DNA of 64,000 bases, taken from the IMG/VR virus record IMGVR_UViG_3300028045_000001, positions 1 to 64,000 of that record. One strand, written 5' to 3'. Shown here piece after piece: positions 1 to 64,000 of this stretch. The translations under genes were made by a program, and so were the position numbers. The number at the start of each line of letters is the position of its first letter. Position 1 is the first letter of the stretch. A model generated the notes under the pieces. It saw only the letters and a program-made list of their open reading frames with translations, searched no databases and was not told where the DNA came from. This DNA is from a virus.

Positions 1-5
1 CTATC

Positions 6-248
6 ATGAAAAATCTATTCGATAACGAAACCGATGATCAAAAAAGGCGAAGACTGCATATACAAGAAGATGGATTTGATCTAATGCAATTCCTCATCAA
101 TGCCTCAGATAATATGGAAGTGCGCACCCCCTCTTATAAAGAGGAGACTGCATTTTCCAAATACATTGAGGAGTATAACCTTGATGATGAGTTTAAGCAA
201 CTGGCTGAGGAATTCGGCGAGTTAGATCCAGAATTCTTTAAAGTATGA
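6..248 (+). CDS. hypothetical protein (80 aa, acidic)
   Basis: Complete ATG-to-stop ORF on the same strand as its neighbours. No recognisable motif. Confidence 0.4.
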   Translation: MKNLFDNETDDQKRRRLHIQEDGFDLMQFLINASDNMEVRTPSYKEETAFSKYIEEYNLDDEFKQLAEEFGELDPEFFKV

Positions 249-291
249 AGTATATCCATAACTCCGAACTTGTTGAGGTTAGAGATTAAAT

Positions 292-2286
292 ATGTTCTTT
301 AAAAAAATCACTCAGGCTGGTAATAAGATCATCATAAAGGGATTTCCTATTCGATCGTTTAGTGTTAGATTGAGTAGGAGATATAAGACCAGTAGGCTCA
401 AACATCTATATGAGTCCCTAGGTGTCTCCTTTGGGGGCAAAGGCACTATCAAGATACATGTTTTCTTTTTACCTGAACTTGTCTACTTACTTCGTAGGAT
501 GAACTTTCCGGTACGACTTATACAAGAGATAATCAACAATACCTGGCTAAATAAAGTAGATGAAGAGATTAAGAACAGGGTTGATATAAGTCGTATTAAA
601 AAAGAGATGCATTGTACTCCGTTGCATTATCAATTGGAATTTTTAAATAAGTATGATTTATACAAACAACAATACCAATTGTTTGGTTATCTACTGAGCC
701 TTGATCAAGGACTTGGCAAGACATTAACTGCACTCATGTTGATGACTTGCCTTAGGAAAAAGATAGTTATTATTGTAGCACCCAATAATACACTCAATAC
801 TGTATGGGTAGCACATATAAAGGAATGGTATAAGTCTGAGAAGAAGATCTTCGTTGCCAATGAAGGTAAAGAATTAGATACTTCGTACGACTATTACATT
901 TTCAATTATGAGGCTATCCCCAAATTGGACCCTCTCGTTAGGATGCTTCGCGGAAGGGGAAAAGAGATAGGAATTATTATCGATGAGAGTCATAATTTCT
1001 TACGATTAGAAGCCGCCAGAACAACCAATGTAGTGGAGCTTCGTAGGAACCTTAACTGCGAAGATATGTTACCCATGTCTGGCACTCCATTAAAAAATGC
1101 TGGGTTGGAAATCATTCCGATACTTCTAATGATAGACAAGTATTTTGATGCTGAGGCAATGGCGATATTCAAAAAAGCATTTGGATTGAATACTAATATC
1201 GGTACAGACATACTAAGTGCCCGTCTTAGTACTATGATGTATAGGAAGATCAAAGAAGATGTTATCAAGCTCCCACAAAAAACAGAGGAGATCCGTAAGA
1301 TAAAAATGCGTACAGGGAAAGAGTACACATTCGCCGTAATTAGAAAAGAAATAAAGGAATTTATAGCTGATCGACTTAAATACCATAATGCTCGAAAAGG
1401 CAAATACGAGTCTGACTTCTACAGCGTCATGGACTATTTGCGCAAGCTTCCAAAATTTAAAAACGATCCTGAGTTTAAATTTTATCTGGATACCATAGCG
1501 GACTTTCAGACTCGTGATGTTAGCATGATGAACCCGAATGATGCTGAGTTAGTTAAGCGGGTGAATGAGTATGAAAAACATATCATTATCCCAGCGCTCC
1601 CAGCAGAATACAAAAAAAAGTTCAATAGTTCTAAGGCTGCTGTGAAGTACCTCATGCTTAAAATAAATGGTGAGGTGATAGGTAGCTACCTAATGGGTAA
1701 GCGCATAAAGATGACAACTGAATTAGCAGAGGCTGCGAACCTAACTGGCATAGTCGATGAATCAATTAAGAAGACAGTTTTCTTTACATCGTATGTTAAC
1801 ACAATAGAAACCGTGCAGTTGTACTTTGTAAAGCGTGGGTATAAGGTAATTGCGGTTTATGGAAAAACCTCATCTCAAGTAAAAGAAATGGTTCATAATT
1901 TTCAAACCAATGAAAAAGCCAATCCCATGGTCGCCAGTATTGATATGATGGCCACTGGTGTAACATTGACTGCAGCATCGACTGTTGCATTTTTAAATAG
2001 ACCATTTAGAGATATCCATAAAAGGCAGGCCTCCGACAGGATACATCGCATCGGACAAGATACTGATTGTACGATAATCATCATTGAATTAGATACTGGG
2101 GATAAATATAATCTATCCACCAGAATGGCGGACATCCTGCAAGAAAGTAAGATATTTTTTGACAGCGTTGTTGCTGGCACTACTGTCCAAGAAAAAATAG
2201 AAATAATAATAAATCTTGATGGCAACTATCATAAGGGTAAGGCTGCGATAAAAGCAAAGCGAGAACCCGATGAGGTGGTGGTTTAA
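292..2286 (+). CDS. SNF2/Rad54-family helicase (DEAD/H-like ATPase)
   Basis: 664-aa ORF with helicase motifs in canonical order: LDQGLGKT (I), IIIDESH (II, DExH), MSGTPLKN (III), QASDRIHRIGQ (VI). The exact start is uncertain. Confidence 0.85.
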   Translation: MFFKKITQAGNKIIIKGFPIRSFSVRLSRRYKTSRLKHLYESLGVSFGGKGTIKIHVFFLPELVYLLRRMNFPVRLIQEIINNTWLNKVDEEIKNRVDISRIKKEMHCTPLHYQLEFLNKYDLYKQQYQLFGYLLSLDQGLGKTLTALMLMTCLRKKIVIIVAPNNTLNTVWVAHIKEWYKSEKKIFVANEGKELDTSYDYYIFNYEAIPKLDPLVRMLRGRGKEIGIIIDESHNFLRLEAARTTNVVELRRNLNCEDMLPMSGTPLKNAGLEIIPILLMIDKYFDAEAMAIFKKAFGLNTNIGTDILSARLSTMMYRKIKEDVIKLPQKTEEIRKIKMRTGKEYTFAVIRKEIKEFIADRLKYHNARKGKYESDFYSVMDYLRKLPKFKNDPEFKFYLDTIADFQTRDVSMMNPNDAELVKRVNEYEKHIIIPALPAEYKKKFNSSKAAVKYLMLKINGEVIGSYLMGKRIKMTTELAEAANLTGIVDESIKKTVFFTSYVNTIETVQLYFVKRGYKVIAVYGKTSSQVKEMVHNFQTNEKANPMVASIDMMATGVTLTAASTVAFLNRPFRDIHKRQASDRIHRIGQDTDCTIIIIELDTGDKYNLSTRMADILQESKIFFDSVVAGTTVQEKIEIIINLDGNYHKGKAAIKAKREPDEVVV

Positions 2287-2335
2287 ATTTAGATGGCTGA
2301 CCTCAATGAAGTTACAAATATAGGAGCTTATCTGT

Positions 2336-3355
2336 ATGGCTAAAAATATAATTGAAAAGATCCGGTCTATTGCGCCAAGCATAGGCGATATCGTGCTTGA
2401 AGATCGGGACTTAGGTGTCAACAATGACATAATCGAATTGATGGCTATCCAAGAAAACATTACAACGTTATATGACTTAAGGGAGAATATAGAAAAGTAC
2501 GGATTCACCCAACAGATAGCAGATTATGCAAAACAGATCGGCTGTATGGAGTTGTTTAACGACACAACAGTATCTCTTCAGAGTTTTATTGATGTTGGCG
2601 ATGATGCAGATGCCACAAAAGAGATAGTGTTAAATGGGATCGGCGGAGCCATTAAAACTGGTGCAGAAAAAATCAGAAAGCTTATCGCAGCTATAATAGT
2701 CAGGTTCAAATCACTGTTTAAAAGCGAGACCGCATGGGAGAAGTACACTAATGAGTTAGAAATTATAGGAGAGGAGTTATTCGAAAAGTTTGATTGGGGG
2801 AAAATTAACCCATTTTCAGTTGGAATAGCCCGTGTTATAAAAATGCCTGTAAGTATAAACTTTCATAAGGCCATATTGTCTTGGGATCCAAGGGAGCTAA
2901 TAAATTTATTTGACCCAACCAGGGTAACGACAACTGCGGATATCCCAAACACTATGAAGGTATGCGATGCCCTCTACATCATTGTTGCTAATAATTTAGG
3001 CACTATCTCATATGACAAATCTCTTGAAAAACAAAAGATCGATAAGCCTACATTCGGGGATCTTAAATTTAAGCGACACTTCAAAGATTATTATTCTGCT
3101 GTAAGTGACTCGGTGGAACATATGAAATCATTGAACACATACGCTAGTGAGATAGTTGGAGCCGTAGAGGAGTTTAAAGACGATCTACGAAAATTAACTG
3201 ACGAGGAGTTGGTTAAAAGGATTAGATATAAAACCCTCGTTGAGATTTGGCTGCTAAATGAACTAACGAATAATATAGTCAAGCTTGCCAGCATCGACAC
3301 TGCAGTTGCTATCGCTATATTCAAGTCACTCATAAAAGTTAGCAAGAAAGGGTAA
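2336..3355 (+). CDS. paralog family A protein (probable virion/internal protein), copy 1
   Basis: AGGAG lies 9 nt upstream. Shares the block VSLQSFIDVGDDADATKEIVLNGIGG plus a following K-rich helix with the ORFs at 3378, 35714 and 38822. Confidence 0.6.
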   Translation: MAKNIIEKIRSIAPSIGDIVLEDRDLGVNNDIIELMAIQENITTLYDLRENIEKYGFTQQIADYAKQIGCMELFNDTTVSLQSFIDVGDDADATKEIVLNGIGGAIKTGAEKIRKLIAAIIVRFKSLFKSETAWEKYTNELEIIGEELFEKFDWGKINPFSVGIARVIKMPVSINFHKAILSWDPRELINLFDPTRVTTTADIPNTMKVCDALYIIVANNLGTISYDKSLEKQKIDKPTFGDLKFKRHFKDYYSAVSDSVEHMKSLNTYASEIVGAVEEFKDDLRKLTDEELVKRIRYKTLVEIWLLNELTNNIVKLASIDTAVAIAIFKSLIKVSKKG

Positions 3356-3377
3356 CCCACCTACTACGGAGATACTA

Positions 3378-4550
3378 ATGATGCGATCAATAATACCACA
3401 CTTGACAAAAGACTATAGCGTCTACGAAACACCCAATGCTCACCTAATTGAATTAAGTGAGATTCTGGAGGAAGTGCGACAAGATAAAAGAGAGGAGCTA
3501 AAGTTACAAAAAGAATTAGGGGAAATTGAACATCTAAAGGATACAATTAAGGAATTTGGTTTAACACCCTCTTTGGCTAAATATCTTAAATTAAATGGCG
3601 GAGATGCGCTATTTAATCCAGACCATGGGATATCGTTAAAGGGATATATTGATGATTTATATTCTATGGAAGCCACTCAAGAAATAGTTATGAGCGGGCT
3701 ATCCGATACAATAGGTGGTATTCGTCAAAGAATTAAAGATAGAGTTGGTGCGATAAAAAAAAAGTGGTCAGATTTTATAAAGGGAAAATGGGCACTACAG
3801 GCTGAAGGAATATTGGAGTATATAAAAAAGGTTAGATTCATTTTACAGAATGATTTCGATTGGAGTTCCGTCGAAGATAAGAAAATGGAAGCCGTCGTTC
3901 ATCCGAAAGATATACTTGCTTATTTTCAAAAACACAGCGATTATGATGCATCTCCCTGGACGCAATTAATTAATGATATGTTGGTACAATTCGACAATTC
4001 TGTCCCACATGCTAAGGCGTTAGATGCAACGCAATTGAATAAATTAATTGGGTCGTTCAAAGATATCATTACTATAAAAATTGATAGTAAAGTATGGTGT
4101 GGGGCAACGGTGTCTCCTACAAAAAAATACGAGGTGAATGGACCCCTAACTTTAAAAAATGTCAAACTAAAAAATTTAGCTATCAGAAAGCATGCATTGT
4201 CTTTATTGGAATCTATAGAGGGTATATACCGAGGCCTTCTGCCTCCTCAGGCTGAATTAAACGAAAGGTACCCCGACTCCAGTACTATTCCGGTGGCGGT
4301 AACTAATTTTTCGTCTTTTTACGATGCAGTAGCAAAATATTATAAAAAAATGCAGGACCGGTATGTATGGGCCGGCGACCCAGACAAGAAGGACTTCGAA
4401 CGTGCAGCCGCATTGTCTCTTGAAAGTATAGTAGTTATGCAGGGTAACTTTGATTATTGGGTCACAGAGCTTTTGCTCAATTATATAAAACATGGTCTGT
4501 CCATATTTCAAAAACTCACAACCGAAGAATTTACACTTTACGAACAATGA
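3378..4550 (+). CDS. paralog family A protein, copy 2
   Basis: Contains ISLKGYIDDLYSMEATQEIVMSGLSD, homologous to the family A signature. Sits in tandem with copy 1. Confidence 0.6.
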   Translation: MMRSIIPHLTKDYSVYETPNAHLIELSEILEEVRQDKREELKLQKELGEIEHLKDTIKEFGLTPSLAKYLKLNGGDALFNPDHGISLKGYIDDLYSMEATQEIVMSGLSDTIGGIRQRIKDRVGAIKKKWSDFIKGKWALQAEGILEYIKKVRFILQNDFDWSSVEDKKMEAVVHPKDILAYFQKHSDYDASPWTQLINDMLVQFDNSVPHAKALDATQLNKLIGSFKDIITIKIDSKVWCGATVSPTKKYEVNGPLTLKNVKLKNLAIRKHALSLLESIEGIYRGLLPPQAELNERYPDSSTIPVAVTNFSSFYDAVAKYYKKMQDRYVWAGDPDKKDFERAAALSLESIVVMQGNFDYWVTELLLNYIKHGLSIFQKLTTEEFTLYEQ

Positions 4551-4605
4551 AGCATACGGCATCTTTTTTTAATTAGTTTAAACGTTTGTTTATATTTAAT
4601 CACCT

Positions 4606-4646
4606 ACACCCACGGGAGAGACCTCCCGTGGGTGTATTATTTTTAT
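4606..4646 (+). terminator. intrinsic terminator hairpin
   Basis: Perfect 13-bp stem ACACCCACGGGAG/CTCCCGTGGGTGT with a 4-nt loop, followed by a T-rich tract. Confidence 0.75.
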
Positions 4647-4665
4647 TCCTCAATACTTTTTTATT

Positions 4666-4675
4666 TATATATTAC
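4666..4675 (+). promoter_or_regulatory. phage early-promoter-like motif TATATATTAC
   Basis: Exact copy of the recurrent motif, preceded by a T tract and a terminator. It lies 109 nt upstream of the ATG at 4775. Confidence 0.55.
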
Positions 4676-4774
4676 TGTAATAGTACATATAGTAATTTTA
4701 GTTTTATTAATCTAATAGGGTTTGGGGGTATAGGTGTCGTGAATAGCGCAGCGTTAGATCAAAGTGAGTTCAAT

Positions 4775-5398
4775 ATGAAACACATCCAGGAATCATTGCC
4801 AGCCCAAGGCAAGCCTAAATTTATTTGTAGGATATGGCGTGATGGGGGAATGGTATTCTATAGGACGTTCGAATATGATGCTCAAAATAAAGAGCAGCAG
4901 AGAATTGTTGCACAAAAAACGGTTAGGGCTTTTTTAACTGACCGCAACGAAGCACATACTCTACTGAAAGGGAGCAACTTTAGAAAGTTTCGCACATCTA
5001 CATCGGCACGTAGTAAGTACGATCAAGTGGGGGTATTTCGAAGTATGGGCTCCAAGCGACGATCCCCTTCTTACTCTGGCCATATCAGTTATGACAAACT
5101 ACATATAGCGATATCGTACTCTGAGAAATTTTTTAGTGAGCCCCTTGCGTACGAACTCGCAGTGAAGACTGCTAAAATGTTAAGAGTATACTTTAGTATA
5201 AAGGACGATAGTGATGAGCATGTAGAAAAATTATGGGAGTATCAATCCTTTAAAGCAGCCCGTAAAAATTTTAGAAAAATGGAAACTAAGCAACAGGCGA
5301 TAGAAGAGATCGTGGACAAATTAGAAGAATTAATAGCCTATTGTGATGAGCGGAGGAGTAACGATGTTAAGAGTAGAGAGAAAAGTACAATTGATTGA
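4775..5398 (+). CDS. hypothetical protein
   Basis: The tracked ORF (4586) starts inside the terminator/promoter cassette, so I used the first ATG downstream of the motif (MKHIQESL). No secure motif. Confidence 0.5.
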   Translation: MKHIQESLPAQGKPKFICRIWRDGGMVFYRTFEYDAQNKEQQRIVAQKTVRAFLTDRNEAHTLLKGSNFRKFRTSTSARSKYDQVGVFRSMGSKRRSPSYSGHISYDKLHIAISYSEKFFSEPLAYELAVKTAKMLRVYFSIKDDSDEHVEKLWEYQSFKAARKNFRKMETKQQAIEEIVDKLEELIAYCDERRSNDVKSREKSTID

Positions 5399-6458
5399 AT
5401 TCCCAATTGTAGTTGATAATGGAACTGAATGGATTATTAAGAAAGGCGTTAGGTCTGAAAATTTCGTAAGGAATTGCGAATGCCCATCTGATCAAAATCC
5501 AACTCCTGAATGTGGGGAGTGGATTTCAACTAATTTAATAAATGGAGCAGATTATTTTGAGATGTATCATCACTATGTTGATTTTACAGTAAAGAAAAAT
5601 ACTCAGGATATCATATCAGCATGTCCGCTGATATCCGCACCATCTGCATATAATCCAGACAGCCCATCTAATTTATTAGACTATACCATCGAAGCATTAT
5701 GCGTCACAGATGTGATACCAAAAAAGACTTATGCGGGGGATGGGTATATCGGAGACCTATTTTTATATACAATAGAAATAGCGAATAACCATAGGTACGA
5801 TCCAAAAGAAGGAGCTAATTCGAAAAGGCCTCTGTCATACAAAGTATTAGTTGATGAAAAAAAATTATTCGAATGTGAGCCGATTGATTGTTCACTTACC
5901 GGACACAGGTTATGTATTAAAGACAACGACGAAGACCCCTATCAAATAGGCGCGGGTCACTGTTGCGATATGCAGTACCTTGGACACGAAGTGCACGATA
6001 ACTACATTAACGATCATAGTACAATCTGGTGTAGAGTAATGAATGGTGTCAACGATCACTCTATAGTGGGGTATTATCATGACGGTATTTTCTATAAATT
6101 AAAAAGCTTTAGTACATCGTCATCTACATTGTTTGGAGAACTTATTCCAGGTAACGGCAAACTCATCAACGATAGCAACGATGGCGAACACTCTGTGCGC
6201 GTCACAGGAAACCATGTGATCTTATGCTACAAAGATACTTTACATGTAGAACAAAACAAGGCGTTTTTAAATGGTGAGATTGTATGCGATGGGACACTCG
6301 CAAAAGATAAGGATGCGTGGGGAATACTATCCGACGACTATAGTCCGGGTTGGAAAAGGGGAGTTGTGAAATTGTTTCCAGATATAATTAGAATTGAAAC
6401 GATCAATGTATCGGTACTCTTAGAAACAAGGGGTGCTTACACAGTCACATTTCGTTAA
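5364..6458 (+). CDS. hypothetical Cys/His-rich protein
   Basis: GGAGG lies 7 nt upstream of the ATG at 5364 (MLRVERK). The gene overlaps the end of the upstream gene. No recognised family. Confidence 0.55.
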   Translation: MLRVERKVQLIEFPIVVDNGTEWIIKKGVRSENFVRNCECPSDQNPTPECGEWISTNLINGADYFEMYHHYVDFTVKKNTQDIISACPLISAPSAYNPDSPSNLLDYTIEALCVTDVIPKKTYAGDGYIGDLFLYTIEIANNHRYDPKEGANSKRPLSYKVLVDEKKLFECEPIDCSLTGHRLCIKDNDEDPYQIGAGHCCDMQYLGHEVHDNYINDHSTIWCRVMNGVNDHSIVGYYHDGIFYKLKSFSTSSSTLFGELIPGNGKLINDSNDGEHSVRVTGNHVILCYKDTLHVEQNKAFLNGEIVCDGTLAKDKDAWGILSDDYSPGWKRGVVKLFPDIIRIETINVSVLLETRGAYTVTFR

Positions 6459-6490
6459 TACATTACAGATAACTAAATACGGAGATTGGT

Positions 6491-6832
6491 ATGATACAAG
6501 GCGTACACATTTTAAGTCACCTAATTGGAGATTTTTTATTACAGAATGATTGGATGGCCAAACATAAAAAAGAATCCAGTCTTATTTGCTTTATTCATGC
6601 AGCTTGTTACATGATTCCATTTTTGTTGTTTTGTAACTTGAGTTTAATGCAATCTCTTCTTATAGGTCTCCAGCATTTTATTCAAGATAGAACTTATATA
6701 GTTAACTACTTTATGACCATTGCAGGAAAATCGGAATTTGCTAAACCGCCACTAAGTCCTTGGTCTATATTTGTCGTAGATAATACTTTTCATCTTTTAT
6801 TTATTCAATTAATTTTAATGTTTGTAATTTAA
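6491..6832 (+). CDS. small membrane protein, DUF3307-like
   Basis: The N-terminal HLIGDFLLQNDWMAKHK matches my recollection of the DUF3307 signature (H..DF.LQ..WMA..K). Has 3-4 hydrophobic segments. Confidence 0.45.
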   Translation: MIQGVHILSHLIGDFLLQNDWMAKHKKESSLICFIHAACYMIPFLLFCNLSLMQSLLIGLQHFIQDRTYIVNYFMTIAGKSEFAKPPLSPWSIFVVDNTFHLLFIQLILMFVI

Positions 6833-6835
6833 CTA

Positions 6836-6858
6836 CGAGGTGGACTGAGCCCACCTCG
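6836..6858 (+). terminator. hairpin after the membrane-protein gene
   Basis: CGAGGTGG / CCACCTCG 8-bp stem with a 7-nt loop, directly after the stop codon. The T tract is weak. Confidence 0.45.
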
Positions 6859-6922
6859 TTAGAAAAACAGAGTGTTGTATTTGATGCCAGTAATTAATTT
6901 TTAAATAGCAAGGGAGATCTCT

Positions 6923-7486
6923 ATGGCGTACTACTATTGTGAAAAGTGTGGCAATTTAATCGAATCGAGAACGGCTATAGTGAATTGTCAAAATACAGAC
7001 TGTTTAAATTCACAATCCTCTGTAGACATGTATCAGATTGATGATTTATTTGTGGAATTAATTACAGGATTACATAGCCGAGGGATCCCAACTACCGGCT
7101 GTTGTTCTGGACACATCCATAATGTTACAGAACTCATTAACCCATATGTTGCTTTTAAAGTTGACAATATACATGAAGACTATGTCAGAGAATTATTTAT
7201 ACCAGAAATGAATAATCTCATCTCGGAAGAATATGTGTTTAGCGTCGTACCACACAATAAGGAAGGGGGCACGTTCATTGTAAAATTAGGAGTAGTTCGT
7301 AGAGATGAGTCATATATTAAAAACAGCTTAACTCTAACTCTTTTAACCCACATAAATAATTTTTATAAATTTCTTCATATGCAACAAGTGACGACTGATT
7401 TAGATCTATTAACTACTACACAGAGTAAACGCGATTATGGAACTTATAATGCGGCCGGAGGCATACATGATCCAATTACACGATGA
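6923..7486 (+). CDS. Zn-ribbon / CCSGH-motif family protein, copy 1
   Basis: N-terminal CEKCG...C..TDC zinc ribbon, then IDDLFVELITGLHSRGIPTTGCCSGH. The same architecture occurs at 10510 and 11067. Confidence 0.6.
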   Translation: MAYYYCEKCGNLIESRTAIVNCQNTDCLNSQSSVDMYQIDDLFVELITGLHSRGIPTTGCCSGHIHNVTELINPYVAFKVDNIHEDYVRELFIPEMNNLISEEYVFSVVPHNKEGGTFIVKLGVVRRDESYIKNSLTLTLLTHINNFYKFLHMQQVTTDLDLLTTTQSKRDYGTYNAAGGIHDPITR

Positions 7487-7742
7487 CGAATTGATATGTC
7501 CCAATTGTTTAATCAGCAACTACTTCTTTATTGGAGGTGGCTCTTGGTCCCCAGATAAATGTCCAGAGTGCCGTAGGACAGACTTGCCTGGAAGCCTTAG
7601 TTCGTACGCTACTTTATCTTTTGTAAGTAAGTTTAAAGCAGCGAAATTATTTTCTAAAATGTGGAGTTGCCACCATGGCGTGCCTGATAAATTTTCTAAT
7701 AGAAAGTTTATTATGGACAATTTATGTAAGAAGAAGAAATAA
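7467..7742 (+). CDS. small zinc-ribbon protein
   Basis: GGAGG lies 5 nt upstream of the ATG at 7467 (MIQLHDDELICPNC...CPEC). The start overlaps the end of the upstream gene. Confidence 0.5.
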   Translation: MIQLHDDELICPNCLISNYFFIGGGSWSPDKCPECRRTDLPGSLSSYATLSFVSKFKAAKLFSKMWSCHHGVPDKFSNRKFIMDNLCKKKK

Positions 7743-7823
7743 TAATTGTGTCCGGATATAACTGGAATAAAGATGATGGAAGTTAATTAGTAAGTACAAA
7801 AAAATAAAACTTAGGGGGAATAC

Positions 7824-8060
7824 ATGAAAACTGCAAACAAACCTTCATTGCAGGCTGTGGAAGCAATAAAGCATATGACCGATTTCCAAGTACAATTCAG
7901 ATGGGTGGTAGAAGATTTAGATAAACGAGCAGATCTTCTGCAAGCAAAGATGGAATTTACTAATCGAAGAACAGCATACCTTTCGCGAAAAATGAAATCT
8001 ATGGAGCGTACACTAAAAGCGCTCCGCCTAAAGCGCCTTTCCAAAAGTAATAGATGTTAA
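7824..8060 (+). CDS. hypothetical small protein (78 aa)
   Basis: Conserved upstream block AAAAAATAAAACTTAGGGGGA. Paralogous to the 50-aa ORF at 8101. Confidence 0.55.
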   Translation: MKTANKPSLQAVEAIKHMTDFQVQFRWVVEDLDKRADLLQAKMEFTNRRTAYLSRKMKSMERTLKALRLKRLSKSNRC

Positions 8061-8100
8061 GTAATTTATAAAATTTAAAAAATAAAACTTAGGAGGACAG

Positions 8101-8253
8101 ATGACAATTCATAATGAACTTCCAGCTAAGCTATTTACAGAAGCATTTATAATGCATACTGAAAACACCTTATCGCAATTTAAAGAGATATTGGATGCTC
8201 TAAGTGAACGAATGGATGTTGTGCAGGCAAGCATGGAAAAACCGATCAGATGA
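8101..8253 (+). CDS. hypothetical small protein (50 aa), truncated paralog of 7824..8060
   Basis: Not in the ORF track because it is under 60 aa. Reads [50 protein letters not shown]. Has the same upstream block AAAAAATAAAACTTAGGAGGA. Its stop overlaps the ATG at 8250 (ATGA). Confidence 0.45.
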
Positions 8254-10379
8254 TCTCGGACCTTTCACATAGAATGGAATTAAATGAGGAGTATATGAAA
8301 AATCAAGAAACAGTAGTGATACCAACTTACGATAGCCAAATTTTATTGCAAACTGACATGGATGCATATAAGTTAGGATGCAAATGGGCAGTGTTAATAA
8401 TCAATAGTAGCTGCGAACTAAAGTTTGAAAACGAGATAAACCGTTCCGAAGCAGACGATCTCATATCCAATACAAAAAATATTATGCTACAAATACAAAC
8501 GACAATAGATAGTTTAGGTATACAAAAAACGATTGTACAAGACAACTCACTAATGGATGAACCAGGTATCATACGCGTAGCTCTCATAGATAAAGAAGAA
8601 GGCATCGTGGACGGAGATATCCCATTATGTATAGCGATATGCTCAGATGAAGATTTAATTGAAGCAGCCGGAATGTGGCTCACTATTGTGTATCGGTTAA
8701 AGATAGGGTGTGAGATTGATTACACTAAATCCGAAAAAGAACGACTCCCACATTTTGAATACCTTGCCACAGTACGACCTGCCAATGCGACAGACAAGGA
8801 AGATTCGACAATGCCAAGTACTTATATTCTCATCGCCCATGCTGTTGCGACTGCCCCTCGGAGTGAAGAGGAACTACGTAAGCATAAAGGTTCGTTTATA
8901 ACAAAGTGGCAAGGACAAAAGATTACCTTACCGTTAGATAAATCCGGAACATATGACTTCGAAATCCATTGGGGCGACGGTGCACACGATAAAGTCATAG
9001 GGTACGATCATAGTAGAATCTCACACACATATGCCGATGGCGAGGAGGTGCATACCATAACCATTTATGGGACTGTAGAAGGATTCGGGTTTGATTATTC
9101 ACCGGGGGCAGGCGTAGCGGATATACTCGATGTACTTCAGTGGGGAGATGTCAAGTTACATAACAACGGAGCTCAGTTTGCACATTGTACAAAGTTAAAG
9201 GGATTCAGTGCTAAGGATGTTCCGGATTTATCTGATGTTACCAATATGTGCGGTATGTTCGGTAAGGCTATTTCTTTCAACCAAGATATATCTAAATGGG
9301 ATGTAAGCAGTGTTACTAATATGGAGCAGATGTTCTGTTACGCCATAGTCTTCAATCAAAACATCTCCAATTGGGATGTGAGTAATGTTACTACTATGGC
9401 TGGCATGTTTAGAGGTGCCGCATCATTCAACCAAGATATATCCAAATGGGATGTAAGCGGTGTTACTAATATGAGGGATATGTTCCATGAGGATACTTCT
9501 TTCAATCAAGCCTTATCTAACTGGGATGTTAGTAGTGTTACCAATATGAACCGCATGTTTTATATGGCTACCTGTTTCAATCAGGAGATCTCTAAGTGGG
9601 ATGTTGGAAATGTTACCGATATGGATGGCATGTTCATGTATGCTGTATCCTTCAACCAAGATATCTCCAACTGGGATGTGAGTAGTGTTACTGGTATGGG
9701 TGCGATGTTCCAGCGAGCTTCATCCTTCGATCAAGACATATCCAAATGGGATGTTAGTAATGTTACCGATATGATGGACATGTTCCGTTGCGCCATAGTC
9801 TTTAACCAAGACATATCCAAATGGGATGTTAGTAGCGTAACTGATATGCAGGATATGTTCCATGCAGCTACATCCTTTAACCAGGATATCTCTAAGTGGG
9901 ATGTAAGCAGCGTAACTGATATGGAGGATATGTTCCATTCAGCTCCATACTTCAATCAGGATGTATCTAACTGGGACGTTAGTAGTGTTACTAATATGAA
10001 CGGCATGTTCCATGAAGCTAAGGCTTTCGATCAAGATATCTCCAAATGGAATGTCGGCAGTGTAACTGATATGCACGGGATGTTCCGAGGGGCTCTTTCC
10101 TTCGATCAAGCTATCTCTAACTGGGATGTGAGTAATGTTACCAACATGAGCGGGATGTTCTATAATGCTGTTCGTTTCGACAAATGTATATATAGCTGGG
10201 ATGTAAGCAAGGTCACTAATATGAGGTGTATGTTCTATGGGGCTACCTGTTTCAACCAGGATATTTCTGAGTGGGACGTGAGTAACGTCACTAATGTACA
10301 AAGCATAGTCGGGCTTGCTCCAAGTTTTAAGCGAAATCTCCCCAATTTTAAAGATTGCGCCAATGTGATAGTTAGATAA
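8250..10379 (+). CDS. BspA-like / DUF285 repeat protein with a unique ~200-aa N-terminal domain
   Basis: About 15 tandem 25-residue repeats (FNQDISxWDVSxVTxMxxMF), preceded by the typical TKWxG..ITLPL..G.YDF.I.WGDG module. Alternative start at 8295 (GAGGAG RBS). Confidence 0.8.
9220..10320 (+). repeat. tandem ~75-bp coding repeats (DUF285 units)
   Basis: Periodic AAYCARGAYATHTC...TGGGATGT...GTTAC blocks are visible in the DNA. Boundaries are approximate. Confidence 0.8.
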
Positions 10380-10397
10380 GTTGTTTTGTACATAGGG

Positions 10398-10440
10398 CCG
10401 CTACACTGGGAATATCCCAGTGTAGCGGTTCAATTTTTTA
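10398..10440 (+). terminator. intrinsic terminator
   Basis: 13-bp perfect stem CCGCTACACTGGG/CCCAGTGTAGCGG with a 5-nt loop, then TTCAATTTTTT. Confidence 0.8.
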
Positions 10441-10444
10441 TACT

Positions 10445-10454
10445 TATATATTAC
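10445..10454 (+). promoter_or_regulatory. early-promoter-like motif TATATATTAC
   Basis: Exact motif, 65 nt upstream of the ATG at 10510. Confidence 0.55.
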
Positions 10455-10509
10455 ATTTATGAAGCGCTATAAAGTTCATATAAATTTAAATACATTACAG
10501 GAGATTATT

Positions 10510-11067
10510 ATGCAATATGGATATTGTGAAAAATGTGGTCAACTAAGTACAGGCAGGTACCCTTCACGTAAGTGTATGAATGTTGATTGTAAAGGGGAGG
10601 ATGGATACGCCATAGATGAGTTATTCGGGGAATTAATTATCAGGTTACATAGCAATGGTATTGTTACTTCGAATTGTTGTTCCGGACATACTCAACTACG
10701 TGCAAGATCAATAGATACACTTTATATGCAATTTAAAGTATCAGCGGATCGTTTTGATAACACCTTTTTAAAGAGGTGTAATGAAATGGTCCCTAACTTT
10801 CCGGAATGTGACTACAACTTTGAATTATGGTGTAACAAGCAAACCGATGTCACGTACTTCAACCTTGTACTGAAATTAAAATCTAAGGAGGATTCGAAAT
10901 GGCCTACTGAGGCAACTGAACGGCAAATATACCACGTCAGTAATCTTTACAACGTATTATCTGATCCAGGGATGATGCAATTTTTATTTTCATTAACTGA
11001 CGAAGAAGAGAAGCTTAGGTACGCCAGATACAAACTATCAAAGGGCCAAATAGGGGGGCACAAATAA
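10510..11067 (+). CDS. Zn-ribbon / CCSGH-motif family protein, copy 2
   Basis: AGGAG lies 7 nt upstream. Reads MQYGYCEKCG...CMNVDC...IDELFGELIIRLHSNGIVTSNCCSGH. The tracked start at 10459 falls inside the promoter cassette. Confidence 0.65.
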   Translation: MQYGYCEKCGQLSTGRYPSRKCMNVDCKGEDGYAIDELFGELIIRLHSNGIVTSNCCSGHTQLRARSIDTLYMQFKVSADRFDNTFLKRCNEMVPNFPECDYNFELWCNKQTDVTYFNLVLKLKSKEDSKWPTEATERQIYHVSNLYNVLSDPGMMQFLFSLTDEEEKLRYARYKLSKGQIGGHK

Positions 11068-11600
11068 TGAGATGCTTTTATTGTAAGTCATGTGGGGTAG
11101 TACATCGTGCGGGGTACCATCCTACTAATTGTAAAAATATGTGTTGCGATGGGACGGTATATGAGATAGATGAGCTGTTTGCAGAATTGATTGTGAAGTT
11201 ACATGGATTGGGCATAGTCACAACCGAATGTTGTTCTGGCCATGCCCATGATGAAAAATCAATTGGGGCGATATATATTTCATTCGCAGTTAAAGGAGCG
11301 AAGACGGAATTCATCAAAAACCACGTTGTAGTCTCACTTAATAAGCAGGCACACGAAGCTTATAAATTTGAGGTCATAGAAAAGGAGGACGAGTATGAGA
11401 GCACCATTAGACTCTGCGTAAAACCAGAATTTAGTGACGTATACATCAATGATTCCCCAACCTGTACAATTTTGAATCACACTAAGTCTTTCATTGCAAT
11501 GTTACTGTATACTCCAAAAATCATAAAGATGCTGTATAGCTTAACTGGAGAGAAAGAAAAACTTAAATACGCTAGATATAGATGTAAGTTACATGCCTAA
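11067..11600 (+). CDS. Zn-ribbon / CCSGH-motif family protein, copy 3
   Basis: Reads MRCFYCKSCG...C..MCC...IDELFAELIVKLHGLGIVTTECCSGH. The C-terminal LTGEKEKLKYARY is shared with copy 2 (LTDEEEKLRYARY). Confidence 0.65.
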   Translation: MRCFYCKSCGVVHRAGYHPTNCKNMCCDGTVYEIDELFAELIVKLHGLGIVTTECCSGHAHDEKSIGAIYISFAVKGAKTEFIKNHVVVSLNKQAHEAYKFEVIEKEDEYESTIRLCVKPEFSDVYINDSPTCTILNHTKSFIAMLLYTPKIIKMLYSLTGEKEKLKYARYRCKLHA

Positions 11601-11602
11601 CT

Positions 11603-11624
11603 GTATGGGGGACACCCCCCATAC
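11603..11624 (+). terminator. short GC hairpin after the stop codon
   Basis: GTATGGGG / CCCCATAC stem. The T tract only appears about 30 nt further on. Confidence 0.35.
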
Positions 11625-11659
11625 TTCCACAGCTTTGATGTCTTCCAATTTTTTTCATC

Positions 11660-11669
11660 TATATATGAC
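11660..11669 (+). promoter_or_regulatory. early-promoter-like motif variant TATATATGAC
   Basis: One mismatch to the consensus. Preceded by CAATTTTTTTCATC, as at 54204. Lies 91 nt upstream of the ATG at 11751. Confidence 0.45.
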
Positions 11670-11750
11670 TTATATGAACAACAAAGTTTCTATACCGTAC
11701 TAACGTTATCTAAATCATCTATATTTAATTTTTAAATGGAGGTCATCGAC

Positions 11751-12365
11751 ATGAAGAAGGAGTTACTGTTGGCTACAATTGCAATTGTGTGTATTTCCGG
11801 ATGTGATGTTAACCTTGATATTGGGCCTGATGAAAGCACCAGTGGAGATGTCACAAATCCATATGGCGTGCATTCTCATCGTAACGCGGCTGTTCCCAAA
11901 GCCTGGTCTAAATTCTGTGCCCGCTATAATCAACCAATTGCTTCGAAAGACTATGGAAAAAGGTTTCAGGATCTAAGGGAGATCTTTCACCCGCTATTCG
12001 ATAATTTCGATCATGTTGAAGACATAGATCATTGGGGAGTCGAAGAGCAATGGGATATCATGCCTGACGACGATCTTCGTGGGGATTGTGAGGACTTTGC
12101 ACTTACCCTAAGGGCTCGACTTATTAGAAATGGATTTCCCATGCATGATGTCCGCATTGCTACTTGTCATATATTGAGGAAAGGCAAGCCTATGCATCAC
12201 GCGGTCGCTTTGGTTGAGGTCGATAGAGGTGATGTCTATGTGGTTGATCCAAGTGGAATATATAAATTTAAAGAGTATCGAGTAGTGTCCTGGAATAAGG
12301 TATTGGATGAGAGTGGCATATATTGGGTCATGATAGATAATATCCCAGGTACAATCAAACTTTAG
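11751..12365 (+). CDS. LapG/BTLCP-like transglutaminase-fold cysteine protease lipoprotein, paralog 1
   Basis: Lipobox ISGC with Asp at +2. Has the WG.EEQWDIMPDDDLRGDCEDFALTLR nucleophile motif, then HHAV and VVD (C-H-D). Confidence 0.7.
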   Translation: MKKELLLATIAIVCISGCDVNLDIGPDESTSGDVTNPYGVHSHRNAAVPKAWSKFCARYNQPIASKDYGKRFQDLREIFHPLFDNFDHVEDIDHWGVEEQWDIMPDDDLRGDCEDFALTLRARLIRNGFPMHDVRIATCHILRKGKPMHHAVALVEVDRGDVYVVDPSGIYKFKEYRVVSWNKVLDESGIYWVMIDNIPGTIKL

Positions 12366-12366
12366 G

Positions 12367-12415
12367 GGTAGAGGGAGAGCATGCTCTCCCTCTACCTGAA
12401 CTCATTATTTTTTTT
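12367..12415 (+). terminator. intrinsic terminator
   Basis: 30-nt perfect palindrome GGTAGAGGGAGAGCATGCTCTCCCTCTACC, followed by a T8 tract. Confidence 0.8.
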
Positions 12416-12418
12416 ATT

Positions 12419-12428
12419 TATATGTTAC
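12419..12428 (+). promoter_or_regulatory. early-promoter-like motif variant TATATGTTAC
   Basis: One mismatch. A T tract lies immediately upstream. Lies 64 nt before the ATG at 12483. Confidence 0.45.
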
Positions 12429-12482
12429 AATCATAGTACAACGATGGTATGTGAAATTTAATTTATAGGGAGTAAAAAAAAT

Positions 12483-13520
12483 ATGGTAGCCAATATTGAA
12501 AAAATTTTAAGCACGATAGTTAGTGAATATAAATCATGGTGTCAAAAAAATAATGTTAAAGATTTTAATAATGAAGATTATAAATATTGTTTTATTGCGG
12601 ATTTTTTTAAACTTAATTCACAAGAACGACGCTTCACTGTTTTAATATCAAAGAAATGCTTAGAAGTATGTGAAGTCATACTCTATGGGGAATCTTTTGA
12701 ATATATGAAAAACGAAGAAAATTCTCTTTGGTTTTATACGGTAATAAATATGACATTCATGGAAAATTTACTTAACTGGGGTACTTCTATTCGTGTAGCA
12801 TGGTTTGAAATTGATGAGAAAGAATATTGTTTTACACATTTCACTCTTAATCTTGATATAGAATCATGGGGAGATTTTATTAAAGCGACTCGTGAATTTA
12901 CAAGAATGAGCTTAACGCCCACAGACTCAGTTGGATCTATAAATACAATTACATATGAAATGGGTTGTAGAATAGCAAAGGATATAATAAAATATTCTAA
13001 AACCAATGATTTATTATTTAAAGTAAAACAAATATTAGTGCGACTGCAGCACATAATGTTTAGCTTTAAAATAAATAAAAGATTTGTATTGACCAGCGAT
13101 AAGAACTTAAAAAATTATAATAATATAAAAATATATTTAATAGATAATACAGAACCACTTAATAGTTGTATATCGCATCTTGATCCAGATGATGTATTTA
13201 CAACGATACCACTTGACCGATTTTATTCGTTTGAAGAAGTAATTGATTCAACTACATTATGTATAAATGTATTGTCTGAAAAAGATTTAATCATTGCGTC
13301 TGGAATATATAGTTTTATTGGAAGCTGCTTATACAACGAATTTAGTATCGATTGTGTTGAAGATAGATGTATAGATGATTCTTATAAAATGCGCTTGCTG
13401 CAAAGCAAAGAAAAAAAGACACTATGTATAGAAAAGGGAGACTATGGCGAAAGGGGTCGTTTATATATAGATGATCTTGTCTATGTCACTATAGAAAATA
13501 TAGACGAAGTTAAATTTTAA
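12483..13520 (+). CDS. hypothetical protein (345 aa), very AT-rich gene
   Basis: The N-terminal 140 aa are paralogous to the next ORF (KKCLEVCEVILY, EENSLW, ESWGDFIKATREF). The C-terminal half resembles the N-terminal domain of the 8250 protein. Confidence 0.6.
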   Translation: MVANIEKILSTIVSEYKSWCQKNNVKDFNNEDYKYCFIADFFKLNSQERRFTVLISKKCLEVCEVILYGESFEYMKNEENSLWFYTVINMTFMENLLNWGTSIRVAWFEIDEKEYCFTHFTLNLDIESWGDFIKATREFTRMSLTPTDSVGSINTITYEMGCRIAKDIIKYSKTNDLLFKVKQILVRLQHIMFSFKINKRFVLTSDKNLKNYNNIKIYLIDNTEPLNSCISHLDPDDVFTTIPLDRFYSFEEVIDSTTLCINVLSEKDLIIASGIYSFIGSCLYNEFSIDCVEDRCIDDSYKMRLLQSKEKKTLCIEKGDYGERGRLYIDDLVYVTIENIDEVKF

Positions 13521-13536
13521 TCCAAGGAAAATGCGT

Positions 13537-14031
13537 ATGTCAGATAATATTAAAAAATACCTAGATGTACTAATTAAACAATATGAAGAATGGATTAAAG
13601 GTAGCGACTATTATGAGGCATGGGTTGAAGAAAATAAATATATTGAAAATTTTAATGATGTAGATTATAAATATTATTTCATTTCAGATGTTTTTGAATT
13701 TACTACATATGAAAATTACTACTCTGCATTAATGGCAAAAAAATGTCTGGAGGTATGTGAAACTATACTCTATAAGAATTTTGAATACATCAAAAATGAA
13801 GAAAATGCGCTATGGTATAACATAATAATTAATATGCCAATTTTAAATGATAAACTTAATTTAAATTCATCTATTCATGAAATACGATTTGAGATTGATG
13901 GGGGGACTAAATATGAAAGTTATTGGTTTCCATATAAATTAACTACTGAATCATGGGGAGAATTCATTAAAGCAATCCGCGAGTTTATACAAACGGAATT
14001 TTATAAACATAATGCACATATTGTAGTATAA
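13537..14031 (+). CDS. hypothetical protein, paralog of the N-terminal half of 12483..13520
   Basis: AAGGA lies 8 nt upstream of the ATG at 13537 (the alternative ATG at 13531 is only 2 nt from the RBS). Shares KKCLEVCETILY, EENALW and ESWGEFIKAIREF. Confidence 0.6.
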   Translation: MSDNIKKYLDVLIKQYEEWIKGSDYYEAWVEENKYIENFNDVDYKYYFISDVFEFTTYENYYSALMAKKCLEVCETILYKNFEYIKNEENALWYNIIINMPILNDKLNLNSSIHEIRFEIDGGTKYESYWFPYKLTTESWGEFIKAIREFIQTEFYKHNAHIVV

Positions 14032-14053
14032 ATGTCTTTCAATGTTTATTAGT

Positions 14054-14063
14054 TATATATAAC
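14054..14063 (+). promoter_or_regulatory. promoter-like motif variant TATATATAAC inside a 45-nt conserved block
   Basis: TGTCTTTCAATGTTTATTAGTTATATATAACTTGACTGAAAGAAG is nearly identical to the block at 15772-15815. Lies 71 nt before the ATG at 14125. Confidence 0.5.
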
Positions 14064-14124
14064 TTGACTGAAAGAAGGAAAGTATATAACTAATAAACTT
14101 AAATACATTGGAGGACACACTATC

Positions 14125-14739
14125 ATGAAAAAGAATATCTTAAATGCAATAGTTGTAATTTTTGTAGTATTGAATATGGTTGCTTGCGATAGCTCAGCCG
14201 ATGGAGATCAATCTCGATCTGGATCTTATAACAATCAAGTATCCAGGATCAAAGCTTATGATGAGTTCTTAGAGAGAGCAGGTCACGAAGTCCCAACAGC
14301 TCCTGAAAAATCCACTGCTGATCTTCAAAGAGTTTATAATGAACTTAGAGACAACTTCACTTACATGAGCGATAAGGAACAATACAATGTAGAAGATTAT
14401 TGGACCATCATGTCAGATGACAATCTTGTTGGAGATGCCGAAGACTTTGTGTTGACTCTTCGTAAGAAACTGATGGATGATGGGTTTAGACTGGCTAATG
14501 CACGAATAGCGCGATGCTATGTCCCAAGAGAAGACAATAAGTATGACTCTAAATACGTCAGCATCAACCATACTGTGCTTCTTGTAGAAGTCGAAATGGG
14601 TAGAGTGTATGTTGTAGATTCAGATGCCCATTATGATTTTTATAACTTTCCTGTGGTAGAGTGGGCTGACATGCTTGATGAAACTGGTGACTATTGGGTC
14701 AAGTTGGATATCCCTGGAAACAGCGATCGGATGATGTAA
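14125..14739 (+). CDS. BTLCP-like lipoprotein, paralog 2 (nucleophile Cys replaced by Ala)
   Basis: Lipobox MVAC with Asp at +2. The motif reads VGDAEDFVLTLR (GCC codon at 14437-14439) where its paralogs have GDCEDFA. His (NHTV) and Asp (VVD) are retained. Confidence 0.7.
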   Translation: MKKNILNAIVVIFVVLNMVACDSSADGDQSRSGSYNNQVSRIKAYDEFLERAGHEVPTAPEKSTADLQRVYNELRDNFTYMSDKEQYNVEDYWTIMSDDNLVGDAEDFVLTLRKKLMDDGFRLANARIARCYVPREDNKYDSKYVSINHTVLLVEVEMGRVYVVDSDAHYDFYNFPVVEWADMLDETGDYWVKLDIPGNSDRMM

Positions 14740-14743
14740 TAAC

Positions 14744-14801
14744 TATACAGGTACTGGGCGATATCGCCCAGTACCTGTATACAAATAAACATTATTTTTT
14801 T
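14744..14801 (+). terminator. intrinsic terminator
   Basis: Perfect 38-nt palindrome TATACAGGTACTGGGCGAT/ATCGCCCAGTACCTGTATA, then a T7 tract. Confidence 0.8.
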
Positions 14802-14839
14802 ACCATGTACTGATGTGCCGTCTTTCAATAAACCTTGGT

Positions 14840-14849
14840 TATATATAAC
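14840..14849 (+). promoter_or_regulatory. promoter-like motif variant TATATATAAC
   Basis: Same variant as at 14054 and 15790. Lies 65 nt before the ATG at 14905. Confidence 0.45.
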
Positions 14850-14904
14850 TTATATGAGGAATAAAAAATTATACAATCAATTTAACTACATTGGAGGACG
14901 GACT

Positions 14905-15702
14905 ATGAAAAAGAATATATTAATTGCGATATCTACACTATTCATGATGTTTACTATGGTTGCTTGTGATGGGAGCAGTGGTGGGGGTGGTGCCTCCGGC
15001 GATGACCTATCGGATTCCGGCGAGCTCACCGGAGATCTTGGCACAGACATCATCATAGATCAATATGTTGGGAACACTACTCCGATTATATCCGTTGGTC
15101 AACCAACTGGACGAGTGCGGGCGTATGATGATTTCTTAAGAAGGGATGGGCAGGATGTTCCAGTGGCTCCGAATAAAAATTCGTTTGATCTGAAAAAAGC
15201 GCATAAGGCATTCAGAAAAAAATTCACCTACATGCACGACATAGATAAATACGGTGTAGATGAATATTGGACTATTATGCCTGATGATGATCTTGTTGGG
15301 GATTGCGAAGACTTTGCTCTAACCTTTCGTGAGAAATTAATTGAAGCTGGATTTACTCCACCAAACGTTAGGATAGCAACCTGCGTAATGCCAAATGGAT
15401 ATAGAGATAATAGCCATCAGACTTATCATGCTGTACTCATCGTAGAAGTTTTTTGGGGTGAGGTGTATGTAGTAGATTCCAAGAGATGTTTGAAGTTCGA
15501 TAGCTTTAAAGTAATAGAGTGGGATAAAGTACTTGATGAAACTGGCAACTATTGGGTCAAGATGCGCATACCTAAGGATAAAGGAAATGGCGATCCAGGT
15601 AATGATAATAAAATTGAAGAAGAGGAAACCGAGAAGGAGGACATGGAAGACGACGAACGAAAAGATGGTCCAATAGGCTATTATGATAGACACTATGCAT
15701 AA
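14905..15702 (+). CDS. BTLCP-like cysteine protease lipoprotein, paralog 3
   Basis: GGAGG RBS. Lipobox MVAC with Asp at +2. A Gly/Asp-rich linker is followed by VGDCEDFALTFR, YHAV and VVD, then an acidic C-terminal tail. The tracked start at 14815 lies in the promoter cassette. Confidence 0.7.
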   Translation: MKKNILIAISTLFMMFTMVACDGSSGGGGASGDDLSDSGELTGDLGTDIIIDQYVGNTTPIISVGQPTGRVRAYDDFLRRDGQDVPVAPNKNSFDLKKAHKAFRKKFTYMHDIDKYGVDEYWTIMPDDDLVGDCEDFALTFREKLIEAGFTPPNVRIATCVMPNGYRDNSHQTYHAVLIVEVFWGEVYVVDSKRCLKFDSFKVIEWDKVLDETGNYWVKMRIPKDKGNGDPGNDNKIEEEETEKEDMEDDERKDGPIGYYDRHYA

Positions 15703-15709
15703 TTCAATC

Positions 15710-15766
15710 CTTACATGTTGTTGACCACACTTGGTCAACAACATGTAAGAATCATTTATTTTTTTT
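15710..15766 (+). terminator. intrinsic terminator
   Basis: 18-bp perfect stem CTTACATGTTGTTGACCA/TGGTCAACAACATGTAAG with a 4-nt loop, then a T8 tract. Confidence 0.8.
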
Positions 15767-15789
15767 AATGTCTTTCAATGTTTATTGGT

Positions 15790-15799
15790 TATATATAAC
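15790..15799 (+). promoter_or_regulatory. promoter-like motif variant TATATATAAC in the conserved 45-nt block
   Basis: Nearly identical to the block at 14030-14075. Lies 63 nt before the ATG at 15853. Confidence 0.5.
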
Positions 15800-15852
15800 T
15801 TGACTGAAAGAAGTAAAATATAAAACTAATTTAACTATATTGGAGGATGACA

Positions 15853-16470
15853 ATGAAAACAAATTTTATCAATACAATGATAATAATTACTGTAATGTTC
15901 GCTACAGCTGCATGTAAAGAAGATGCATCTATTAGTGATTATATGAATAGCGACGCCACCACAGCAGTTGAATCCATGGGTCGACCAACAAGAAGGGTTA
16001 GGGCTTATGATGACTTCTTAAAAAGAACTGGTAAGAAAGTTAATGCCATTCCAAAAAAGAACTCATTCGATCTTATACGAGTATACGACGAGCTCAGAGA
16101 TAATTTTACTTATATGCGCGACATGGAACAATACGGTGTGGAAGAATACTGGACTGTTATGTCGGACGATGATCCTGTTGGGGATTGTGAAGACTTTGCT
16201 CTAACTCTTCGTGCACGATTGATAGCCGATGGGTTCTCTCCAGTGAATGTCAGGATTGCAACTTGTTACGTACCAACCTCGTATACTAAATCCGATGATC
16301 CAGAAAAGCGACTGAATCATGCAGTTCTTATAGTTGAAATTAATAATGGCCAAGTGTATGTAGTTGATAATGGAGACCACTATAAGTTTCATGAATTTGA
16401 GGTAATTAACTGGGACCGCATGCTTGATGAGACTGGAAATTATTGGGTCAATATGAACGTGTCCAGCTAA
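15853..16470 (+). CDS. BTLCP-like cysteine protease lipoprotein, paralog 4
   Basis: GGAGGA lies 5 nt upstream. Lipobox TAAC (+2 Lys). Has VGDCEDFALTLR, NHAV and VVD. Confidence 0.7.
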   Translation: MKTNFINTMIIITVMFATAACKEDASISDYMNSDATTAVESMGRPTRRVRAYDDFLKRTGKKVNAIPKKNSFDLIRVYDELRDNFTYMRDMEQYGVEEYWTVMSDDDPVGDCEDFALTLRARLIADGFSPVNVRIATCYVPTSYTKSDDPEKRLNHAVLIVEINNGQVYVVDNGDHYKFHEFEVINWDRMLDETGNYWVNMNVSS

Positions 16471-16483
16471 AGATTAGACCTAA

Positions 16484-16526
16484 TGTAGGGTGGGCAATAT
16501 GCCCACCCTGTAGTGTATTTTTTTAT
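16484..16526 (+). terminator. intrinsic terminator
   Basis: AGGGTGGGC/GCCCACCCT stem extended by G-U pairs, with a 5-nt loop, then a T7 tract. Confidence 0.7.
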
Positions 16527-16554
16527 ATTTCTATAAAACTAATTGGAGGATGTT

Positions 16555-17157
16555 ATGAAAGGGATCTTTATAAACGTGACCCTAATTGGCCTACTGCTAC
16601 TTGGACTCGCTTGCGAAGAAACAGAAGTTACCCATTCAAAAATAGGTAAGCATAATAGATGGAGGCATGCCGGGTACGATGACTTTCTTAAGACACGTGG
16701 GCAAAAAATTTTCGATAACCCAAAGAAGTTCCTTGTCGATTTTCGAAAGATATACGACGAGCTTAGAGATAATTTCACGTATATGGGTGACGAAGAACAG
16801 TATGGCAAAGAAGACTATTGGACCATTATGCCTGACGACAATCTGGTTGGGGATGATGAGGATTTTGTGCTAACCCTCAGAGAAAGATTAGTTAGTAGTG
16901 GTTTTAATAAAGCTAACGTAAGGATTGCCAGATGTTATAAACCGAGGGAGGATAATAAATATGATTCGGAGTACCTTATGTTCAATCATGTTGTGGCCCT
17001 TGTTGAAATTGAAATGGGAAGGTTGCTTGTAGCAGATACAGATGACTACTACAACTTCTATCGTTTTCCAGTAGTCAGTTGGTACGACATGCTTGATGAG
17101 ACTGGCGACTATTGGGTCAAGTTGGATATGCCAGGAAATTCGGACAAAATGGAATAA
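16555..17157 (+). CDS. BTLCP-like lipoprotein, paralog 5 (nucleophile Cys replaced by Asp)
   Basis: GGAGGA RBS. Lipobox GLAC (+2 Glu). The motif reads VGDDEDFVLTLR (GAT at 16855-16857). Shares the REDNKYDS insert and the ...DETGDYWVKLD.PGNSD tail with paralog 2. Confidence 0.7.
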   Translation: MKGIFINVTLIGLLLLGLACEETEVTHSKIGKHNRWRHAGYDDFLKTRGQKIFDNPKKFLVDFRKIYDELRDNFTYMGDEEQYGKEDYWTIMPDDNLVGDDEDFVLTLRERLVSSGFNKANVRIARCYKPREDNKYDSEYLMFNHVVALVEIEMGRLLVADTDDYYNFYRFPVVSWYDMLDETGDYWVKLDMPGNSDKME

Positions 17158-17159
17158 CT

Positions 17160-17187
17160 ACAACGCCTGGACATGTCCAGGCGTTGT
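17160..17187 (+). terminator. hairpin between paralogs 5 and 6
   Basis: 28-nt palindrome ACAACGCCTGGACATGTCCAGGCGTTGT. No clear T tract, so it may be only a partial terminator or a processing site. Confidence 0.5.
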
Positions 17188-17219
17188 GTAACTTATTTAA
17201 ATACATTGGAGGACATGTC

Positions 17220-17861
17220 ATGAAAAATAAAATTATCAGTATGATGTTAATGGGTGCAATTGTCCTTAATGTAGTTGCATGTGTAGAAGTGACAACTACC
17301 ACAACTACTACAGCTACTGGCGAACCTATTGTAATGGGCGACTACGATATCTCAGGTAATGAAACCCCACTCGAATACATTGATCGACCTTCAAGGAGAG
17401 TTCGATTTTATGATGATTTTTTGAGAAGGACTAATAAGAAAGTTCCCTTAAGTCCTAAAAAGAATGTTGGTGATCTTAAAAAAATATATAAGAAACTTAG
17501 GTCTACTTTTACCTATGTGTCTGACATAAATCAATATGGTGTGGATGATCATTGGGTAGTTATGCCGGACAATAATCGCACAGGGGACTGTGAGGATTTT
17601 GCTTTGACTCTTCGTGAAAAGTTAATTGCAGATGGGTTTGAAAAATCCAACGTGAGATTCGCCACGTGTTACACTCCTAAAAAATATGAGGAAGATGCAA
17701 AGAACAATTACCATGCGGTCCTTATTGTTGAGTTATTTTGGGGAAAAGTGTATGTTGTGGATTATAAGTATTGTGTAGAGTTTCGTAAATTCCCTGTTGA
17801 GAAATGGGATCATGTATTAGATGAGACGGGGAAGTATTGGATCCGGATGGAGATTCGTTAA
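17220..17861 (+). CDS. BTLCP-like cysteine protease lipoprotein, paralog 6
   Basis: GGAGGA RBS. Lipobox VVAC (+2 Val). A Thr-rich linker is followed by TGDCEDFALTLR, YHAV and VVD. Confidence 0.7.
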   Translation: MKNKIISMMLMGAIVLNVVACVEVTTTTTTTATGEPIVMGDYDISGNETPLEYIDRPSRRVRFYDDFLRRTNKKVPLSPKKNVGDLKKIYKKLRSTFTYVSDINQYGVDDHWVVMPDNNRTGDCEDFALTLREKLIADGFEKSNVRFATCYTPKKYEEDAKNNYHAVLIVELFWGKVYVVDYKYCVEFRKFPVEKWDHVLDETGKYWIRMEIR

Positions 17862-17906
17862 TTGTTAACGAAATAAATAATAAATTTTAAACGGGGGGTG
17901 TTTAGT

Positions 17907-18962
17907 ATGGCAGAAGAAGCGTATGAAGAAGAGCTGCATTTATTAGCCCTTATGAAAAAACTATTCACGATGGGCGTTGTTTGTTGCAGTGTTGTTTGGG
18001 CAGGATTTAATGTTTGCAGCACTGTCTGGGATTGGGGCAAGGCAAAGTATGAGACACACAAGCAACAATCCCATACTGAGAAACGGTATCTACGACGAAT
18101 GAAATCACTCGTTGCCAGCTACAATGCTCTCGAATCACAAGTTGCCAAAAACGATAGACGATTAACTGAAATTGAAGGAACGATGACCAGTAAATCCGTT
18201 GGACGAACTTCGAACTCATCTAAGGTCAAACTGTGGCCAAGTAATACTATCAGATACCACATTGATGAGAAAATTGAGGATTGGGATTTAACCCAAATGA
18301 TCGATGAGGCATTTGAAAAAATAAGTGAGAATACTTGTTTAAAATTTCATAAGCTTCCGATACTTTGGAAGGATAGGAGTAGCTTTCTGCTAATCACATT
18401 GACGGAGAGTGACGAGGACTATCCTAATGCGACATTGGGCTATTCGCAAAGAAATCAAGTTGAATTGAGTATGTATTCTGAATTTGATACTGTATACCAT
18501 GAGTTTCTACATGCACTTGGATTGCCCCATGAACACCAAAGACCTGATGCTGAAATAGTCGTTAATTTTGATAACCTTGAAGGTGATAGTACTTGGTACA
18601 GAAAATATCCAAAAGATATGTACCCATACCCTTTGGATAAATTCATCTTTGATGCTGACTCCATTATGGCATATTGCTCATATAGCGAGACAACACAACG
18701 AGGGAAGAAAACTATTAATTACGGGAGAGCGCAGGGGTCACTCAGTCCCACTCCAATTGACTACATGAAGATCAATTGTATGTACTGTGGCTCTAATCCT
18801 CCACCGAAAGAGACCCAGTGGTACATGGCACTACTGAACAGGTATTCCCATAAAGGCTCACCAAAGAAGTTGAAGGTGGTCATAGAAGGGGAAGATGGCG
18901 AACGTGATGTACTTGTCACTTTAGATGAAATGGCATCTTTTGGTAATAAAAAAGAATACTGA
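17907..18962 (+). CDS. astacin-like (M12A) zinc metalloprotease with N-terminal membrane anchor
   Basis: Full astacin signature HEFLHALGLPHEHQRPD (HExxHxxGxxHE) and the Met-turn SIMAY. Has an N-terminal hydrophobic segment LFTMGVVCCSVVWAGF. Confidence 0.75.
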   Translation: MAEEAYEEELHLLALMKKLFTMGVVCCSVVWAGFNVCSTVWDWGKAKYETHKQQSHTEKRYLRRMKSLVASYNALESQVAKNDRRLTEIEGTMTSKSVGRTSNSSKVKLWPSNTIRYHIDEKIEDWDLTQMIDEAFEKISENTCLKFHKLPILWKDRSSFLLITLTESDEDYPNATLGYSQRNQVELSMYSEFDTVYHEFLHALGLPHEHQRPDAEIVVNFDNLEGDSTWYRKYPKDMYPYPLDKFIFDADSIMAYCSYSETTQRGKKTINYGRAQGSLSPTPIDYMKINCMYCGSNPPPKETQWYMALLNRYSHKGSPKKLKVVIEGEDGERDVLVTLDEMASFGNKKEY

Positions 18963-19085
18963 TAGTTACATGACCGGGAAAACAGATCCTCTTGGCGGCT
19001 GGTATAGTGAAGGTATAATGGGATTTGTGAGAATAGAAGACATGATAGATTTTAGTAGGTAAATTAAAACGAAAGGAGACGTAAA

Positions 19086-20084
19086 ATGAAAAAAGGTAAA
19101 ACAACAATCAAGGGCAGTAATGCAAAAATGGCTACATTGGCAATTTGTGGGATAGTTAACATCATTTTTATTTGGACTTTTTGTAGTGCAACGGTGACTG
19201 TTGCAGAGGATGTCGCTGTAACGCACGAGGTACAAGAAGAACAAGTTCCATTTTCAATGGAAGAGCATCGTGTACGATGTCGAAAAGCTACCACTTTAGG
19301 TAGAGAGCACCTTCTGTCAAAGCCCCACACTGTGCAAGGATGGCCCGATAAGGTCATTCGATACTATATCGATAAAGACAGATTGACGGATCCATATGTT
19401 GTTGAAGAAGTAATAAATGTATTCGACGCCATAGCAGAAACCACATGTTTAGACTTCATCCGACTTGATGGACCAGAATCATACAATGTGCAGGTTAAGG
19501 TATTATTGGTAACATCCACTACAAATGGGAGGTACCCCACTTCAACATTAGGATACAATGAGATCGCGAATATAATTAGATTGCGCAATGATTCTCAAAT
19601 ATGGACTATCTATCATATGGTTTTACATGCGTTGGGTTTGACTCATGAGAACCAGCGACCCGACGCAGAGCTTCTTGTTGATATGGATAACATACAAGAA
19701 GAGTTTAAATGTAATTTTGAGAAGCTCCCTGCAAGTTGCTTTCTGTACCCAGTAGATAAGTTCATTTTTGAGGTAAGTTCCATTATGTCGTATAGGCCAT
19801 ACTCTGCCTGTAAAGATTGTAGCAAAAGAACTATCGACTACGGGCGCGAGAAGGAGGGACAACGTGAACCGACATCTATTGATTATATGAAATTGGAGTA
19901 CATTTACTGTGGACTTAATCCGCCACCTAAAGAAACCCAATGGTATTTGTCTTTTCTACATAGGTACCATAATCACTCAAAGCCTGAGGATTTGACGGTT
20001 ACAATAAAAAGTAACGGTATAACTTCATACGTTAATTTTGGTGGCATGGCGTCGCCACTCGGCGATCATGTGAAACCGGAGTAA
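19086..20084 (+). CDS. astacin-like paralog with the catalytic Glu replaced (HMVLH)
   Basis: Reads YHMVLHALGLTHENQRPD. The three Zn-ligand His residues and the Met-turn SIMSY are retained, but the HExxH Glu is Met (ATG at 19617-19619). Has a signal-peptide-like N-terminus. Confidence 0.7.
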   Translation: MKKGKTTIKGSNAKMATLAICGIVNIIFIWTFCSATVTVAEDVAVTHEVQEEQVPFSMEEHRVRCRKATTLGREHLLSKPHTVQGWPDKVIRYYIDKDRLTDPYVVEEVINVFDAIAETTCLDFIRLDGPESYNVQVKVLLVTSTTNGRYPTSTLGYNEIANIIRLRNDSQIWTIYHMVLHALGLTHENQRPDAELLVDMDNIQEEFKCNFEKLPASCFLYPVDKFIFEVSSIMSYRPYSACKDCSKRTIDYGREKEGQREPTSIDYMKLEYIYCGLNPPPKETQWYLSFLHRYHNHSKPEDLTVTIKSNGITSYVNFGGMASPLGDHVKPE

Positions 20085-20112
20085 TAAAACAAGGGTTTAT
20101 TTAATCTTATCG

Positions 20113-20147
20113 ACGAGACTGTGGATCGAATACCCACAGTCTCGTTT
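20113..20147 (+). terminator. intrinsic terminator
   Basis: 12-bp stem ACGAGACTGTGG/CCACAGTCTCGT with a 9-nt loop, then TTTGT. Confidence 0.6.
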
Positions 20148-20180
20148 GTATCAGTATAAAAACTATAAGGGAGAACTGTC

Positions 20181-21470
20181 ATGAAAACAGACACTACCGC
20201 GTTCGTAACAAAGTGGGAAGGGAAACGAGTCACGTTACCATTACACAAAAATGGAACATTTGATTTTGTAGTAGACTGGGGCGACGGTGTAGCAGATCAT
20301 ATAACTGAACATGATCAAAAAGAAATTATACACGATTATGAGGATGGCCAGTTAACGCATGAAGTAGCTATATCTGGCACCATAGAAGGGTTTGGATTTA
20401 TTGTCGATGACCCACTTAGTTACACTGCCATAAATTCGCTCCCCTTTGGATCTTTTCCATTAAATAACACCGACGGCTTTGCGCAGCAGTCCAGGACCAT
20501 TGCATTAGTAAAGAAATTCACGAACTGGTGTATGGGGTTTGTCACATCCAAGCAAGCCATAGTGTCAGGACCAAAGGAAGGAAGCCAATTTATGGACTTT
20601 ATTAAGTCAGCCCAAGCTATGGCCCCAAAACCGAGCGACTGCATATTACTCGATGTCTTACAGTGGGGGGCCGTTAAGTTACACAATGGAGGGTGTCAAT
20701 TTACAGATTGTACAAAGTTAAAAGGCTTCAGTGCTAAGGATGTTCCAGATTTATCTAATGTTACTAATATGATGGGCATGTTCCTCAGAGCTACATCGTT
20801 CAATCAAGACTTATCTAAATGGGATGTGGGTAGTGTTACTGATATGAAAGATATGTTCTGTGGCGCTACTTCCTTTAACCAAAATATCTCTAAATGGGAT
20901 GTGAGTAGTGTTACTGATATGAGCGGTGCGTTCCTCAGGGCTGCATCTTTCAACCAAGACATATCTAATTGGGACGTTAGCAGTGTCACTAATATGAAAG
21001 ATATGTTCTTGGGTGCCGAAGTCTTCGATCAAGACATATCTAACTGGGATGTTGGCAAGGTTACTGATATGGCGAATATGTTTAATGGCGCTACATTATT
21101 CAATCAACCCATCTCTAACTGGAATGTTAACAGCGTCACCGATACAGCTGGGATGTTCTATGAAGCTTCATCCTTTAACCAAGACATATCCAATTGGGAC
21201 GTGGGTAGGGTAACTGACATGAGGTTTATGTTCCACAATGCCACTGCCTTCAATCAAGATATTTCTAAGTGGAATGTTGGCAGTGTTAGGAATATGGATT
21301 GTATGTTCATGTCGGCTGTATCCTTCAACCAAGATATCTCTAACTGGGATGTGAGTAGCGTAACTGCTATGGGAGGTATGTTCTATGAAGCCAGCTCATT
21401 CGATCAGAATATATCCGATTGGGATGTAATCAACACGACCAAAGGAAGTCCCATTAAACAAACAAATTAA
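20181..21470 (+). CDS. BspA-like / DUF285 repeat protein, copy 2
   Basis: The N-terminal MKTDTTAFVTKWEGKRVTLPL...VDWGDG is nearly identical to the ORF at 62864. About 9 repeats of 25 residues. No signal peptide. Confidence 0.8.
   Translation: MKTDTTAFVTKWEGKRVTLPLHKNGTFDFVVDWGDGVADHITEHDQKEIIHDYEDGQLTHEVAISGTIEGFGFIVDDPLSYTAINSLPFGSFPLNNTDGFAQQSRTIALVKKFTNWCMGFVTSKQAIVSGPKEGSQFMDFIKSAQAMAPKPSDCILLDVLQWGAVKLHNGGCQFTDCTKLKGFSAKDVPDLSNVTNMMGMFLRATSFNQDLSKWDVGSVTDMKDMFCGATSFNQNISKWDVSSVTDMSGAFLRAASFNQDISNWDVSSVTNMKDMFLGAEVFDQDISNWDVGKVTDMANMFNGATLFNQPISNWNVNSVTDTAGMFYEASSFNQDISNWDVGRVTDMRFMFHNATAFNQDISKWNVGSVRNMDCMFMSAVSFNQDISNWDVSSVTAMGGMFYEASSFDQNISDWDVINTTKGSPIKQTN
20750..21430 (+). repeat. 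tandem ~75-bp coding repeats (DUF285 units)
   Basis: Same periodic unit as at 9220-10320. Boundaries are approximate. Confidence 0.75.
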
Positions 21471-21478
21471 TTTTGACC

Positions 21479-21524
21479 GCATGGACAAGACTGTCGGGAG
21501 TTCTATCCACAGTCTTGTCCGTGC
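21479..21524 (+). terminator. hairpin terminator
   Basis: GGACAAGACTGT/ACAGTCTTGTCC 12-bp stem plus a flanking GCAT/GTGC extension, with a 14-nt loop. A T7 tract follows about 15 nt later. Confidence 0.6.
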
Positions 21525-21550
21525 TAACAACATCTCATTATTTTTTTATT

Positions 21551-21560
21551 TATATATTAC
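21551..21560 (+). promoter_or_regulatory. early-promoter-like motif TATATATTAC
   Basis: Exact motif after TTTTTTTATT. Lies 101 nt before the ATG at 21652. Confidence 0.55.
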
Positions 21561-21651
21561 CATTACAGTATGCGACCTCCTTACTTAACCAACAATAAAT
21601 ATAATTACCTGGTTACTATCATATAAAAGGATCTTTTTATAAGGAGTATAT

Positions 21652-22086
21652 ATGATCAGTCAAGAGATAGAACCTATCATTGAATCATTTTTAGTGGTGG
21701 ATAAGGATAATAAGCAGAACGCGATATCATGTTCATTGATGCTTCATGGGAGGGTTAGTCCAGGATATCAGGATAGATACGGCTTACAGTTTAGAGGAAG
21801 ACGCGGTTATAAGCTATACAAGATGACTTGTGCAAAAACCGAATACATCTCACTGGTCCCTGACCCAAATGATGATAAATACCCAATCCATTCTGAAGAC
21901 TGTGGGAGCGACACTTGTTCAAGATTAACTTCCGGAATCTGTCCTGGCACTATCTTTGGTACATACTACACTGGTGCCGAAAGACCCAAACGAAATGAGT
22001 ATTCGGACCATCATTATCAATGCATACATCTGGATGATCAAATCCCACCTTATGATCCCCCACCAATATGCACCTGGGAAGAATAG
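21652..22086 (+). CDS. hypothetical protein
   Basis: AAGGAG RBS. Shares a ~40-aa module and a C-terminal C...C......C.G.I.GT pattern with the next ORF. Confidence 0.6.
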   Translation: MISQEIEPIIESFLVVDKDNKQNAISCSLMLHGRVSPGYQDRYGLQFRGRRGYKLYKMTCAKTEYISLVPDPNDDKYPIHSEDCGSDTCSRLTSGICPGTIFGTYYTGAERPKRNEYSDHHYQCIHLDDQIPPYDPPPICTWEE

Positions 22087-22095
22087 GAGATTGAA

Positions 22096-22629
22096 ATGGC
22101 TTACGGGGACATATTAAGAGTGCGCTCAAGATTCATGGTGACCAGCGAAGAAGCCCCAGAAAAGGCATCCCTTTGCCTGTTAGATGACAGGGGGCAGCTA
22201 TGGTTCGAACGTCACAATAAACATGGCAGATACTTTAGAAAAAGAATTATGGAACTATGGGATCTTCTTAGATATCTCTTTCGTGACAAAAATCTACGAA
22301 GAATACATTCGATGTACATGCTAATAAATGGGGACAATAGTAGAAAGGCGTCAGTCTGTGCATTGGATAGATCGGGAACTCTGTGGATAGAGTACTATAC
22401 TGACCATGGGAGGTTCTTTAAAAAAAGTGACTCGCTTATCTATTATATGGGGTGCAGTCAAATACAATATTATGGACTCAACAAAAGAGAACCGTGTAGA
22501 CGTAATCCTTGTATAGAAAGAGATGCACAGCATTGTGCTGGATGGATAACTGGCACAGTGGTTGATGTCAGTAAGCCATTTAGATTGCCTGCAACTTCAA
22601 AAAAATATGAGCATCAAATAGGCGACTGA
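22096..22629 (+). CDS. hypothetical protein with an internal duplication
   Basis: AGGAG RBS. ASLCLLDDRGQLWFERHNKHGRYFRK is repeated as ASVCALDRSGTLWIEYYTDHGRFFKK. Confidence 0.6.
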   Translation: MAYGDILRVRSRFMVTSEEAPEKASLCLLDDRGQLWFERHNKHGRYFRKRIMELWDLLRYLFRDKNLRRIHSMYMLINGDNSRKASVCALDRSGTLWIEYYTDHGRFFKKSDSLIYYMGCSQIQYYGLNKREPCRRNPCIERDAQHCAGWITGTVVDVSKPFRLPATSKKYEHQIGD

Positions 22630-22639
22630 TGTAATAAAA

Positions 22640-23008
22640 GAAAAGATATCTGTTGGGACACTTTGTTTGGAGGAGAGTACCCAACGAACGAGTCTGGTCT
22701 TGGTGTAACAATGTAGTTGTACTTGAAGTACAAACCCTTAAGTCGGTACACAATTGTTGACGGATTTCTAGTTTAGGGGCATCTACCATGCTGCGCTCGC
22801 AGCCGGTATGATGCATGCTCTACAACAGAAACATTACAATAAACTTGAGAGTGACTGATAGCGGAGGTTACTTATCAACGTGCGACAATTGCTGCACTGA
22901 GGCCAGTTAAACAGTATCGCTGAGAAGTGTGACGACATCAATGCATGAATACTATATGTCCATGGGGGGCGCATGCAGTATCTTAATTGTGACGATGTAA
23001 TAAAACTG
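22640..23008 (+). ncRNA. candidate structured RNA / small inserted element (GC-richer, ORF-free)
   Basis: No credible ORF on either strand. The ends are complementary (AAGATATCTG at 22643-22652, CAGTATCTT at 22976-22984). Several internal hairpins. Flanked by a 12-nt direct repeat and followed by a strong terminator. The strand is assumed from that terminator. Confidence 0.3.
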
Positions 23009-23050
23009 CACATACATATCTATGGGCGACTGCCCATAGATATGTATGTG
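23009..23050 (+). terminator. intrinsic terminator
   Basis: 19-bp perfect stem CACATACATATCTATGGGC/GCCCATAGATATGTATGTG with a 4-nt loop. Confidence 0.7.
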
Positions 23051-23082
23051 TGCTCGTTTAATTTAAACAATGGACGGTGAAG

Positions 23083-23382
23083 ATGCTATATCAAATTAAA
23101 AAAAGGTCCTACCGTGATCTTTATATAAATATGAAAATTAAAACAGATACAGATGCCATAGATTATAAAAATATGAAACTCATAACGTTACCAACAACTT
23201 ACCCGATCACTTGTCCAGTAGAGCTTGTAGACAAACTCGGAAACGTTGTAATGGTTTTCTTTATGGATCGTGCTAATAAAAATAAATTAAATGTTCTACA
23301 TAATAAAACTATTTCAAAAGACAGACTGAGTATAATAATTTCAGTAATGATAACTCCAACCCAAAACAAAATGAGGATATGA
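23083..23382 (+). CDS. hypothetical protein
   Basis: First gene of the operon after the terminator. The start could be ATG 23083 or GTG 23077. Confidence 0.5.
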   Translation: MLYQIKKRSYRDLYINMKIKTDTDAIDYKNMKLITLPTTYPITCPVELVDKLGNVVMVFFMDRANKNKLNVLHNKTISKDRLSIIISVMITPTQNKMRI

Positions 23383-23726
23383 TGGACCGTATTTCTACCG
23401 AATGTAGTTTTCTTTATTTAAAGCCAACGCACAGCTACGATTTAGCTAAACTATCACATAATTATGAGGACATTAATGTAATTCAACTGCAATTAAATGA
23501 GCAATTTAAAGACACCGTCTGGTACATGAATATTTATAATGAATCAGATACCTTTATCGGGACAATTCGGAGATTGTTCGAAGAGGAGCCACGCAGAAAG
23601 GATGACGCTCCCTGCAGTCATGAGGTAGCACTAATGAAGAGCTTGGGCGATAGTACCACAGAAGCTATAATAGACGATGTAGTAGCATATATTTATGAAA
23701 CAATAAACAACTTCGGGGGCCATTAA
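23379..23726 (+). CDS. hypothetical acidic protein
   Basis: ATGA start/stop overlap with the upstream ORF, suggesting translational coupling. Confidence 0.55.
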   Translation: MMDRISTECSFLYLKPTHSYDLAKLSHNYEDINVIQLQLNEQFKDTVWYMNIYNESDTFIGTIRRLFEEEPRRKDDAPCSHEVALMKSLGDSTTEAIIDDVVAYIYETINNFGGH

Positions 23727-23727
23727 C

Positions 23728-24624
23728 ATGAAGGTACTTGTATTTTATCGAGAACAAAATATGGACAGTAGAAGCTGCTTAGCCGTACTTGAATCAGTAT
23801 ACGATAAAAAGAATATTACTCCGATCCCAATAAATTACAATTACTTCATTCGGCCAGAATCAAGGGAATTTGATAAGGTATACGTTGTCGGTATCAACCT
23901 CAGGGGAGACAATAAACTCTTTCTTGATGGATTATGCAAAGAGGTGTTTTACTTTGAACAGAATGAAAAAAGTGGAGCACTACTTCCGCTATTGGTTCAT
24001 CTAAATATTAAAGATATCGATCCATGGAGAATGGAACTATACCGCATAATAGATGCTCACCAAAGAGGGGACGCCTCAGTACATGGGGATGCGATACACA
24101 TAGTTAATTGTGGGCTACGTTACTTGGCGGAGGAATCAAACGAACTTGAGAATGGAACTGGGAAGGGAACCGAGCGCAGCCTTGATTGGAATGTCTTCTT
24201 CTCAAATATGAGTGAGGCATGTGGGCAGATCGATATGGAGGCAGTGGCCATGGTTGGGCAGCCTATATATAAAGCAGAACAAGCGGCATTAAAAATATTA
24301 AGTGGGAGATTGGTGCGGGCGGTACAGTTTAAAGGCAAATCGTGTCTCATAGCAAATCATACAACAGGAGATCTATTTCAATTTGTTCCAAACGTCGATG
24401 AGTACAGCATTCACATAACGTACTCCAGAAATAAACGAGGCAAGGTCAACGTTCGATTGACTACTAAGGATGATACGGTGGATGTGCGAAAGATAGCCGA
24501 AGAGTATGGGAATGGTTCCGGTGGAGGTCCATCTCCAAATATAGCTGGATTCACTTGTGACTTTTTACCAGAAGAAATATTATTTCAGATACACAATAAG
24601 CCACACCCCCTGGTTAAAAATTAG
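23728..24624 (+). CDS. DHH/DHHA1-like phosphoesterase-fold protein with degenerate motifs (tentative)
   Basis: The C-terminal GNGSGGGPSPNIAGF resembles the DHHA1 GGGH..AAG motif. The N-terminal VLVFYREQNMDSRSCLAVL and IIDAHQRGD resemble DHH motifs I and III, but the metal ligands are substituted. Confidence 0.35.
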   Translation: MKVLVFYREQNMDSRSCLAVLESVYDKKNITPIPINYNYFIRPESREFDKVYVVGINLRGDNKLFLDGLCKEVFYFEQNEKSGALLPLLVHLNIKDIDPWRMELYRIIDAHQRGDASVHGDAIHIVNCGLRYLAEESNELENGTGKGTERSLDWNVFFSNMSEACGQIDMEAVAMVGQPIYKAEQAALKILSGRLVRAVQFKGKSCLIANHTTGDLFQFVPNVDEYSIHITYSRNKRGKVNVRLTTKDDTVDVRKIAEEYGNGSGGGPSPNIAGFTCDFLPEEILFQIHNKPHPLVKN

Positions 24625-24665
24625 AACTGGACCAGCAAATACAAATAACGGGAGGATGCATCGGG

Positions 24666-25136
24666 ATGTACAATCAAGACTGTAAAGAGGTAGCTGGCGA
24701 TATAATACAATTGGCCATAGAAGGGAGATTTGATGTCATTGTTCACGGTTGTAATTGTTTCTGTACCATGGGGGCAGGACTTGCAAAAGCAATTAGAGCA
24801 GAATTTCCAGAAGCTTATAAAGCGGATCTCAATACAAAGAAAGGAGATGCATCAAAACTCGGTACCTACACCAAAGCAACGGTAGATAGAAATGGAAACA
24901 CTATAACTATAATCAATGCTTACATCCAGTTTGAGTATGGATGGGTTGGAACTATGGCTCAGTACGAAGCCATACGAAACGTTTGTATAAAATTAAAATC
25001 TGAATTTTCTGGGAAACGATTTGGATTCCCTTTAATTGGGGCAGGATTAGCTGGGGGCAACTGGAAAATCATCGAGATTATTTTGTGTAAGGAATTACAA
25101 GGTGAAGACTATACTGTAGTTAAGTTGCCAACTTAA
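24666..25136 (+). CDS. macro domain protein (ADP-ribose binding/hydrolase fold)
   Basis: Reads GDIIQLA..GRFDVIVHGCNCFCTMGAGLAKAIRAEFPEAY ... FGFPLIGAGLAGGNW. This is the typical short bacterial/phage macro domain pattern. Confidence 0.75.
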   Translation: MYNQDCKEVAGDIIQLAIEGRFDVIVHGCNCFCTMGAGLAKAIRAEFPEAYKADLNTKKGDASKLGTYTKATVDRNGNTITIINAYIQFEYGWVGTMAQYEAIRNVCIKLKSEFSGKRFGFPLIGAGLAGGNWKIIEIILCKELQGEDYTVVKLPT

Positions 25137-25172
25137 TAACATGTGTGGCAATGGTTAAAAAAGGAGTACGAT

Positions 25173-25259
25173 ATGGGAGCTATTATAATAAATAAAACTC
25201 AGCAGGTGGTTAAAATTTTAGACGGGCACTCAACGACAGAAAAGATTTATTATCAATAG
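25173..25259 (+). pseudogene. 28-codon ORF, possible truncated third copy of the KNLT-family gene
   Basis: AAGGAG lies 7 nt upstream. MGAIIINKTQQVVKILDGHSTTEKIYYQ resembles the N-termini MKLKNLTGNDVTIFDDKHN and MKIKNLTSRSVTLLDKNHN. About 100 nt of non-coding sequence follows. Confidence 0.25.
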
Positions 25260-25361
25260 GCCGACATACAGAAATTAAAAGCGGTGTTGATGGAAGTACA
25301 ATTGGGTATGACACACTTTTTAGTAATATTTAAGCTATACAGCTTTAAATCGGAGGCGTGA

Positions 25362-26045
25362 GTGAACACTAAATATAAAAATATGATAGCTGATTATCCA
25401 GAAAGATTGTTCGTTCGTCAAGAAGAAATGAATTTAATGGCCGCCATCATATCCAAGGTTGAACCCTATTATAACCTAAATGATGGTGCGCATAAAGTGA
25501 GCCATGCGGTCGATGTAATGTTACTTGCTATGACTCTCCAAAAAGCCACTATGAAAGGCGTTATAGGTTACTATGAGGATAGAAGAAACATAATAGCATC
25601 CGCGTTGCTACACGACATATTTGTACATAGGGGTCGAGCCTCCCATGAAACGGCAGCAGTATTTGAATTAAATTTTGGCACACTAAAGGATTGGTTTACA
25701 CAAATAATTGAAGAGTTTAAATTAGATAGGAATATTGTAGTAGATGCCATTAATGAACATAGGGCATCGTATAGTGGCGCGTACACATCAATTATATCTG
25801 AGTATGTATCAGGTGCGGATAGAGGTCGTCCTGATATCGATCGTTTATGTAAGAGGGTTAAATCCGGGACTGATGCCACACAAGATGAGCATATGATCGA
25901 TCATATAATTGAGAAATTTGGAAGAGAGGGGTATGCGAGATGGTCAGATAGCTATAAACTGCACTTTGGGTCAGAGTTACGACAAATGCAGGACACTATA
26001 GGGGATAGAAGTAGATTGACTGAAATATATGGAAATCAGATGTAG
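25362..26045 (+). CDS. HD-domain phosphohydrolase
   Basis: GGAGG lies 5 nt upstream of a GTG start. Has H..SHAVDV ... IIASALLHDIFVH (H...HD). The C-terminal half is shared with the ORF at 26927. Confidence 0.65.
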   Translation: MNTKYKNMIADYPERLFVRQEEMNLMAAIISKVEPYYNLNDGAHKVSHAVDVMLLAMTLQKATMKGVIGYYEDRRNIIASALLHDIFVHRGRASHETAAVFELNFGTLKDWFTQIIEEFKLDRNIVVDAINEHRASYSGAYTSIISEYVSGADRGRPDIDRLCKRVKSGTDATQDEHMIDHIIEKFGREGYARWSDSYKLHFGSELRQMQDTIGDRSRLTEIYGNQM

Positions 26046-26117
26046 GGGAAAGTAGGGAGTTGATCATTTTAATCAATAATAACAACCGCATAACATTTAA
26101 GAAAGAGGGAGCAAGTT

Positions 26118-26456
26118 GTGAAATTAAAAAATCTTACAGGTAACGATGTCACTATTTTTGACGATAAGCACAATGCCATATGTGAGCTCGCTAAAAACAA
26201 CCATACGATGTTAGCAATTACACAATCATATGAGGATGAAGGTGAGACGTTTTCTATTAATGGGCACGATGTTCCGGTTCGTATATGTAACCCATACCAA
26301 GTCGGGCTACCTGCACCGGAGGACGGTGTTCTATATGTTGTACCACGTGTGATACTACAGATATGTAGTGAAAGAGAGGATCTGGTAGCCTTAGCATACA
26401 GGTCTCCACAAATTGGGCATGGGCTCATCCCAACTATAGTGTCCCTTTTAAACTAA
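26118..26456 (+). CDS. small hypothetical protein, KNLT family copy 1
   Basis: GTG start after AGAGGGAG. MKLKNLTGNDVTIFDDKHNAI...INGHDVP is paralogous to the next ORF. Confidence 0.55.
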   Translation: MKLKNLTGNDVTIFDDKHNAICELAKNNHTMLAITQSYEDEGETFSINGHDVPVRICNPYQVGLPAPEDGVLYVVPRVILQICSEREDLVALAYRSPQIGHGLIPTIVSLLN

Positions 26457-26490
26457 TTAGACGCATATGAAAGAAGGATAGTTTTAAATT

Positions 26491-26880
26491 ATGAAAATAA
26501 AAAATTTAACTAGTAGAAGCGTTACACTTCTAGACAAAAATCACAATACTATCATTGCACTCAAGCCAGAACCATTTGAGAAGAATAAGGCAGGGGAAAG
26601 GCTCCCCCATTTTTACAGTGAGAACAAGTACGAAAAATGTGGAACTTGTGACATTAATGGGCACACTTTACCGACATTCAAGTGGTCACGTGAAATTGTG
26701 GCAGGAATGCCTGAGTTTAAAAAGGACGAGGCGTATCTCATCAACCATAGCCAACTACTGGACCCAGAGTATGTGCAAATTCTAAAAAATCACACTGTGT
26801 TCATTTTGGATGTACAGACGATGGTTAAGAACATAGATGGATCCATAAAAGGCTATTGCGGATTAGCTAAACTTAAATAA
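26491..26880 (+). CDS. small hypothetical protein, KNLT family copy 2
   Basis: Reads MKIKNLTSRSVTLLDKNHNTI...INGHTLP. Confidence 0.55.
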   Translation: MKIKNLTSRSVTLLDKNHNTIIALKPEPFEKNKAGERLPHFYSENKYEKCGTCDINGHTLPTFKWSREIVAGMPEFKKDEAYLINHSQLLDPEYVQILKNHTVFILDVQTMVKNIDGSIKGYCGLAKLK

Positions 26881-26926
26881 CTAAGATACGACATGTGCTT
26901 ATGTGTTGGTGGTGGAGAAGAAAAGA

Positions 26927-27736
26927 ATGGATGAAAGATGTTCTGTAATGATAGACAGTAATTCAAAAAATCTATGTTTCACAGAAGAGGAAATCGAATT
27001 AATAGATGCCGTCTTATCAATGCTTACGGATGCTCGTAACTTAGATAACAACAGTGTCGATGATAACAATAGCGAAATTAAGGACTCCGATAATGACGAT
27101 AGATGTCTGGGACTACATATATTTGTCGAAGGGAGTATGCGTAATCTAACCCATGTAGTCGAGGTTATGATACTTGCACTTAAGGTGCAAAAAGGTACAA
27201 CAAAGACTCTCGAAGGTAGAAAATCTATAATAGTTGCATCCTTACTGCACGATGGCGTATACGTAGATCGCTATTATTCCCTAATTAGTGAATTCATGCA
27301 AGGCAGTTCAAAGATATGGTTCATGGAATTATGCAAGAAGTTCAAATTGGATTCTCTTCAAATACTGCACACTCTCATTGAAATTAACGGCTCTATGAAT
27401 TGCAATTATCTGATAGTCCCGCAGAAAGGACAAAGCTCATCTGAGAATACGTTTATTTCAGTAGCATCAGTATTTGTGGTTTGTGCCATCGTAGGCAAGC
27501 CAGATATTTCTGAATTATGCAGAGGAATTAGACTATCCTATCATATGATGCCGAGCGAGACTGCGGTGGACTGTATAATCAGAGAGTACGGTAGAAATGG
27601 AACTATGGCATGGCCGGGCACTTATAAGTTATATTTCAAGCACGAACTAAATAAAATGTACGACATTATAGACGATAGGGATAGACTAACTGGGATCTAT
27701 ACCAAAATCGATAAAGAGATATGCCGAGGTAGCTAA
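26927..27736 (+). CDS. HD-domain-like protein, divergent paralog of 25362..26045
   Basis: Has THVVEVMILALKVQKG...VASLLHDGVY. The C-terminal IREYGRNGTMAWPGTYKLYFKHELNKMYDIIDDRDRLTGIY aligns with IEKFGREGYARWSDSYKLHFGSELRQMQDTIGDRSRLTEIY. Has an extra acidic N-terminal segment. Confidence 0.55.
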   Translation: MDERCSVMIDSNSKNLCFTEEEIELIDAVLSMLTDARNLDNNSVDDNNSEIKDSDNDDRCLGLHIFVEGSMRNLTHVVEVMILALKVQKGTTKTLEGRKSIIVASLLHDGVYVDRYYSLISEFMQGSSKIWFMELCKKFKLDSLQILHTLIEINGSMNCNYLIVPQKGQSSSENTFISVASVFVVCAIVGKPDISELCRGIRLSYHMMPSETAVDCIIREYGRNGTMAWPGTYKLYFKHELNKMYDIIDDRDRLTGIYTKIDKEICRGS

Positions 27737-27751
27737 AAACTGAGTGCTACA

Positions 27752-27785
27752 ATAACACCTGTCTCCACGTGGAGACAGGTGTTAT
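27752..27785. terminator. bidirectional terminator between convergent genes
   Basis: Perfect 34-nt palindrome ATAACACCTGTCTCCAC/GTGGAGACAGGTGTTAT. Confidence 0.75.
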
Positions 27786-27795
27786 ACAACACTAT

Positions 27796-29331
27796 TTATT
27801 TTTTCGGGTCGATAACCATCTGTTTTAAAAAATCGATAACTATATCTGTCACCACGGCACTGTTGATGCGCTTAACGATATCCTCATCCTGAGTCCCATT
27901 CAGATTTGAAAGATAATCTACAAAGCTACTATCCAACCTTTTATACAGGGTATAGCCGAACGATTCAGGCGCAGTGACACCAAATACAAGATTTGTTAGA
28001 ACTGTATTAAGTGGTGCCTCTGAGTTACGCTGAGCCTTTGCCATATGGACACAACGATTTAAACTTTGTGGAAGGATCGGATCGCCTTCGTGGTTTGTTT
28101 TGATGTCCCTTTCCCAAGAAAACATTACAGTATTAAACGCCGCAGTCTCATACTTTTTCTTTAAGAAAGAAACCTTGCTGGATATGTCATCCATGCGCAC
28201 AGAGTATTTATCCTCGATCATCTTTGTGTCGCGAACCACAACATCCGATGCGATGCCTAACTCTGGGAGCACACGGTCATTTGGAAATTTAACAAAGAGA
28301 TGCTGGAGGATTTCTTTATCTGTGTGACCATCTGCAATGAATGGGCTGTAGTTATCCATGTTAACGGTTCTGTTCTGCATGATGAGGGTATCATTAAAAA
28401 TATTATTGCGCATAATTATCAAGTTATACGCGCAGCCGTACAGTATTCCTTTAATAACCTCGGCATTATCTTCGATGAGTCGTATGGCATCTGGACCAAG
28501 TGTACTGGAGTGTTCCAATATACCATCTACGGTTGGCTTATAGATCCTCACCATATTGGCGATTTCAGTTGTATTCTGGGCCATGTCTTTAGTTGCCGAT
28601 AATTGGTTGGTCCATTTTTTAACAAAAGTATTTACTCTAGTTGGGGTAAGTAGAGTCTTCAAAACCATTTCGGTATCGTCATAGGTGACATCAAAATTAT
28701 CTATCACCGCATGAATCACAGTATCGGCATATTGTTTTTTAAGGATTAGTGGAGTTGTATCTGGGACTTCGATGCTTTTTAATTTTAGTGCGATCGTCCC
28801 AAGTAATTTAAAACTTGGTTCTTCGAGAGAAGTTTTCGTTAAGTCATGGCAAAAGCTAACTATGTCCATAACTGAACTTACCATATTGATCTCTTCCCAA
28901 TCAACTTCACCAAGCCCGTGTGCCACAGACTTATCGTCATTCCCGTGCTCATAATACTGAATCAGAAATGGGTCCGAGGCAACTAATCGATTCAGTGTTT
29001 CAGTATATGAGCTCTCGATGTCACTTACTTGTACACGAACGTCATTTATTTCTGTATACGATTTGTTGATCCTCTCCGACAAGGCTTCCGCGAGTGTGTC
29101 GATGTTATTTAAAATGTGTTCAGATATAACGTCGATGTTTTGACTGTAGCCGTTCAATACCTCGACGACATATTCCTCTGGGGAGGATGTGGCATCCATC
29201 GTCGGACTGAAGGTAGATAACTTCTCAACATATCCAGCTACAGTTGGATCCGTTATAGTAAAGTCTGGAAGGCCGCCATTCACCATGATGTGCTTGATGA
29301 ATGCTTTTTTCATAAGGTCTAAATTTTGCAT
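27796..29331 (-). CDS. hypothetical protein (511 aa), probable virion/morphogenesis operon member
   Basis: Long uninterrupted ORF and last gene of a 4-gene minus-strand operon. No motif recognised. Confidence 0.6.
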   Translation of the reverse strand: MQNLDLMKKAFIKHIMVNGGLPDFTITDPTVAGYVEKLSTFSPTMDATSSPEEYVVEVLNGYSQNIDVISEHILNNIDTLAEALSERINKSYTEINDVRVQVSDIESSYTETLNRLVASDPFLIQYYEHGNDDKSVAHGLGEVDWEEINMVSSVMDIVSFCHDLTKTSLEEPSFKLLGTIALKLKSIEVPDTTPLILKKQYADTVIHAVIDNFDVTYDDTEMVLKTLLTPTRVNTFVKKWTNQLSATKDMAQNTTEIANMVRIYKPTVDGILEHSSTLGPDAIRLIEDNAEVIKGILYGCAYNLIIMRNNIFNDTLIMQNRTVNMDNYSPFIADGHTDKEILQHLFVKFPNDRVLPELGIASDVVVRDTKMIEDKYSVRMDDISSKVSFLKKKYETAAFNTVMFSWERDIKTNHEGDPILPQSLNRCVHMAKAQRNSEAPLNTVLTNLVFGVTAPESFGYTLYKRLDSSFVDYLSNLNGTQDEDIVKRINSAVVTDIVIDFLKQMVIDPKK

Positions 29332-29519
29332 TATTTTCCTCCAGTGGTAGTTGAGTTCCCCATGTAAGCTACCTGAGTCATTACAACATCGTATCGGCTT
29401 TCTTCATCAAGATCGATGGCGTTAATTTTCCCCAAAATTTCATTTATTAGATAAAATAAAATGAAATTGTTTTGCAGGGAAGTTGGGGTAAGAGTCGGTG
29501 TAGTTTTATTTTCCATCAA
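29331..29519 (-). CDS. hypothetical small protein (62 aa)
   Basis: Its stop overlaps the start of the downstream gene by 1 nt. AAGGAG-like RBS (AAAGGAGATTTTG) upstream. Confidence 0.5.
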   Translation of the reverse strand: MMENKTTPTLTPTSLQNNFILFYLINEILGKINAIDLDEESRYDVVMTQVAYMGNSTTTGGK

Positions 29520-29563
29520 AATCTCCTTTAAAATTGTTTTTACTACAATATAAATTTAGGGTA

Positions 29564-32437
29564 TCAACTGAATGCATTTAGGTCGCCAGTGCTAACGGTC
29601 TCAATGATTAAGTCTTCAACGTAGTGAATTGTGTTGTCTGTATTAAATGTTAATTTTCGTGCTACGATTGATTTCGTTTTGTCATTAACATTAATTAGGG
29701 TTTGAAGTTCCGGATCTCCATTGATACCATAATTGTCAATGCTTAAGATTTGATCACCTAAGGAAGATATGATCTCATCTTGGATAAGAGATATGGATAT
29801 GGTACCGGATTCGACATGTGCCCTTATAATATTTACCACGGATGATTTAAGACTATTTATCATTTCGATGTTATCTATTGTTTTAGTCGAGACGTATAGA
29901 ACTAGATGCATGGTCACGTTCAGCGGCTGATTAACGAACGTATTCTTTTTTGTAACGTAGTTACTATTTCCTATCGTACATATAGGTTCAAAGAACATGT
30001 AGGTTTTTTCAAGCAAGTCTTTCTGAACTCGACTAAGCTCCTCCAAATAATGTCCTATCATTTCAGAGAGATTGATTCCTATCATGGAGGGATCGGTCGA
30101 ATTATCGTACAGTAACCTATAATCTATATGGAGCATGTTGATGGCGTAAATACTTGTTCTTTCTTTCACAACTATGCCATTGCCCCGGTAATCCAAGACC
30201 ATATCTCCAGCAAGATGTGCTACGATCTTGTGCCCAAACTCATCAACGATATCATCGCCCTCTGAAAATAATTTATTTAATTCTACCGCGCCATCAAATA
30301 CAATAAATATGAGCTTACCTTCGTCGTCGTACTCATACACATCGGATGTATATTTTTTATATATTGTTTCTGGATATGTTTGGTACTTGATATCTGTATA
30401 ATTAATATCAACCGATGGATCTATAGTACTGTTCAATCTTTTTCCAAGAACTATAGTTAAATCCTGTCGTATAGTGGTAACAAACTCACTTGGGGACAGC
30501 GTACTTCCTAATATGTTGGAAGACCTTACTTCGAGACTGACCATGAGCGAAAACTTCATATCTATATAGCAGCCGTTAGAGTTCCCACCAGAGGTGCGGT
30601 TAAAGGAATTAATTAGTATGCGATGAAATTTATTTATGTCGTACTCAGTCGTGAGCACGAAGTCATAGTAGGTAACTTTTTCTACTTCGCTACTTTTTAC
30701 TGCATCTATATAAAACTCCTCACCTGAATTCGGGTCTGTCGTGTACCCCCGAATGCGGATATTGTCCTCAATAACATCCTTTAGATCATTGGACTTTAGG
30801 ACACCTATGCGTACTATAAACTTTTCTGTCTCTAGTAAATTATGTATGATGATGCCATTCATTATAGTTAGCTGAGTACTTATCTCCACGTTCTCAGATA
30901 CAAAGACAATTTCTTGTATAGCTGGGTTGGTTAATTCATATATGGATGCAACTGGAAATTCATCCTCTACAGAAAGTCTTATGTGGAATGGGGAAAAAGT
31001 ATATTGTGAGTCATTTAAAATAGACACCCGCTGTTCGATGGAGCGTGCATCAAAAGTAGCTCTCTCCATATCACATACTGGCTCAGCTATATTGCCGTTT
31101 AATTTATATAGTATGGCGGGTAATACTGTGACGGAATTGTCGCTGTTAGTTTTAATATGCGTACACGCTTCTATACTGAGTTCTGATATATTTGTGCGCA
31201 GATTCCCTGCTGGCAAATGAATCCCTTCTGCATCTTTAATAGGCGAATGCGCTATGAAATTACGTGCTGTCAAGTTATCTAACTGTTTGGTGACTGTAGT
31301 TTCTTTGTTAGTAAATAAATTTTTCATTCTTGGCAACGTTATAGCAGCTTCAGTTGTGAATGCATCGTTAATGACTTTGTCTCTGAGTTCTTCAAATGTC
31401 CAGCCATTAGAGCCACCTGAGATTCGATTCGTTGTAGGCAATACTTCTCTGACGGGTATCCTGTTTAATATTTCGGTGTAGGCAAGTGTCCCCTCTCCGA
31501 TGTCACCAAGCGTAAACGACAGGTCGCTGGGTTTTATATTACCTATGTTTATATCTAACTCTCCCTTTGTTTCATAGATCTCCACCTTTAAGTTAGTCCC
31601 AATAGTCCCATTAGAAAAATATATTTGTGGGATATTAATTGATATTGTATTCTCATCGAGATTTACTCTGAGCTTAGCGGTTGGAGTAAACGGATCATAC
31701 GACATGTCCGATAGTGTTTGTCCTATCGGGGACCACCGTTTATTTTTAAGATGTGTTATCACTACAGCATAGAACTTATTTTGTAACTCCCATTTGTTTG
31801 TGTAACCTTGTCCCTTAACAAGGGTCTCCGTATAAATGCGCCTGCGGAATTGATATACTGGAAACTCCATATCTATCATGGCCATATCGTGTAGATGCAT
31901 TTCGGTGTGTTTAATTGTATTATCTACAAGAGTTTTTAATGGGCTATCCATGGATGTATCATGTGATATTAAGAACGTATTTGTTAGCTTGTTGATCTTA
32001 ATTTCAATCGGGTAATATATACCGAAATCAATGCCGCCTATTGTGAACTTTGATGTGGACGGAATTATGATCTTATTGTAGTTGGAGTTGTAGGATACAG
32101 AGTGGTCTATTATGTATTTTTTATCTAAGAGCAGTCTTAGGTTAGTGGACGATGGCAAAGAGTACAACCCAACATAATCCCACTGCGACATATGCCGATA
32201 TAACTCCTTCGAAGTAGTTGCTCGTTTTGAATAACTATCGTTATTCATACGGATCATTTCTTGAGTAGCCCCACTAACCAAATTGCACATAGTCTCTAAC
32301 ATCCAGCAGGGGACGTTATTGCCATCGACTATTTTATTGCCACTCCCATGGCGTTCCTGTAGGTCCCGCAACGCTAAACTTTGAGTCAACATCGGATTTT
32401 TTAAAAGATGGTCCAAGTTATTAATTTTGTCTACCAT
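29564..32437 (-). CDS. hypothetical large protein (957 aa), probable structural
   Basis: GAGGT RBS. The longest ORF in the window. No catalytic motif seen. Confidence 0.65.
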   Translation of the reverse strand: MVDKINNLDHLLKNPMLTQSLALRDLQERHGSGNKIVDGNNVPCWMLETMCNLVSGATQEMIRMNNDSYSKRATTSKELYRHMSQWDYVGLYSLPSSTNLRLLLDKKYIIDHSVSYNSNYNKIIIPSTSKFTIGGIDFGIYYPIEIKINKLTNTFLISHDTSMDSPLKTLVDNTIKHTEMHLHDMAMIDMEFPVYQFRRRIYTETLVKGQGYTNKWELQNKFYAVVITHLKNKRWSPIGQTLSDMSYDPFTPTAKLRVNLDENTISINIPQIYFSNGTIGTNLKVEIYETKGELDINIGNIKPSDLSFTLGDIGEGTLAYTEILNRIPVREVLPTTNRISGGSNGWTFEELRDKVINDAFTTEAAITLPRMKNLFTNKETTVTKQLDNLTARNFIAHSPIKDAEGIHLPAGNLRTNISELSIEACTHIKTNSDNSVTVLPAILYKLNGNIAEPVCDMERATFDARSIEQRVSILNDSQYTFSPFHIRLSVEDEFPVASIYELTNPAIQEIVFVSENVEISTQLTIMNGIIIHNLLETEKFIVRIGVLKSNDLKDVIEDNIRIRGYTTDPNSGEEFYIDAVKSSEVEKVTYYDFVLTTEYDINKFHRILINSFNRTSGGNSNGCYIDMKFSLMVSLEVRSSNILGSTLSPSEFVTTIRQDLTIVLGKRLNSTIDPSVDINYTDIKYQTYPETIYKKYTSDVYEYDDEGKLIFIVFDGAVELNKLFSEGDDIVDEFGHKIVAHLAGDMVLDYRGNGIVVKERTSIYAINMLHIDYRLLYDNSTDPSMIGINLSEMIGHYLEELSRVQKDLLEKTYMFFEPICTIGNSNYVTKKNTFVNQPLNVTMHLVLYVSTKTIDNIEMINSLKSSVVNIIRAHVESGTISISLIQDEIISSLGDQILSIDNYGINGDPELQTLINVNDKTKSIVARKLTFNTDNTIHYVEDLIIETVSTGDLNAFS

Positions 32438-32457
32438 TTATTTTACCTCGTTGGTAT

Positions 32458-33453
32458 TCAGGGTGCATACTTAAATAGTAATTCGTATCCGTCGCCAATG
32501 TATTCTTTTTTCGCTCCTATATATGGTACTCCTGAATAGTTAGTATCTGTGGCATACCCATAGTTTGAGTATGACTCTATATTTGGATTAAACATCCTCA
32601 CCAGTCTATTGAAGTCCATCAGTATTCTATAATCGTTGTACTCTATTTTGTTAACTGAGCACGGTATACTGAACGACTTCGCAGCCTGGGAAATTACTTC
32701 ATTTGCCGCAACATTGAACTTTGCGCCCATTGGGACAGCGGTTAAGATGCATCCGGTCGCCTTTGCCCAACCAGTTATGTACCTACTGGTTGGATCCATA
32801 AGGAACCTGTAGATACTAAATGTATAACACATACGTTGCGCATCTATATCCTCATTATACATAACTATCTCGCCCTTCAATACAAGTCGCATAAATTCGT
32901 ACCAATAGTGAAACATGTTTAGCAGGGGAGAGTTTTGGACATCCATAAATTGCATAGTTATGTCATAGTTCTTCATAAGGTCATCTGCACCTGTCGCATA
33001 TATTTGATTCTCTCCATGATGCCCACCAGTAGTGGTAGCAGTGTTCATAACCATATCTGGGAATCCAGATATGCTCTGCAGTGCAGTACAGAGTGGCACC
33101 ATAAAAGGATTCTTATTCACTAACAACAGGCACTCAGACGAGTACCTACTTTGTGCACTAGCAAAACGTTTATCCAATAAGCATCTTATAGCAAACTGTA
33201 TGGAATTGACGTCCAGTGTGTTCAGTACTGACAGTATGGCGCTGTGCTTTATATTACTGGAGGTTAGATTCAACTGTGGCCTTGTTATAAAAGTAAGTCC
33301 GGTTAGTTCTGTGCCAGTGCTTACATTATTACATTTAAATCTGTCATGCTGTGTAAATAATTGCTGGATGGTGTTATACGCCCCACCTGTACCAGCGTTC
33401 CTACTCAGAAGTTCAATTTCTGATTTATATTGAGCTACATTGTCATTTGCCAT
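32458..33453 (-). CDS. hypothetical protein (331 aa), probable structural
   Basis: AGAGG RBS. First gene of the minus-strand operon, diverging from the gene at 33539. Confidence 0.6.
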   Translation of the reverse strand: MANDNVAQYKSEIELLSRNAGTGGAYNTIQQLFTQHDRFKCNNVSTGTELTGLTFITRPQLNLTSSNIKHSAILSVLNTLDVNSIQFAIRCLLDKRFASAQSRYSSECLLLVNKNPFMVPLCTALQSISGFPDMVMNTATTTGGHHGENQIYATGADDLMKNYDITMQFMDVQNSPLLNMFHYWYEFMRLVLKGEIVMYNEDIDAQRMCYTFSIYRFLMDPTSRYITGWAKATGCILTAVPMGAKFNVAANEVISQAAKSFSIPCSVNKIEYNDYRILMDFNRLVRMFNPNIESYSNYGYATDTNYSGVPYIGAKKEYIGDGYELLFKYAP

Positions 33454-33538
33454 ACATACCTCTTATTATTTTATATAGGTAAGGATTATATAGTATGTTA
33501 AATTATTATTAATTTCATTATAATTAGAGGGTATCTAA

Positions 33539-34597
33539 ATGAGCTATTCTGATTTAAAAACAGGGGTATCCATTTTCACGAGTCTCTTACGAAAGGTGGA
33601 CGAGATAGGCCCCAAAGCATTAAGTGACTATGTGCGACCTGCGACAATCATGGGGTCCGTTGTGGTTGACATTTCCCTGGGAGATGAGGACATCATACTG
33701 CCGTTGGCGTCCATGTTGAATTCTTTCTACATAGGGTACATAACTACTGCATTAGAATTAAACACTATAATCGAGGGGGGTAAAACTGTAAGAGATGCGT
33801 TGACTATAGTCTCATCTAATAACAACTATATAGAGTTACTAGAGGAAGTCGATGAAAAGTTTTTATCTTGCGAATTAACTGGCGAGTACGAAGTATCCCT
33901 ACAGGCCGATGGTGGCAAACAAGGTAACAAGGTAGAGGCTTCTGTATTCTCTGGGAAAGTAGTCGAACTGAATATTCGCTCAAAAGAACATGATCGCCCG
34001 ATTTCCATAAAACTAATAGTTCAACTACTTTCTCGACAGGTACAGCAATCTGTGATAGAGCAACTCTTTGCAGTTAGCAACAAATCAACAATAGATCAAA
34101 GATGGACTATGTTTAAAACTGGCGAAATTTCCTTTTGGAAAGATTTCATATGGGAGCGGGACCTCGTTAAACGCCATAGGAGCGCACTAAAAAAGGACGA
34201 CACTGGGTACCTATTTGATGAGTTACAATCCCGTTCAAATAAATTAACGAGAAATATCGAAACGAGTGTCGATATTGGTAAGGTGTCTCAGAATTCCGCC
34301 AATAACATACTTATAGTTGAAAAGCGGTTTTTTACGCAGATGGTAAAACGCTTGGGTATAAAAATTGATGACTTTTCCAGCAGGCAGCGATTTATGAGCA
34401 ATAACTACTGCCTTATTATAGTTGTTGTTGATATCATGTACAGTTCATTGGAAGTTTATTTCAATGGCATACGAACGAAAGCCGATTACAGTTTCAAAGC
34501 CGTGCTATCAAACTATGGTGGCGGAGGCAGTAGTAAGACCGAGTTAGCCGAGATCATGGCGCAGTTTCAAGCTGGGAGTTCGCCAAAAGTATTTTAA
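33539..34597 (+). CDS. hypothetical protein (352 aa)
   Basis: AGAGGG RBS. No motif recognised. Confidence 0.6.
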   Translation: MSYSDLKTGVSIFTSLLRKVDEIGPKALSDYVRPATIMGSVVVDISLGDEDIILPLASMLNSFYIGYITTALELNTIIEGGKTVRDALTIVSSNNNYIELLEEVDEKFLSCELTGEYEVSLQADGGKQGNKVEASVFSGKVVELNIRSKEHDRPISIKLIVQLLSRQVQQSVIEQLFAVSNKSTIDQRWTMFKTGEISFWKDFIWERDLVKRHRSALKKDDTGYLFDELQSRSNKLTRNIETSVDIGKVSQNSANNILIVEKRFFTQMVKRLGIKIDDFSSRQRFMSNNYCLIIVVVDIMYSSLEVYFNGIRTKADYSFKAVLSNYGGGGSSKTELAEIMAQFQAGSSPKVF

Positions 34598-34612
34598 TGG
34601 ACGGGAGAAAAC

Positions 34613-35602
34613 ATGTCAACTATAAAAGATCTGAGTTCTGAGGTCGATAAGCGTATCCAAGCAAAACTTCGAACTGGTAACATCACTAAAGAGTCTATAG
34701 AAAAGATGCTCGATGTGAACCGCAGTGTGCATCTTCAAATAAATAAACACATAAACAGTTTCAGTGTAGATGATATTGTAAAAATCTACGATCGGATGCT
34801 TAATAGAAAAAATGATAAGTCCTACACTGCCGTACAGGTATACTTTAGCTTTGTTGCGTCATTGCCGCTGCGCCTAAGGCAGATGGAAGAACAAAGGCCA
34901 TTCTCTTCATTCGCAGAGATAAACAATAAGTTTATAAACTGCTACAATGATCTGATGGCTAATTTTGATAAGTACATCGATATAGAAAACCTGGCACTCC
35001 CAAAGACCAGATTGAGCCATTACCTAATCATTGGTCTCACAGACAAGTCTGATTTTGTAAGTCAATTCTTTTTCTTCCTATTCGATGGAATAACATTTGA
35101 TTTAATTGACAGTCTGTCTGACAAACCAAAGTATCGAATGCTCTTTCTTCAAAATAACGTCAAGAAGGTTGCTGGCATTATGGATAGCATCGATAAATTG
35201 GGGAAGTCGCGTAGGCCCGTCGAAATAATGATTAACAATCTTAAGAAGTCTGGTATGAACCTCGTTGTTGTAAATGAGAACGGCGAAAACTTAACCGCCT
35301 ACCTAAGAACTGGCGTCTTGAGTAAGGGGTTGCTGAGTAATATTACCCAAGGCATTAAGCGTGTGAGATTTTTTGGATCCATCGGTGAGCATTGGGAAAC
35401 ATTTAAATATTATTGGGTGGTAAGAAGAACCAAAGTTAACAAGGAGTGGATGGAGACTCAGAGACAATTGTTAGTTGAGGATCTAGAAGACCTTGATCAA
35501 AACTCTAAAGAATATAAGCGACTGTTAAAGATTGTTGAGAACTACTCTGTGGAAATATCTAAGCTCGATAAACGTCTCCAGACTTACATGGATTCAGATT
35601 AG
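34613..35602 (+). CDS. hypothetical protein (329 aa)
   Basis: GGGAG RBS. Helical, K/E-rich C-terminus. Confidence 0.6.
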   Translation: MSTIKDLSSEVDKRIQAKLRTGNITKESIEKMLDVNRSVHLQINKHINSFSVDDIVKIYDRMLNRKNDKSYTAVQVYFSFVASLPLRLRQMEEQRPFSSFAEINNKFINCYNDLMANFDKYIDIENLALPKTRLSHYLIIGLTDKSDFVSQFFFFLFDGITFDLIDSLSDKPKYRMLFLQNNVKKVAGIMDSIDKLGKSRRPVEIMINNLKKSGMNLVVVNENGENLTAYLRTGVLSKGLLSNITQGIKRVRFFGSIGEHWETFKYYWVVRRTKVNKEWMETQRQLLVEDLEDLDQNSKEYKRLLKIVENYSVEISKLDKRLQTYMDSD

Positions 35603-35713
35603 ATGATAATAATATGAACTCTATTTGCACGTCGGATTATAAATAATTTTTTTTTAGCATGCTGGACTTTATCCGAGTCCGTTTATTTACACACCATCCT
35701 AGGAGGATAGACA

Positions 35714-36727
35714 ATGCGGAATGTTTTTGCAAAATTGAACGATGATGCTCCAGTTAACAACGCCATCACTGATGAGGTTGTTATAGTTGAAGCCATTCTG
35801 GAAGCCAGTGAGAAGTTAAGTGAGGATCTCGCAGACCTTGAACTCAGTATGATGGACTTCAATACCAAGCTTGAAACCATCGATGAGATCGAAGTGTACG
35901 TAGCTACAATTGAAGAAGCCGGTATTGATAAAGGTCTTGCCACCATGGCGATTAAGACTGGTTGGGGAAGCCTCTTTGAGGACTCCGCTGTATCACTTCA
36001 GGGACTCATCGATGGGACAGATGACGCCGAGGAAGTAAAAGTCCATATGCTCGCAAGCGTTGGTGACGTTATCAAGAAAGCAAAGGAGAATGTGGCAAAG
36101 CTACTGACTGCTCTATGGGAAAAGCTTAAGGCTGTTCTCGCAAGCTTCTTTGACTTTTCAGTTAAGTATCAAAATGCACTCAATAAGTTAAGCGGCTGGG
36201 ATAAAGCTGACTGGGGTGCCATCAAGGATAAGAAACTTGGTCTTGCTTACAGCGGAGATGACCTCATCTCAGCGTACGGAAAGATCCAGGAACTTGCCGC
36301 TGCGTTAGCTTCCACTGACAAATTTCCAGCGCCGGAACAAATTCTTGGTGCATGGGCTCTCAAAAATGGATCATATTCAAGAACGAAGTCAGATGCTCCG
36401 GCTAAGGGTAAAACAGTTGCAGAGAATGGCTACGAAAAAAATGCCTCTGCCATCTTTAAAGGAACTGGCCTCGCCCTTAAGGCTGTTGCCGATCTCAGGG
36501 ATAAAATTACAGCTATCGAAAAAGCAAAGACTGACGCCGTCAAAGCAATCAAAGAAACAAAAGACGATGGCTACAAAGAAGCAATCAAGGCTGTCAAAAT
36601 GGATAGTCTGACACACATCAGCGCTATTAAGGCCGCAATTACAGAAACAAAAATGGTCTCTTCTTCTGCGGTTAAAGTACTCAAAGTTGCAGCAAAGTCA
36701 GCAAAGAAAGAAAAAAAAGCCGATTAG
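35714..36727 (+). CDS. paralog family A protein, copy 3
   Basis: AGGAGG RBS. Reads GIDKGLATMA...VSLQGLIDGTDDAEEVKVHMLASVGD. Ala/Lys-rich C-terminus. Confidence 0.65.
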   Translation: MRNVFAKLNDDAPVNNAITDEVVIVEAILEASEKLSEDLADLELSMMDFNTKLETIDEIEVYVATIEEAGIDKGLATMAIKTGWGSLFEDSAVSLQGLIDGTDDAEEVKVHMLASVGDVIKKAKENVAKLLTALWEKLKAVLASFFDFSVKYQNALNKLSGWDKADWGAIKDKKLGLAYSGDDLISAYGKIQELAAALASTDKFPAPEQILGAWALKNGSYSRTKSDAPAKGKTVAENGYEKNASAIFKGTGLALKAVADLRDKITAIEKAKTDAVKAIKETKDDGYKEAIKAVKMDSLTHISAIKAAITETKMVSSSAVKVLKVAAKSAKKEKKAD

Positions 36728-36765
36728 TAATAAGTTCCCAAAGAAGATAGTGTGTGTGGTCCCAG

Positions 36766-36803
36766 CAACTCCTACGCAGCCATGCGTAGGAGTTGTATTT
36801 TTT
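36766..36803 (+). terminator. intrinsic terminator
   Basis: 13-bp stem CAACTCCTACGCA/TGCGTAGGAGTTG with a 4-nt loop, then TATTTTTT. Confidence 0.8.
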
Positions 36804-36810
36804 ATGATTG

Positions 36811-36823
36811 TCATTATATAAAA
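36811..36823 (+). promoter_or_regulatory. second promoter-like motif TCATTATATAAAA
   Basis: Lies exactly 41 nt upstream of the ATG at 36852. The same motif at the same spacing precedes the ATG at 39986. Confidence 0.35.
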
Positions 36824-36851
36824 ATTAACCTACTCTGGAGATGTATTAAAT

Positions 36852-37898
36852 ATGGATCAACTACAATGTGACTTTGACAATGCTGTTAGGGAATTCGATA
36901 CAGTATCGTATGGGCTAGGTATATTGGTAGATCTTTCACAGACTATGAATGAAAAGGATCTATCAGTTGCATTATTAACTTTTGTAGAAAAACAAAACTT
37001 ATCTAGTATCCTACCGTCGGAAATAAGCTCTTGCTTTGATGAGGTGTCCGTTGAGAACACTTTTGTTGTGTGTAACACAATAACAGATAAGGTTGCAACT
37101 ACAATAAAAAAACTATGGGGATTTTTAATAAGTATCGCAGAGAAAATAAAGGAGTTGTTTTTTAAAATAATTGATAAATTAACTAAGCTTAAGAAGAATG
37201 TGGGAAAACGCATCAGGAGCTTATTGGGCGTATTGTCAAAGTATGAAGCTGCGGCACTTACTGAGATGTTCGCTAACTCCAAGGGGCAGATCATGGAAGC
37301 CCACAAAATAAAATCCTACACGGAGGCCATTAACGAGGGAATCGCGATAGACTCTTTGGAGTATGTAAATCTATCCGAGACTACGCCTAATTTAAACTTA
37401 CCAGAGCTCGTCATTATGCGGACGATAATGCAGAAAATAGAATGCAGTATAACCCACAACCTAGTTATCACAAATAGACGACCCGAGGCACAATTCGCCA
37501 TGGCATCTCTCAATGAACTAGGATATAATGAAGTAGTTATTAAGGATCTAAAGGAATACGTCGAGAACATCGATCTTGATAGCTTAAAAAAGACCCAGAC
37601 TAACGCAGCCGAAAAACTCAAGTCTGCCGTGAATTTTTTTGTGGATCAATCTGTATCCGCTACTGCAGATTTACTTAAGCAGCAAAAATTGGCGAAGGTC
37701 GGATCCCCAGAACACAAAGACCTTACAAGAAAAATTAATACTTTATCAATTAAAGAAAAACTTAAAGTCAGCAATGTTAAAAAATGGCAATCCATTTACA
37801 ATGGCTACTATCGACAATTGATAAACAAACAATTGTTGGTAATAAATACTGTCGATAAGTTGGTAACAATCGTTGATAACACATTAAAAAAATTATAA
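36852..37898 (+). CDS. paralog family B protein, copy 1
   Basis: Aligns with the ORF at 39986: DLSVALLTFVEKQNLSSIL / DASLLSFVSKIGFNEIL, and KKLWGFLISIAEKIKELF / DRVWKFIENLIERIKELW. Confidence 0.6.
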   Translation: MDQLQCDFDNAVREFDTVSYGLGILVDLSQTMNEKDLSVALLTFVEKQNLSSILPSEISSCFDEVSVENTFVVCNTITDKVATTIKKLWGFLISIAEKIKELFFKIIDKLTKLKKNVGKRIRSLLGVLSKYEAAALTEMFANSKGQIMEAHKIKSYTEAINEGIAIDSLEYVNLSETTPNLNLPELVIMRTIMQKIECSITHNLVITNRRPEAQFAMASLNELGYNEVVIKDLKEYVENIDLDSLKKTQTNAAEKLKSAVNFFVDQSVSATADLLKQQKLAKVGSPEHKDLTRKINTLSIKEKLKVSNVKKWQSIYNGYYRQLINKQLLVINTVDKLVTIVDNTLKKL

Positions 37899-37915
37899 TG
37901 GAGGATACTTAAGTT

Positions 37916-38800
37916 ATGTTAGGTAACGACCTATTACGACGACCACCTCCACCAGTATTTTCTGCAGATACACCCTTAACGATGGGCGATATTGTTGATT
38001 TTCTTAGGGAGATCAGTAGCACTATCCCAAGTAAATCTGCCAGGATGCTGTATTTTGCGCTACACAACAATATAAATTTTGACACACATGCACTCAATGT
38101 GTATAACAATACTCGCACTGTTGCAGTCACTGCATATATACACAGGTGCATCGTGGAGACATGCTTCAATGTATGGAGGCTTTACCGCGAGCTGTTTAAT
38201 AGAACAACAAACATGTATCCATTAATCTCTTCTAATGCCGATGCTCTGTTTGAACGAATTGCAAATCAACAAACCGCCAGACACACGTACGATCACATCA
38301 AGACCATCTCCATCCAAATAAAATATGATATACTCTTAGACTCCGATAGAGTTATGTCCTTATCTGATGAGGCGAATGCGGTCATCGATAGGATCACCAG
38401 TCCAAAAGCGATGGATAGTATAACTCGACAGTTTACTGAGGCCTATGCAGATGAAGACCACTATGTGATCATGCTCAAAGAAAAAAACTTAATTGACGAT
38501 CTATTGGACATTACAGAATTGATCGGGTTACTATGTAGGTGGGAAACAACAGGCCCACTTGGAAAATACCCTGGCATGTATGACAGCCCTATCACTGCCG
38601 ATAGAATGGTTAAAAGTAGATTATCTAATGATACTATGTTAATGGTAGTATCACAGAGCATACCACTGCCAAATTGGCTACGTCGAGAGCAACATCACAT
38701 TGGATACAATGCATCATCTAATGACTTTATAACGCTATATAAGTTTATGATGGAAAAACTTGAAATGGCCGAAGCCCATATGGAAGATGAAAAAATTTAA
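37916..38800 (+). CDS. hypothetical protein (294 aa)
   Basis: GGAGGA RBS. Sits between the two A-B pairs. Confidence 0.6.
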   Translation: MLGNDLLRRPPPPVFSADTPLTMGDIVDFLREISSTIPSKSARMLYFALHNNINFDTHALNVYNNTRTVAVTAYIHRCIVETCFNVWRLYRELFNRTTNMYPLISSNADALFERIANQQTARHTYDHIKTISIQIKYDILLDSDRVMSLSDEANAVIDRITSPKAMDSITRQFTEAYADEDHYVIMLKEKNLIDDLLDITELIGLLCRWETTGPLGKYPGMYDSPITADRMVKSRLSNDTMLMVVSQSIPLPNWLRREQHHIGYNASSNDFITLYKFMMEKLEMAEAHMEDEKI

Positions 38801-38821
38801 ATTACGAATTAAGGAGCTACG

Positions 38822-39868
38822 ATGAAACAATTATTTGATGGTATTGTAAAGGATACCTGCGATAACAAAAGTGAGACGCAATTAGTAGAAGAATTACTTG
38901 AAGCAACTCTGCACTTTAATACTTCTTTTTATGAAATCTGCACTGATCTCAGGGAAGCCACAGAGATGATGGAAGTATTAGGTGAACTGAGCTCGTTTCA
39001 AGAAACGATTGTTTCTTGTGGACTTGACAAGGGTCTTGCTTCCATGGCTAAAAAAAATAACTTCGATATGCTGTTTGAGAATTCTTCTGTCTCTCTACAA
39101 GGATTCATCGATGGGGTTTATGAAACGCAAGAAGTTACCGATGTGATGTTGAATGGCATAAAAGATACAGGTAAGAACGCCATCGAGAAAATAAAAAAGA
39201 TGTTTGCAGCGCTAAGCGCTAAGGTACGGAAATTAATAAGTTGGTTGACCGATACCTGGGCAACCCGTGCTAAAAAAGCCCTTGAAAAAATAAATGGCTA
39301 TAAGGAACTCACAAAAGAAGACTGGGACGTTCTTTACAGTAAAAACAAACGAACCAAGATTCACTGGGATGCTAAAGGACTGCTCGATATCATTGGGACG
39401 CTTTCTAAAGGGAAAGAGGCATTTGCTGAATTGGATCAGGATAAGATAGTTCCTTTTATGGAGAGTATAGGCTGGGCCCTTGATCCTGGAGTCTACTCTA
39501 TCCAGCGAGACAAAGATTACCAGAAGCGCTCAAAAGGCAAGTTGACTTTTAAGGAAGCAGGATTTAACGAACAAACAACCGCCTCTGTCTATGACGCAGC
39601 TATGGGCTTGATGACAATGGCTATCTCCATCGAACAACATTTTGAACGGCTGGAAGAAATTATAAAAGAGAAGATCGATGAGGCTAGTTATAGTAGCGAG
39701 GAGGAAGAGACACTGGACGTTAAAAAATTTGTACTTAGTTTCACAACGATCGGATATAAATACAACTGCTACATGAAGTATGTCCGGGACCTGAGTGAAG
39801 TTGGAAACTCGGCTATCTCAGTCCTCAGAGTGGTAAACTCATTCAAGGGAAAAGGCACTAAAAAATAA
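38822..39868 (+). CDS. paralog family A protein, copy 4
   Basis: AAGGAG RBS. Reads GLDKGLASMA...VSLQGFIDGVYETQEVTDVMLNGIKD. Confidence 0.65.
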   Translation: MKQLFDGIVKDTCDNKSETQLVEELLEATLHFNTSFYEICTDLREATEMMEVLGELSSFQETIVSCGLDKGLASMAKKNNFDMLFENSSVSLQGFIDGVYETQEVTDVMLNGIKDTGKNAIEKIKKMFAALSAKVRKLISWLTDTWATRAKKALEKINGYKELTKEDWDVLYSKNKRTKIHWDAKGLLDIIGTLSKGKEAFAELDQDKIVPFMESIGWALDPGVYSIQRDKDYQKRSKGKLTFKEAGFNEQTTASVYDAAMGLMTMAISIEQHFERLEEIIKEKIDEASYSSEEEETLDVKKFVLSFTTIGYKYNCYMKYVRDLSEVGNSAISVLRVVNSFKGKGTKK

Positions 39869-39893
39869 TGTGACCTTTGAAATAGTAAATTTT

Positions 39894-39924
39894 AAATAGT
39901 CGGTACTTAGAGTACCGACTATTT
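39894..39924 (+). terminator. intrinsic terminator
   Basis: 14-bp stem AAATAGTCGGTACT/AGTACCGACTATTT. Confidence 0.7.
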
Positions 39925-39944
39925 ATATAATAAAAAACATTTGA

Positions 39945-39957
39945 TCATTATATAAAT
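39945..39957 (+). promoter_or_regulatory. second promoter-like motif TCATTATATAAAT
   Basis: Lies exactly 41 nt upstream of the ATG at 39986. Confidence 0.35.
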
Positions 39958-39985
39958 TTACTAAAGTAATATAGGAGATGTATAA

Positions 39986-41023
39986 ATGGACGAAACTATG
40001 GATATGCAAATTAACAATCTGACTAAGCTATATACGGACCTCGATGATCTGGAAACTGCTCTATGTCTTGTTATTGATTTTAACGACACCATAAATGAAG
40101 TACAGGTTGACGCATCACTACTCTCATTCGTATCTAAGATAGGATTCAATGAGATACTCAAAGAAGAGATGGCTGATTGTCATCGTGAGAATTTCAGTGA
40201 CGCATCTGTTGCGAACTTAAAACTTGGCAGCGTAGGCAAGATCGGCGAGATAATCGATCGCGTTTGGAAATTCATAGAGAACTTAATTGAACGCATCAAA
40301 GAGCTTTGGGGCAAACTCACCGATCGTAATGGGACGGTCTTAAAAGAGGTTCGCGACATCAACGATCGGATAACGCTAATCTATAAAAAAATACAAGATA
40401 TGGATAAAAAGCTTCCAAGTTCTGATGAAGTGAACAATGAGCTCTCTTTTGTTAAAAAGGGAGTCTATGACCAATTGACCCTGCGTGCGAATATTAATTA
40501 TTTAATGGAGGGGTTAACTACGGCTAACTATCTAAATGCCCTGGATGTTAAAGATGCCCCGAACGAAGTGGTCGAACCATTTAAAACCATGAGGGGAGTT
40601 TTGGATCATCTCGGTATGAATATTGGAAAGGACCTCATTGTAAAAATACTAACTACTAACTCCAAAAGTAAAGGGGATTTAAAAACAAAGGGCTTTACTA
40701 TTGAAAAAGTCCTCAGAATATTGGAGGAGGGTCCTAAATTAAATACTGTCTGCAACAACGGCAAAGATGCTATAAAAGAAATAAAAGGGATCTTAAAGAA
40801 AGAAGAGCAGACAGCTAAGAAAAATCCAGCACTCTCTAAAAATAGAACTGAGAATGCAAAACAATGGGTTAGTGCGTATGTCAAATACTTTTCTCTGTTA
40901 GGAAAAGAGTGTTCCATCTGCGTTGATATGATGCTCGATATTGCGAAGGGAGCGGAGACTGCTTTGAAGCAAGCCACCGCTAAAAAAGAAAAAGAAAGGG
41001 CACACGAAAAGGGCCGTAAATAA
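39986..41023 (+). CDS. paralog family B protein, copy 2
   Basis: AGGAG RBS. See the entry for 36852. Confidence 0.6.
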   Translation: MDETMDMQINNLTKLYTDLDDLETALCLVIDFNDTINEVQVDASLLSFVSKIGFNEILKEEMADCHRENFSDASVANLKLGSVGKIGEIIDRVWKFIENLIERIKELWGKLTDRNGTVLKEVRDINDRITLIYKKIQDMDKKLPSSDEVNNELSFVKKGVYDQLTLRANINYLMEGLTTANYLNALDVKDAPNEVVEPFKTMRGVLDHLGMNIGKDLIVKILTTNSKSKGDLKTKGFTIEKVLRILEEGPKLNTVCNNGKDAIKEIKGILKKEEQTAKKNPALSKNRTENAKQWVSAYVKYFSLLGKECSICVDMMLDIAKGAETALKQATAKKEKERAHEKGRK

Positions 41024-41040
41024 CAACATGCGCAACTATG

Positions 41041-41078
41041 ACATGACCGGATGGTGAGTACTCACCATCCGGTCATGT
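41041..41078 (+). terminator. hairpin terminator
   Basis: About 17-bp stem ACATGACCGGATGGTGAG/CTCACCATCCGGTCATGT. Confidence 0.65.
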
Positions 41079-41092
41079 ATAAGGAGTTAGAT

Positions 41093-42577
41093 ATGAAAGT
41101 TGATTTACATGGATTGGGGTATTATCCACTATCCCCTGGATCACAGGCATTGACCGATATATTCCAAGAGGGTATCGAATACGTTAAAAAATATCGGGGC
41201 ATGTCACCTGTGAAGAAAAAGGTGGCTGTCGCCAGGTATATAAGAAGGGGATTATTTCCTAAATTTAAAGCTGCTGTCTTAAAGTACTATGGGCTAAAAG
41301 TTAGACGCGTATATGTCCAAACCGACCCTGGCTTTGATGACCCAGTATACTTTGCAATGACGCCAACAGTCAAAACTACGAATACGGCCTGGGACATAAC
41401 CTCCGTGATCACTGGTTGGGGGTACGATGTCGATCCAGAAACTGCAGAAGAGTTCATACGATTAGCAGAAAGCATCAATCAGGATTCCCATAAGGTGAAC
41501 TATGAGCTAAAGGACGACAGCGTGCCATTGTATCTTGACATATGCATACCCAATGGGGCGTTCCTACTTCAAGAGCTCACTGCCAATAGTGTGGCCAATT
41601 TTACTGCTAAAGAGCTGACTGCAATCTACCTGCACGAAATAGCACATCAATTGATTTTAATTGAGCGATGCACCCATACAATTGCGCAATCTATGCTATT
41701 AGAAGAAAAAATGAATCACTTCAATCGCAATGCTGATTTGAAGGAGCGCATAAAATTAGCAAAGTACTTCTTAGCCAATGAGGACACCGCGACAATAGAT
41801 GATGTTGAGGCACTCCACGAAAGCACCATGTCACTGGTAGGCCTCGCTAAGGAAGTAAGCAATGTTGTGGATACATTTGTAGAGGTAGTTATCGTGTTAA
41901 TACTCAGATACTTTCCGATTATACTCGCGTTCAAGACATTAATGCGTTTTCTGATGGCTGTCTCTACGGTACAAATAAAAACCGAAGGTGGGAAACTAAG
42001 TGATAAGGCTCCGACCTACTTTGAAAATATGTCTGAGGAAATCAATGCCGATGAGTTTATATCTAAGAATGGAATGGGGTCCCATCAAATAAGTGCATTA
42101 TCCAAGTTGGAAGTAGCCTTCAAACTTGGGCTTGGCAGTCAGAGTGCTACAAACCCAGTGTCAAAATTACTTATGAGTATACCATACTATCTGTTGGCGG
42201 TAAGCGGGAGATTATCGGCTACTGGTTGGTTGGCTTCTCACGAGGAAGACTTTAATAGAATTATTCGACTAACCAGAAATTCATTTGCTGCGCTTAAGGA
42301 TGAGGGATTGCCTCATGGGTTAGTGAAGTATTCAATGGAAGAATGCGAACGAGCCATCCAAGAACAATATAAGTACGTAAAGAAACATTCGATTGCATAT
42401 AAGCTTAAGCTCATACATAACTTCATTAGGAAATATATGAGCCCCTTCAATCTTGTGACTATGATCGCCAACGGAAACTATATAAAGCAGTATAGTGAGT
42501 TGGAATCAAAGATAGAGGATTTGAACACCTCTAAGTTGTGGTACCAATCCACTAAGATCAAATCTTTTATAAAGTGA
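41093..42577 (+). CDS. putative HExxH zinc metallopeptidase with hydrophobic segments
   Basis: AAGGAG RBS before the ATG at 41093 (the tracked start at 41051 lies inside the hairpin). Has YLHEIAHQL (HExxH) plus two hydrophobic stretches, resembling M48/M56-like peptidases. Confidence 0.4.
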   Translation: MKVDLHGLGYYPLSPGSQALTDIFQEGIEYVKKYRGMSPVKKKVAVARYIRRGLFPKFKAAVLKYYGLKVRRVYVQTDPGFDDPVYFAMTPTVKTTNTAWDITSVITGWGYDVDPETAEEFIRLAESINQDSHKVNYELKDDSVPLYLDICIPNGAFLLQELTANSVANFTAKELTAIYLHEIAHQLILIERCTHTIAQSMLLEEKMNHFNRNADLKERIKLAKYFLANEDTATIDDVEALHESTMSLVGLAKEVSNVVDTFVEVVIVLILRYFPIILAFKTLMRFLMAVSTVQIKTEGGKLSDKAPTYFENMSEEINADEFISKNGMGSHQISALSKLEVAFKLGLGSQSATNPVSKLLMSIPYYLLAVSGRLSATGWLASHEEDFNRIIRLTRNSFAALKDEGLPHGLVKYSMEECERAIQEQYKYVKKHSIAYKLKLIHNFIRKYMSPFNLVTMIANGNYIKQYSELESKIEDLNTSKLWYQSTKIKSFIK

Positions 42578-42722
42578 TGGAGAGTGGTAGTTTGGAATAT
42601 AGAGAGCGGTGGGGTATAAATCAGAATGTCGATTTAATGCGTAGTTGTTCTAACTATTACACTACCCTTAGCTTGTTATTTGGTATAATCTTGGATCAGG
42701 TGCGTCATCAATCAACCCCGGC

Positions 42723-42753
42723 CTATAACGCTTCCATTTAGGAAGCGTTATAG
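42723..42753. terminator. bidirectional terminator between convergent genes
   Basis: 13-bp stem CTATAACGCTTCC/GGAAGCGTTATAG with a 5-nt loop. Confidence 0.7.
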
Positions 42754-42783
42754 ACTTTGATCGTTATGAGCAAACAGTTATAA

Positions 42784-43185
42784 TCACGGAGTATACTCGG
42801 AGGCCTGATATCCGGCAGCATCCAATATATTTAATATCTCTGCCTTAACCGATGGAGAGCTGACTGACCTAACGACTATGTGAAAATCCACCGACTCGTC
42901 TAAGACTGCGAATGTAGCCGCAGATACCCAATCCTTTGCAACTGCCATGAGTGTATTGTCCGGGAATCGGAGTATGAAATACTCATGATTTTTTGGATCC
43001 GGATTGATTGAGTTACCTTTCAATATCTGCAAATGATAATTGTCCACATCGTTATGGCACACGGAAGTGATGTCGTAATCTCCAAGTGCCACTATGGTCC
43101 CGACGTATGACTGCGTGTCAAATTGATTTGTCGTTGTAAAAGTGACTCTGCTTTTAATTGTGAGTTCGATACCATTTATAATCAT
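42784..43185 (-). CDS. hypothetical protein (133 aa) immediately downstream of the chaperonin
   Basis: AAGGAG RBS. YVGTIVALGDYD is faintly reminiscent of the GroES G.V.AVG.G strand. Speculative. Confidence 0.5.
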   Translation of the reverse strand: MIINGIELTIKSRVTFTTTNQFDTQSYVGTIVALGDYDITSVCHNDVDNYHLQILKGNSINPDPKNHEYFILRFPDNTLMAVAKDWVSAATFAVLDESVDFHIVVRSVSSPSVKAEILNILDAAGYQASEYTP

Positions 43186-43195
43186 GTGGTCTCCT

Positions 43196-45010
43196 TTAAG
43201 AGTCTAACGGTTCCTTTACCTTTAATCCACCAGTGACCACAATAGAACTTGTCTTAGCTAACTTCAAGCATATCTCCCTAAACCGTCTAAGGAGAGTTGT
43301 ATGAACTGCGGCGGGTTGGATGATCCAAGGTAACACATCGCCATCCTCTCCATACATGGGACTGTCGCCGATAATAGAAGTTATCCCAGTAAGGATATCT
43401 GTGGACATCTTTGGATAAAACGAACTCCCCACGCTATCTATATTGAGGTTGTCTTCGATGATGCGTATCCCTGCACGATATGCCGTACAAAAAGCATTGG
43501 ATACCTCCAGGTCTTCTGTCGGAGTGCCAGCCATCATATCGCCTTGTGGCGCAAGTGCCCGATGCAGTGAACTATATGCGCCTACCGTAAATCCATCTAC
43601 CAATGTTTTACGAGTGGCTCCGATAACATCTATCAATGTGTCAAGCATAGATATATTTTCAAAGCTTGTGCCACCCACCATGATAGATACATTCCGTGGG
43701 TAAACTAATCGATTGTACACTTTTAACACATCGTTTAGCTTTGTAATCTTATCCGGAGTTGTATCATCCTGTAGTCGCTCGATGACTCGTTCCAATTGAA
43801 CGATAGTGGCCATAAATTCTATTTTTGTTTCATCGCCATAATTTGGATGTGCCCCGCTCTCGGTTCTTGTGAAGATATTGTCAATTGAGACCTTGCCATC
43901 GTAGTACTTATAATGAACGCCCGGCATAGTTTCAATTTCTGACATTGGGGCCGTTGGAGTTTCGACGAGATTTCTAAGTACTAAGAGTTCATTAACCTCT
44001 TCTGGATGATGCGGTGGTGACTTGATGCACACTGCAATCCTGTCAAATAAATCCAATTGTGATACAGTCTCTACAACAGAGGCTCGAAACCCGCCACTCA
44101 TGCCTCCTACAATCACAACTAACTTTTCCTCGGGAGTTTCATTTACTCTTTTTACAGCTTCGAATATCTTTGCGGCACTTGTATCATTATCTGATATTTC
44201 TGTGTGATGGACCATGAGGGTACATACCTCATGTTCGAGTGCGGTCTGTAGTTCTCTATTATGCATGCGAGCGTCTATAACAACTGCATCCATAGTTTCA
44301 AACTGAGATTCTGATTGTACAACGTACCATGGTTCTGGCTTCTCTATGCGATGGCGATCGATGATTATTGTTTTAAAATTATTCTGTTGATTATTGACAA
44401 ATACCTCAGCAACGGCTTCTGAAAGGTCTCTGTCACCATGAGAACTTGTATACGCCTGGGAATAAGCTATGTGCCGTATAGCGTCGTCCCTATCGCATCC
44501 ATATTCCTCCACAATATCATCGATGGTCCATGTCTCATTTAGCTCTATATGGTCCTCAACAAGCTCAACGAATTTATTGTATCTTTGAACCAGTACCGAG
44601 TAGGGTGTATTTTGGATCGTATCCGATTCCATCATAACGACGATCGCTTTCAATGCTATTATCATTGATGATGTTGTACCATCGTAGGATAAGCGATCTA
44701 TTTTTTTACCTATGTGTGCTATGAGTTTTCGTACTGCTTCAGATACTGGGTTTATGTAATTTATAGAGCGAACAATATTTATTCCGTCGCACGTAAACAC
44801 CGAATCAGATGTCCGATCAGATGGGTTCAGTAAAAGCCCATATGCTGCCTGTGGGCCACTGTGCAATAACAGTTCTTTTATGATATCTTCAAATATTGGA
44901 ATAACTGTTTTCGCATAATCGTCCTTTCGTATTACGTTGTTTTCCAACTCCCTTGCATTTAGTATGGTCCTAGCCCCTGGGCGATGTGATCCATCTGCGT
45001 TACTGCTCAT
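43196..45010 (-). CDS. GroEL-like (Cpn60-family) chaperonin
   Basis: Collinear matches to GroEL landmarks: HSGPQAAYGLLLNP...TCDGINIVRSI (LGPKGRNVVL...TKDGVSVAREI), SYDGTTSSMIIA (GDGTTTATVLA), VGGTSFENISMLDTLIDVIGATRKTLVDGFTVG ([34 protein letters not shown]), IIQPAAVHTTLLR (ILDPTKVTRSALQ). Confidence 0.8.
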   Translation of the reverse strand: MSSNADGSHRPGARTILNARELENNVIRKDDYAKTVIPIFEDIIKELLLHSGPQAAYGLLLNPSDRTSDSVFTCDGINIVRSINYINPVSEAVRKLIAHIGKKIDRLSYDGTTSSMIIALKAIVVMMESDTIQNTPYSVLVQRYNKFVELVEDHIELNETWTIDDIVEEYGCDRDDAIRHIAYSQAYTSSHGDRDLSEAVAEVFVNNQQNNFKTIIIDRHRIEKPEPWYVVQSESQFETMDAVVIDARMHNRELQTALEHEVCTLMVHHTEISDNDTSAAKIFEAVKRVNETPEEKLVVIVGGMSGGFRASVVETVSQLDLFDRIAVCIKSPPHHPEEVNELLVLRNLVETPTAPMSEIETMPGVHYKYYDGKVSIDNIFTRTESGAHPNYGDETKIEFMATIVQLERVIERLQDDTTPDKITKLNDVLKVYNRLVYPRNVSIMVGGTSFENISMLDTLIDVIGATRKTLVDGFTVGAYSSLHRALAPQGDMMAGTPTEDLEVSNAFCTAYRAGIRIIEDNLNIDSVGSSFYPKMSTDILTGITSIIGDSPMYGEDGDVLPWIIQPAAVHTTLLRRFREICLKLAKTSSIVVTGGLKVKEPLDS

Positions 45011-45348
45011 TATGTTTCCCCTTTCCTTTCTTTTTTAAGGGCATCGATCTGGCTCTGCCTATCCCTTATTCTAAATTTAATCGTACGATATGTGTCGAGA
45101 TCGAGCCCCATCAGCTCCTTATATCCCATACCAAATTGCTCTATTGCCATACCGTTGCTTAATAAAAAATCCAGGACATCATCCTGGATAGATTTACTTA
45201 TTCCAAATAAAGTGTTCACTTGTTTTTTAGGCGTGTGCATTGCAGAATTGAATCTCGTTATATCTGGAGTAGGCTCAATAGCCGCATCGCTCATGACACG
45301 TACAGTATAGTATTTTTCAATGGATGATAAATTCTGCATTCTGTCCAC
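45010..45348 (-). CDS. hypothetical protein (112 aa)
   Basis: Its stop overlaps the chaperonin start by 1 nt, suggesting translational coupling. Confidence 0.55.
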   Translation of the reverse strand: MDRMQNLSSIEKYYTVRVMSDAAIEPTPDITRFNSAMHTPKKQVNTLFGISKSIQDDVLDFLLSNGMAIEQFGMGYKELMGLDLDTYRTIKFRIRDRQSQIDALKKERKGET

Positions 45349-45377
45349 CAGAACATTGTATTTTTCAATGTATCCAT

Positions 45378-46925
45378 TTACAATGTCTGCAACTGCATTA
45401 AGATTAAGATCTGGCGGACACCTATAAAAAAAAGTGTTTGTACGTCTCCTATTTGAAGATAGCTTTTATCCATGCTAAATTCTTTACAGATTGGGCATGG
45501 CTTAGGTCGATGCCCTATAAATGTAACTCGTCCAGTAGCGCTGTACTCAACTAATTTATCGTACATGTTCTGCGATTCTACTAACGTTACTCCAAGGGTA
45601 TCTCCAATGGCCTCATAGTCTTCTATTGTATTTACAACTGCCCCATCCTCATCGACGGTCCTTACATTTTTTATCCAAGGTCGGACCATCTTCGAGGTGT
45701 TGACTCTAACGAGTTCCTCTACCTTATATCGTGTGTTCGACTTTAATTTAGATACAATGTGCTTGACTATCTCTAATCCATAAACTATTCTATCGCTCAT
45801 TGTTGGTGGGGAAAAGGTCACTTGTAGACCTTCTTGTAGATCATACACTTTTTCTTTAAATATACGATCACGATATACTTTCAATTGCTCGGGTGTTCTT
45901 TCGGCCGACATGATATCTACTACATCGGATGCGTCTAACAAGTCGAGATTATCCAACCTCAACTTTGATATATCTAATAGAAATTTTTCTTCATGGGTAC
46001 AGTTTGAACCAACGCAGAGTTGTGTTATGTTAACTCCCTTTGGAAACATTAACGATACCGCTCCCCATAACAACGTGTCATAATCGCAATTGTGGATGTT
46101 AGATAAAAATGTATTGTAGTTCTCGTAACCAACTAAATTGCTATCGGCTATGGAGTTGTGCAATGCCTTCATTATAACACTCTCTACAACAACGCTGCCC
46201 ATTAAGAGAGAGTGTGCAGAATACATACGACCATATTCTTTCAGTTCCTCGTCTATGGCGGTGTAGGCATTGTGTAGATCTTCAAGGACCAGTGGCTTCT
46301 GCTGAACATAAAACCCACTGTTCAGTAGCATATTTTTTTTTACACCAGTAGTCTTACTAAGTATTGCTAACTTTGCCGCGTCGCCTTTCAGTGTGCCCGA
46401 ACCAGTTTTAAACTCGGTATGACTAGTTGCTACAAGTGGACCTTCTGTTGTTTGCTTGTAATTGTCGTTGGAGGCAAGTGCCTTTTGAAACATTAAGTTA
46501 TATAGCTCAGATCGCTGTGTCTGAGTATGTTGATAGTTCAAAAACTTATGAAGATAGCTGTCGGGGTCCTGTGTGAGTTCAGCCACTTCTTCGTCAGTGT
46601 ACTTCTCATACCGCTTATCTACACTGCGTCTTACAGAATTAAGATCCCCAACGAGTAAAGTCATTGTATCAGATAGATCGGATGCAGTTTTCTGCATCCC
46701 TTTAACTATTGATGAGAATGCATCAAAATCGTTTTTTAGTGTTCCATCACCTTTATCATTAGTGGCTGGCTGGTCCACAGGACCGGCTGTTCCCTGTACT
46801 ATTTCCGGAGCCTCATCCTTTGCAATCTCTTCAGACTCGCCCTCTTGTTCGATGGATCCCATCGACTCCAACACTTTGTCCAAGCTATTAGAGAACCCTT
46901 GTTTTACATTGTTGTCATCTTCCAT
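45378..46925 (-). CDS. hypothetical protein (515 aa)
   Basis: AGAGGA RBS. Acidic disordered N-terminus, and a CPICKEF motif near the C-terminus. Confidence 0.6.
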   Translation of the reverse strand: MEDDNNVKQGFSNSLDKVLESMGSIEQEGESEEIAKDEAPEIVQGTAGPVDQPATNDKGDGTLKNDFDAFSSIVKGMQKTASDLSDTMTLLVGDLNSVRRSVDKRYEKYTDEEVAELTQDPDSYLHKFLNYQHTQTQRSELYNLMFQKALASNDNYKQTTEGPLVATSHTEFKTGSGTLKGDAAKLAILSKTTGVKKNMLLNSGFYVQQKPLVLEDLHNAYTAIDEELKEYGRMYSAHSLLMGSVVVESVIMKALHNSIADSNLVGYENYNTFLSNIHNCDYDTLLWGAVSLMFPKGVNITQLCVGSNCTHEEKFLLDISKLRLDNLDLLDASDVVDIMSAERTPEQLKVYRDRIFKEKVYDLQEGLQVTFSPPTMSDRIVYGLEIVKHIVSKLKSNTRYKVEELVRVNTSKMVRPWIKNVRTVDEDGAVVNTIEDYEAIGDTLGVTLVESQNMYDKLVEYSATGRVTFIGHRPKPCPICKEFSMDKSYLQIGDVQTLFFIGVRQILILMQLQTL

Positions 46926-46937
46926 ATCATCCTCTTT

Positions 46938-47747
46938 TTATTTAAATGGGAACCATCTCCTGTGATGCAGTGACACCACATTGAATTTATCAGTTAGTAC
47001 CTTCATACGTAATTGTATAGTCTTATTCGCTACTATTAACTCTGCTATTATCTGAGGTTCATCTTTAAACTTTTGTTTTTTAAGGTACTCCGTCACCGAT
47101 ATAGTAGTCTCGCCATCCCACAATGGAATCTTGATAGAGATAGATGTTTCTTTGTCTAAGGTTTCTATTTCCCCGTCTTTAAAATGGAGAAAAGAGGTCT
47201 CGCTTTTTTTAAATGCAGCACTATCTATTTTTTTTGCTACAATATGTCGACCATCCTGTGCTTCGATCTGATTATCAATTGAAAATTGAATGTGCTCACT
47301 TATAGCTCTCCCAATCTCTATGTCTCTTATTACAACATCTTTGGGATGTTCTTTAGGTGTGAGCACTTTAAATCCCTGCTTTGTATTAACAGTTCTAACA
47401 TCCTTAATGTAAAAAAGGTTGTTCTCAATCGATATCTTTATGTCTCTTATATCGGCATACTTATTAATGACTGTAGCTAACCGTTTAGACATAAGACATA
47501 TGTTATTTTTTTCGAAGGCTGGGAATACACTATAAAGGGCATTCATAAATTCAGGATCTTTGAACGACACCTTATGAATCGGGCGATGTTTTATAGTAGT
47601 ATCGTAGTGGATGATATCATTTTCTTCCATTGTTGTGTAGTAACATATTCCGTTCACTATATAAATATATTCATTTTGGCGTCTACATAATGAAAGGTAT
47701 TCTTTTATAATCTTTTTTTCATTAACTGTATCTTGTTTCTTTGCCAT
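46938..47747 (-). CDS. hypothetical protein (269 aa)
   Basis: AAGGGG RBS. No motif recognised. Confidence 0.6.
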   Translation of the reverse strand: MAKKQDTVNEKKIIKEYLSLCRRQNEYIYIVNGICYYTTMEENDIIHYDTTIKHRPIHKVSFKDPEFMNALYSVFPAFEKNNICLMSKRLATVINKYADIRDIKISIENNLFYIKDVRTVNTKQGFKVLTPKEHPKDVVIRDIEIGRAISEHIQFSIDNQIEAQDGRHIVAKKIDSAAFKKSETSFLHFKDGEIETLDKETSISIKIPLWDGETTISVTEYLKKQKFKDEPQIIAELIVANKTIQLRMKVLTDKFNVVSLHHRRWFPFK

Positions 47748-47765
47748 GTCCCATACCCCTTAAGT

Positions 47766-48119
47766 TTAATAAAGAAAGTTTTTCATTGGGGGGTCTGACT
47801 CATTATCCATTGCAAACCCGTTCGCATCTGCCATGAGCCGTGACATTGCGGTATTGGCAGGTGATGTTGGATTGAGTAGATCTGAGCCAGCTACTGATTG
47901 CTTTTGTGGGACGACGTGCTCCAATAGTTTCGTCATGCTTGCATGTGCTGCGCTCGCACGGCTGATCATTTTTTTTAAACCCGCAGTACTCTCCCTTTGT
48001 ATCTTCTTTGCATTCGCACGCTTGCGTTGCTCTGACTTCTTGGCTCGTTTTACTTTCTTTTTTTTTCTTCGATCTCTATTATTAGTACCCATATTTACCC
48101 CCACAATTGTCACGCTCAT
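47766..48119 (-). CDS. small highly basic protein
   Basis: ATGA overlap with the upstream gene. Contains RDRRKKKKVKRAKKSEQRKRANAKK, so it may bind nucleic acid. Confidence 0.5.
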   Translation of the reverse strand: MSVTIVGVNMGTNNRDRRKKKKVKRAKKSEQRKRANAKKIQRESTAGLKKMISRASAAHASMTKLLEHVVPQKQSVAGSDLLNPTSPANTAMSRLMADANGFAMDNESDPPMKNFLY

Positions 48120-48610
48120 TTAATGTTAATAAATTTGTCCTTTTCTGATATAGCGTATTCGACCATATTTCCAATAACTGTACGAAGCTGCTCTTCCTTA
48201 TCCTTTAGTGCAACTTGGGCGGCATGCACTTCCGAGAACGCTGTCGTAACATCGTCCTCGTCGCTCAGTTTAGTGAATAGCGAAGGCTCGTCGATAATCA
48301 AGTCAAGTACAGTGTTAACGCGCTTACTAATAAGGTTCGGGGCACTTGCGAGCTTGGCAATGTATGGATCAACTAATTTCTCTGCGCCGGCTACACATTT
48401 ACCAATAACGCTTGCATTTTTAGTGATGTCGAAAATTTGTTTTTTAATGGCTACTGCATCGGTGCCACCCTTCTTTAGGTTGAGGGCACGCTCCTTCAAT
48501 AGAGCTACATCACACATTGCCCCGAGTACATCCTTTGTTCGCTCTTCCAATGAAGCGAACTCTTCCTTTCCTATAGCAACGTTATTGGATAGCATCTTCT
48601 TAATGTCCAT
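48116..48610 (-). CDS. hypothetical protein (about 164 aa)
   Basis: AGGAG RBS before the internal Met (MDIKKMLSNN). The longer tracked N-terminus looks like read-through of the promoter region. Confidence 0.55.
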   Translation of the reverse strand: MDIKKMLSNNVAIGKEEFASLEERTKDVLGAMCDVALLKERALNLKKGGTDAVAIKKQIFDITKNASVIGKCVAGAEKLVDPYIAKLASAPNLISKRVNTVLDLIIDEPSLFTKLSDEDDVTTAFSEVHAAQVALKDKEEQLRTVIGNMVEYAISEKDKFINIK

Positions 48611-48715
48611 CTTTGGTATTCTCCTAATATAGTAGTGAATAATAAAATATAGCACCGTCAAATTATATGATGACAACAAACATATAAAATATATAAGGTA
48701 CTGGGGGTATATAAA

Positions 48716-50917
48716 ATGAATTGTGCTGCACGTGAATCAATGCTTGAAACGTATGTACTCAAGCAAGTTAACGGCTACTTGCTGGCCAATCCCGGGGCGG
48801 ACCGAGATAAAGTATCAAGTATAGTTCAAAATGAGGTTACGGCGAACTTCAAAGATAAGCACCTGGTGAATGTAATCATAGAAAAAGGGGAGTACGTTCT
48901 AAAAAAAGAAAAACTCTCGGAGATCGTCGAAACAACCAGAGATAAGGTTATTGCTCCAAGTGGTAGCATATATTTTACGCCAGATGTAAAAGAATCGGTC
49001 ACATCAAGAATGCTACGGACCAGGGTAAGTGAGCGCGATGCTGCGAAACTGGCTGGGTTCGTAGCTACGCAGCGGGGGGACCACGAGCTAGCGCTATCTA
49101 AACATTTTGAGCAGTCTAATAAAAAGGTTATGGTTAACTCTCTGCCAGGAGCGTTCAACGCCCCGCAAAATGTCCACTGCGACAGAGGGAACTATAACGC
49201 TATAACGTCAATCGGCCGCGCAATTATAAAATCCTGTTACACTGTTTGTGAACAACTACTTGGAGGCAACTTCCATTGGAAGGATGATGACGCTGTAGTT
49301 AACTACATAGAGACCCACCTATCCACGATGCCTCCTGAAAGTGAGGTCATGGATACAGTACATAGCCACAAGCTCAAAATACCAACTGTGGATGAGACAG
49401 TTAATTTTATTTTGACTATGGTTGACAAATACTCAATAACTCCATCCATACCCATATCAGAAAAAATAGTTAGATGTATGACCGAACCACAGCGAACATA
49501 CTTCTATTATGTCAATAATTTAAAACACCTGATAATCGAAAACGAAGTTATATTTAAACCAATGCTAAAAAAGTTCTTTGATATTAAAGATATTAAAGGG
49601 TCTCCCGGTACAGATCCAAACGAACTATTAGAGATGGATGAAAATCTATTAGTCATAATTTGCTCGAATGCCTACATGGACCTTAGGTATACTTCCAAGG
49701 ATGGGAGGGTAAAAAACCGAACGCTTCCCGAGTTTGTAAAAAATAACCCAGATGGAGCAAGACGATTCATAGCTATAGGGCGACACTTTGAATCAATTTT
49801 AAACCCATGTAAACTTCTAATGGATGTCCTTATTGACACCGATACCAGTATAGCAGATATTCAAACAAAACAAAATACTGTACGAAATACAATAATTGGA
49901 TCCGATACGGACAGTTGTATATTTTCATGTCATAAGTGGGTAGAGTGGTATACTGGTGAGCCGGTTAAAACAACTCCTGGGATGTATGAGATCGCATCAA
50001 TAGTCATATACTGGTTAGTTATGCTTATAAAACCAACCCTACATAAATTCAGTGTTGACCACGGAGTTACTGACTCCCAGGCCACTATTTTAAAGATGAA
50101 GAACGAATTCTTGCAACCTATATTTATGGGCTTCTCTATTAAAAAACAAGATGCCTCAATAGTCTCTATCATTGAAGGCAACGTACTGGTCGAACCGAAA
50201 ATTAATATGAAAGGGCTAGGTCTAAAATCCTCCACGTTTACAAAAAAGACTCTCGAACTCATAAATGTACTCGTTGTTAAAGATATATTGATGGGTGCTC
50301 AAGAGGGGCCGATATCTGGGAAGGCAATTATAAATAAATGCCTCAGGAGAGAAGTTGAAATTATTGATAGTTTGAAGAATGGCGAGATGGACTTTTTGAA
50401 ATCGCTATCTGCCAATCCTCCAAGTGAATATAAAAATCCTATGTCGAGTAACTATGCATATGTGCATTTTTGGAATGAGGTGTACGCTAAGAGCCATGGT
50501 AAAATAGAGGTTCCATCTAAACCTATAATGGTTACCTTGAGCGAACCTACGATCGGCTACATTGATTGGTTAAAAGAAAACTACCCTGTAGTGTATAATG
50601 ACATTGATAAGCTACTGGATTATATTTGGAGCGTCTATATAGAAACTGCAAGAAAAAAGAAACCAAATATTCCTGAACAAAAACTGCTACCTAAGAACAT
50701 CCTACAAAAATGGAAAAAGTGTCCAAGCAAATTAGCAATCAATGGGGAGTACAATAAAGTACCAAAATCAATTATCTCATTAATCGCAGTTAGAGATATA
50801 GTTTTTCAAAACATGAAACCCATATACGTCATATTAGAATCTTTAGGTATTGTAACCTACACAACTAATACAGATAAAAAACTCACGCTATTATCTGACC
50901 AGTACGAGCCATACTAA
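48716..50917 (+). CDS. family-B-like DNA polymerase, catalytic (palm/fingers/thumb) part
   Basis: KVMVNSLPGAF resembles motif B (K...NS.YG). IIGSDTDSCIF matches motif C (DTDS, codons 49904-49915). I saw no exonuclease motifs and no clear motif A, so the enzyme is probably split. Confidence 0.6.
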   Translation: MNCAARESMLETYVLKQVNGYLLANPGADRDKVSSIVQNEVTANFKDKHLVNVIIEKGEYVLKKEKLSEIVETTRDKVIAPSGSIYFTPDVKESVTSRMLRTRVSERDAAKLAGFVATQRGDHELALSKHFEQSNKKVMVNSLPGAFNAPQNVHCDRGNYNAITSIGRAIIKSCYTVCEQLLGGNFHWKDDDAVVNYIETHLSTMPPESEVMDTVHSHKLKIPTVDETVNFILTMVDKYSITPSIPISEKIVRCMTEPQRTYFYYVNNLKHLIIENEVIFKPMLKKFFDIKDIKGSPGTDPNELLEMDENLLVIICSNAYMDLRYTSKDGRVKNRTLPEFVKNNPDGARRFIAIGRHFESILNPCKLLMDVLIDTDTSIADIQTKQNTVRNTIIGSDTDSCIFSCHKWVEWYTGEPVKTTPGMYEIASIVIYWLVMLIKPTLHKFSVDHGVTDSQATILKMKNEFLQPIFMGFSIKKQDASIVSIIEGNVLVEPKINMKGLGLKSSTFTKKTLELINVLVVKDILMGAQEGPISGKAIINKCLRREVEIIDSLKNGEMDFLKSLSANPPSEYKNPMSSNYAYVHFWNEVYAKSHGKIEVPSKPIMVTLSEPTIGYIDWLKENYPVVYNDIDKLLDYIWSVYIETARKKKPNIPEQKLLPKNILQKWKKCPSKLAINGEYNKVPKSIISLIAVRDIVFQNMKPIYVILESLGIVTYTTNTDKKLTLLSDQYEPY

Positions 50918-50948
50918 CCACTAATTAAAAAGGAAAGGATAGGTTAAA

Positions 50949-51440
50949 ATGATTAATGGCACAGAAATAAAACAGTACATTGGAATTAAAATTGTTAAGG
51001 GCTGTCCTATGACACGTGGAGAGTCTGCTATGCTACGTGGCGTCACACTTGACCCAAGTATCGATAAGCATGAACCAGGGTACCACGTCATATACCCTGA
51101 TGACTATGCATCGTGGTCGCCAGAGGATGTGTGGGAGCAGGCGTATTTAGAGCTTCCTGGTGATGGATCATATGTTGAGGATGCAATGGTGAAAAAGTTC
51201 ATTGGAGATATCGAATCAAAAAAGGTGGGTACCTCTACCACACATGTTACAGCCACTATGCTAACTGGGTTCATTCATTGCGATCGATCTGTCTGCGACA
51301 ACCCTAAGCGATACAATTATGCTGTTGGTACGAAGGTAGCTACTGAGAAAATAAAACAAAGAATCATAGAAGGCCTCTCATTTGTATTGCAGTGGGGAAA
51401 GTATGGCCTTACAGGATATAAGGATCTGGAAAAAGAATAA
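50949..51440 (+). CDS. N4-gp49 / Sf6-gp66-like phage protein
   Basis: IKIVKGCPMTRGE...PGYHVIYPDDYASWSPEDVWEQAYLEL, then a second half ending LSFVLQW. This matches my recollection of that family's pattern. Confidence 0.5.
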   Translation: MINGTEIKQYIGIKIVKGCPMTRGESAMLRGVTLDPSIDKHEPGYHVIYPDDYASWSPEDVWEQAYLELPGDGSYVEDAMVKKFIGDIESKKVGTSTTHVTATMLTGFIHCDRSVCDNPKRYNYAVGTKVATEKIKQRIIEGLSFVLQWGKYGLTGYKDLEKE

Positions 51441-51451
51441 ATGTACTAACA

Positions 51452-51481
51452 CATAGGGGTGGTCTAAGGACCACCCCTATG
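51452..51481 (+). terminator. hairpin terminator
   Basis: 13-bp stem CATAGGGGTGGTC/GACCACCCCTATG with a 4-nt loop. Weak T tract. Confidence 0.6.
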
Positions 51482-51515
51482 TCCCACCTCCACTGTCTTT
51501 TCAGTTCTTATTACT

Positions 51516-51525
51516 CATATATAAC
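51516..51525 (+). promoter_or_regulatory. promoter-like motif variant CATATATAAC
   Basis: Lies 64 nt before the ATG at 51580, the same spacing class as the other copies. Confidence 0.35.
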
Positions 51526-51579
51526 TACAGTGAGTAAGTCAATCACTAATGAAAACTTATATACAAGGGAGTGTAAAAA

Positions 51580-51972
51580 ATGAAAAAAATGATATTATTC
51601 ATTGTGGCTATAACTTGTTCTTTGTTGGCCGTCTTAGCTGCTATATTTATTAAGACGATGGACGTGGGAATAATTACTGCATCTGTAATCGTCGTGCTTG
51701 GAATGGCGTCGGCAATAGGCGTTAGTGTGGCACTGATGATACGTCCGATTACAGCTATTTCTAATATAGACATGGGGCTATATGTAAGTTGCCAAGGTAC
51801 ATGCATAGTACTTGCAGCAGTCCTTATGTATAACTTGTCTGACATCAATGCATTCGGCGCTGGATTGATGGCTGTTGGAAAATCTTGTCTTATCGTGGCG
51901 CTAATTCAGATCATTGTGCTCGTAGCCATCTTAGTCCTCAGTAAGATGGCGCGGAAAATTAAATGTCTTTGA
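51580..51972 (+). CDS. small integral membrane protein (about 4 TM segments)
   Basis: GGGAG RBS. Almost entirely hydrophobic. Confidence 0.6.
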   Translation: MKKMILFIVAITCSLLAVLAAIFIKTMDVGIITASVIVVLGMASAIGVSVALMIRPITAISNIDMGLYVSCQGTCIVLAAVLMYNLSDINAFGAGLMAVGKSCLIVALIQIIVLVAILVLSKMARKIKCL

Positions 51973-51982
51973 CTGATGGGTA

Positions 51983-52050
51983 GTGACGGGGATAGTATGG
52001 GCTATGATAAGCCCATACTATCCCCGTCACTCAGAGATTATTTTTTTTTA
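51983..52050 (+). terminator. intrinsic terminator
   Basis: 20-bp perfect stem GTGACGGGGATAGTATGGGC/GCCCATACTATCCCCGTCAC with an 8-nt loop, then a T9 tract. Confidence 0.85.
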
Positions 52051-52070
52051 TATCTCAGTATGTTTTTATC

Positions 52071-52080
52071 TATATATTAC
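52071..52080 (+). promoter_or_regulatory. early-promoter-like motif TATATATTAC
   Basis: Exact motif, 71 nt before the ATG at 52142. Confidence 0.55.
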
Positions 52081-52141
52081 TACTAAGAGGCAAACTATAA
52101 GGTATTGCAATTACAAATTTATTAAAAAGGAGAAACTAACT

Positions 52142-53137
52142 ATGATCGACCACCTTACTATTCTTGTGAAGCGAATGGGGGAAGATACCTCAGGCGAGTT
52201 TAATATTTCGAATATGAGTATCCGCTTCAACAATCTTGACGGAGGAACATTTCCAATAAAAGCTCCCAATTACATTGGCCTTTATTATGGCAGTCCCACT
52301 TTTGCAATAACACATATTGCTTCTATAAGTTCCATAGTAAAGGAAGAAGCCTGTCATACTTATTATCTTGATTCAATGAAGAAGCTAACTACACCAATCA
52401 AACTTACTGATACTGTAGAAGGCGATAAAGCCATTAGAAAATACGAGTACTGGACAGTGTGTGAACTTGGCTTACACGAATGTTGTAGTGGACTATCGCC
52501 ACATCACTACATTGATCCCTCTGTGCCATTGCCACTACAACACGGTCATGTACATCCACACGATCATATGGCACAACCACCACAATACGGTTATGTACAT
52601 CCACATGGTCATATGCCCCAGAGTATCTTACAAAATGGACTACGTTCATTGAGGGAAGGTTATATGATGCCTAAGGATCTTGATAGTCCACTCTCGGAAG
52701 AAGACAAGCTGAGAACGCCATCAAGTAGCTATGTGCGTGCAGTACCCAAACCTAACGTTGTAGAATCCCCATACACTTATGTAACCGATAAGGATAATGA
52801 GGAGCCATCAGCCAAACCTCACTTGGTAAGTCATAGCGTTGCAACTATGGAGGCGCTTACACGTGGACTTGCAGATGAAAGGATACGCGAACGTGCAGCC
52901 TCTGGGGAAGTAACACTGGAATTAGACGAGACGCTCACCGCTATTACTGGTGGTGATATCGTAGAAAGCGATAGCGTATCTTCCGACATACTTACCCGTA
53001 CTGAAGATAACCATGTACTTTCCTCAGACGATTCACCTGTGGTTTGTAACCAAACAAAAGAAGGTGAAGACGTCTCTCCAGTTCTTAAGGATGAGGAGGA
53101 CGAATCACCACAACATGTAGAGGGGACACACAGATAG
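52142..53137 (+). CDS. hypothetical protein with a His-rich tandem repeat and an acidic tail
   Basis: AAGGAG RBS. Contains HGHVHPHDHMAQPPQYGYVHPHGHMPQ. The tracked start at 51983 lies inside the terminator. Confidence 0.6.
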   Translation: MIDHLTILVKRMGEDTSGEFNISNMSIRFNNLDGGTFPIKAPNYIGLYYGSPTFAITHIASISSIVKEEACHTYYLDSMKKLTTPIKLTDTVEGDKAIRKYEYWTVCELGLHECCSGLSPHHYIDPSVPLPLQHGHVHPHDHMAQPPQYGYVHPHGHMPQSILQNGLRSLREGYMMPKDLDSPLSEEDKLRTPSSSYVRAVPKPNVVESPYTYVTDKDNEEPSAKPHLVSHSVATMEALTRGLADERIRERAASGEVTLELDETLTAITGGDIVESDSVSSDILTRTEDNHVLSSDDSPVVCNQTKEGEDVSPVLKDEEDESPQHVEGTHR

Positions 53138-53191
53138 TTGAAGTATCTGATGAAGAGGTGTTCGATCAAATACTTCGATAAGGGGGGACTA

Positions 53192-53485
53192 ATGGATCAA
53201 AACTTAGAGCAGTTGTGTGAGGAGATAATAAGTGAGACAAAGGCACTTATATTAAACTACATAGATAACAAGTTGGAGCCACAAGTGTTGCGGGACACCG
53301 TACAGGGTTTACTTGGCAAGTATGTGGATGTACTCCGCATGATCGAGGGTAAACAAGACTATTTCAATTTAGATAATCCTAAAGTCTCTGACTTACTGCA
53401 AAGATTCACCTCCGCCCAATCAATTCTTGACCTGACATCACTCATGGTCATGGAGAATGACGCAGTCGAGGTTGGTGGATTTTAA
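53192..53485 (+). CDS. hypothetical protein, paralog pair member 1
   Basis: AAGGGGGG RBS. LCEEIISETKALILNYIDNKLEPQVL aligns with LCAELLSQAKVFLLDYIDNKLDPEEL in the next ORF. Confidence 0.55.
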   Translation: MDQNLEQLCEEIISETKALILNYIDNKLEPQVLRDTVQGLLGKYVDVLRMIEGKQDYFNLDNPKVSDLLQRFTSAQSILDLTSLMVMENDAVEVGGF

Positions 53486-53507
53486 AAAATAAATAGGAGA
53501 TATACTA

Positions 53508-53897
53508 ATGGGTAAAGTTAAAAGGAAGTCGCCCCAAAGATCAACGGAGACGGAACGATATGTAACCAGTGTATGTGCTGAGGCAGCAAGCCTTAGACCG
53601 CAGAGTTACGACGATGAATGGGGGCAGTTATATGAGAAACTGGCGAAAAAGCCCTGGTTACGACCAAAGCCTTCCGCAGAAGGACTATGTGCGGAGCTAC
53701 TATCGCAAGCCAAGGTATTTTTATTAGATTATATCGATAACAAATTGGATCCAGAGGAGTTAAAGTCTACCAAAATGTCCTTGGTGAGAAAGTATGTGGA
53801 GGTAGCTACCTTGATAGAAACACAGGGCTGCAGTGATTGCGATAATGTATCTGCTATGCTACAAAAACTGAAATTGGTATTTTCTATGCTCCCATAA
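53508..53897 (+). CDS. hypothetical protein, paralog pair member 2
   Basis: AGGAG RBS. See the previous entry. Confidence 0.55.
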   Translation: MGKVKRKSPQRSTETERYVTSVCAEAASLRPQSYDDEWGQLYEKLAKKPWLRPKPSAEGLCAELLSQAKVFLLDYIDNKLDPEELKSTKMSLVRKYVEVATLIETQGCSDCDNVSAMLQKLKLVFSMLP

Positions 53898-54011
53898 GAT
53901 ACAATTTTAAAGTGCCGATGATAAACGGTATGACGGAGAAACCTGATCCGAAAACTATACATACCCGAGAGTTAAGTGGAAACACCATCGATCCTTAACA
54001 CTAATTACGTT

Positions 54012-54044
54012 GTACCTACTTGGCCATTTAGGCCAAGTAGGTAC
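54012..54044 (+). terminator. hairpin terminator
   Basis: 14-bp stem GTACCTACTTGGCC/GGCCAAGTAGGTAC with a 5-nt loop. Confidence 0.6.
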
Positions 54045-54203
54045 GTCGTTAAAGGGAAATGAGATGGACCTTGGACACTCCTTGTATGCACTGCCAAGTA
54101 TGCATAGTCAAAGTATCCTTACAACAGTTACGAGAGTAAAATATGGGTCATAACATGATGCGAGTTTTTTAAATCAACTACATGACTCTTAATTTTTTTC
54201 ATC

Positions 54204-54213
54204 TATATATTAC
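54204..54213 (+). promoter_or_regulatory. early-promoter-like motif TATATATTAC
   Basis: Exact motif after AATTTTTTTCATC. Lies 67 nt before the ATG at 54271. Confidence 0.55.
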
Positions 54214-54270
54214 CATAATGAGTAACAATCTATTAATTTAATTTACACAAAGGAGAGAGTATACACTATC

Positions 54271-54735
54271 ATGAAAAAGCATATGCGGTCGACACTTATA
54301 TTTAATCTATTATTTGGCTTTGTTTTCTTTACTTCGATTGGGATAGGCTTTGCAATTATGGTGAAAGCGGAGATAATGTCGACCATATTAGTACTGGTAA
54401 TTTGGAGTGTCTGCATGCTGCACACCAATTTTGTAAGTCTTGAAGTCACTATGGCAGAGGGTGGGACTACCATGGACTACGTGTACCGTTCTTTCTTCAG
54501 TACTCTGAGTGTTCTCGTAATTATGTTAATTGTTATCTGGAGATTAGGAGGAATAGAAACCGTTCCATCGGGTATGTGGGTGATATTTACCACATGGGTA
54601 GGCGGGGTGCTACTCAGTCCGATCGTGTTCGTCCCATTAATAATTAAAGAGATGTTATCGTCAGATGCCAAAACTTTGCGGCTGCGATTTTTTGATGCCT
54701 GCAGAAAAGTAGTAAAGCGATACCTTGTCCCATAA
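54271..54735 (+). CDS. integral membrane protein (about 4 TM segments)
   Basis: AAGGAGAG RBS. Hydrophobic throughout. Confidence 0.6.
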   Translation: MKKHMRSTLIFNLLFGFVFFTSIGIGFAIMVKAEIMSTILVLVIWSVCMLHTNFVSLEVTMAEGGTTMDYVYRSFFSTLSVLVIMLIVIWRLGGIETVPSGMWVIFTTWVGGVLLSPIVFVPLIIKEMLSSDAKTLRLRFFDACRKVVKRYLVP

Positions 54736-54762
54736 ATGATAGTTATATTGGAGGATAACGAG

Positions 54763-55191
54763 ATGAAAGAATTAACTTCAGTGTACGTAGCGCAGGTGTC
54801 CTACGTAGTTGCATTGTGCGGTTTGATTATACTTAACTATGAGATTGAACTTTGTTCTGGGATGGCAGCGACCGCACTCATAACCTACCATAGGATAAAG
54901 ACCATAAATAATTTTTACATCAAGTCTGTACCAGCTAATCGAATGCAATACAATGGAGGAGTGGTGATCGTGTACTTGTCGATATTGCTTTATATGTACA
55001 GACTCAATGGAGTTACTACATTTACAGATGGGGTAATATCTGTAGGTATTTCATGGGCGATATTAATTATTGTGCTGATCATTATCCCTGTGACATACAT
55101 CCAGATTAGACGTAGAGTAGGACATGTCGACGATGACTTCACTGCGGCATACATGGAGAATGCGGAAAAATTATTGGATAAAGAAGATTAG
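54763..55191 (+). CDS. integral membrane protein (about 4 TM segments)
   Basis: GGAGGA lies 7 nt before the ATG at 54763 (MKELTSVY). Confidence 0.6.
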   Translation: MKELTSVYVAQVSYVVALCGLIILNYEIELCSGMAATALITYHRIKTINNFYIKSVPANRMQYNGGVVIVYLSILLYMYRLNGVTTFTDGVISVGISWAILIIVLIIIPVTYIQIRRRVGHVDDDFTAAYMENAEKLLDKED

Positions 55192-55236
55192 GGGCACCCA
55201 AAGGATAGTGTGATTCATAAAACTAATTTCCATTAC

Positions 55237-55277
55237 ATAACACCCACAGTGACTATTATAGTCACTGTGGGTGTTAT
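55237..55277. terminator. bidirectional terminator between convergent genes
   Basis: 17-bp stem ATAACACCCACAGTGAC/GTCACTGTGGGTGTTAT with a 7-nt loop. Confidence 0.75.
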
Positions 55278-55281
55278 AGCC

Positions 55282-55581
55282 CTAAGTAAACCGTATAAGA
55301 TTCTTCACCGATCTTTTTTTTACTGCAACTATACCATCGTCGGTCTTGTAATGTACCCATGAAAATGTGACATTGTGAACAGATGCGTTGGTTACAACGT
55401 GTCCGTTAGGAAAAACTATTTTTTTATATTTTTTTTGGTCACTGAATCTATAGTGCGAATTGAATACGTCACATATGCCGATATATACATTTGCAAAGAT
55501 GTCCAATACAATAGGAATAAGAAATGTTGTAACGATTGCAGTCATACTAAGAATTGTTATAATGTTGATGTGTTCACTCAT
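55282..55581 (-). CDS. small protein with an N-terminal TM segment
   Basis: Preferred over the antisense ORF 55375..55737, which is low-complexity. Weak RBS. Confidence 0.45.
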   Translation of the reverse strand: MSEHINIITILSMTAIVTTFLIPIVLDIFANVYIGICDVFNSHYRFSDQKKYKKIVFPNGHVVTNASVHNVTFSWVHYKTDDGIVAVKKRSVKNLIRFT

Positions 55582-55657
55582 GTTATCAACCCCATAATTA
55601 AATTAATGTTATATAACCACCCATTTAAATTATGTTACTACGAAAAGGTAATTGGAA

Positions 55658-55691
55658 AAGTACTCTCGGCCGTAATTGGCCGAGAGTACTT
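55658..55691 (-). terminator. minus-strand intrinsic terminator
   Basis: 14-bp stem AAGTACTCTCGGCC/GGCCGAGAGTACTT. Read on the minus strand it is followed by TTTTCCAATTACCTTTT. Confidence 0.65.
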
Positions 55692-55780
55692 TCGCATAAT
55701 ACACGCACTAACCAATCAAAAGGAATCTATGACATAAAATGAATGTGGCATGCACCCATTGGATATCTTTCGTTATAATT

Positions 55781-56010
55781 GCAGGGCCTGTCCAACATAG
55801 CCAACACCTGGAGTAGTATATGCTCCGGCTGTAGCGCCGGCAGGTTCGCACTACAACAACTGAGTACCCCTCTCAGCCATACGGGACCCTCATGATGGGT
55901 TGCATCGAGCGGGTCCGTTCAGGTGGATGTGGCTGCATCATGACATATTAGAGGTACATGGTTGTGCTCGTCATGGGTGTGTGGCGGTCAGTTGGACACC
56001 AGGCCCTGCA
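55781..56010. ncRNA. candidate ~230-nt structured RNA closed by a long terminal helix
   Basis: GCAGGGCCTG-TCCAAC (55781-55796) pairs with GTTGGA(CAC)CAGGCCCTGC (55991-56009), giving 17 Watson-Crick bp with one 3-nt bulge. Internal pairings are TCATGATG/CATCATGA, GGACCC/GGGTCC and CCGGC/GCCGG. The segment is GC-richer than its flanks and has no ORF. The strand is undetermined. Confidence 0.35.
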
Positions 56011-56063
56011 AATCGTAAAAGACATTAATATTTATTCACTACATATAATAGTTAAACAATGTG

Positions 56064-56087
56064 TATATATATATATATATATATATA
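56064..56087. repeat. (TA)12 dinucleotide microsatellite
   Basis: Twelve uninterrupted TA units, flanked by the 11-nt direct repeat CTACATATAAT at 56039-56049 and 56096-56106. Confidence 0.95.
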
Positions 56088-56125
56088 TGTTACTTCTACA
56101 TATAATTTTACACTGCCTATATTTT

Positions 56126-56590
56126 TTATAGGCACCTATTATACGCTGCTGTACATAAACTATCTACTACTATGTTGCCTCGATTGCTGGCATGTCCTTG
56201 TACCCACACCATACGTAGACTGTGTGGGGCGATAACGTCTAAGAACATCGTCCAAAGATCTATATTCTTAGCGAGCCTTCCAGAGGAAGTCACCCACCCA
56301 TTACCCGACCAATTATATACCCAGCCCTTATTATAACTATCCACAACATACCTACTATCACTGTACACTGTAACCCTACAAGGAACAGTCAGGGCCCGTA
56401 TAGCATTTATAACCCCGCTAAGTTCCATACGATTGCTGGTAGTGTCCTCGACGGCTTCGCACATAATCATGTACCTATTGTCATCGCTTATAAGCAAGGC
56501 AGCGTTAGTGCCGTACTCTTTACTACCCCCACCATCGGTATATATGCTGACATCTTGTGTTTTGTCCATACGAATCAATTTCCTATACAT
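56126..56590 (-). CDS. rnhA: ribonuclease HI
   Basis: The D-E-D-D catalytic set sits in canonical context: IYTDGG, TSNRMELSGVINAL-like, VYSDSRYV, GHASNRGNIVVDSL. Alternative start at the Met 7 codons downstream (56569). Confidence 0.85.
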   Translation of the reverse strand: MYRKLIRMDKTQDVSIYTDGGGSKEYGTNAALLISDDNRYMIMCEAVEDTTSNRMELSGVINAIRALTVPCRVTVYSDSRYVVDSYNKGWVYNWSGNGWVTSSGRLAKNIDLWTMFLDVIAPHSLRMVWVQGHASNRGNIVVDSLCTAAYNRCL

Positions 56591-56803
56591 CTATGAGTAC
56601 TAAAGGCATGGATCCAGGAGCGTACATAGGGGAATGGCAAGTATCCTATGTCGCCCCGAACCCAGCGTTGCGAGAGAAAAGAGGTCACCAGCAAGCGACT
56701 TAATTGGCACAGATTAAGTTAGAACCAGGAGGTGACGTTGTCTGTATAAGATATACTGCATGCATTTTTTATTATAACCTATACATCCAAGGAGTTAACA
56801 TCT

Positions 56804-57256
56804 ATGTACAACCTAATAGTGACCGACATGTTCTCAGTCAGCAGCGTACCAAACACCTCCCTGTACCGTAGGGTCACACTAAGTAACATGGCACAGACCA
56901 TAGCCGAGATAGAGGCCTGCGACAACATATATCCAGTGTACAAGTATGTAATGTTTAACAGCATGCTGACGCTGATGCCATCCAAAGGCACCAGGCAGTT
57001 AATAGCGGCCATAAATAAAAAAAACAAACTGCGTCCAGATAATCTGGTAGCGCTGAGGGATGACACCCTTCAGTTCAATGCAGGCGAAATCCACAATGTG
57101 CTACACCTATATTTCAATGATAATTTAGAGATAGCCTGCGATCGTATCAGGATACTCCCCCATCGCAGGATAGCCAAGGAGCAGGCGGGGAATGGCAACA
57201 TCTATCCGATGCTACACGCAAAGATGGATGAGTACCCACAAGAAGCAACCCAATAG
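56804..57256 (+). CDS. hypothetical protein (150 aa)
   Basis: AAGGAG lies 9 nt upstream. Divergent from rnhA. No motif recognised. Confidence 0.55.
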   Translation: MYNLIVTDMFSVSSVPNTSLYRRVTLSNMAQTIAEIEACDNIYPVYKYVMFNSMLTLMPSKGTRQLIAAINKKNKLRPDNLVALRDDTLQFNAGEIHNVLHLYFNDNLEIACDRIRILPHRRIAKEQAGNGNIYPMLHAKMDEYPQEATQ

Positions 57257-57493
57257 ATTTTTCAAAAATTATTTGAGAATTGTGTCTCCCTGCGGTCTGC
57301 CAGGGTGTAGATAATTTTCTTTATCTGAGCATTATTACACTGTATAGTAAAACTCTCTTCGAGAGTTAGACATGTTTATACGATCATACTTTTATATAAA
57401 AAAATATGCACGATAGGCACGTTAATTCTTACGGGTCAGCAGCGAGCTGGTCGGGCCTAACCGATGCGGGTGTGCGTATCAGTTTTTTTCACT

Positions 57494-57503
57494 TATATAT
57501 TAC
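57494..57503 (+). promoter_or_regulatory. early-promoter-like motif TATATATTAC
   Basis: Exact motif after CAGTTTTTTTCAC. Unusually, it lies 264 nt upstream of the next ATG (57758). Confidence 0.5.
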
Positions 57504-57504
57504 T

Positions 57505-57715
57505 ATAATAAGAACGGAAATGGTGCTGTTCTTTTTTTCACCATAGGGGGGAGTAACGCCGACGTGTTACTGCACGAATGCGCGCTCCTGAATCGAGTGC
57601 GAATCAACTAACCCACAAGTTGCTGAGTATAGCTCGTAGGCCCGGTCCACTATAACGTAAATGTGGATCGGGTCGATTCAGCGGTGCTGCGGGGGAGTAT
57701 TGTTTTTTTTTTCGT
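57505..57715 (+). ncRNA. candidate early-promoter-driven structured RNA / long leader ending in T10
   Basis: Nested helices CTGAATCGA (57588-57596)/TCGATTCAG (57673-57681) and CCCGGTCCAC (57641-57650)/GTGGATCGGG (57663-57672). The second contains a G-U pair that is only valid on the plus strand. A T10 run lies at 57703-57712. No ORF. Confidence 0.4.
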
Positions 57716-57757
57716 GTCCCTGGCCGCACAAGTTAACAATTCTTATAGGAGAGCGAG

Positions 57758-58855
57758 ATGATTGGATTAGAGGATACATCACTGATAGATGTGGAGAGGG
57801 AACTAGAGAACTTACGGAATGCTTCGACTACGGTCAGTGACTTAACTCATACTGATGCTAACGAGGGTAGCCCGACTGGTGAGTCAGAGGATGTGGGCAT
57901 TCACGATGAGAGGAGTACTGGGGCTGTGCTGCTTGACGCCTACGCTGTGCTGCAGGAGTACTTGGAGTCGACTGGCATCGTTATCGCTATTCCACGTGAA
58001 ACTCTGTACAGTAACTTTATGACGCTCCGGGTGATACTGTGGCTTAGGAGGGTGTTCGATCGTGAGTTTCTGTTAGGGATCTTGCGATCGAACTCGGAAG
58101 TTCGGGAACTCTTAGAGTCGAGCATCATTGCCAGTGAGGACGAGGAGGTGGACGATGTGGAGGATGAGACAGACAGTGGGGAAGCTTACTCAGATCTTAT
58201 CTCAACTCTTATAGGGACACTCTACGATAACTACCCACTAAACTCAGACTTAAAGCAACTTATGGCACATGCCGATGAGATCGTCAACACTCCAGATTTT
58301 TTAGCTTATGTAGCGCATCTGTTAGAGGTTATAGTGGGAGAAGCTACTGCACCAGTTATCAACGACAGCAACATGGAGGAGTTTACCGAATACTTATCCG
58401 GGTTCAGTTCTAACCTTGACAGGCTGGGCGAGTTTATGGATAGCTACAGTAAGGAGTTTAAACGTAGGGACTGGAACATGGTACTTGGTCTGCTCCGTAA
58501 CTACCACCATGAAAAATACAACGGACCGCAGGCTGTTGCATTTATGTTCACATACAACAACGACGTAAATAAGTTCTATCATCCGCGAGCTCTTTTTCCT
58601 GCTGAGGAGGAGCACCGGCAGCATAGCAAGCACCACATAGAGTATTGGTTGAATAGTCCGGATAAAGAAATTCCAGAGCATGTCTTCGTTATGCTTGTGT
58701 TCGCCATAATGGACGATGTCCAGTTCGATCAAAGACTTGCTGCGGAAACCTTCAGTGGCATTGCAAGCAAGTATACTTTTCATGACGGATACATCGATGT
58801 GGCTTGGACCATACTTAACTACGAGTACACCAATCATATGGGGGACGCATCATAA
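57758..58855 (+). CDS. hypothetical acidic protein (365 aa), translationally coupled to the RNAP beta-prime-like gene
   Basis: AGGAGAG RBS. TAATG stop/start overlap with the next ORF. Confidence 0.6.
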   Translation: MIGLEDTSLIDVERELENLRNASTTVSDLTHTDANEGSPTGESEDVGIHDERSTGAVLLDAYAVLQEYLESTGIVIAIPRETLYSNFMTLRVILWLRRVFDREFLLGILRSNSEVRELLESSIIASEDEEVDDVEDETDSGEAYSDLISTLIGTLYDNYPLNSDLKQLMAHADEIVNTPDFLAYVAHLLEVIVGEATAPVINDSNMEEFTEYLSGFSSNLDRLGEFMDSYSKEFKRRDWNMVLGLLRNYHHEKYNGPQAVAFMFTYNNDVNKFYHPRALFPAEEEHRQHSKHHIEYWLNSPDKEIPEHVFVMLVFAIMDDVQFDQRLAAETFSGIASKYTFHDGYIDVAWTILNYEYTNHMGDAS

Positions 58856-60078
58856 TGTTAACTAAGGAGCAGACCAACTATCTAATTAAAAATATCGAAC
58901 GGATGCCACTCAGAAGGTTTTTAATAGACACCTTTACCCCAAGAATACCGGGAGTAGATGATGATGTTTTTAAGATACCGCTGAGAGAAGAATTCATACT
59001 AACTAACGATATGATAATAAACTACAACGGCCCTCCTGTAAAAACAACGGTTCCTATCTTTATAGTAAATGTTATTATATTGGCTGTGCCTCTCAGATCC
59101 AGGGTTGATTATATCAATATGCCCTTCACGAACGCTGTCATAGATAAGATGCAGGACCGCATCATAGACCTTCTTATAGAAAGCTCTAATAATCCTGACA
59201 TAGATCCAGAGTTAAAGATGGACGTTAAAATGTTTTATCATCACTACGATAGCTTAGCGTATATAGGGCATTTTTCAGAGTTAGCTACGTCTGCATATAG
59301 TAAAAAATCTTTAACTACATCTCCTGCTGTGATAGCCAGAGCAAAAGAACTGTATGAGAAACATAAGCATGAGTTAGATGATCCGCGAGTTGTTGTGGCC
59401 ATAGAAGATGAATTGATATCTATGGATAAAGATTGGTTAAAGGGGGATGTAGGATCGGTGTTCTTTGAGTCACTGGGTGCCAAGGGGTACGATATCCATA
59501 GGAAATCATTATTTATAACACAGGGAGCCATACTTAAGTTTGACAAGCAAGGAACGGAGACCTCTGTAGTAAAGCCCCCACTTCATGACGGCTGGGATAA
59601 AAAGGATTTTGTATCTATAGTCAATAATATTAGAAGAGGGTCGTATGGTCGAGCTAACTCGACACAGCAAGGTGGGTATCTGACCAAGATCATGTATCGA
59701 GTATACTCTTCTGTGAAAATAAATATAGAAGATTGTGGTACTAAGAAGGGGATCAAGTTAGTACTGACAGAGCCAGATAAATACATTGGGAGGTTCATAA
59801 CTAAGAATGGAAAAACGATACCATTGACAAGCGATAATGTGGGATCATACGTAGGTAAGGAAATAACAGTAAGGGATCCATTTTATTGTGAGGCCGACCC
59901 TGGGTTCTGTTTTCATTGCATGACTGACGTGGCAAAGGCGATAGGTGCAGATGTCATAGTGAGTCAAGTGAGTGGGATCGGCTCCACTATATTACAAACA
60001 TCTATGAAGGCCATGCATGGGGTCAAACAAAAAGTTTTAACGATCGACTACAAGGATTACTTTATCGATATAGAGTAG
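58855..60078 (+). CDS. multisubunit RNA polymerase beta-prime-like fragment (bridge-helix region)
   Basis: IRRGSYGRANSTQQGGYLTKIMYRV followed by NIEDCGTKKGI aligns with the bacterial beta-prime [26 protein letters not shown] ... EDCGT..G. No NADFDGD motif, so this is only part of beta-prime. Confidence 0.65.
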   Translation: MLTKEQTNYLIKNIERMPLRRFLIDTFTPRIPGVDDDVFKIPLREEFILTNDMIINYNGPPVKTTVPIFIVNVIILAVPLRSRVDYINMPFTNAVIDKMQDRIIDLLIESSNNPDIDPELKMDVKMFYHHYDSLAYIGHFSELATSAYSKKSLTTSPAVIARAKELYEKHKHELDDPRVVVAIEDELISMDKDWLKGDVGSVFFESLGAKGYDIHRKSLFITQGAILKFDKQGTETSVVKPPLHDGWDKKDFVSIVNNIRRGSYGRANSTQQGGYLTKIMYRVYSSVKINIEDCGTKKGIKLVLTEPDKYIGRFITKNGKTIPLTSDNVGSYVGKEITVRDPFYCEADPGFCFHCMTDVAKAIGADVIVSQVSGIGSTILQTSMKAMHGVKQKVLTIDYKDYFIDIE

Positions 60079-60181
60079 CGGGTATGTGACCCTTATAATT
60101 TTATAAACTTATTATATAAATGGCCATATTCGTGATTCGCTTTACATAACAAAGAATGATACATTTAAAGGAGACAATACC

Positions 60182-60889
60182 ATGACGGGTACATCTACAA
60201 AAAAAATAACTCCGACTGTACAGGCTACGACTGGAGTACCGGCAGCAGGCGAGAACAAGGAAGGAGACAAGGGCAGGGAGAAATCGAGTGTCGGTACCCC
60301 TACTTTTGAAACTACAAAAAAGGGGGAGGATGCACTAAAGGATCTACCGCATATGTCCCAATTGATTCCTCCAAAGAATCCTATCAGTAACATACCGCCA
60401 ACTCCGAGGTCTACGCCACCGGTGCATCCCAATACCGGAGCAACAAAGTCTCCGGTCAAAAGTAAGGAGTATGTGGCATACAAAAGATGCATAGAGCAAA
60501 TAACAATTGCATTTGACGCGAAGAAAAAAGCGATCCCAAGTACAAGACGAACGATCCTAAGTAACTGGGCTACAGAATTGAACAAGCTCGTGACAATTTT
60601 AACAACCACCTCAGATACAAAAGTACTCGAGGCGTTCTTGGAATTTGTCGATGCTAACCGACGCCCTGGAAAATGCCTTCATAGCGATGAAGTGTTCTCA
60701 TATGTTTCCAGACAGTTCCCAGCAACTCAGGTTGACAAGATTGCTGTCACCATCACATCCTTTGTGGCACTCGCAGAATTCTACGAGAAAAAGGCAATCA
60801 ATAAGGCTGCAGTCTTCCGTATCGATACTGAACGCATTGCCGCAATAACTGGTTCGGAGACAATCGCTGGATACTTGACGACCGATTAA
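60182..60889 (+). CDS. hypothetical protein with a Pro/Thr-rich disordered N-terminal half
   Basis: AAGGAG RBS. Preferred over the antisense ORF 60142..60609. Confidence 0.55.
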   Translation: MTGTSTKKITPTVQATTGVPAAGENKEGDKGREKSSVGTPTFETTKKGEDALKDLPHMSQLIPPKNPISNIPPTPRSTPPVHPNTGATKSPVKSKEYVAYKRCIEQITIAFDAKKKAIPSTRRTILSNWATELNKLVTILTTTSDTKVLEAFLEFVDANRRPGKCLHSDEVFSYVSRQFPATQVDKIAVTITSFVALAEFYEKKAINKAAVFRIDTERIAAITGSETIAGYLTTD

Positions 60890-60915
60890 CCCTTCTCATA
60901 TCGTGAGGTGAGTCT

Positions 60916-61365
60916 ATGCAAGAGGTAGAGCAACTTAAAAAGACAGTGCCTTACTTTATGGATAAGGCAGACAACACTATCGACAAAACTACTGTCATCA
61001 GAGATAAGATGATAGAGTCTATGTCAGATGTTGTGTTAAACATGAAATGGGATCCAGATGCCGATTCTGTTGGAAAGACAGAAGTTAAAGTCGGAATGAT
61101 GAATTCTCTTGATTCATTATTAAAGAACCAAGAGAAGGTCAGACTTAATAGAGCTAAATTATCTCTTCAGGATAAGACCAATGAATTTTTACAAGATGTA
61201 AGTAGAGACCTAACGGCCATCCTTCCTAAAATTAACCTGCAATCACTACTCGATAGCAGGGACAGTCTGACAGGTGACGAGATGGATACGGTGATTGAAC
61301 AAGCGTTCAAAGAATCCGGATTAACCATCAAGTCAGCTGAGTTGGAGGATGATCCAACAAAGTAA
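60916..61365 (+). CDS. hypothetical protein (149 aa)
   Basis: GAGGTG RBS. Confidence 0.55.
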   Translation: MQEVEQLKKTVPYFMDKADNTIDKTTVIRDKMIESMSDVVLNMKWDPDADSVGKTEVKVGMMNSLDSLLKNQEKVRLNRAKLSLQDKTNEFLQDVSRDLTAILPKINLQSLLDSRDSLTGDEMDTVIEQAFKESGLTIKSAELEDDPTK

Positions 61366-61529
61366 AACGGGACATGTTAAGGCGAGCTCCTCCCGTCTGG
61401 GAAGAGCTTGTTTAAGCATGCCTCCAATCATTAAAAAGTATTTATTATAATAGCCACCGATTCTCTTGTAAAAATTCTATAGATGCGATAGAATGAATTA
61501 ATAATGGTTTAAGGTAGAATAGGTGAATA

Positions 61530-62057
61530 ATGAGTCATTCCAAGGACGATGTGCCGAAGAATGGTACAGAATCATCTGCCATACTTTCTTTAAGGGGGGC
61601 GGTTAGGCAGAAATTAAATTATTTTAAAGGTCTAAGTAATATAATAAAGACGATCGACGACTCAATAGAAGATTTAAATGTTACAGAAGTCACAACTACA
61701 ATGGAGGGCATGTATCAAGAAGTCGTGTATGAGAAAATGAGGTTTTTTTCTGATGTGACAAATGTACAGAGAGCAATAGAAGTGAAAAATATCGAATTGT
61801 CTGTAATCGCAAAGATTAAACAAGCTGAAAGTAGGTGTAAGAGATTACTTATGCTGGTTGAAAAATTACTTGCCTACATAGGAAAAACTACCTCTAAGAT
61901 TAAGAAAGCGAATAATATTAATGGGAAGTCGTATATGGGTACGGTCACTTTAATTGACCGTACAAATGAACTGAGTCTAAAAATAGATATACTGTTAAAT
62001 GACATTACTGCAGTATTCGAAAGACTCATCGGCGTATTGCACGCAGACAACATTTAA
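61530..62057 (+). CDS. hypothetical protein (175 aa)
   Basis: AGGTG RBS. Predicted helical. Confidence 0.55.
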   Translation: MSHSKDDVPKNGTESSAILSLRGAVRQKLNYFKGLSNIIKTIDDSIEDLNVTEVTTTMEGMYQEVVYEKMRFFSDVTNVQRAIEVKNIELSVIAKIKQAESRCKRLLMLVEKLLAYIGKTTSKIKKANNINGKSYMGTVTLIDRTNELSLKIDILLNDITAVFERLIGVLHADNI

Positions 62058-62081
62058 ATGTTGTGCTATTAAACTTACCTA

Positions 62082-62113
62082 CTGACACGAGTCTCATATG
62101 AGACTCGTGTCAG
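62082..62113 (+). terminator. hairpin terminator
   Basis: 13-bp stem CTGACACGAGTCT/AGACTCGTGTCAG with a 6-nt loop. Confidence 0.65.
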
Positions 62114-62135
62114 TGCAGGTCATCATCATTTCATT

Positions 62136-62145
62136 TATATATTAC
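62136..62145 (+). promoter_or_regulatory. early-promoter-like motif TATATATTAC
   Basis: Exact motif, 59 nt before the ATG at 62195. Confidence 0.55.
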
Positions 62146-62194
62146 TATTATGTATATACGTCACTTATATTAATTTTAACATAAGGAGAAAATT

Positions 62195-62548
62195 ATGGAT
62201 AAACTTGCAAAAGCTATCGTAGAAAGCACTAACGAACTATTTGGTCCAATGGCCGCTTTAGATAGAATGATGATGCTGGAGATAGCCACTTTAGAGACGA
62301 TAAAGGACACTCACATTAAGGGGGGCAGAGGATATGCGGGCGTAATTATGCCTACAAATGAATTCGGCGAGACAGCAGATATCATACTCGACCGCTCGGA
62401 CGCGCTTCTAAATAGTGAATATTGTCTTAAACTAAGTAGATTAAAACAAAAAGCTGTGTTGGATTTTTTGCCAAAGATACAAGCTTTTCTTGATGAGGCT
62501 GCGACACTATCTGATGAGGTAGAGAATCTTTTAAACAAGTTTAAATAA
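62195..62548 (+). CDS. hypothetical protein (117 aa)
   Basis: AAGGAG RBS. Confidence 0.55.
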   Translation: MDKLAKAIVESTNELFGPMAALDRMMMLEIATLETIKDTHIKGGRGYAGVIMPTNEFGETADIILDRSDALLNSEYCLKLSRLKQKAVLDFLPKIQAFLDEAATLSDEVENLLNKFK

Positions 62549-62578
62549 AGGGTGCGAATAGATCACAAGGAATGAGTA

Positions 62579-62836
62579 ATGGGAATCGTAAAGGAAAGTA
62601 AAGCACTTCTATTTAAGTTAGATGATAATGCGATAAAGATCAGAGATATATTAATGCGGGTCTGTAAGGATAAAGAACAGTATCCGGACTCTTGTAAGGT
62701 ACAATCCGAACTCGAAGAGATATATAGGCAAATCGCAATAGAGAGAGATGATCTACTGGACTTACAGCGTGAGATATCTGAAAGACTGACTACCTTAGTA
62801 CAGTGGCATAGATATGGATTTTCAAAGTACGAATAA
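62579..62836 (+). CDS. hypothetical protein (85 aa)
   Basis: AAGGAA RBS. Preferred over the antisense ORF 62563..62985. Confidence 0.5.
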   Translation: MGIVKESKALLFKLDDNAIKIRDILMRVCKDKEQYPDSCKVQSELEEIYRQIAIERDDLLDLQREISERLTTLVQWHRYGFSKYE

Positions 62837-62863
62837 AATGAATTAGCTGAGGAGGGAGGTGCC

Positions 62864-63955
62864 ATGAAAACAGACACTAACGCGTTCATAACAAAGTGGG
62901 AAGGCGAACAGATCGAACTGCCGTTAGATCCAGATGGAACATATGACTTCACAGTAGATTGGGGAGATGGTACATCGAACCGCATAACCGAGCATGATCA
63001 AAAAGAAATTATACATGGTTATGAGGATGGCCAGGTAGCGCATGAAGTAGTTATATCGGGAGTTATAGAAGGGTTTGGGTATAGGGGTCTCCATATGCAC
63101 GATTACGAGTTAACTAAAGGCATATTACTCGATGTCCTACAGTGGGGAGATGTTAAGTTACATAATAGAGGGAGTCAGTTTGACCATTGCACAGAACTAA
63201 AAGGCTTCAGCGCTAAGGATGTTCCAGATTTATCTAATGTCACTAATATGGGTGGGATGTTCTATGGAGCTTCATCATTCAACCAAGACATCTCTAACTG
63301 GGACGTAAGTAATGTAACTGATATGATAGGCATGTTCGGTTACGCCACATCATTCAATCAAGACATCTCTAACTGGGATGTGAGTAGCGTAACTGACATG
63401 GGTGCGATGTTCTCTGACACTTTACGCTTCAACCAAGATATCTCCGATTGGGATGTTAGTAACGTTATTGGCATGCACAGTATGTTCCATAACGCTACCT
63501 CCTTCAACCAAAATTTATCTAATTGGGATGTGAGTAATGTGGGTGATATGGGATTTATGTTCTATGGAGCTACATCCTTCGATCAGGACATATCTAACTG
63601 GGATGTGAGTAAGGTTACTTATATGGGATTTATGTTCCATGGAGCTACCTCGTTCAACCAAGATATCTCTAAGTGGAATGTTGGCAATGTCACTAATGTA
63701 GACTGCATGTTTCTCAAAGCTTCATCCTTCAACCAATCCATCTCTAACTGGGATGTGAGTAATGTTACTAGTATGTCGGGTATGTTCGCTAAAGCTTCAT
63801 CCTTCAACCAAGATATCTCCAACTGGGATGTTGGAAATGTTACTAATATGGAGGGCATGTTCGGTGAGGCTTCATCCTTCAACCAAGACATCTCTAAATG
63901 GAACATCAGTGATGCTGCTGCTGACACATGTAATATATATGGCGATAAATCATAA
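62864..63955 (+). CDS. BspA-like / DUF285 repeat protein, copy 3
   Basis: GGAGGGAGG RBS. MKTDTNAFITKWEGEQIELPL...VDWGDG, plus about 9 repeats of 25 residues. Confidence 0.8.
   Translation: MKTDTNAFITKWEGEQIELPLDPDGTYDFTVDWGDGTSNRITEHDQKEIIHGYEDGQVAHEVVISGVIEGFGYRGLHMHDYELTKGILLDVLQWGDVKLHNRGSQFDHCTELKGFSAKDVPDLSNVTNMGGMFYGASSFNQDISNWDVSNVTDMIGMFGYATSFNQDISNWDVSSVTDMGAMFSDTLRFNQDISDWDVSNVIGMHSMFHNATSFNQNLSNWDVSNVGDMGFMFYGATSFDQDISNWDVSKVTYMGFMFHGATSFNQDISKWNVGNVTNVDCMFLKASSFNQSISNWDVSNVTSMSGMFAKASSFNQDISNWDVGNVTNMEGMFGEASSFNQDISKWNISDAAADTCNIYGDKS
63230..63915 (+). repeat. tandem ~75-bp coding repeats (DUF285 units)
   Basis: Same periodic unit as in the other two copies. Boundaries are approximate. 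Confidence 0.75.
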
Positions 63956-63958
63956 CAT

Positions 63959-63990
63959 CATAGAGACGGCATTAGACTGCCGTCTCTATG
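63959..63990 (+). terminator. hairpin terminator
   Basis: 12-bp stem CATAGAGACGGC/GCCGTCTCTATG with an 8-nt loop, directly after the stop codon. Confidence 0.65.
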
Positions 63991-64000
63991 AAACCCAGTA

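Follow-up and report, generated by a model that had tools for sequence, protein, structure and literature searches.

A candidate counter-defence-type island in a divergent phiKZ-like jumbo phage combines an AdfM-type macrodomain with relatives of nucleotide-cutting enzymes that lack catalytic residues

Introduction

Does a phage gene cluster that unites a macrodomain, two HD-domain proteins, a DHH/DHHA1-like protein and small paralogs counter host immunity, and would it do so by enzymatic means? That jumbo phages might use macro, HD and DHH domains against nucleotide signals has been published before as a general idea (PMC7824862). The cluster considered here lies in a 64,000-nucleotide stretch of viral DNA (positions 1 to 64,000 of IMG/VR record IMGVR_UViG_3300028045_000001, referred to as the window), and an earlier note had read it as a multi-pronged anti-defence module. 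The reading that we prefer, held tentatively and at somewhat less than an even chance, is a strain-variable accessory island in host-phage conflict, composed of an AdfM-type macrodomain, the nucleotide hydrolase HD1 and disabled enzyme relatives that may be binders. We infer that the island would serve this conflict mostly by a route other than the enzymatic one proposed in that note.

Locus organization and phage identity

Eight plus-strand genes occupy positions 23083-27736 between two very stable hairpins. All eight ORFs are present at the starts given in the earlier note, and the same set was recovered when genes were called independently on identical contigs from metagenomes. The ORFs are intact and tightly packed, with a spacing consistent with one transcription unit except at a 225-nt gap (25137-25361). 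Folding energies confirmed both boundary hairpins, neither of which is assigned to a strand. The 5' hairpin (23008-23051) is perfect, with 19-20 bp, a dG of -35 kcal/mol and a z of -8.9, and is preceded by an ORF-free gap of 379 nt (22630-23008). The 3' hairpin (27752-27785) is a perfect palindrome of 15-17 bp (dG -26 to -28.5 kcal/mol, z -5.7) that is flanked by convergent genes and is probably bidirectional. U-tracts are imperfect at both hairpins; a simple terminator scan flagged the 5' structure on the minus strand only and missed the 3' one.

The carrier is a new, divergent phiKZ-like giant (jumbo) phage. A 957-aa protein encoded nearby is approximately 25% identical to phiKZ gp87 in a comparison across 280 jumbo-phage records, and no close DNA match to the phage was found in the phage collection. 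Tandem paralog arrays are numerous in the window, and searches beyond this phage recovered no relatives of the island. The unit opens with two small plus-strand ORFs without detectable relatives. ORF1 (23083-23382, 99 aa) had no match in Pfam, NCBIfam or PADLOC, no tblastn match in phages and no Crn4-like signal by HMM; its match to phrog_8645 is weak (0.018). ORF2 (23379-23726, 115 aa) overlaps ORF1 by 4 nt and gave no significant match in profile and sequence searches.

An AdfM-type macrodomain

The plus-strand gene at 24666-25136 encodes a 156-aa macrodomain of the T4 Tk.4 (AdfM) type. The macro assignment of the earlier note was upheld by Pfam Macro (1.3e-5, above gathering) and phrog_335 (2e-45), and PADLOC DarG matched at 3e-6. 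T4 Tk.4 is 39% identical to the island protein over 140 aa (E 6e-26), and both ADP-ribose-binding loops (HGCNCF.TMG.G.A and IGAG..GNW) are conserved between them, together with the loop Asn. Loss of Tk.4 sensitises T4 to DarTG2, an experimental demonstration of an anti-DarTG2 factor (bioRxiv 10.1101/2025.11.20.689424). A second phage macrodomain that counters DarTG2 is phiKZ gp104, also AdfM (PMC13309987). About half of chimallivirus-like phages carry a macrodomain, and the island phage is chimallivirus-like. From its homology to an experimentally tested protein, we infer that the island macrodomain is a predicted ADP-ribosyl hydrolase directed against DarT2.

Likeness to gp104 is more distant. 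Both proteins fall into phrog_335, yet BLASTP aligns only about 30 residues of the island macrodomain with gp104. Moreover, the Lys of the 'FPTKxHWR' motif in DarG and phiKZ gp104 is missing from both the island macrodomain and Tk.4, so their chemistry may differ.

The PDB relatives of the macrodomain include Poa1p-type ADP-ribose 1''-phosphate phosphatases, which raises a different reading of the whole cluster. The island could be an RNA-repair or NAD/ADP-ribose metabolism module, in which the macrodomain is an Appr-1''-phosphatase and the HD and DHH proteins process RNA ends or short fragments after host ribonuclease attack. An A1pp phosphatase motif in the annotation of T4 Tk.4 agrees with this, as do the DHH gene of phage EL, placed between RNase H and RNA ligase, and the discussion of RNA repair in jumbo phages by Iyer et al., which covers macro, HD and 2H domains (PMC7824862). 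However, the island and the genes adjoining it include none for an RNA ligase, a kinase/phosphatase or KptA, the DHH-like protein is devoid of catalytic residues, and the phenotype demonstrated for Tk.4 concerns DarTG2. We regard such a module as very improbable.

HD and DHH relatives

HD1 (25362-26045, plus strand, 227 aa) is an intact HD phosphohydrolase, as the earlier note had recognized (Pfam HD 6.2e-5, above gathering; phrog_3921, 7.6e-30). Its H...HD...EHRAS...ADRG motifs are complete. Profile comparison with the PDB retrieved 2pq7 (3.5e-10), YedJ 3gw7 (4.8e-10) and YpgQ 5dqv (6e-3), with which HD1 shares the full H...HD...H...D set, and its membership in the YedJ/YpgQ-type subfamily is shown. 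A cyclic-nucleotide phosphodiesterase type was considered for HD1 and rejected in favor of this subfamily; the gene is conserved in jumbo phages. The family occurs in about 156 jumbo-phage records (phiKZ-like), and orthologues comprise HD genes of Erwinia, Salmonella, Aeromonas, Vibrio and Bacillus jumbo phages. These genes occupy a similar position, often next to nucleotide metabolism genes (thymidylate synthase or NT5C in some). Position and neighbors point to nucleotide metabolism and not to defence, and the predicted substrates of HD1 are most likely (d)NTPs or the nucleotide pool.

In contrast to YedJ/YpgQ-type enzymes and phrog_3921, the island phage has a second, degenerate copy. This is HD2 (26927-27736, plus strand, 269 aa, with an alternative GTG start at 26903), a divergent paralog of HD1 (BLASTP 1e-33, 29% identity). 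That relationship had been seen correctly before, whereas the acidic stretch once taken for an N-terminal extension is a 28-aa internal insertion after the first helix. Alignment with HD1 shows that HD2 is without the distal His and Asp; EHRAS is changed to an insertion plus GQSSS, and ADRG to AIVG.

The DHH/DHHA1-fold protein (23728-24624, plus strand, 298 aa) is a pseudoenzyme without catalytic motifs. It matches phrog_4771 (2.9e-6) and aligns with six phage DHH phosphoesterases at an hhalign probability of 93.4% (E 2.5e-7, 243 columns), in agreement with the DHHA1-like identity and substituted ligands proposed earlier. Homology to the phage enzymes (phrog_4771; phage EL gp125, Bacillus phage AgentSmith gp171) spans the whole length, but the island protein has lost metal-binding/catalytic motifs I-IV and carries a deletion of the DHH segment. 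The family-invariant H11, C14, D72, D94-H95-H96, R161-D162-W164 and H310 are replaced or deleted; the motif I Asp and the SGA motif alone remain. A word search among 5.8 billion proteins found no relatives. In this the protein is similar to eukaryotic Cdc45, whose DHH fold is inactive. The phrog_4771 family itself recurs in jumbo phages, where DHH genes lie among replication/repair genes (RNase H, ligases, dTMP kinase). The proposal that the HD and DHH proteins degrade cyclic nucleotides is not supported, given the YedJ/YpgQ-like nature of HD1 and the missing catalytic residues of HD2 and the DHH-like protein.

Such observations also suit an ordinary mosaic, in which the macrodomain is the sole counter-defence gene, HD1 is a housekeeping enzyme, and the DHH-like, HD2 and Crn4-like genes are uncoordinated drifting duplicates or relics. 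The conserved position and neighbors of HD1 in 156 jumbo phages favor it, as do the replication/repair surroundings of DHH genes elsewhere, the loss of catalytic residues from four island proteins, and the lack of island relatives beyond this phage. Because tandem paralog arrays are so abundant in this phage, its degenerate duplicates may be drifting copies. Against this stands the condition of the eight ORFs, all intact and closely packed. Overall, the mosaic is a substantial possibility, although a doubtful one, and the Crn4-like genes bear on it further.

Crn4-fold paralogs and strain variation

Paralog 1 (26118-26456, plus strand, 112 aa) and paralog 2 (26491-26880, plus strand, 129 aa) had been described as paralogous from their shared MK(L/I)KNLT start, and they are 31% identical (E 2e-7). 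Paralog 1 matched PADLOC Unk_01 at 1.7e-10. Unk01 is the former name of Crn4, a CRISPR-associated ring nuclease described in 2025, and phage members of its family are proposed anti-CRISPRs (PMC12830947). An independent Crn4 HMM recovered paralog 1 (48.7 bits, E 8e-14) and paralog 2, the latter with an end-to-end alignment (34.6 bits, E 2e-9). With the AlphaFold2 model of paralog 1 (pLDDT 85.6), Foldseek retrieved Crn4 structures only (9r7b 2.4e-6, 9sma 5.6e-6; TM about 0.6), and the best non-Crn4 match had an E of 2.8; the pair is hence no longer unassigned, as it had been in the earlier note. Paenibacillus phage Scottie gp26, which serves as a bridge sequence, matched the Crn4b structure 9r7b at 1.9e-16. 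Both small paralogs have the Crn4 fold and come from the phage (Crn4b-like) branch of this cyclic-oligoadenylate (cOA) ring nuclease family. Together with the 39% identity to Tk.4, this assignment displaces the view that no island member matches a characterized anti-defence protein.

Compared with Crn4 (PDB 9r7b, 9sma, 9qs9), the paralogs share the length class of about 110 aa, the MKIKNLT start of canonical phage and metagenome members, and the NL(T), ING.P, GLPxP, YxV and RxD landmarks. They differ in lacking both catalytic residues (His and Arg), the Ser that contacts the ligand and two more near-invariant Arg residues, and in their occurrence as two tandem copies. The family was previously seen in phages and plasmids; the island host is a phiKZ-like jumbo phage, a type to which none of the 22 phage records with canonical Crn4b belongs.

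A third His-less Crn4-like gene, P0003, comes from a co-occurring strain represented by a single 533-bp assembly contig (L017). The last 98 nt of this contig are 100% identical to window positions 27751-27848, and P0003 lies upstream of them in the place of HD2, directly against the same 3' terminator. In this single contig, hairpin 27752-27785 is also the recombination breakpoint, and island content varies between strains.

The catalytic His is present in 110/110 other family members, Arg263 in 100%, and Arg176 and Ser233 in 98% each; all four are replaced in paralog 1, paralog 2 and P0003. Paralog 1 carries Asn for the catalytic His and Gln for the Arg, and has lost the C-terminal VRDxxGRIIG motif entirely. 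Paralog 2 carries Arg and Lys there, and both it and P0003 have basic residues at the two positions (Arg or Lys, and Lys). With these substitutions, the paralogs would have lost the canonical mechanism of cOA cleavage.

It is unlikely, in our estimate, that the paralogs are still active ring nucleases through other residues and cut cOA or a different cyclic nucleotide, which would make the island an enzymatic anti-CRISPR/anti-CBASS module. In favor of this are the basic residues of paralog 2 and P0003 at both catalytic positions; in other metal-independent ring nucleases, Lys or Ser serves in place of His. His18 and the INGH His50, common to both window paralogs, are candidate residues, and Crn4b cleaves cA3 and cA4 (PMC12830947). 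Nevertheless, the H15A and R112A mutations each abolish Crn4a activity in vitro, the His and Arg are invariant in 110/110 relatives, and paralog 1 has neither these residues nor the C-terminal motif.

Proposed mechanism

The preferred reading, a conflict island, gains from the three His-less members. Their mutual identity is only 25-32%, yet all are full-length and keep the fold-defining residues, which argues for retention over decay and, against the mosaic, implies selection. The combination of a macrodomain of the AdfM type with Crn4-fold proteins and with gene turnover between strains at a fixed boundary is also typical of conflict islands. The cluster therefore looks like an accessory island of the counter-defence type. 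What survives of the multi-pronged module is this accessory character, with its AdfM macrodomain, Crn4 family members and variable content; enzyme activity of the DHH-like, HD2 and Crn4-like proteins does not.

As these relatives of nucleotide-cutting enzymes have lost catalytic residues, they may bind immune signal molecules instead of cutting them. Putative sponging of this kind is the most interesting reading that the evidence allows. Viral nucleotide sponges (Acb2, Tad1/Tad2) and PfCsx15 are precedents, and binding by the window proteins is putative. The Csx15 ring-nuclease family includes both enzymes that cleave cA4 and non-enzymatic members, such as PfCsx15, that only sequester it; the fold differs, however (CARF versus Crn4), and no phage is known to carry Csx15. 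Since most of the side chains through which Crn4 is known to contact cOA (Ser91, Arg112, His15) are altered, the paralogs may have lost the ability to bind ligand at all. Exposure to type III CRISPR extends to jumbo phages that form a nucleus; sponging has been argued to be ill suited to the large cOA output of this system.

Under the conflict-island reading, the Tk.4/AdfM-type macrodomain would strip DarT2-type ADP-ribose from phage DNA, and HD1 would work on (d)NTPs or the nucleotide pool. Without catalysis, and possibly as a heterodimer, the Crn4-fold paralogs could sequester oligoadenylates (cyclic or linear) or a related nucleotide. The DHH-like protein and HD2, as similarly disabled copies, might be binders, decoys or proteins with newly acquired functions. 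The plus-strand genes between the hairpin terminators would probably be transcribed in one or two units. The gap between the macrodomain gene and HD1 (25137-25361) is a possible internal promoter region; it also contains a 28-codon ORF (25174-25260), not Crn4-like by HMM, with a good ribosome-binding site.

Source phage and boundaries of the island

By its sequence, the island at window positions 23083-27736 comprises an AdfM homolog, an HD enzyme that is both intact and conserved, and four catalytically disabled proteins that derive from nucleotide-processing enzymes. That macro, HD, and DHH domains of jumbo phages might counter nucleotide- or NAD-derived signals is an idea already published (PMC7824862). 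What is new here is the occurrence of Crn4-fold proteins in a chimallivirus-like phage, together with the pattern of lost active sites. The overall reading as a counter-defence island is tentative, somewhat less likely than not, though the most probable of the readings weighed.

The 957-aa minus-strand ORF adjoining the island (29564-32437) shares ~25% identity, along 98% of its length, with phiKZ gp87 and the gp87 homologs of 280 jumbo-phage records. Elsewhere in the window, ORFs have matches to PHROGs of jumbo phages, to a GroEL-like chaperonin, and to a DNA polymerase. No close DNA match was returned by megablast among 50,697 phage records, and a 122.5-kb metagenome contig in ENA (sample ERZ27250555) agrees with the window at 100% identity. 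The source is thus a jumbo phage of the phiKZ-like (chimallivirus-like) type, uncultured and very divergent. When the 511-aa and 957-aa neighbours were used to look for related loci among viral and metagenome contigs, no relatives of the phage or the island emerged, nor was the exact terminator sequence found in JGI metagenomes. The only related public contigs are identical or 99.9% identical to the window.

All eight plus-strand ORFs described in the earlier note are present, and gene calls on public contigs concur. The bounding hairpins are likewise real and much more stable than shuffled controls, with a dG of -35 kcal/mol (z -8.9) at 23008-23051 and of -26 kcal/mol (z -5.7) at 27752-27785. 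The U-tracts of both are imperfect, and a simple terminator scanner flagged the first hairpin alone, on the minus strand. Intergenic distances are 0-72 nt, with the exception of a 225-nt gap between the macrodomain gene and HD1. One or two transcription units are plausible, rather than necessarily the single unit first proposed. Sigma-70-like sites in the window fall below chance expectation.

The first two ORFs of the island, ORF1 (23083-23382, +) and ORF2 (23379-23726, +), yielded no detectable relatives. ORF1 seemed by eye a plausible Crn4 derivative and was rejected when Crn4 HMMs run with filters off did not detect it. The gap between the macrodomain gene and HD1 contains a 28-codon ORF (25174-25260) with a strong AAAGGAG ribosome-binding site, whose N-terminus, MGAIIINKTQQVVKILDGH, resembles by eye the two Crn4-like paralogs, which share an MK.KNLT start. 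A third, truncated copy was plausible on this likeness and was likewise rejected, being undetected by the same HMMs with filters off.

Crn4-like paralogs and the loss of the active site

Paralog 1 (26118-26456, +; 112 aa) and paralog 2 (26491-26880, +; 129 aa) share 31% identity, and several independent lines of sequence and modelling evidence place both in the Crn4 family. For paralog 1, the PADLOC model Unk_01, labelled "small protein sometimes fused to CARF", gives a match at 1.7e-10. Crn4 was formerly called Unk01; this ring nuclease cleaves cA3, cA4, and cA6 and has a previously unseen fold, unrelated to any other known structure (PMC12830947). A bridge sequence, gp26 of Paenibacillus phage Scottie, was retrieved by tblastn with paralog 1 and matches the Crn4b structure 9r7b at 1.9e-16. 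A profile search produced 1,077 family members, 110 of which were used to build an independent Crn4 HMM from which the window proteins and P0003, a Crn4-like protein from a second contig, were left out. This HMM recovered paralog 1 with 48.7 bits (E 8e-14) and paralog 2 with 34.6 bits (E 2e-9); beyond these two, none of the 1,717 six-frame window ORFs rose above noise.

Structure prediction is consistent with the assignment. The AlphaFold2 model of paralog 1 (pLDDT 85.6), for which the underlying alignment is dominated by canonical Crn4 relatives, retrieved Crn4 chains as its top seven Foldseek matches in the PDB (E 2.4e-6 to 1.4e-4, TM about 0.6), and the first non-Crn4 match appeared at E 2.8. 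Seven viral proteins in BFVD have the same fold. Among phages, 22 records carry canonical Crn4b, and no phiKZ-like phage is among these; the paralog pair found six matches in all among 1.84 billion representative proteins.

The Crn4a active site pairs H15 of one subunit with R112 of the other, and activity is lost in the H15A and R112A mutants (PMC12830947). The catalytic His of the NLTPH motif (H15 in Crn4a, H17 in Crn4b) is present in 100% of the 110 relatives and is replaced by Asn9 in paralog 1, Arg9 in paralog 2, and Lys in P0003. The catalytic Arg of the VRD motif (R112 in Crn4a, R103 in Crn4b), equally invariant at 100%, corresponds to Lys113 in paralog 2, Lys in P0003, and Gln98 in paralog 1, in which the C-terminal VRD motif is not alignable. 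Three further positions are changed in the same order (paralog 1, paralog 2, P0003): Arg176 (98% of the relatives) to Ala, Asn, and Thr; the ligand-contact Ser (S91 in Crn4a; 98%) to Pro, Asn, and Asp; and Arg268 (95%) to Leu, Ser, and Ser. P0003, one of the six matches, is the only other His-less relative found. These shared losses, with no further His-less relatives, define a small clade with the Crn4 fold and no Crn4 active site, in a form predicted to be unable to use the known catalytic mechanism. Mutual identity among the three proteins is just 25-32%, yet all are full-length, which argues for retention under selection over decay. That the paralogs are active ring nucleases with other catalytic residues we consider quite unlikely.

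P0003 (118 aa) is encoded on a 533-bp contig, L017 (ENA ERZ27250555 k141_3190937), from the same sample as the window. The last 98 nt of this contig match window 27751-27848, a stretch comprising the terminator and what follows it, at 100% identity, and the upstream 435 nt have no nucleotide similarity to the window. This combination suggests that a strain present alongside the window phage has an island of different content, in which a third His-less Crn4-like gene abuts the same terminator, in the place held by HD2 in the window phage. Such gene turnover at a fixed boundary, seen here in one short assembly contig, is what would be expected of a conflict island. The rival reading that the island is an ordinary mosaic is possible, and somewhat less probable than the counter-defence reading.

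The macrodomain

The ORF at 24666-25136 (+) encodes a macrodomain, with a Pfam Macro match above the gathering score and a phrog_335 match at 2e-45. By tblastn, 2,833 phage records contain relatives, and Escherichia phages account for about 1,000 of these. Identity to T4 Tk.4 is 39% (E 6e-26), which does not support the earlier statement that no island member recognisably matches a characterised anti-defence protein. In T4, tk.4 is the single gene required on a DarTG2 host, and it was named adfM (bioRxiv 10.1101/2025.11.20.689424). PhiKZ gp104, independently named AdfM and belonging to the same PHROG (phrog_335), strips DarT2 ADP-ribose from DNA (PMC13309987).

The ADP-ribose-binding loops of the window macrodomain are intact: HGCNCFCTMGAGLA and PLIGAGLAGGNW align with HGCNCFHTMGSGVA and PRIGAGIGKGNW of Tk.4, and the loop Asn aligns with N23 of phiKZ gp104. 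The latter is DarG-like and has in common with DarG the FPTKxHWR motif carrying the catalytic Lys, whereas the window macrodomain and Tk.4 lack this motif and have (I/F)N(A/L)Y(I/T)QF in its place. DarG models match only the macro region of the protein, and the DarG structure 5m3i is matched at just E 0.011. A DarG2/phiKZ-gp104-type enzyme was ruled out on the missing motif and the Tk.4 identity, and the protein is filed as a Tk.4-type AdfM relative with a predicted activity. That the island is an RNA-repair or ADP-ribose-metabolism module we hold to be very improbable.

HD and DHH proteins

HD1 (25362-26045, +) scores above the Pfam HD gathering threshold and has the complete metal-ligand set (H48, H84-D85, EHRAS, ADRG), in agreement with its reading as an HD phosphohydrolase. 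Homologs occur in 156 phage records, mainly phiKZ-like phages of Erwinia, Salmonella, Aeromonas, and Vibrio. Their genes often lie near tail-sheath genes and in some phages adjoin a thymidylate synthase or NT5C-domain gene. In the PDB, the best matches of the family profile fall in the YedJ/2pq7 group (E about 4e-10); YpgQ, which is an Mn-dependent (d)NTP pyrophosphohydrolase, is matched as well. PDE10A (E about 0.06) and the HD phosphohydrolase 4mcw (0.16) score at noise level, and HD1 has no HD-GYP Pfam match. The cyclic-nucleotide degradation suggested earlier is hence unsupported. Wide conservation and a YedJ/YpgQ-like profile mark HD1 as a conserved jumbo-phage enzyme, whose subfamily indicates chemistry on the nucleotide pool and not cyclic-nucleotide signalling.

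HD2 (26927-27736, +) is indeed a divergent paralog of HD1 (29% identity, E 1e-33), although its supposed acidic N-terminal extension proved to be a 28-aa acidic insertion. It keeps the H and HD ligands and lacks the distal His and Asp, so that the HD ligand set is incomplete.

A word search of 5.8 billion proteins found no relative of the DHH-like protein (23728-24624, +), and neither did tblastn in phages. The single-sequence AlphaFold2 model of this protein (pLDDT 35.9) is too poor for use, and profile-profile comparison was used instead. The protein matches phrog_4771 at 2.9e-6, and against six aligned phage DHH phosphoesterases from that family hhalign gave a probability of 93.4% and an E of 2.5e-7 over residues 2-280, a homology spanning both the DHH and DHHA1 domains. 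The substitution of metal ligands noted previously was confirmed and extends further. H11 is changed to Arg, D72 to Gly, and GGGH to GGGP, and the DHH segment is deleted. Among family-invariant residues, H11, C14, D72, the DHH triad, RD.W, and the GGGH His are changed or missing, and just the motif I Asp and the SGA motif are retained. Motifs I-IV (H/DxD, D, DHH, GGGH) are established metal ligands, which is why the protein is classed as a putative pseudoenzyme.

Linkage of HD genes to Crn4-like genes in other jumbo phages was not supported: none of 11 fetched loci, six of which span an HD1 homolog, contains a Crn4-like ORF. The only other proximity of HD and DHH genes was observed in the phiKZ-like Bacillus phage AgentSmith (locus L007, 4007-8197), where a fully intact phrog_4771 DHH phosphoesterase gene lies ~2.6 kb downstream of the HD1 homolog on the same strand.

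Possible nucleotide binding by the Crn4-like pair

In our preferred reading, the Crn4-like pair would bind nucleotide signals instead of cutting them. The preference follows from two observations. Nucleus-forming jumbo phages escape DNA-targeting immunity yet stay exposed to type III CRISPR, whose signals are cyclic oligoadenylates, and in the Csx15 ring-nuclease family some members sponge cA4 without acting as enzymes. Against binding, the known ligand-contact side chains are also altered in the paralogs, sponging has been argued to be of little use given how much cyclic oligoadenylate type III systems produce, and the phage is rich in tandem paralogs, which may merely drift.

A broader version of the binding reading extends it to the whole island. 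Crn4b would have been converted into a non-catalytic sponge pair for cyclic oligoadenylates or another immune nucleotide, perhaps an asymmetric heterodimer suited to cA3, and the dead DHH/DHHA1 protein and dead HD paralog would act as binders or decoys. We regard this pseudoenzyme sponge island as unlikely; if true, it would represent an undescribed way of making anti-defence sponges.

We know of no reported counter-measure to cyclic oligoadenylate signalling in phiKZ-like phages, and the paralogs are the first Crn4-fold proteins to be placed in a phage of this type. Should they bind signals, they would show catalytic anti-defence enzymes evolving into sponges, and loss of the invariant His and Arg would provide a sequence rule for finding more. 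With this island, a chimallivirus-like lineage that is very divergent also gains a Tk.4-type AdfM, and clean natural examples of candidate DHH and HD pseudoenzymes become available.

Genomic surroundings

Upstream of the 5' hairpin lies a 379-nt ORF-free gap (22630-23008) with a predicted fold moderately more stable than shuffled sequences (z -3.1). Rfam and tRNA scans of the window and this gap returned nothing meaningful; in the gap, the sub-threshold Rfam matches were microRNA-like and fell on the hairpin itself. Two Cys- and His-rich ORFs without detectable relatives (21652-22629) precede the gap, one of which (177 aa) carries an internal duplication, RGQLWFERHNKHGRYFRKR / SGTLWIEYYTDHGRFFKKS. 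They may be part of the same variable region as the island.

Tandem protease-like paralogs occupy 15847-20084, where three ORFs bear marks of Peptidase_C93 (transglutaminase-like cysteine protease) and two of Astacin metalloproteases, a set unusual for a phage. Proteins encoded at 8250-10379 and 20181-21470 have common repeat-rich domains (phrog_17273, phrog_3649, phrog_35701), with 5-8 repeated stretches each. Six successive plus-strand ORFs of about 295-350 aa at 33539-41023, the first of which matches phrog_3239, look like a tandem paralog array. Finally, the minus strand encodes a 604-aa GroEL-like chaperonin at 43196-45010 (phrog_5725, 1.6e-21), as phage EL does too.

What the first reader, a model, noticed from the sequence alone, without database searches (positions are those of the whole stretch)
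42784..45348. Phage-encoded GroEL-like chaperonin in a translationally coupled operon, with a possible small partner gene
The 604-aa ORF aligns by eye with GroEL through the equatorial, ATP-site (DGTT) and C-terminal segments. It is highly divergent and longer than GroEL. Phage chaperonins are known from a few jumbo phages (EL-type) and are reported to act without a co-chaperonin.

Here the chaperonin gene overlaps the stop of a 112-aa ORF upstream. It is followed 10 nt downstream by a 133-aa ORF with its own AAGGAG. That ORF's YVGTIVALGDYD and later hydrophobic strands are faintly GroES-like. If either small protein is a dedicated co-factor or substrate adaptor, that would be new.
Basis: partly seen in the sequence, partly recalled or inferred. 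Interest (0 to 1): 0.65.

Follow-up and report, generated by a model that had tools for sequence, protein, structure and literature searches.

The report
Jumbo-phage chaperonin beside baseplate gene
The 604-aa gene is a real but very divergent phage GroEL-type chaperonin, and its two small neighbours are a baseplate structural protein and the partner of an upstream gene rather than GroES-like helpers, so this is a new member of a known kind with an unusually fixed gene arrangement.

Summary
Three minus-strand ORFs (112, 604 and 133 aa) sit at the stated coordinates, joined by a TAATG overlap and a 10-nt gap carrying AAGGAG.

- **604-aa protein:** a genuine Cpn60/GroEL homologue. It matches phrog_5725 at 1.6e-21 and Pfam PF00118 just above cut-off. 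The AF2 model (pLDDT 83) has TM 0.65-0.79 to GroEL/Hsp60. The ATPase residues D52, D87-GTT, S151 and D398 are invariant in 21 relatives.
- **133-aa protein:** not GroES-like. It belongs to Pfam SH3DP and is homologous to phiKZ gp49 and Goslar gp243. Cryo-EM places both in the inner baseplate at 24 copies per virion.
- **112-aa protein:** no known fold. Similar small ORFs follow the gp077-family gene (p515) even in phages with no adjacent chaperonin, and no fusions to Cpn60 exist. It is therefore p515's partner rather than a co-chaperonin.

New here: in about 18 distinct uncultured jumbo-phage lineages (26 loci), the order p269-p515-p112-Cpn60-SH3DP is invariant. The junctions around the chaperonin have near-zero gaps, while the flanks vary by kilobases. 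The cassette lies between a baseplate block (gp087/gp088 homologues) and the divergent PolB. This suggests, but does not show, a role in virion or baseplate morphogenesis.

Verdict: new member of a known kind, moderate interest.

The parts
43196..45010 (-). Cpn60/GroEL-like phage chaperonin, 604 aa
   Evidence: Pfam PF00118 scores 36.1 bits against a cut-off of 34.3. phrog_5725 'chaperonin groEL' matches at 1.6e-21 over the full length. The PDB profile's best hit is EL gp146 at 1.4e-19. The AF2 model has pLDDT 83 and pTM 0.81, with Foldseek TM 0.65-0.79 to GroEL/Hsp60. ATP-site residues are invariant across the clade.
42784..43185 (-). SH3DP-family protein, 133 aa; homologue of the inner-baseplate proteins phiKZ gp49 and Goslar gp243
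   Evidence: PF20287 matches at 1.4e-8, 34.9 bits against a cut-off of 25. A clade profile built without phiKZ hits PDB 9xqs_M (PHIKZ049) at 8e-9 and 11lx_V (Goslar gp243) at 2e-8. Cryo-EM and mass-spectrometry placement comes from PMC13250141 and bioRxiv 10.64898/2026.04.21.720040.
45010..45348 (-). p112: small helical protein (109 aa from the ATG at 45339) with C-terminal motif FG(L/M)SxxDLMxLDxxTF followed by a charged helix; conserved partner of p515
   Evidence: Homologues sit immediately upstream of Cpn60 in 26 loci. The exhaustive library holds 82 stand-alone relatives and no fusions. The same motif occurs in the ORF after p515 homologues in Machias, RSL2, DT01, pEa54 and AgentSmith. 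The AF2 model has pLDDT 59 and is helical.
45378..46925 (-). p515: phiKZ gp077-family protein (phrog_4585) with four invariant cysteines; function unknown
   Evidence: phrog_4585 matches at 1.4e-26. The HMM hits phiKZ gp077 at 1.8e-32, AgentSmith gp11 and DT01 PA10_00171 at about 1e-47, and Machias gp197 at 1.5e-9. C303, C308, C476 and C479 are invariant.
46938..47747 (-). p269: clade-conserved first gene of the rigid cassette; no family hit
   Evidence: Found in 26 loci, always upstream of p515. No Pfam, PHROG or PDB hit.
47766..48679 (-). Two variable ORFs (117 aa at 48119..47766 and 187 aa at 48679..48116) at the 5' end of the same minus-strand gene string
   Evidence: ORF list. p187 has a homologue only in L008 and p117 has none. 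No family hits.
42721..42755 (-). 15-bp perfect hairpin just after the SH3DP stop, between convergent genes; likely 3' end of the operon
   Evidence: RNA fold gives dG -27.9 kcal/mol and z -4.8, with 0 of 200 shuffles folding as well. There is no U-tract, so it was not called by the terminator scan.
48716..50917 (+). Divergent family-B DNA polymerase (divDNApol), divergently transcribed neighbour (context)
   Evidence: PF20286 matches at 4.2e-94. It is 24% identical to phiKZ gp050. It lies adjacent to the cassette in 22 of 22 loci that reach that far, on either strand.
41051..42577 (+). p508: HExxH metallopeptidase-like protein, phiKZ gp084 family, convergent neighbour (context)
   Evidence: H195, E196 and H199 are invariant. 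The HMM hits phiKZ gp084 at 2.6e-14. There is a weak hit to the HExxH region of Ste24p.
29564..33453 (-). Homologues of phiKZ gp087 (baseplate wedge, 957 aa) and gp088 (tube initiator, 331 aa): the virion block flanking the cassette (context)
   Evidence: blastp gives 4.6e-80 to gp087 and 5.7e-23 to gp088. Their roles are taken from PMC13250141.

Best explanation
The window comes from a contig of about 240 kb belonging to an uncultured phiKZ-like ('group 1') jumbo phage. The 604-aa gene encodes a very divergent group-I-like chaperonin with an intact ATPase site. By analogy with the three characterised phage chaperonins (EL gp146, OBP gp246, AR9 gp228), it most likely forms a heptameric ring. 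It would bind and release non-native phage proteins in an ATP-dependent cycle without a GroES-type lid. It is co-transcribed and translationally coupled inside a conserved cassette: p269, p515 (phiKZ gp077 family), p112, Cpn60, SH3DP. The 133-aa product is a structural protein of the inner baseplate, in the family of phiKZ gp49 and Goslar gp243 (24 copies per virion). The 112-aa product is the conserved small partner of the gp077-family protein. Neither is a co-chaperonin. Shown here: the homology, fold and catalytic residues of the chaperonin, the identity of the 133-aa protein, the synteny and the coupling. Inferred: ring assembly, ATP-driven folding activity, independence from a co-chaperonin, and a role in virion or baseplate morphogenesis suggested by gene position.
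For: Chaperonin identity rests. The equivalents of GroEL D52, D87-G-T-T, S151, D398 and G32-P33 are invariant in 21 clade members that are only 23-55% identical to each other. All relatives sit on jumbo-size contigs of 100-360 kb. The window also encodes divDNApol and a split multisubunit RNAP beta fragment. SH3DP identity rests on PF20287 (16 of 19 members) and on non-circular profile hits to PHIKZ049 and Goslar gp243 in solved virion structures, with baseplate placement taken from the papers. Gene order is identical in 26 loci, about 18 non-redundant, with median gaps of -1 nt (p112 to Cpn60) and -1.5 nt (Cpn60 to SH3DP). The flanks vary by 0-4 kb and the polymerase flips strand. A baseplate wedge and tube-initiator block (gp087/gp088 homologues) lies about 10 kb downstream. 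In Staphylococcus phage Machias, the order p515 homologue, p112-like ORF, small ORF, GroEL recurs next to an annotated baseplate wedge gene. Published work reports that phage chaperonins act without a co-chaperonin (PMC9598537), and that HSP10 is absent from group 1 jumbo phages (PMC7824862).
Against: There is no biochemical evidence: oligomeric state, ATPase activity and clients are all inferred. The Pfam hit alone is borderline (36.1 against 34.3 bits, covering only residues 66-279). Some GroEL nucleotide-pocket positions differ: D495 is an invariant Gln and the GGG414-416 motif is degenerate. The cycle may therefore differ from GroEL's. Conserved synteny among related phages could partly reflect shared descent rather than functional coupling. 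phiKZ and Goslar assemble the same baseplate protein without any phage chaperonin. The only substrates shown for phage chaperonins in vitro are endolysins.
Confidence: 0.8

Rival explanations
1. Dedicated client model. The chaperonin is a morphogenetic factor specialised for baseplate assembly. Its translationally coupled downstream product (the gp49-family ring protein), and possibly the gp077-family/p112 pair, are its cognate clients or delivery factors.
For: The Cpn60-to-SH3DP gap is never more than 23 nt, and is commonly a 4-nt ATGA overlap, in 26 of 26 loci despite 23-37% protein identity. The cassette abuts the gp087/gp088 baseplate block. gp87 contacts gp49 in the phiKZ baseplate. In Machias the GroEL gene lies three genes from a baseplate wedge gene and follows a p515 homologue. 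The natural clients of phage chaperonins are unknown.
Against: phiKZ and Goslar build the 24-copy ring without a phage chaperonin. EL gp146 has neither SH3DP nor p515 nearby. Gene adjacency is not evidence of interaction. A 133-aa SH3-like domain is not an obvious obligate chaperonin client.
Confidence: 0.2
2. First reader's model. The 133-aa or 112-aa protein is a dedicated co-chaperonin (lid) or substrate adaptor of the phage chaperonin.
For: Strict co-occurrence and translational coupling of p112, Cpn60 and SH3DP. The AF2 model of the chaperonin fits GroES-bound conformers best (rmsd 4.4-5.7 against 14-15 A for apo), though this is weak evidence.
Against: The 133-aa protein has no Cpn10 similarity and belongs to a family solved as a baseplate component in two phages that lack a chaperonin. 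p112-like ORFs follow p515 homologues in phages with no adjacent chaperonin. Among 82 p112 representatives in 1.84 billion proteins, none is fused to Cpn60. Characterised phage chaperonins need no co-chaperonin.
Confidence: 0.07
3. Replication-module model. The cassette, including SH3DP and the Cpn60-like ATPase, serves the divergent PolB, for example as a polymerase accessory subunit plus an assembly or remodelling factor, as the Pfam name 'SH3 fold domain associated with phage DNA polymerases' implies.
For: divDNApol is adjacent to the cassette in 22 of 22 loci. SH3DP is directly upstream of the polymerase in phiKZ and Goslar. Iyer et al. 2021 proposed a polymerase-subunit role, a view repeated in PMC12571901.
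Against: Two independent cryo-EM structures and virion mass spectrometry place the SH3DP homologue in the baseplate. In this clade SH3DP is separated from the polymerase by 5-6 genes, and the polymerase's orientation and spacing vary. The polymerase-subunit idea was only a neighbourhood inference.
Confidence: 0.05

Closest known systems
Pseudomonas phage EL gp146 chaperonin (PDB 6TMT-6TMX)
   Same: It is the best sequence relative among solved structures (profile E 1.4e-19). Both are group-I-like three-domain proteins encoded by a phiKZ-like jumbo phage, both have the GDGTT and catalytic Asp motifs, and both lack a GGM tail. EL gp146 is reported to act without a co-chaperonin.
   Different: Identity is only about 19%. 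The window protein is 604 aa against 558 aa. D495 is replaced by Gln throughout the clade. EL gp146 has no SH3DP, p515 or p112 neighbours.
Bacillus phage AR9 gp228 and the Staphylococcus jumbo-phage (Machias) GroEL; OBP gp246
   Same: All are single-ring, co-chaperonin-independent phage chaperonins. AR9 GroEL is among the closest viral structure models. Machias shares the local order p515 homologue, p112-like ORF, then GroEL.
   Different: Identity is about 17%. In Machias the GroEL gene is followed by a terminator, not an SH3DP gene, and an extra small ORF intervenes.
phiKZ gp49 / Goslar gp243 (Pfam PF20287 SH3DP), inner-baseplate HR1 ring or 'lower wedge'
   Same: The 133-aa ORF is a full-length homologue of similar size (133 aa against 137-138 aa), with E 8e-9 and 2e-8 using a profile that excludes them. 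The family is a Chimalliviridae core gene, and phiKZ gp49 knock-down strongly reduces plaque formation.
   Different: In phiKZ and Goslar the gene lies directly upstream of the polymerase with no chaperonin nearby. Here it is translationally coupled to a chaperonin and sits 5.5 kb from the polymerase.
T4 gp31 / RB49 CocO (phage GroES-type co-chaperonins) with host GroEL
   Different: Neither small ORF has Cpn10 similarity. Here the phage supplies the Cpn60 subunit instead. HSP10 genes occur in other jumbo-phage groups, not in phiKZ-like ones.

Membership tests
Cpn60/TCP-1 chaperonins (PF00118), group-I-like phage chaperonins | Significant match to family profiles | tested here: met
   PF00118 scores 36.1 bits against a gathering cut-off of 34.3 (borderline). 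phrog_5725 matches at 1.6e-21 over residues 26-593. All 21 clade relatives carry PF00118. The clade profile hits EL gp146 at 1.4e-19, GroEL/Hsp60 at about 1e-12 and group II chaperonins at about 1e-7.
Cpn60/TCP-1 chaperonins (PF00118), group-I-like phage chaperonins | Three-domain equatorial-intermediate-apical fold | tested here: met
   The AF2 model has pLDDT 83 and pTM 0.81. Foldseek gives E about 1e-23 and TM 0.65-0.79 over about 590 columns to 4v4o, 6mrc, 4pj1 and 1aon. The closest BFVD models are viral HSP60/GroEL.
Cpn60/TCP-1 chaperonins (PF00118), group-I-like phage chaperonins | Nucleotide-binding GDGTT loop and catalytic aspartates (GroEL D52, D87, D398) | tested here: met
   D75, D110-G-T-T, S189, D461 and G52-P53 are invariant in 21 of 21 members. 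Exceptions are D495 replaced by an invariant Q565 and a degenerate GGG414-416 (the GroEL sequence was taken from memory and its numbering checked against the known motifs).
Cpn60/TCP-1 chaperonins (PF00118), group-I-like phage chaperonins | Heptameric ring assembly and ATP-dependent prevention of aggregation or refolding | not testable with these tools
   This needs purified protein, negative-stain or cryo-EM imaging, and ATPase and refolding assays.
GroES/Cpn10 co-chaperonins (for the 133-aa and 112-aa ORFs) | Cpn10 profile match, or a beta-barrel with a mobile loop | tested here: not met
   No Cpn10 hit at E<=1 for either ORF. None of 19 SH3DP members hits Cpn10. blastp of GroES against the 133-aa ORF gives no alignment at E<=100, and no window ORF matches GroES better than E 0.7. 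p112 is predicted to be all-helical.
SH3DP (PF20287) / phiKZ gp49 inner-baseplate protein family | Profile match above the curated cut-off and homology to the solved members | tested here: met
   PF20287 scores 34.9 bits against 25 and 16 of 19 clade members match. A profile without phiKZ hits gp049 at 1.2e-10, and hits 9xqs_M at 8e-9 and 11lx_V at 2e-8. 11lx_V is Goslar gp243.
SH3DP (PF20287) / phiKZ gp49 inner-baseplate protein family | Gene neighbourhood with the divergent PolB (PF20286) | tested here: inconclusive
   The polymerase is always within 5-9 kb, but 5-6 genes intervene and its strand varies. In phiKZ and Goslar the two genes are directly adjacent.
SH3DP (PF20287) / phiKZ gp49 inner-baseplate protein family | Incorporation into the virion baseplate (24 copies) | not testable with these tools
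   This is known only for phiKZ (PMC13250141) and Goslar (bioRxiv 10.64898/2026.04.21.720040). It would need virion mass spectrometry or cryo-EM of a phage from this clade.

The most novel reading that the evidence does not exclude
The chaperonin is hard-wired into tail/baseplate morphogenesis. The translationally coupled gp49-family baseplate ring protein, and/or the gp077-family/p112 pair, would be its cognate clients or delivery factors. That would give the first natural client set for a phage-encoded chaperonin and the first chaperonin embedded in a baseplate assembly operon.
Probability: 0.2. Interest if true: 0.6.

Novelty: new member of a known kind. Interest (0 to 1): 0.38.

Why it matters
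Phage-encoded chaperonins have been known since EL gp146. Their natural clients are still unknown, and only endolysins have been used as substrates in vitro. This uncultured clade fixes the chaperonin gene between a gp077-family/p112 pair and a 24-copy inner-baseplate protein, with near-zero intergenic gaps, across deep divergence. That gives concrete, testable client candidates. The analysis also shows that the Pfam label 'SH3 fold domain associated with phage DNA polymerases', and the 'polymerase interactor' description derived from it, conflict with two recent virion structures. It also links the uncharacterised phiKZ gp077 family to a conserved small partner protein.

Tried and rejected
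- **GenBank phage searches:** megablast of the locus and tblastn of the chaperonin and of p508 found no match. tblastn of the 133-aa ORF gave only noise.
- **PDB profile searches:** p515, p269 and p112 gave nothing usable.
- **p112 structure:** The second gave a low-confidence helical model (pLDDT 59), so I ran no fold search on it.
- **Literature on phiKZ gp077/gp084:** nothing relevant. Neither the jumbo-phage review nor the Goslar paper mentions chaperonins.
- **A mistake I corrected:** I first assigned the Goslar SH3DP homologue to 'gp192' (capsid vertex complex) by a numbering offset. The paper's Table S4 showed the protein is HOV27_gp243, inner baseplate.
- **'Baseplate hub assembly protein' labels on p515 homologues:** these come from weak automated similarity to T4 gp26. 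I did not use them as evidence.
- **p269 homologues:** none detected outside the clade.
- **Promoter and terminator scans:** sigma-70 promoter hits were no more frequent than in shuffled sequence, and terminator-like sites were fewer than in shuffles.
Full report
**1. Observation**

The ORF scan and the sequence confirm three consecutive minus-strand ORFs:
- 112 aa at 45348..45010. The database gene call starts at the ATG at 45339, giving 109 aa.
- 604 aa at 45010..43196.
- 133 aa at 43185..42784.

The chaperonin ATG overlaps the upstream TAA by one base (TAATG). The 133-aa ORF starts 10 nt after the chaperonin stop, behind AAGGAG. A perfect 15-bp hairpin at 42721-42755 (dG -27.9 kcal/mol, z -4.8) follows the last stop, between convergent genes. 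The three ORFs are the 3' end of a seven-ORF minus-strand string running from 48679 to 42784.

**2. The 604-aa protein is a chaperonin homologue**

- Pfam PF00118 is only just above its cut-off (36.1 against 34.3 bits, residues 66-279). PHROG 5725 'chaperonin groEL' matches the full length at 1.6e-21.
- The protein has no detectable relative in GenBank phages by tblastn at 1e-5. The large protein database holds 21 relatives at 23-55% identity, all carrying PF00118, on contigs up to 268 kb. The window's own contig is 239,960 bp.
- A profile of these relatives hits EL gp146 best (1.4e-19), then group I chaperonins (about 1e-12), then group II (about 1e-7).
- An AF2 model built on that alignment is confident (pLDDT 83, pTM 0.81). 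It superposes on GroEL/Hsp60 over about 590 columns with TM 0.65-0.79. The nearest viral models are HSP60/GroEL of uncultured myoviruses and AR9. The model resembles GroES-bound (extended) conformers, which I do not treat as evidence.
- In a MAFFT alignment with E. coli GroEL, the equivalents of D52, D87-G-T-T, S151, D398 and G32-P33 are invariant in all 21 members. D495 is an invariant Gln and GGG414-416 is degenerate. The GroEL sequence came from memory, with its numbering checked against D52, D87, D398, D495, LGPKG and GGG.
- Identity is 15.7% to GroEL and 18.7% to EL gp146. The extra length is a 17-aa N-terminal extension plus many small insertions. The GGM tail is absent.
- I conclude that this is a divergent, probably catalytically active, group-I-like phage chaperonin. 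Ring formation and activity are inferred.

**3. The 133-aa protein is a baseplate protein, not GroES**

- It matches Pfam PF20287 'SH3DP' (1.4e-8) and phrog_3235. It does not match Cpn10. Sixteen of 19 clade orthologues hit PF20287 and none hits Cpn10. GroES does not align to it at all.
- My first PDB hit to PHIKZ049 was circular, because the alignment contained phiKZ gp049. A profile without phiKZ still finds gp049 at 1.2e-10. It also finds PDB 9xqs chain M (PHIKZ049) at 8e-9 and 11lx/36za chain V at 2e-8, both over the full length. 11lx_V is Goslar YP_009820876.1, that is HOV27_gp243.
- PMC13250141 describes phiKZ gp49 as twelve dimers forming hexagonal ring HR1 of the inner baseplate periphery, contacting wedge gp87 and horn gp161.
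- The Goslar preprint puts gp243 in the 'lower wedge' of the inner baseplate. Its Table S4 lists 24 copies, detected by virion mass spectrometry.
- Iyer et al. 2021 had inferred a polymerase-subunit role from gene neighbourhood, and a 2025 paper repeats this. The structures argue otherwise.
- phiKZ gp049 is a Chimalliviridae core gene, and knocking it down strongly reduces plaque formation.

**4. The 112-aa protein**

- Iterated HMM searches find an orthologue immediately upstream of the chaperonin in all 26 loci. Sequence conservation is low (mean 22%). There is a C-terminal motif, FG(L/M)SxxDLMxLDxxTF, followed by a charged helix.
- It has no Pfam, PHROG or PDB relative. The AF2 model is helical but of low confidence.
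- An exhaustive profile search of 1.84 billion representatives finds 82 clusters. All are stand-alone proteins of 59-181 aa apart from one repetitive artefact, and none is fused to Cpn60.
- p515 homologues in cultured phages that lack an adjacent chaperonin are also followed by a small ORF bearing the same motif. Examples are RSL2 gp188 IFGLSFDELIRYPRRDF, pEa54_304 RFGLDLIQFMHLPREF, DT01_172 YTGINFQDFMKLPRDR and AgentSmith gp12.
- Among 462 small ORFs from cultured-phage loci, the three best p112-HMM scores are all 'the ORF right after p515': Machias gp196, RSL2 gp188 and DT01_172. The individual E-values are weak (0.006-0.014), but the positional coincidence is very unlikely by chance (about 3e-6).
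- p112 therefore belongs with p515 and predates the chaperonin's presence at this position.

**5. The conserved cassette**

- Context look-ups and 24 IMG/VR loci show the order p269, p515, p112, Cpn60, SH3DP in every full locus. There are 26 loci, about 18 non-redundant.
- Median gaps are -1 nt for p112 to Cpn60 and -1.5 nt for Cpn60 to SH3DP. The second is never more than 23 nt and is often a 4-nt overlap.
- The flanks vary. The gap from polymerase to p269 is 0-4 kb with the polymerase on either strand. The gap from SH3DP to p508 is 50-2080 nt.
- p515 is the phiKZ gp077 family (1.8e-32) with four invariant cysteines. Its function is unknown. gp077 carries no 'structural' note in the phiKZ record. 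The 'baseplate hub assembly' labels on some homologues are weak automated calls.
- p508 is the phiKZ gp084 family, annotated as a head protein, with an invariant HExxH.
- On the other side of p508, the window encodes homologues of gp087 (wedge, 4.6e-80), gp088 (tube initiator) and gp089.
- The chaperonin cassette therefore lies between a virion/baseplate block and the divergent PolB (PF20286, 4.2e-94).
- The linkage is clade-specific. EL gp146 has none of these neighbours. Machias shares only the p515, p112-like, GroEL part. phiKZ and Goslar have SH3DP next to the polymerase and no chaperonin at that locus.

**6. Interpretation**

- The best-supported reading is a co-chaperonin-independent phage chaperonin, as reported for EL, OBP and AR9. 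It is expressed together with morphogenesis genes.
- The invariant, gap-free coupling to a baseplate structural gene makes a baseplate or virion assembly role plausible. The gp49-family protein is a concrete client candidate (probability about 0.2), but nothing here demonstrates interaction.
- The co-chaperonin idea for either small ORF is not supported (about 0.07). A replication-module role is unlikely given the structures (about 0.05).

**7. Novelty**

Phage chaperonins in phiKZ-like jumbo phages are known, so this is a new, very divergent member of a known kind. The new elements are three. The first is the rigid cassette. The second is the pairing of p112 with the gp077 family. The third is the relocation of the gp49-family baseplate gene from the polymerase to the chaperonin. 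Interest is moderate.

Noticed in passing
window 33539-41023 (+): Seven tandem ORFs of 294-352 aa. The first is a phiKZ gp089 homologue (E 2.5e-25; phrog_3239). Only some pairs are still detectably paralogous (337/348b at 29% identity, 345/348a at 30%), which suggests an old tandem expansion of a virion-associated family.
   Followed up: partly
window 41051-42577 (+): p508 has an invariant HExxH plus downstream invariant acidic residues across 16 orthologues. It is homologous to phiKZ gp084, which is annotated as a structural head protein. This could be an unrecognised virion-associated metallopeptidase.
   Followed up: partly
window 45378-46925 (-): p515 (phiKZ gp077 family, phrog_4585) has two invariant Cys pairs (C303/C308 and C476/C479), which suggests a zinc site, and a variable acidic N-terminus. 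It is widely conserved in phiKZ-like phages and always followed by a p112-like small ORF. Its function is unknown.
   Followed up: partly
L028:9905-12104: In one related viral contig (IMGVR_UViG_3300005282_000007) the chaperonin is split into two overlapping ORFs of 334 and 412 aa. This could be a frameshift, an assembly error or a pseudogene.
   Followed up: no
window 8250-10379 (+): A 709-aa protein made largely of DUF285 (BspA-type leucine-rich) repeats (PF03382, 482 bits, four stretches). It may be a host-adhesion or tail-fibre protein and hints at a Firmicutes, Mycoplasma or Bacteroidetes-type host.
   Followed up: no
window 20181-21470 (+): A 429-aa ORF with multiple repeated matches to segments of very large PHROG families (phrog_17273, 22899, 3649), so it is a repeat-domain protein.
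   Followed up: no
window 58855-60078 (+) and 292-2286 (+): A split multisubunit RNA polymerase beta fragment (phrog_2962, 3e-87) and an SNF2-family helicase. Both are consistent with a phiKZ-like group 1 jumbo phage. No tRNA genes were found in the window.
   Followed up: partly
window 25362-26045 and 26903-27736 (+): Two paralogous ORFs of 227 and 277 aa (29% identity over 267 aa, E 3e-32) of unknown function.
   Followed up: no
window 12001-14000: A local GC dip to 0.30 against a window average of about 0.39, with high GC skew. This may be a recently acquired segment.
   Followed up: no
literature / Pfam PF20287: The Pfam name 'SH3 fold domain associated with phage DNA polymerases', and the 2025 description of phiKZ gp049 as a 'polymerase interactor', conflict with the 2026 phiKZ and Goslar virion structures. 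Those structures place the protein in the inner baseplate at 24 copies.
   Followed up: yes

Follow-up and report, generated by a model that had tools for sequence, protein, structure and literature searches.

A single-copy GC-rich element with inverted-repeat ends in the rnhA 3′ UTR of an uncultured phiKZ-like jumbo phage, possibly a MITE-like or foreign insert

Co-transcribed MITEs are known from bacteria, with the Neisseria Correia elements, ERIC and RUP as examples. Long stems in phage transcripts are familiar from the R sites of phage T7 and the sib site of phage lambda, simple hairpins of ~50-70 nt that serve RNase III processing or retroregulation, while the attC sites of integrons (~57-150 bp) carry 7-mers of the consensus RYYYAAC / GTTRRRY. 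MITEs also occur in phage genomes, where they are rare, accounting for 0.01% of viral sequences; in bacteria, their median length is 104 bp, and they are largely genus-specific (PMC11602168). Here, we analysed a 233-bp element situated downstream of rnhA in a 64-kb stretch of the genome of an uncultured phage (64,000 nt, hereafter the window), and compared it with these systems.

The element resembles co-transcribed bacterial MITEs and the MITEs of viruses (PMC11602168) in being small, non-coding and intergenic, in having terminal inverted repeats of ~30 bp, and in its capacity to form a long stem if transcribed. Unlike them, it is single-copy, belongs to no family, has no matching insertion sequence and shows a doubtful 3-bp duplication; moreover, it is longer than a typical MITE (233 bp compared to the bacterial median of 104 bp), and it is GC-rich rather than matched to the genome that carries it. 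Among the known systems, bacterial MITEs read through by neighbouring genes are nonetheless those that it would work most like. With the T7 R sites and lambda sib it shares a long, bulged stem (27 bp, predicted) downstream of a gene within a transcript, but this stem encloses 168 nt of GC-rich sequence. As in 6S RNA, Y RNA, RNase P RNA, SRP RNA and tmRNA, a GC-rich stretch stands out from an AT-rich genome and has its 5′ and 3′ ends joined by a helix; unlike these RNAs, the element matches no covariance model, and its interior is not significantly structured. The similarity to attC lies in the inner 7-mers GTCCAAC and GTTGGAC, which fit the consensus and lead into an unpaired 3×5 loop and then a helix bearing a single extrahelical G. 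We rejected an attC site on account of 12 more paired bp outside the would-be R box, the length of 233 bp and the wrong orientation of the second box; no integrase was found among the neighbouring proteins scanned. Overall, the element is a real feature of ordinary appearance, and its origin is uncertain.

The phage to which the window belongs is an uncultured, deeply divergent jumbo phage of the phiKZ-like (chimallivirus-type) kind. Among the proteins encoded in the window are a GroEL-like chaperonin, a family B DNA polymerase of divergent sequence (PF20286; 48716-50917) and, at 58855-60078, a beta-type subunit of a multisubunit RNA polymerase. The closest cultured phages belong to the Pseudomonas phiKZ group and show ~32% protein identity, and a search of 5.8 billion proteins with the RNA polymerase beta subunit returned no relative above 37% identity. 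The phage was recovered as contigs in five samples (ERZ27250555, ERZ27250540, SRR8436476, SRR8436474 and JGI 3300027996), the longest recorded contig being 240 kb. At ~4.5-6.5 kb, the called genes measure 256, 364 and 91 aa in the ERZ27250555 contig versus 270, 370 and 101 aa in the SRR8436476 contig, so at least two strains exist, and the element is identical in both.

The ends of the element constitute an imperfect terminal inverted repeat of ~30-35 bp with small indels (Table 1). A repeat search delimits its outermost part, a perfect 12-nt inverted repeat; in the predicted fold, the helix continues past a 3-nt bulge with 6 bp (TCCAAC/GTTGGA) and, beyond a 3×5 internal loop, with a third segment of 9 bp that includes one bulged G. 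All 27 bp of this closing stem (12+6+9) are Watson-Crick, with zero G-U pairs, and the pair probability is ~1.0 on both strands, also when the whole 479-nt 3′ UTR is folded. The initial annotation had counted 11+6 bp around the bulge and considered the helix extendable inward, which agrees with what we measured. Its description of a discrete unit, enriched in GC, devoid of ORFs and closed by a long helix, is likewise borne out by composition, repeat and reading frames, and the unit does lie inside a transcription unit, with the rnhA stop on one side and a terminator of the minus strand on the other. Each arm contains CCAAC twice, ~10 nt apart. Within the window, the arm motifs are found in the element only, and for this reason we rejected a repeated operator.

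Table 1. Features of the element, of the surrounding rnhA locus and of the window, with positions counted from the first nucleotide of the window.
Feature	Position	Strand	Description
Element	55779-56011		233 bp, 56% GC, no ORF, inverted-repeat ends
Element in TG...CA register	55780-56010		
Left arm of terminal inverted repeat	55779-55808		TTGCAGGGCCTG / TCCAAC / ATA / GCCAACACC
Right arm of terminal inverted repeat	55976-56011		GGTGT(G)TGGC / GGTCA / GTTGGA / CAC / CAGGCCCTGCAA
Outer helix segment	55779-55790 / 56000-56011		perfect 12-nt inverted repeat
Second helix segment	55791-55796 / 55991-55996		TCCAAC/GTTGGA, predicted fold
Third helix segment	55800-55808 / 55976-55985		GCCAACACC/GGTGT(G)TGGC, 9 bp, one bulged G
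Interior	about 55809-55976		168 nt as folded, local GC-rich hairpins only
AAT left of TG end	55777-55779		read directly in the sequence
AAT right of CA end	56011-56013		possible partner of 55777-55779, read directly
Predicted empty-site junction			CTTTCGTTATAATCGTAAAAGACATT
Element end sequence			TGCAGGGCCTG...TCCAAC
rnhA (RNase HI)	56126-56590	-	Pfam RNase_H, 1e-29
TA run	56064-56088		25 nt, between rnhA stop and element
Intrinsic-terminator-like hairpin	55657-55692	-	15-bp perfect stem (arms 55657-55671 / 55678-55692), 6-nt loop, UUUU; T-run on minus strand
Stop -> terminator hairpin pairs compared	15702->15707, 51972->51982, 20084->20095, 55191->55237		
T-rich motif	4665, 10444, 12418, 21550, 52070, 54203, 57493, 62135	+	tttttttatTTATATATTAC, ending TTATATATTAC

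In a window of 39% GC overall, the element has 56.2%, the highest value of any 233-nt window in the 64 kb, and its flanks have 35.6% and 17.5%; with 70 G and 61 C, it shows no strong GC skew. The GC maximum falls at 55777, the repeat starting 2 bases further on, and island edges and repeat ends agree to within 2 nt. At -42.0 kcal/mol, the arm duplex is the strongest pairing of segments 100-400 nt apart in the window, compared to -41.1 kcal/mol for the best pairing among 30 dinucleotide shuffles of the whole window and -40.2 kcal/mol for a pair from a coding region of the real sequence. In addition, perfect inverted repeats of 12 nt or more with a spacing of 100-400 nt occur at five other places in the window. 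Judged at window scale, the helix by itself is only borderline; the coincidence of the repeat ends with the edges of the GC island is clearly non-random. Because the sole outstanding GC island of the window has ends complementary over 27 bp, we consider it a real, discrete module. Moreover, all six copies of the element, which come from six independent contigs in five samples, are identical, and the lack of any difference within it indicates that it is not an assembly artefact.

These figures bear on one possible origin, namely that the element is an inert piece of foreign DNA of higher GC content, such as host DNA, captured by illegitimate recombination, with an end complementarity that is fortuitous or left over from the capture and with neither mobility nor function. 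The genomes of phiKZ-type phages can be far more AT-rich than those of their hosts, so captured host DNA would appear as a GC island. That the element is a single-copy orphan in every collection searched, and that the energy of its helix is barely beyond that of the best chance duplex at window scale, is also what such a fragment would lead one to expect. We nevertheless hold this origin to be unlikely, as the repeat sits exactly at both island edges, 12 perfect and 15 more pairs at the two ends of such an island are very unlikely to arise by chance, and the element contains no detectable remnant of a protein-coding gene. Indeed, stops occur in all six frames, Pfam returned nothing below its cut-offs, and in the search of the concatenated translations against 5.8 billion proteins, none of the 478 candidates reached E ≤ 1. 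The degraded coding remnant that the initial annotation had named as an alternative has thus left no trace in the six-frame translation, in Pfam or in the 5.8-billion-protein search.

The reading that we tentatively prefer, while rating it somewhat below an even chance, is that of a solitary MITE-like or foreign insert with TG...CA ends and AAT/AAT flanks, co-transcribed in the rnhA 3′ UTR. In its favour are the sharp compositional edges, the symmetric repeat, an interior no more structured than expected by chance and the lack of coding signal. The element has terminal inverted repeats (12 perfect + 6 + 9 bp) and is small and non-coding (233 bp, stops in six frames, no protein match), as expected of a MITE; multiple related copies, also expected, were found neither in 84 kb of the genome nor in IMG/VR, among the listed GTDB matches, in the JGI metagenomes or in phage and plasmid records. 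The AAT triplets on either side form a candidate 3-bp target-site duplication in the TG...CA register only, in an AT-rich context and with a rough chance expectation of ~0.1; being 3 bp long, located in AT-rich DNA and dependent on one register of several, they are weak evidence. TG...CA ends combined with a 3-bp duplication are, we presume, similar to the ends of IS3- or IS21-type elements.

The searches for relatives were extensive, and each pattern match was checked for similarity beyond its seed. BLASTN against the genome, proposed in the initial annotation as a way to find further copies, detected no second copy in 84 kb of genome, made up of the 64-kb window and a further 20 kb beside it. 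In IMG/VR, the exact 17-mer and the paired-end patterns gave chance matches in GC-rich coding DNA only, and three interior 17-18-mers gave chance seeds only. The end pattern has at least 120 matches in GTDB genomes; among the matches listed, none extends meaningfully past the seed, the longest being 32 nt at 91% identity in two archaeal MAGs. Two patterns searched in JGI metagenomes returned 0 matches and 2 chance matches, respectively, and since the exact element pattern is unmatched there, this collection evidently lacks the phage's own contig. Using the whole element and each arm as blastn queries, we found no match in phage and plasmid records. Exact-protein look-ups of the neighbouring genes led to the same phage only, always with the identical element. 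Thus, the searches turned up neither a second copy nor a parent insertion sequence sharing these ends nor an empty site, all six of the six contigs (five samples) being occupied, and this speaks against mobility. Should the element indeed be a MITE-like or foreign insert without further copies, its interest would be that of a minor curiosity, a rare piece of mobile or host-derived DNA in a lytic jumbo phage. Since MITEs are largely genus-specific, the element could, once a matching copy is known, link the phage to its host.

The surroundings of the element fit an insertion into a 3′ UTR. The rnhA stop is 434 nt away from the terminator hairpin, with no ORF longer than 57 aa and with stops in all six frames in between, whereas the distance from stop to terminator hairpin elsewhere in the window is 5-46 nt. 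Gene callers place the rnhA start at 56569, yielding a protein of 147 aa. The nearest rnhA homologues are cellular and share at most 47% identity; downstream of them, no similar element was found, and other genes directly adjoin. Together with a 99-aa gene (55282-55581), rnhA forms a small minus-strand island among plus-strand operons, in a moron-like layout, and a sigma-70-like TTAACT-16-TATAAT lies upstream of it at 56798-56771. As no terminator separates rnhA from the element, the two should be co-transcribed, and the terminator-like hairpin likely represents the 3′ end of the element-carrying rnhA transcript.

Assuming a MITE-like or foreign insert, foreign-looking non-coding DNA with inverted-repeat ends would have arrived by insertion and settled in the dispensable space that separates the rnhA stop from the terminator. 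It would then be read along with rnhA on the minus strand, and its arms would pair in the RNA as a 27-bp bulged stem. As modelled, this stem would supply the near-continuous double-stranded RNA of at least ~20 bp that RNase III requires in a transcript. Any effect of the element is probably that of a long double-stranded stem in the 3′ UTR, either as an RNase III processing target or as a stability element, as is the case for bacterial MITEs that are co-transcribed, and it is probably not that of a multi-helix RNA machine.

As to promoters, the T-rich motif tttttttatTTATATATTAC recurs eight times in the window, on the plus strand only and each time upstream of plus-strand genes. AT-rich early promoters have been described for jumbo phages (PMC11512511), and the motif, which resembles them, likely is an early promoter of this phiKZ-like phage. 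It is absent near the element, and a sigma-70 scan detected no site upstream of the element on either strand. The sequence TTATATGTAG beside the TA run is not enriched elsewhere and is no recurrent signal. One occurrence of the motif lies in a 500-nt gap that has no ORF (57257-57757), where the promoter-like stretch (57493-57503) is directly followed by a hairpin and T-run (57510-57533), with another terminator-like site at 57463-57480. Such an arrangement could yield a very short RNA or function in attenuation.

Considering that the initial annotation had proposed a novel structured RNA, the folding of the element merits particular attention. Folding energies for the entire element are -104.8 kcal/mol (z -4.2) on the plus strand and -97.1 kcal/mol (z -4.6) on the minus strand, and on either strand none of 200 shuffles is as stable. 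Once the arms are removed, the interior reaches a z of only -0.66 on the plus strand, where 44 of 200 shuffles are at least as stable, and of -1.66 on the minus strand (10 of 200); the excess stability therefore lies wholly in the terminal repeat. A strong z-score for a whole element can thus stem entirely from its terminal inverted repeat, and folding the interior alone is a cheap control. The inner long-range pairings, regarded as structure in the initial annotation, are at chance level by the interior z and by the frequency of a perfect 8-nt complement, which arises in 17% of interiors after shuffling; complements of 6 and 7 nt show no enrichment. The TCATGATG pairing is present, but at 55890-55897 instead of 55889-55896. 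Neither the plus- nor the minus-strand fold contains GNRA or UNCG tetraloops.

The strands were compared as well. Since the closing stem is Watson-Crick only, it is identical on both strands and carries no RNA strand signal; a stem of this kind has the look of a DNA-level terminal inverted repeat. The plus-strand fold is better by 7.7 kcal/mol and has 6 G-U pairs versus 2 on the minus strand. The better-folding strand is thus the plus strand, whereas the gene and the terminator are able to deliver a transcript on the minus strand. What a functional structured RNA should display, namely a stability excess throughout the molecule together with a strand preference, was not found in these folds.

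Accordingly, only part of the structured-RNA proposal stands: there is a discrete, paired-end, non-coding unit in a transcript, but interior structure, strand signal and family link are not borne out. A genuine lineage-specific structured non-coding RNA of ~230 nt, whose stem joins its ends and which is made either from the minus-strand rnhA 3′ UTR or as a plus-strand antisense RNA, is in our view rather unlikely. It would account for a GC-rich island with paired ends in an AT-rich genome, for the whole-element z-scores and for the G-U content and greater stability of the plus-strand fold, and the position between gene and terminator makes transcription very likely. It is at odds with an interior no more stable than shuffles, folds devoid of GNRA/UNCG tetraloops, a 27-bp stem with zero G-U pairs, a better-folding strand that is not the strand of gene and terminator, and the failure to detect a promoter of the element's own. 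In addition, no family matched even at E ≤ 10, and no homologues that could provide evidence of covariation turned up in the collections searched. The positive support for a structured RNA is limited to the closing stem. A functional RNA would represent a new class of RNA from phages, in a lineage that has no cultured relatives; at present, there is little positive support for it.

With respect to known families, an Rfam 15 scan of the whole window at gathering thresholds, covering among others 6S, SRP, RNase P, tmRNA, group I/II introns, self-cleaving ribozymes, HEARO/omega RNA and ROOL/GOLLD, returned 0 matches. When the threshold was relaxed to E ≤ 10 for 55500-56200, nothing appeared beyond miRNA-type noise and hits to the terminator hairpin and the TA run, and ARAGORN found 0 tRNA or tmRNA genes in the window. 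The lack of a match to known RNA families, judged by eye in the initial annotation, was thereby confirmed. A Csr/Rsm-type GGA sponge, an IS200/605 PATE or omega RNA, and an R-loop origin were rejected on geometry or composition.

A second ORF-free stretch is found on the plus strand at 22640-23005, between the stop of the gene at 22096-22629 and a perfect 19-bp hairpin (23009-23050). Its folding is strand-specific, the plus strand reaching -111.6 kcal/mol (z -3.5), compared with a z of -0.9 for the minus strand, and it has neither an Rfam match nor similarity to the element. The initial annotation had taken short words common to the two as a possible sign of a family; blastn (word size 7, E up to 50) gave no alignment between them, so the shared 7-8-mers are due to chance. 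This stretch is a better candidate for a 3′-UTR structured RNA in the window than the element. For the RNA reading of the element, it counts as support in that it has the same gene-to-terminator layout and a strand-specific fold, and the phage may thus carry 3′-UTR RNAs. The more far-reaching proposal, according to which the element is a new ~230-nt RNA that plays a part in infection, is either processed out of the rnhA 3′ UTR or transcribed independently, and constitutes with the 22.6-kb stretch a set of 3′-UTR-embedded RNAs of this lineage, appears very doubtful.

Finally, the element may be considered as a cis-acting DNA site for replication origin, recombination or packaging, in which the repeat would be extruded as a cruciform or bound by a dimeric protein, with the TA run as an easily melted region. 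The symmetric Watson-Crick repeat with its duplicated CCAAC in each arm, the 25-nt TA run 52 nt from the element, and the unusually large share of non-coding DNA between 54.2 and 57.8 kb, a region that also contains gene-orientation switches, would all suit such a site. We judge it highly improbable, given that the window holds no arm motif outside the element, that iterons and a strong GC skew were not observed, and that such a site has no evident use for a GC-rich spacer of 168 bp separating the arms; this phage group offers no known origins for matching. The TA run is the sole site of the locus that is polymorphic among the contigs, its length varying by 2-6 nt. Two Logan assemblies break at this run, and on either side of it stands one copy of a 10-nt direct repeat without mismatches, CTACATATAA (56039-56048 and 56096-56105).

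Several further observations concern the window at large. Perfect or near-perfect palindromes with arms of 19-22 nt directly follow stop codons at 51982-52031, 55237-55277, 15707-15752 and 23009-23050, and apparently serve as the terminators of this phage; that at 55237-55277 lies between convergent genes. Repeats of 75 nt (25 aa) of the DUF285/BspA type are present in three proteins (8250-10379, 20181-21470 and 62864-63955), and 14125-17861 encodes a tandem array of five paralogues whose signal peptides are lipoprotein-like.
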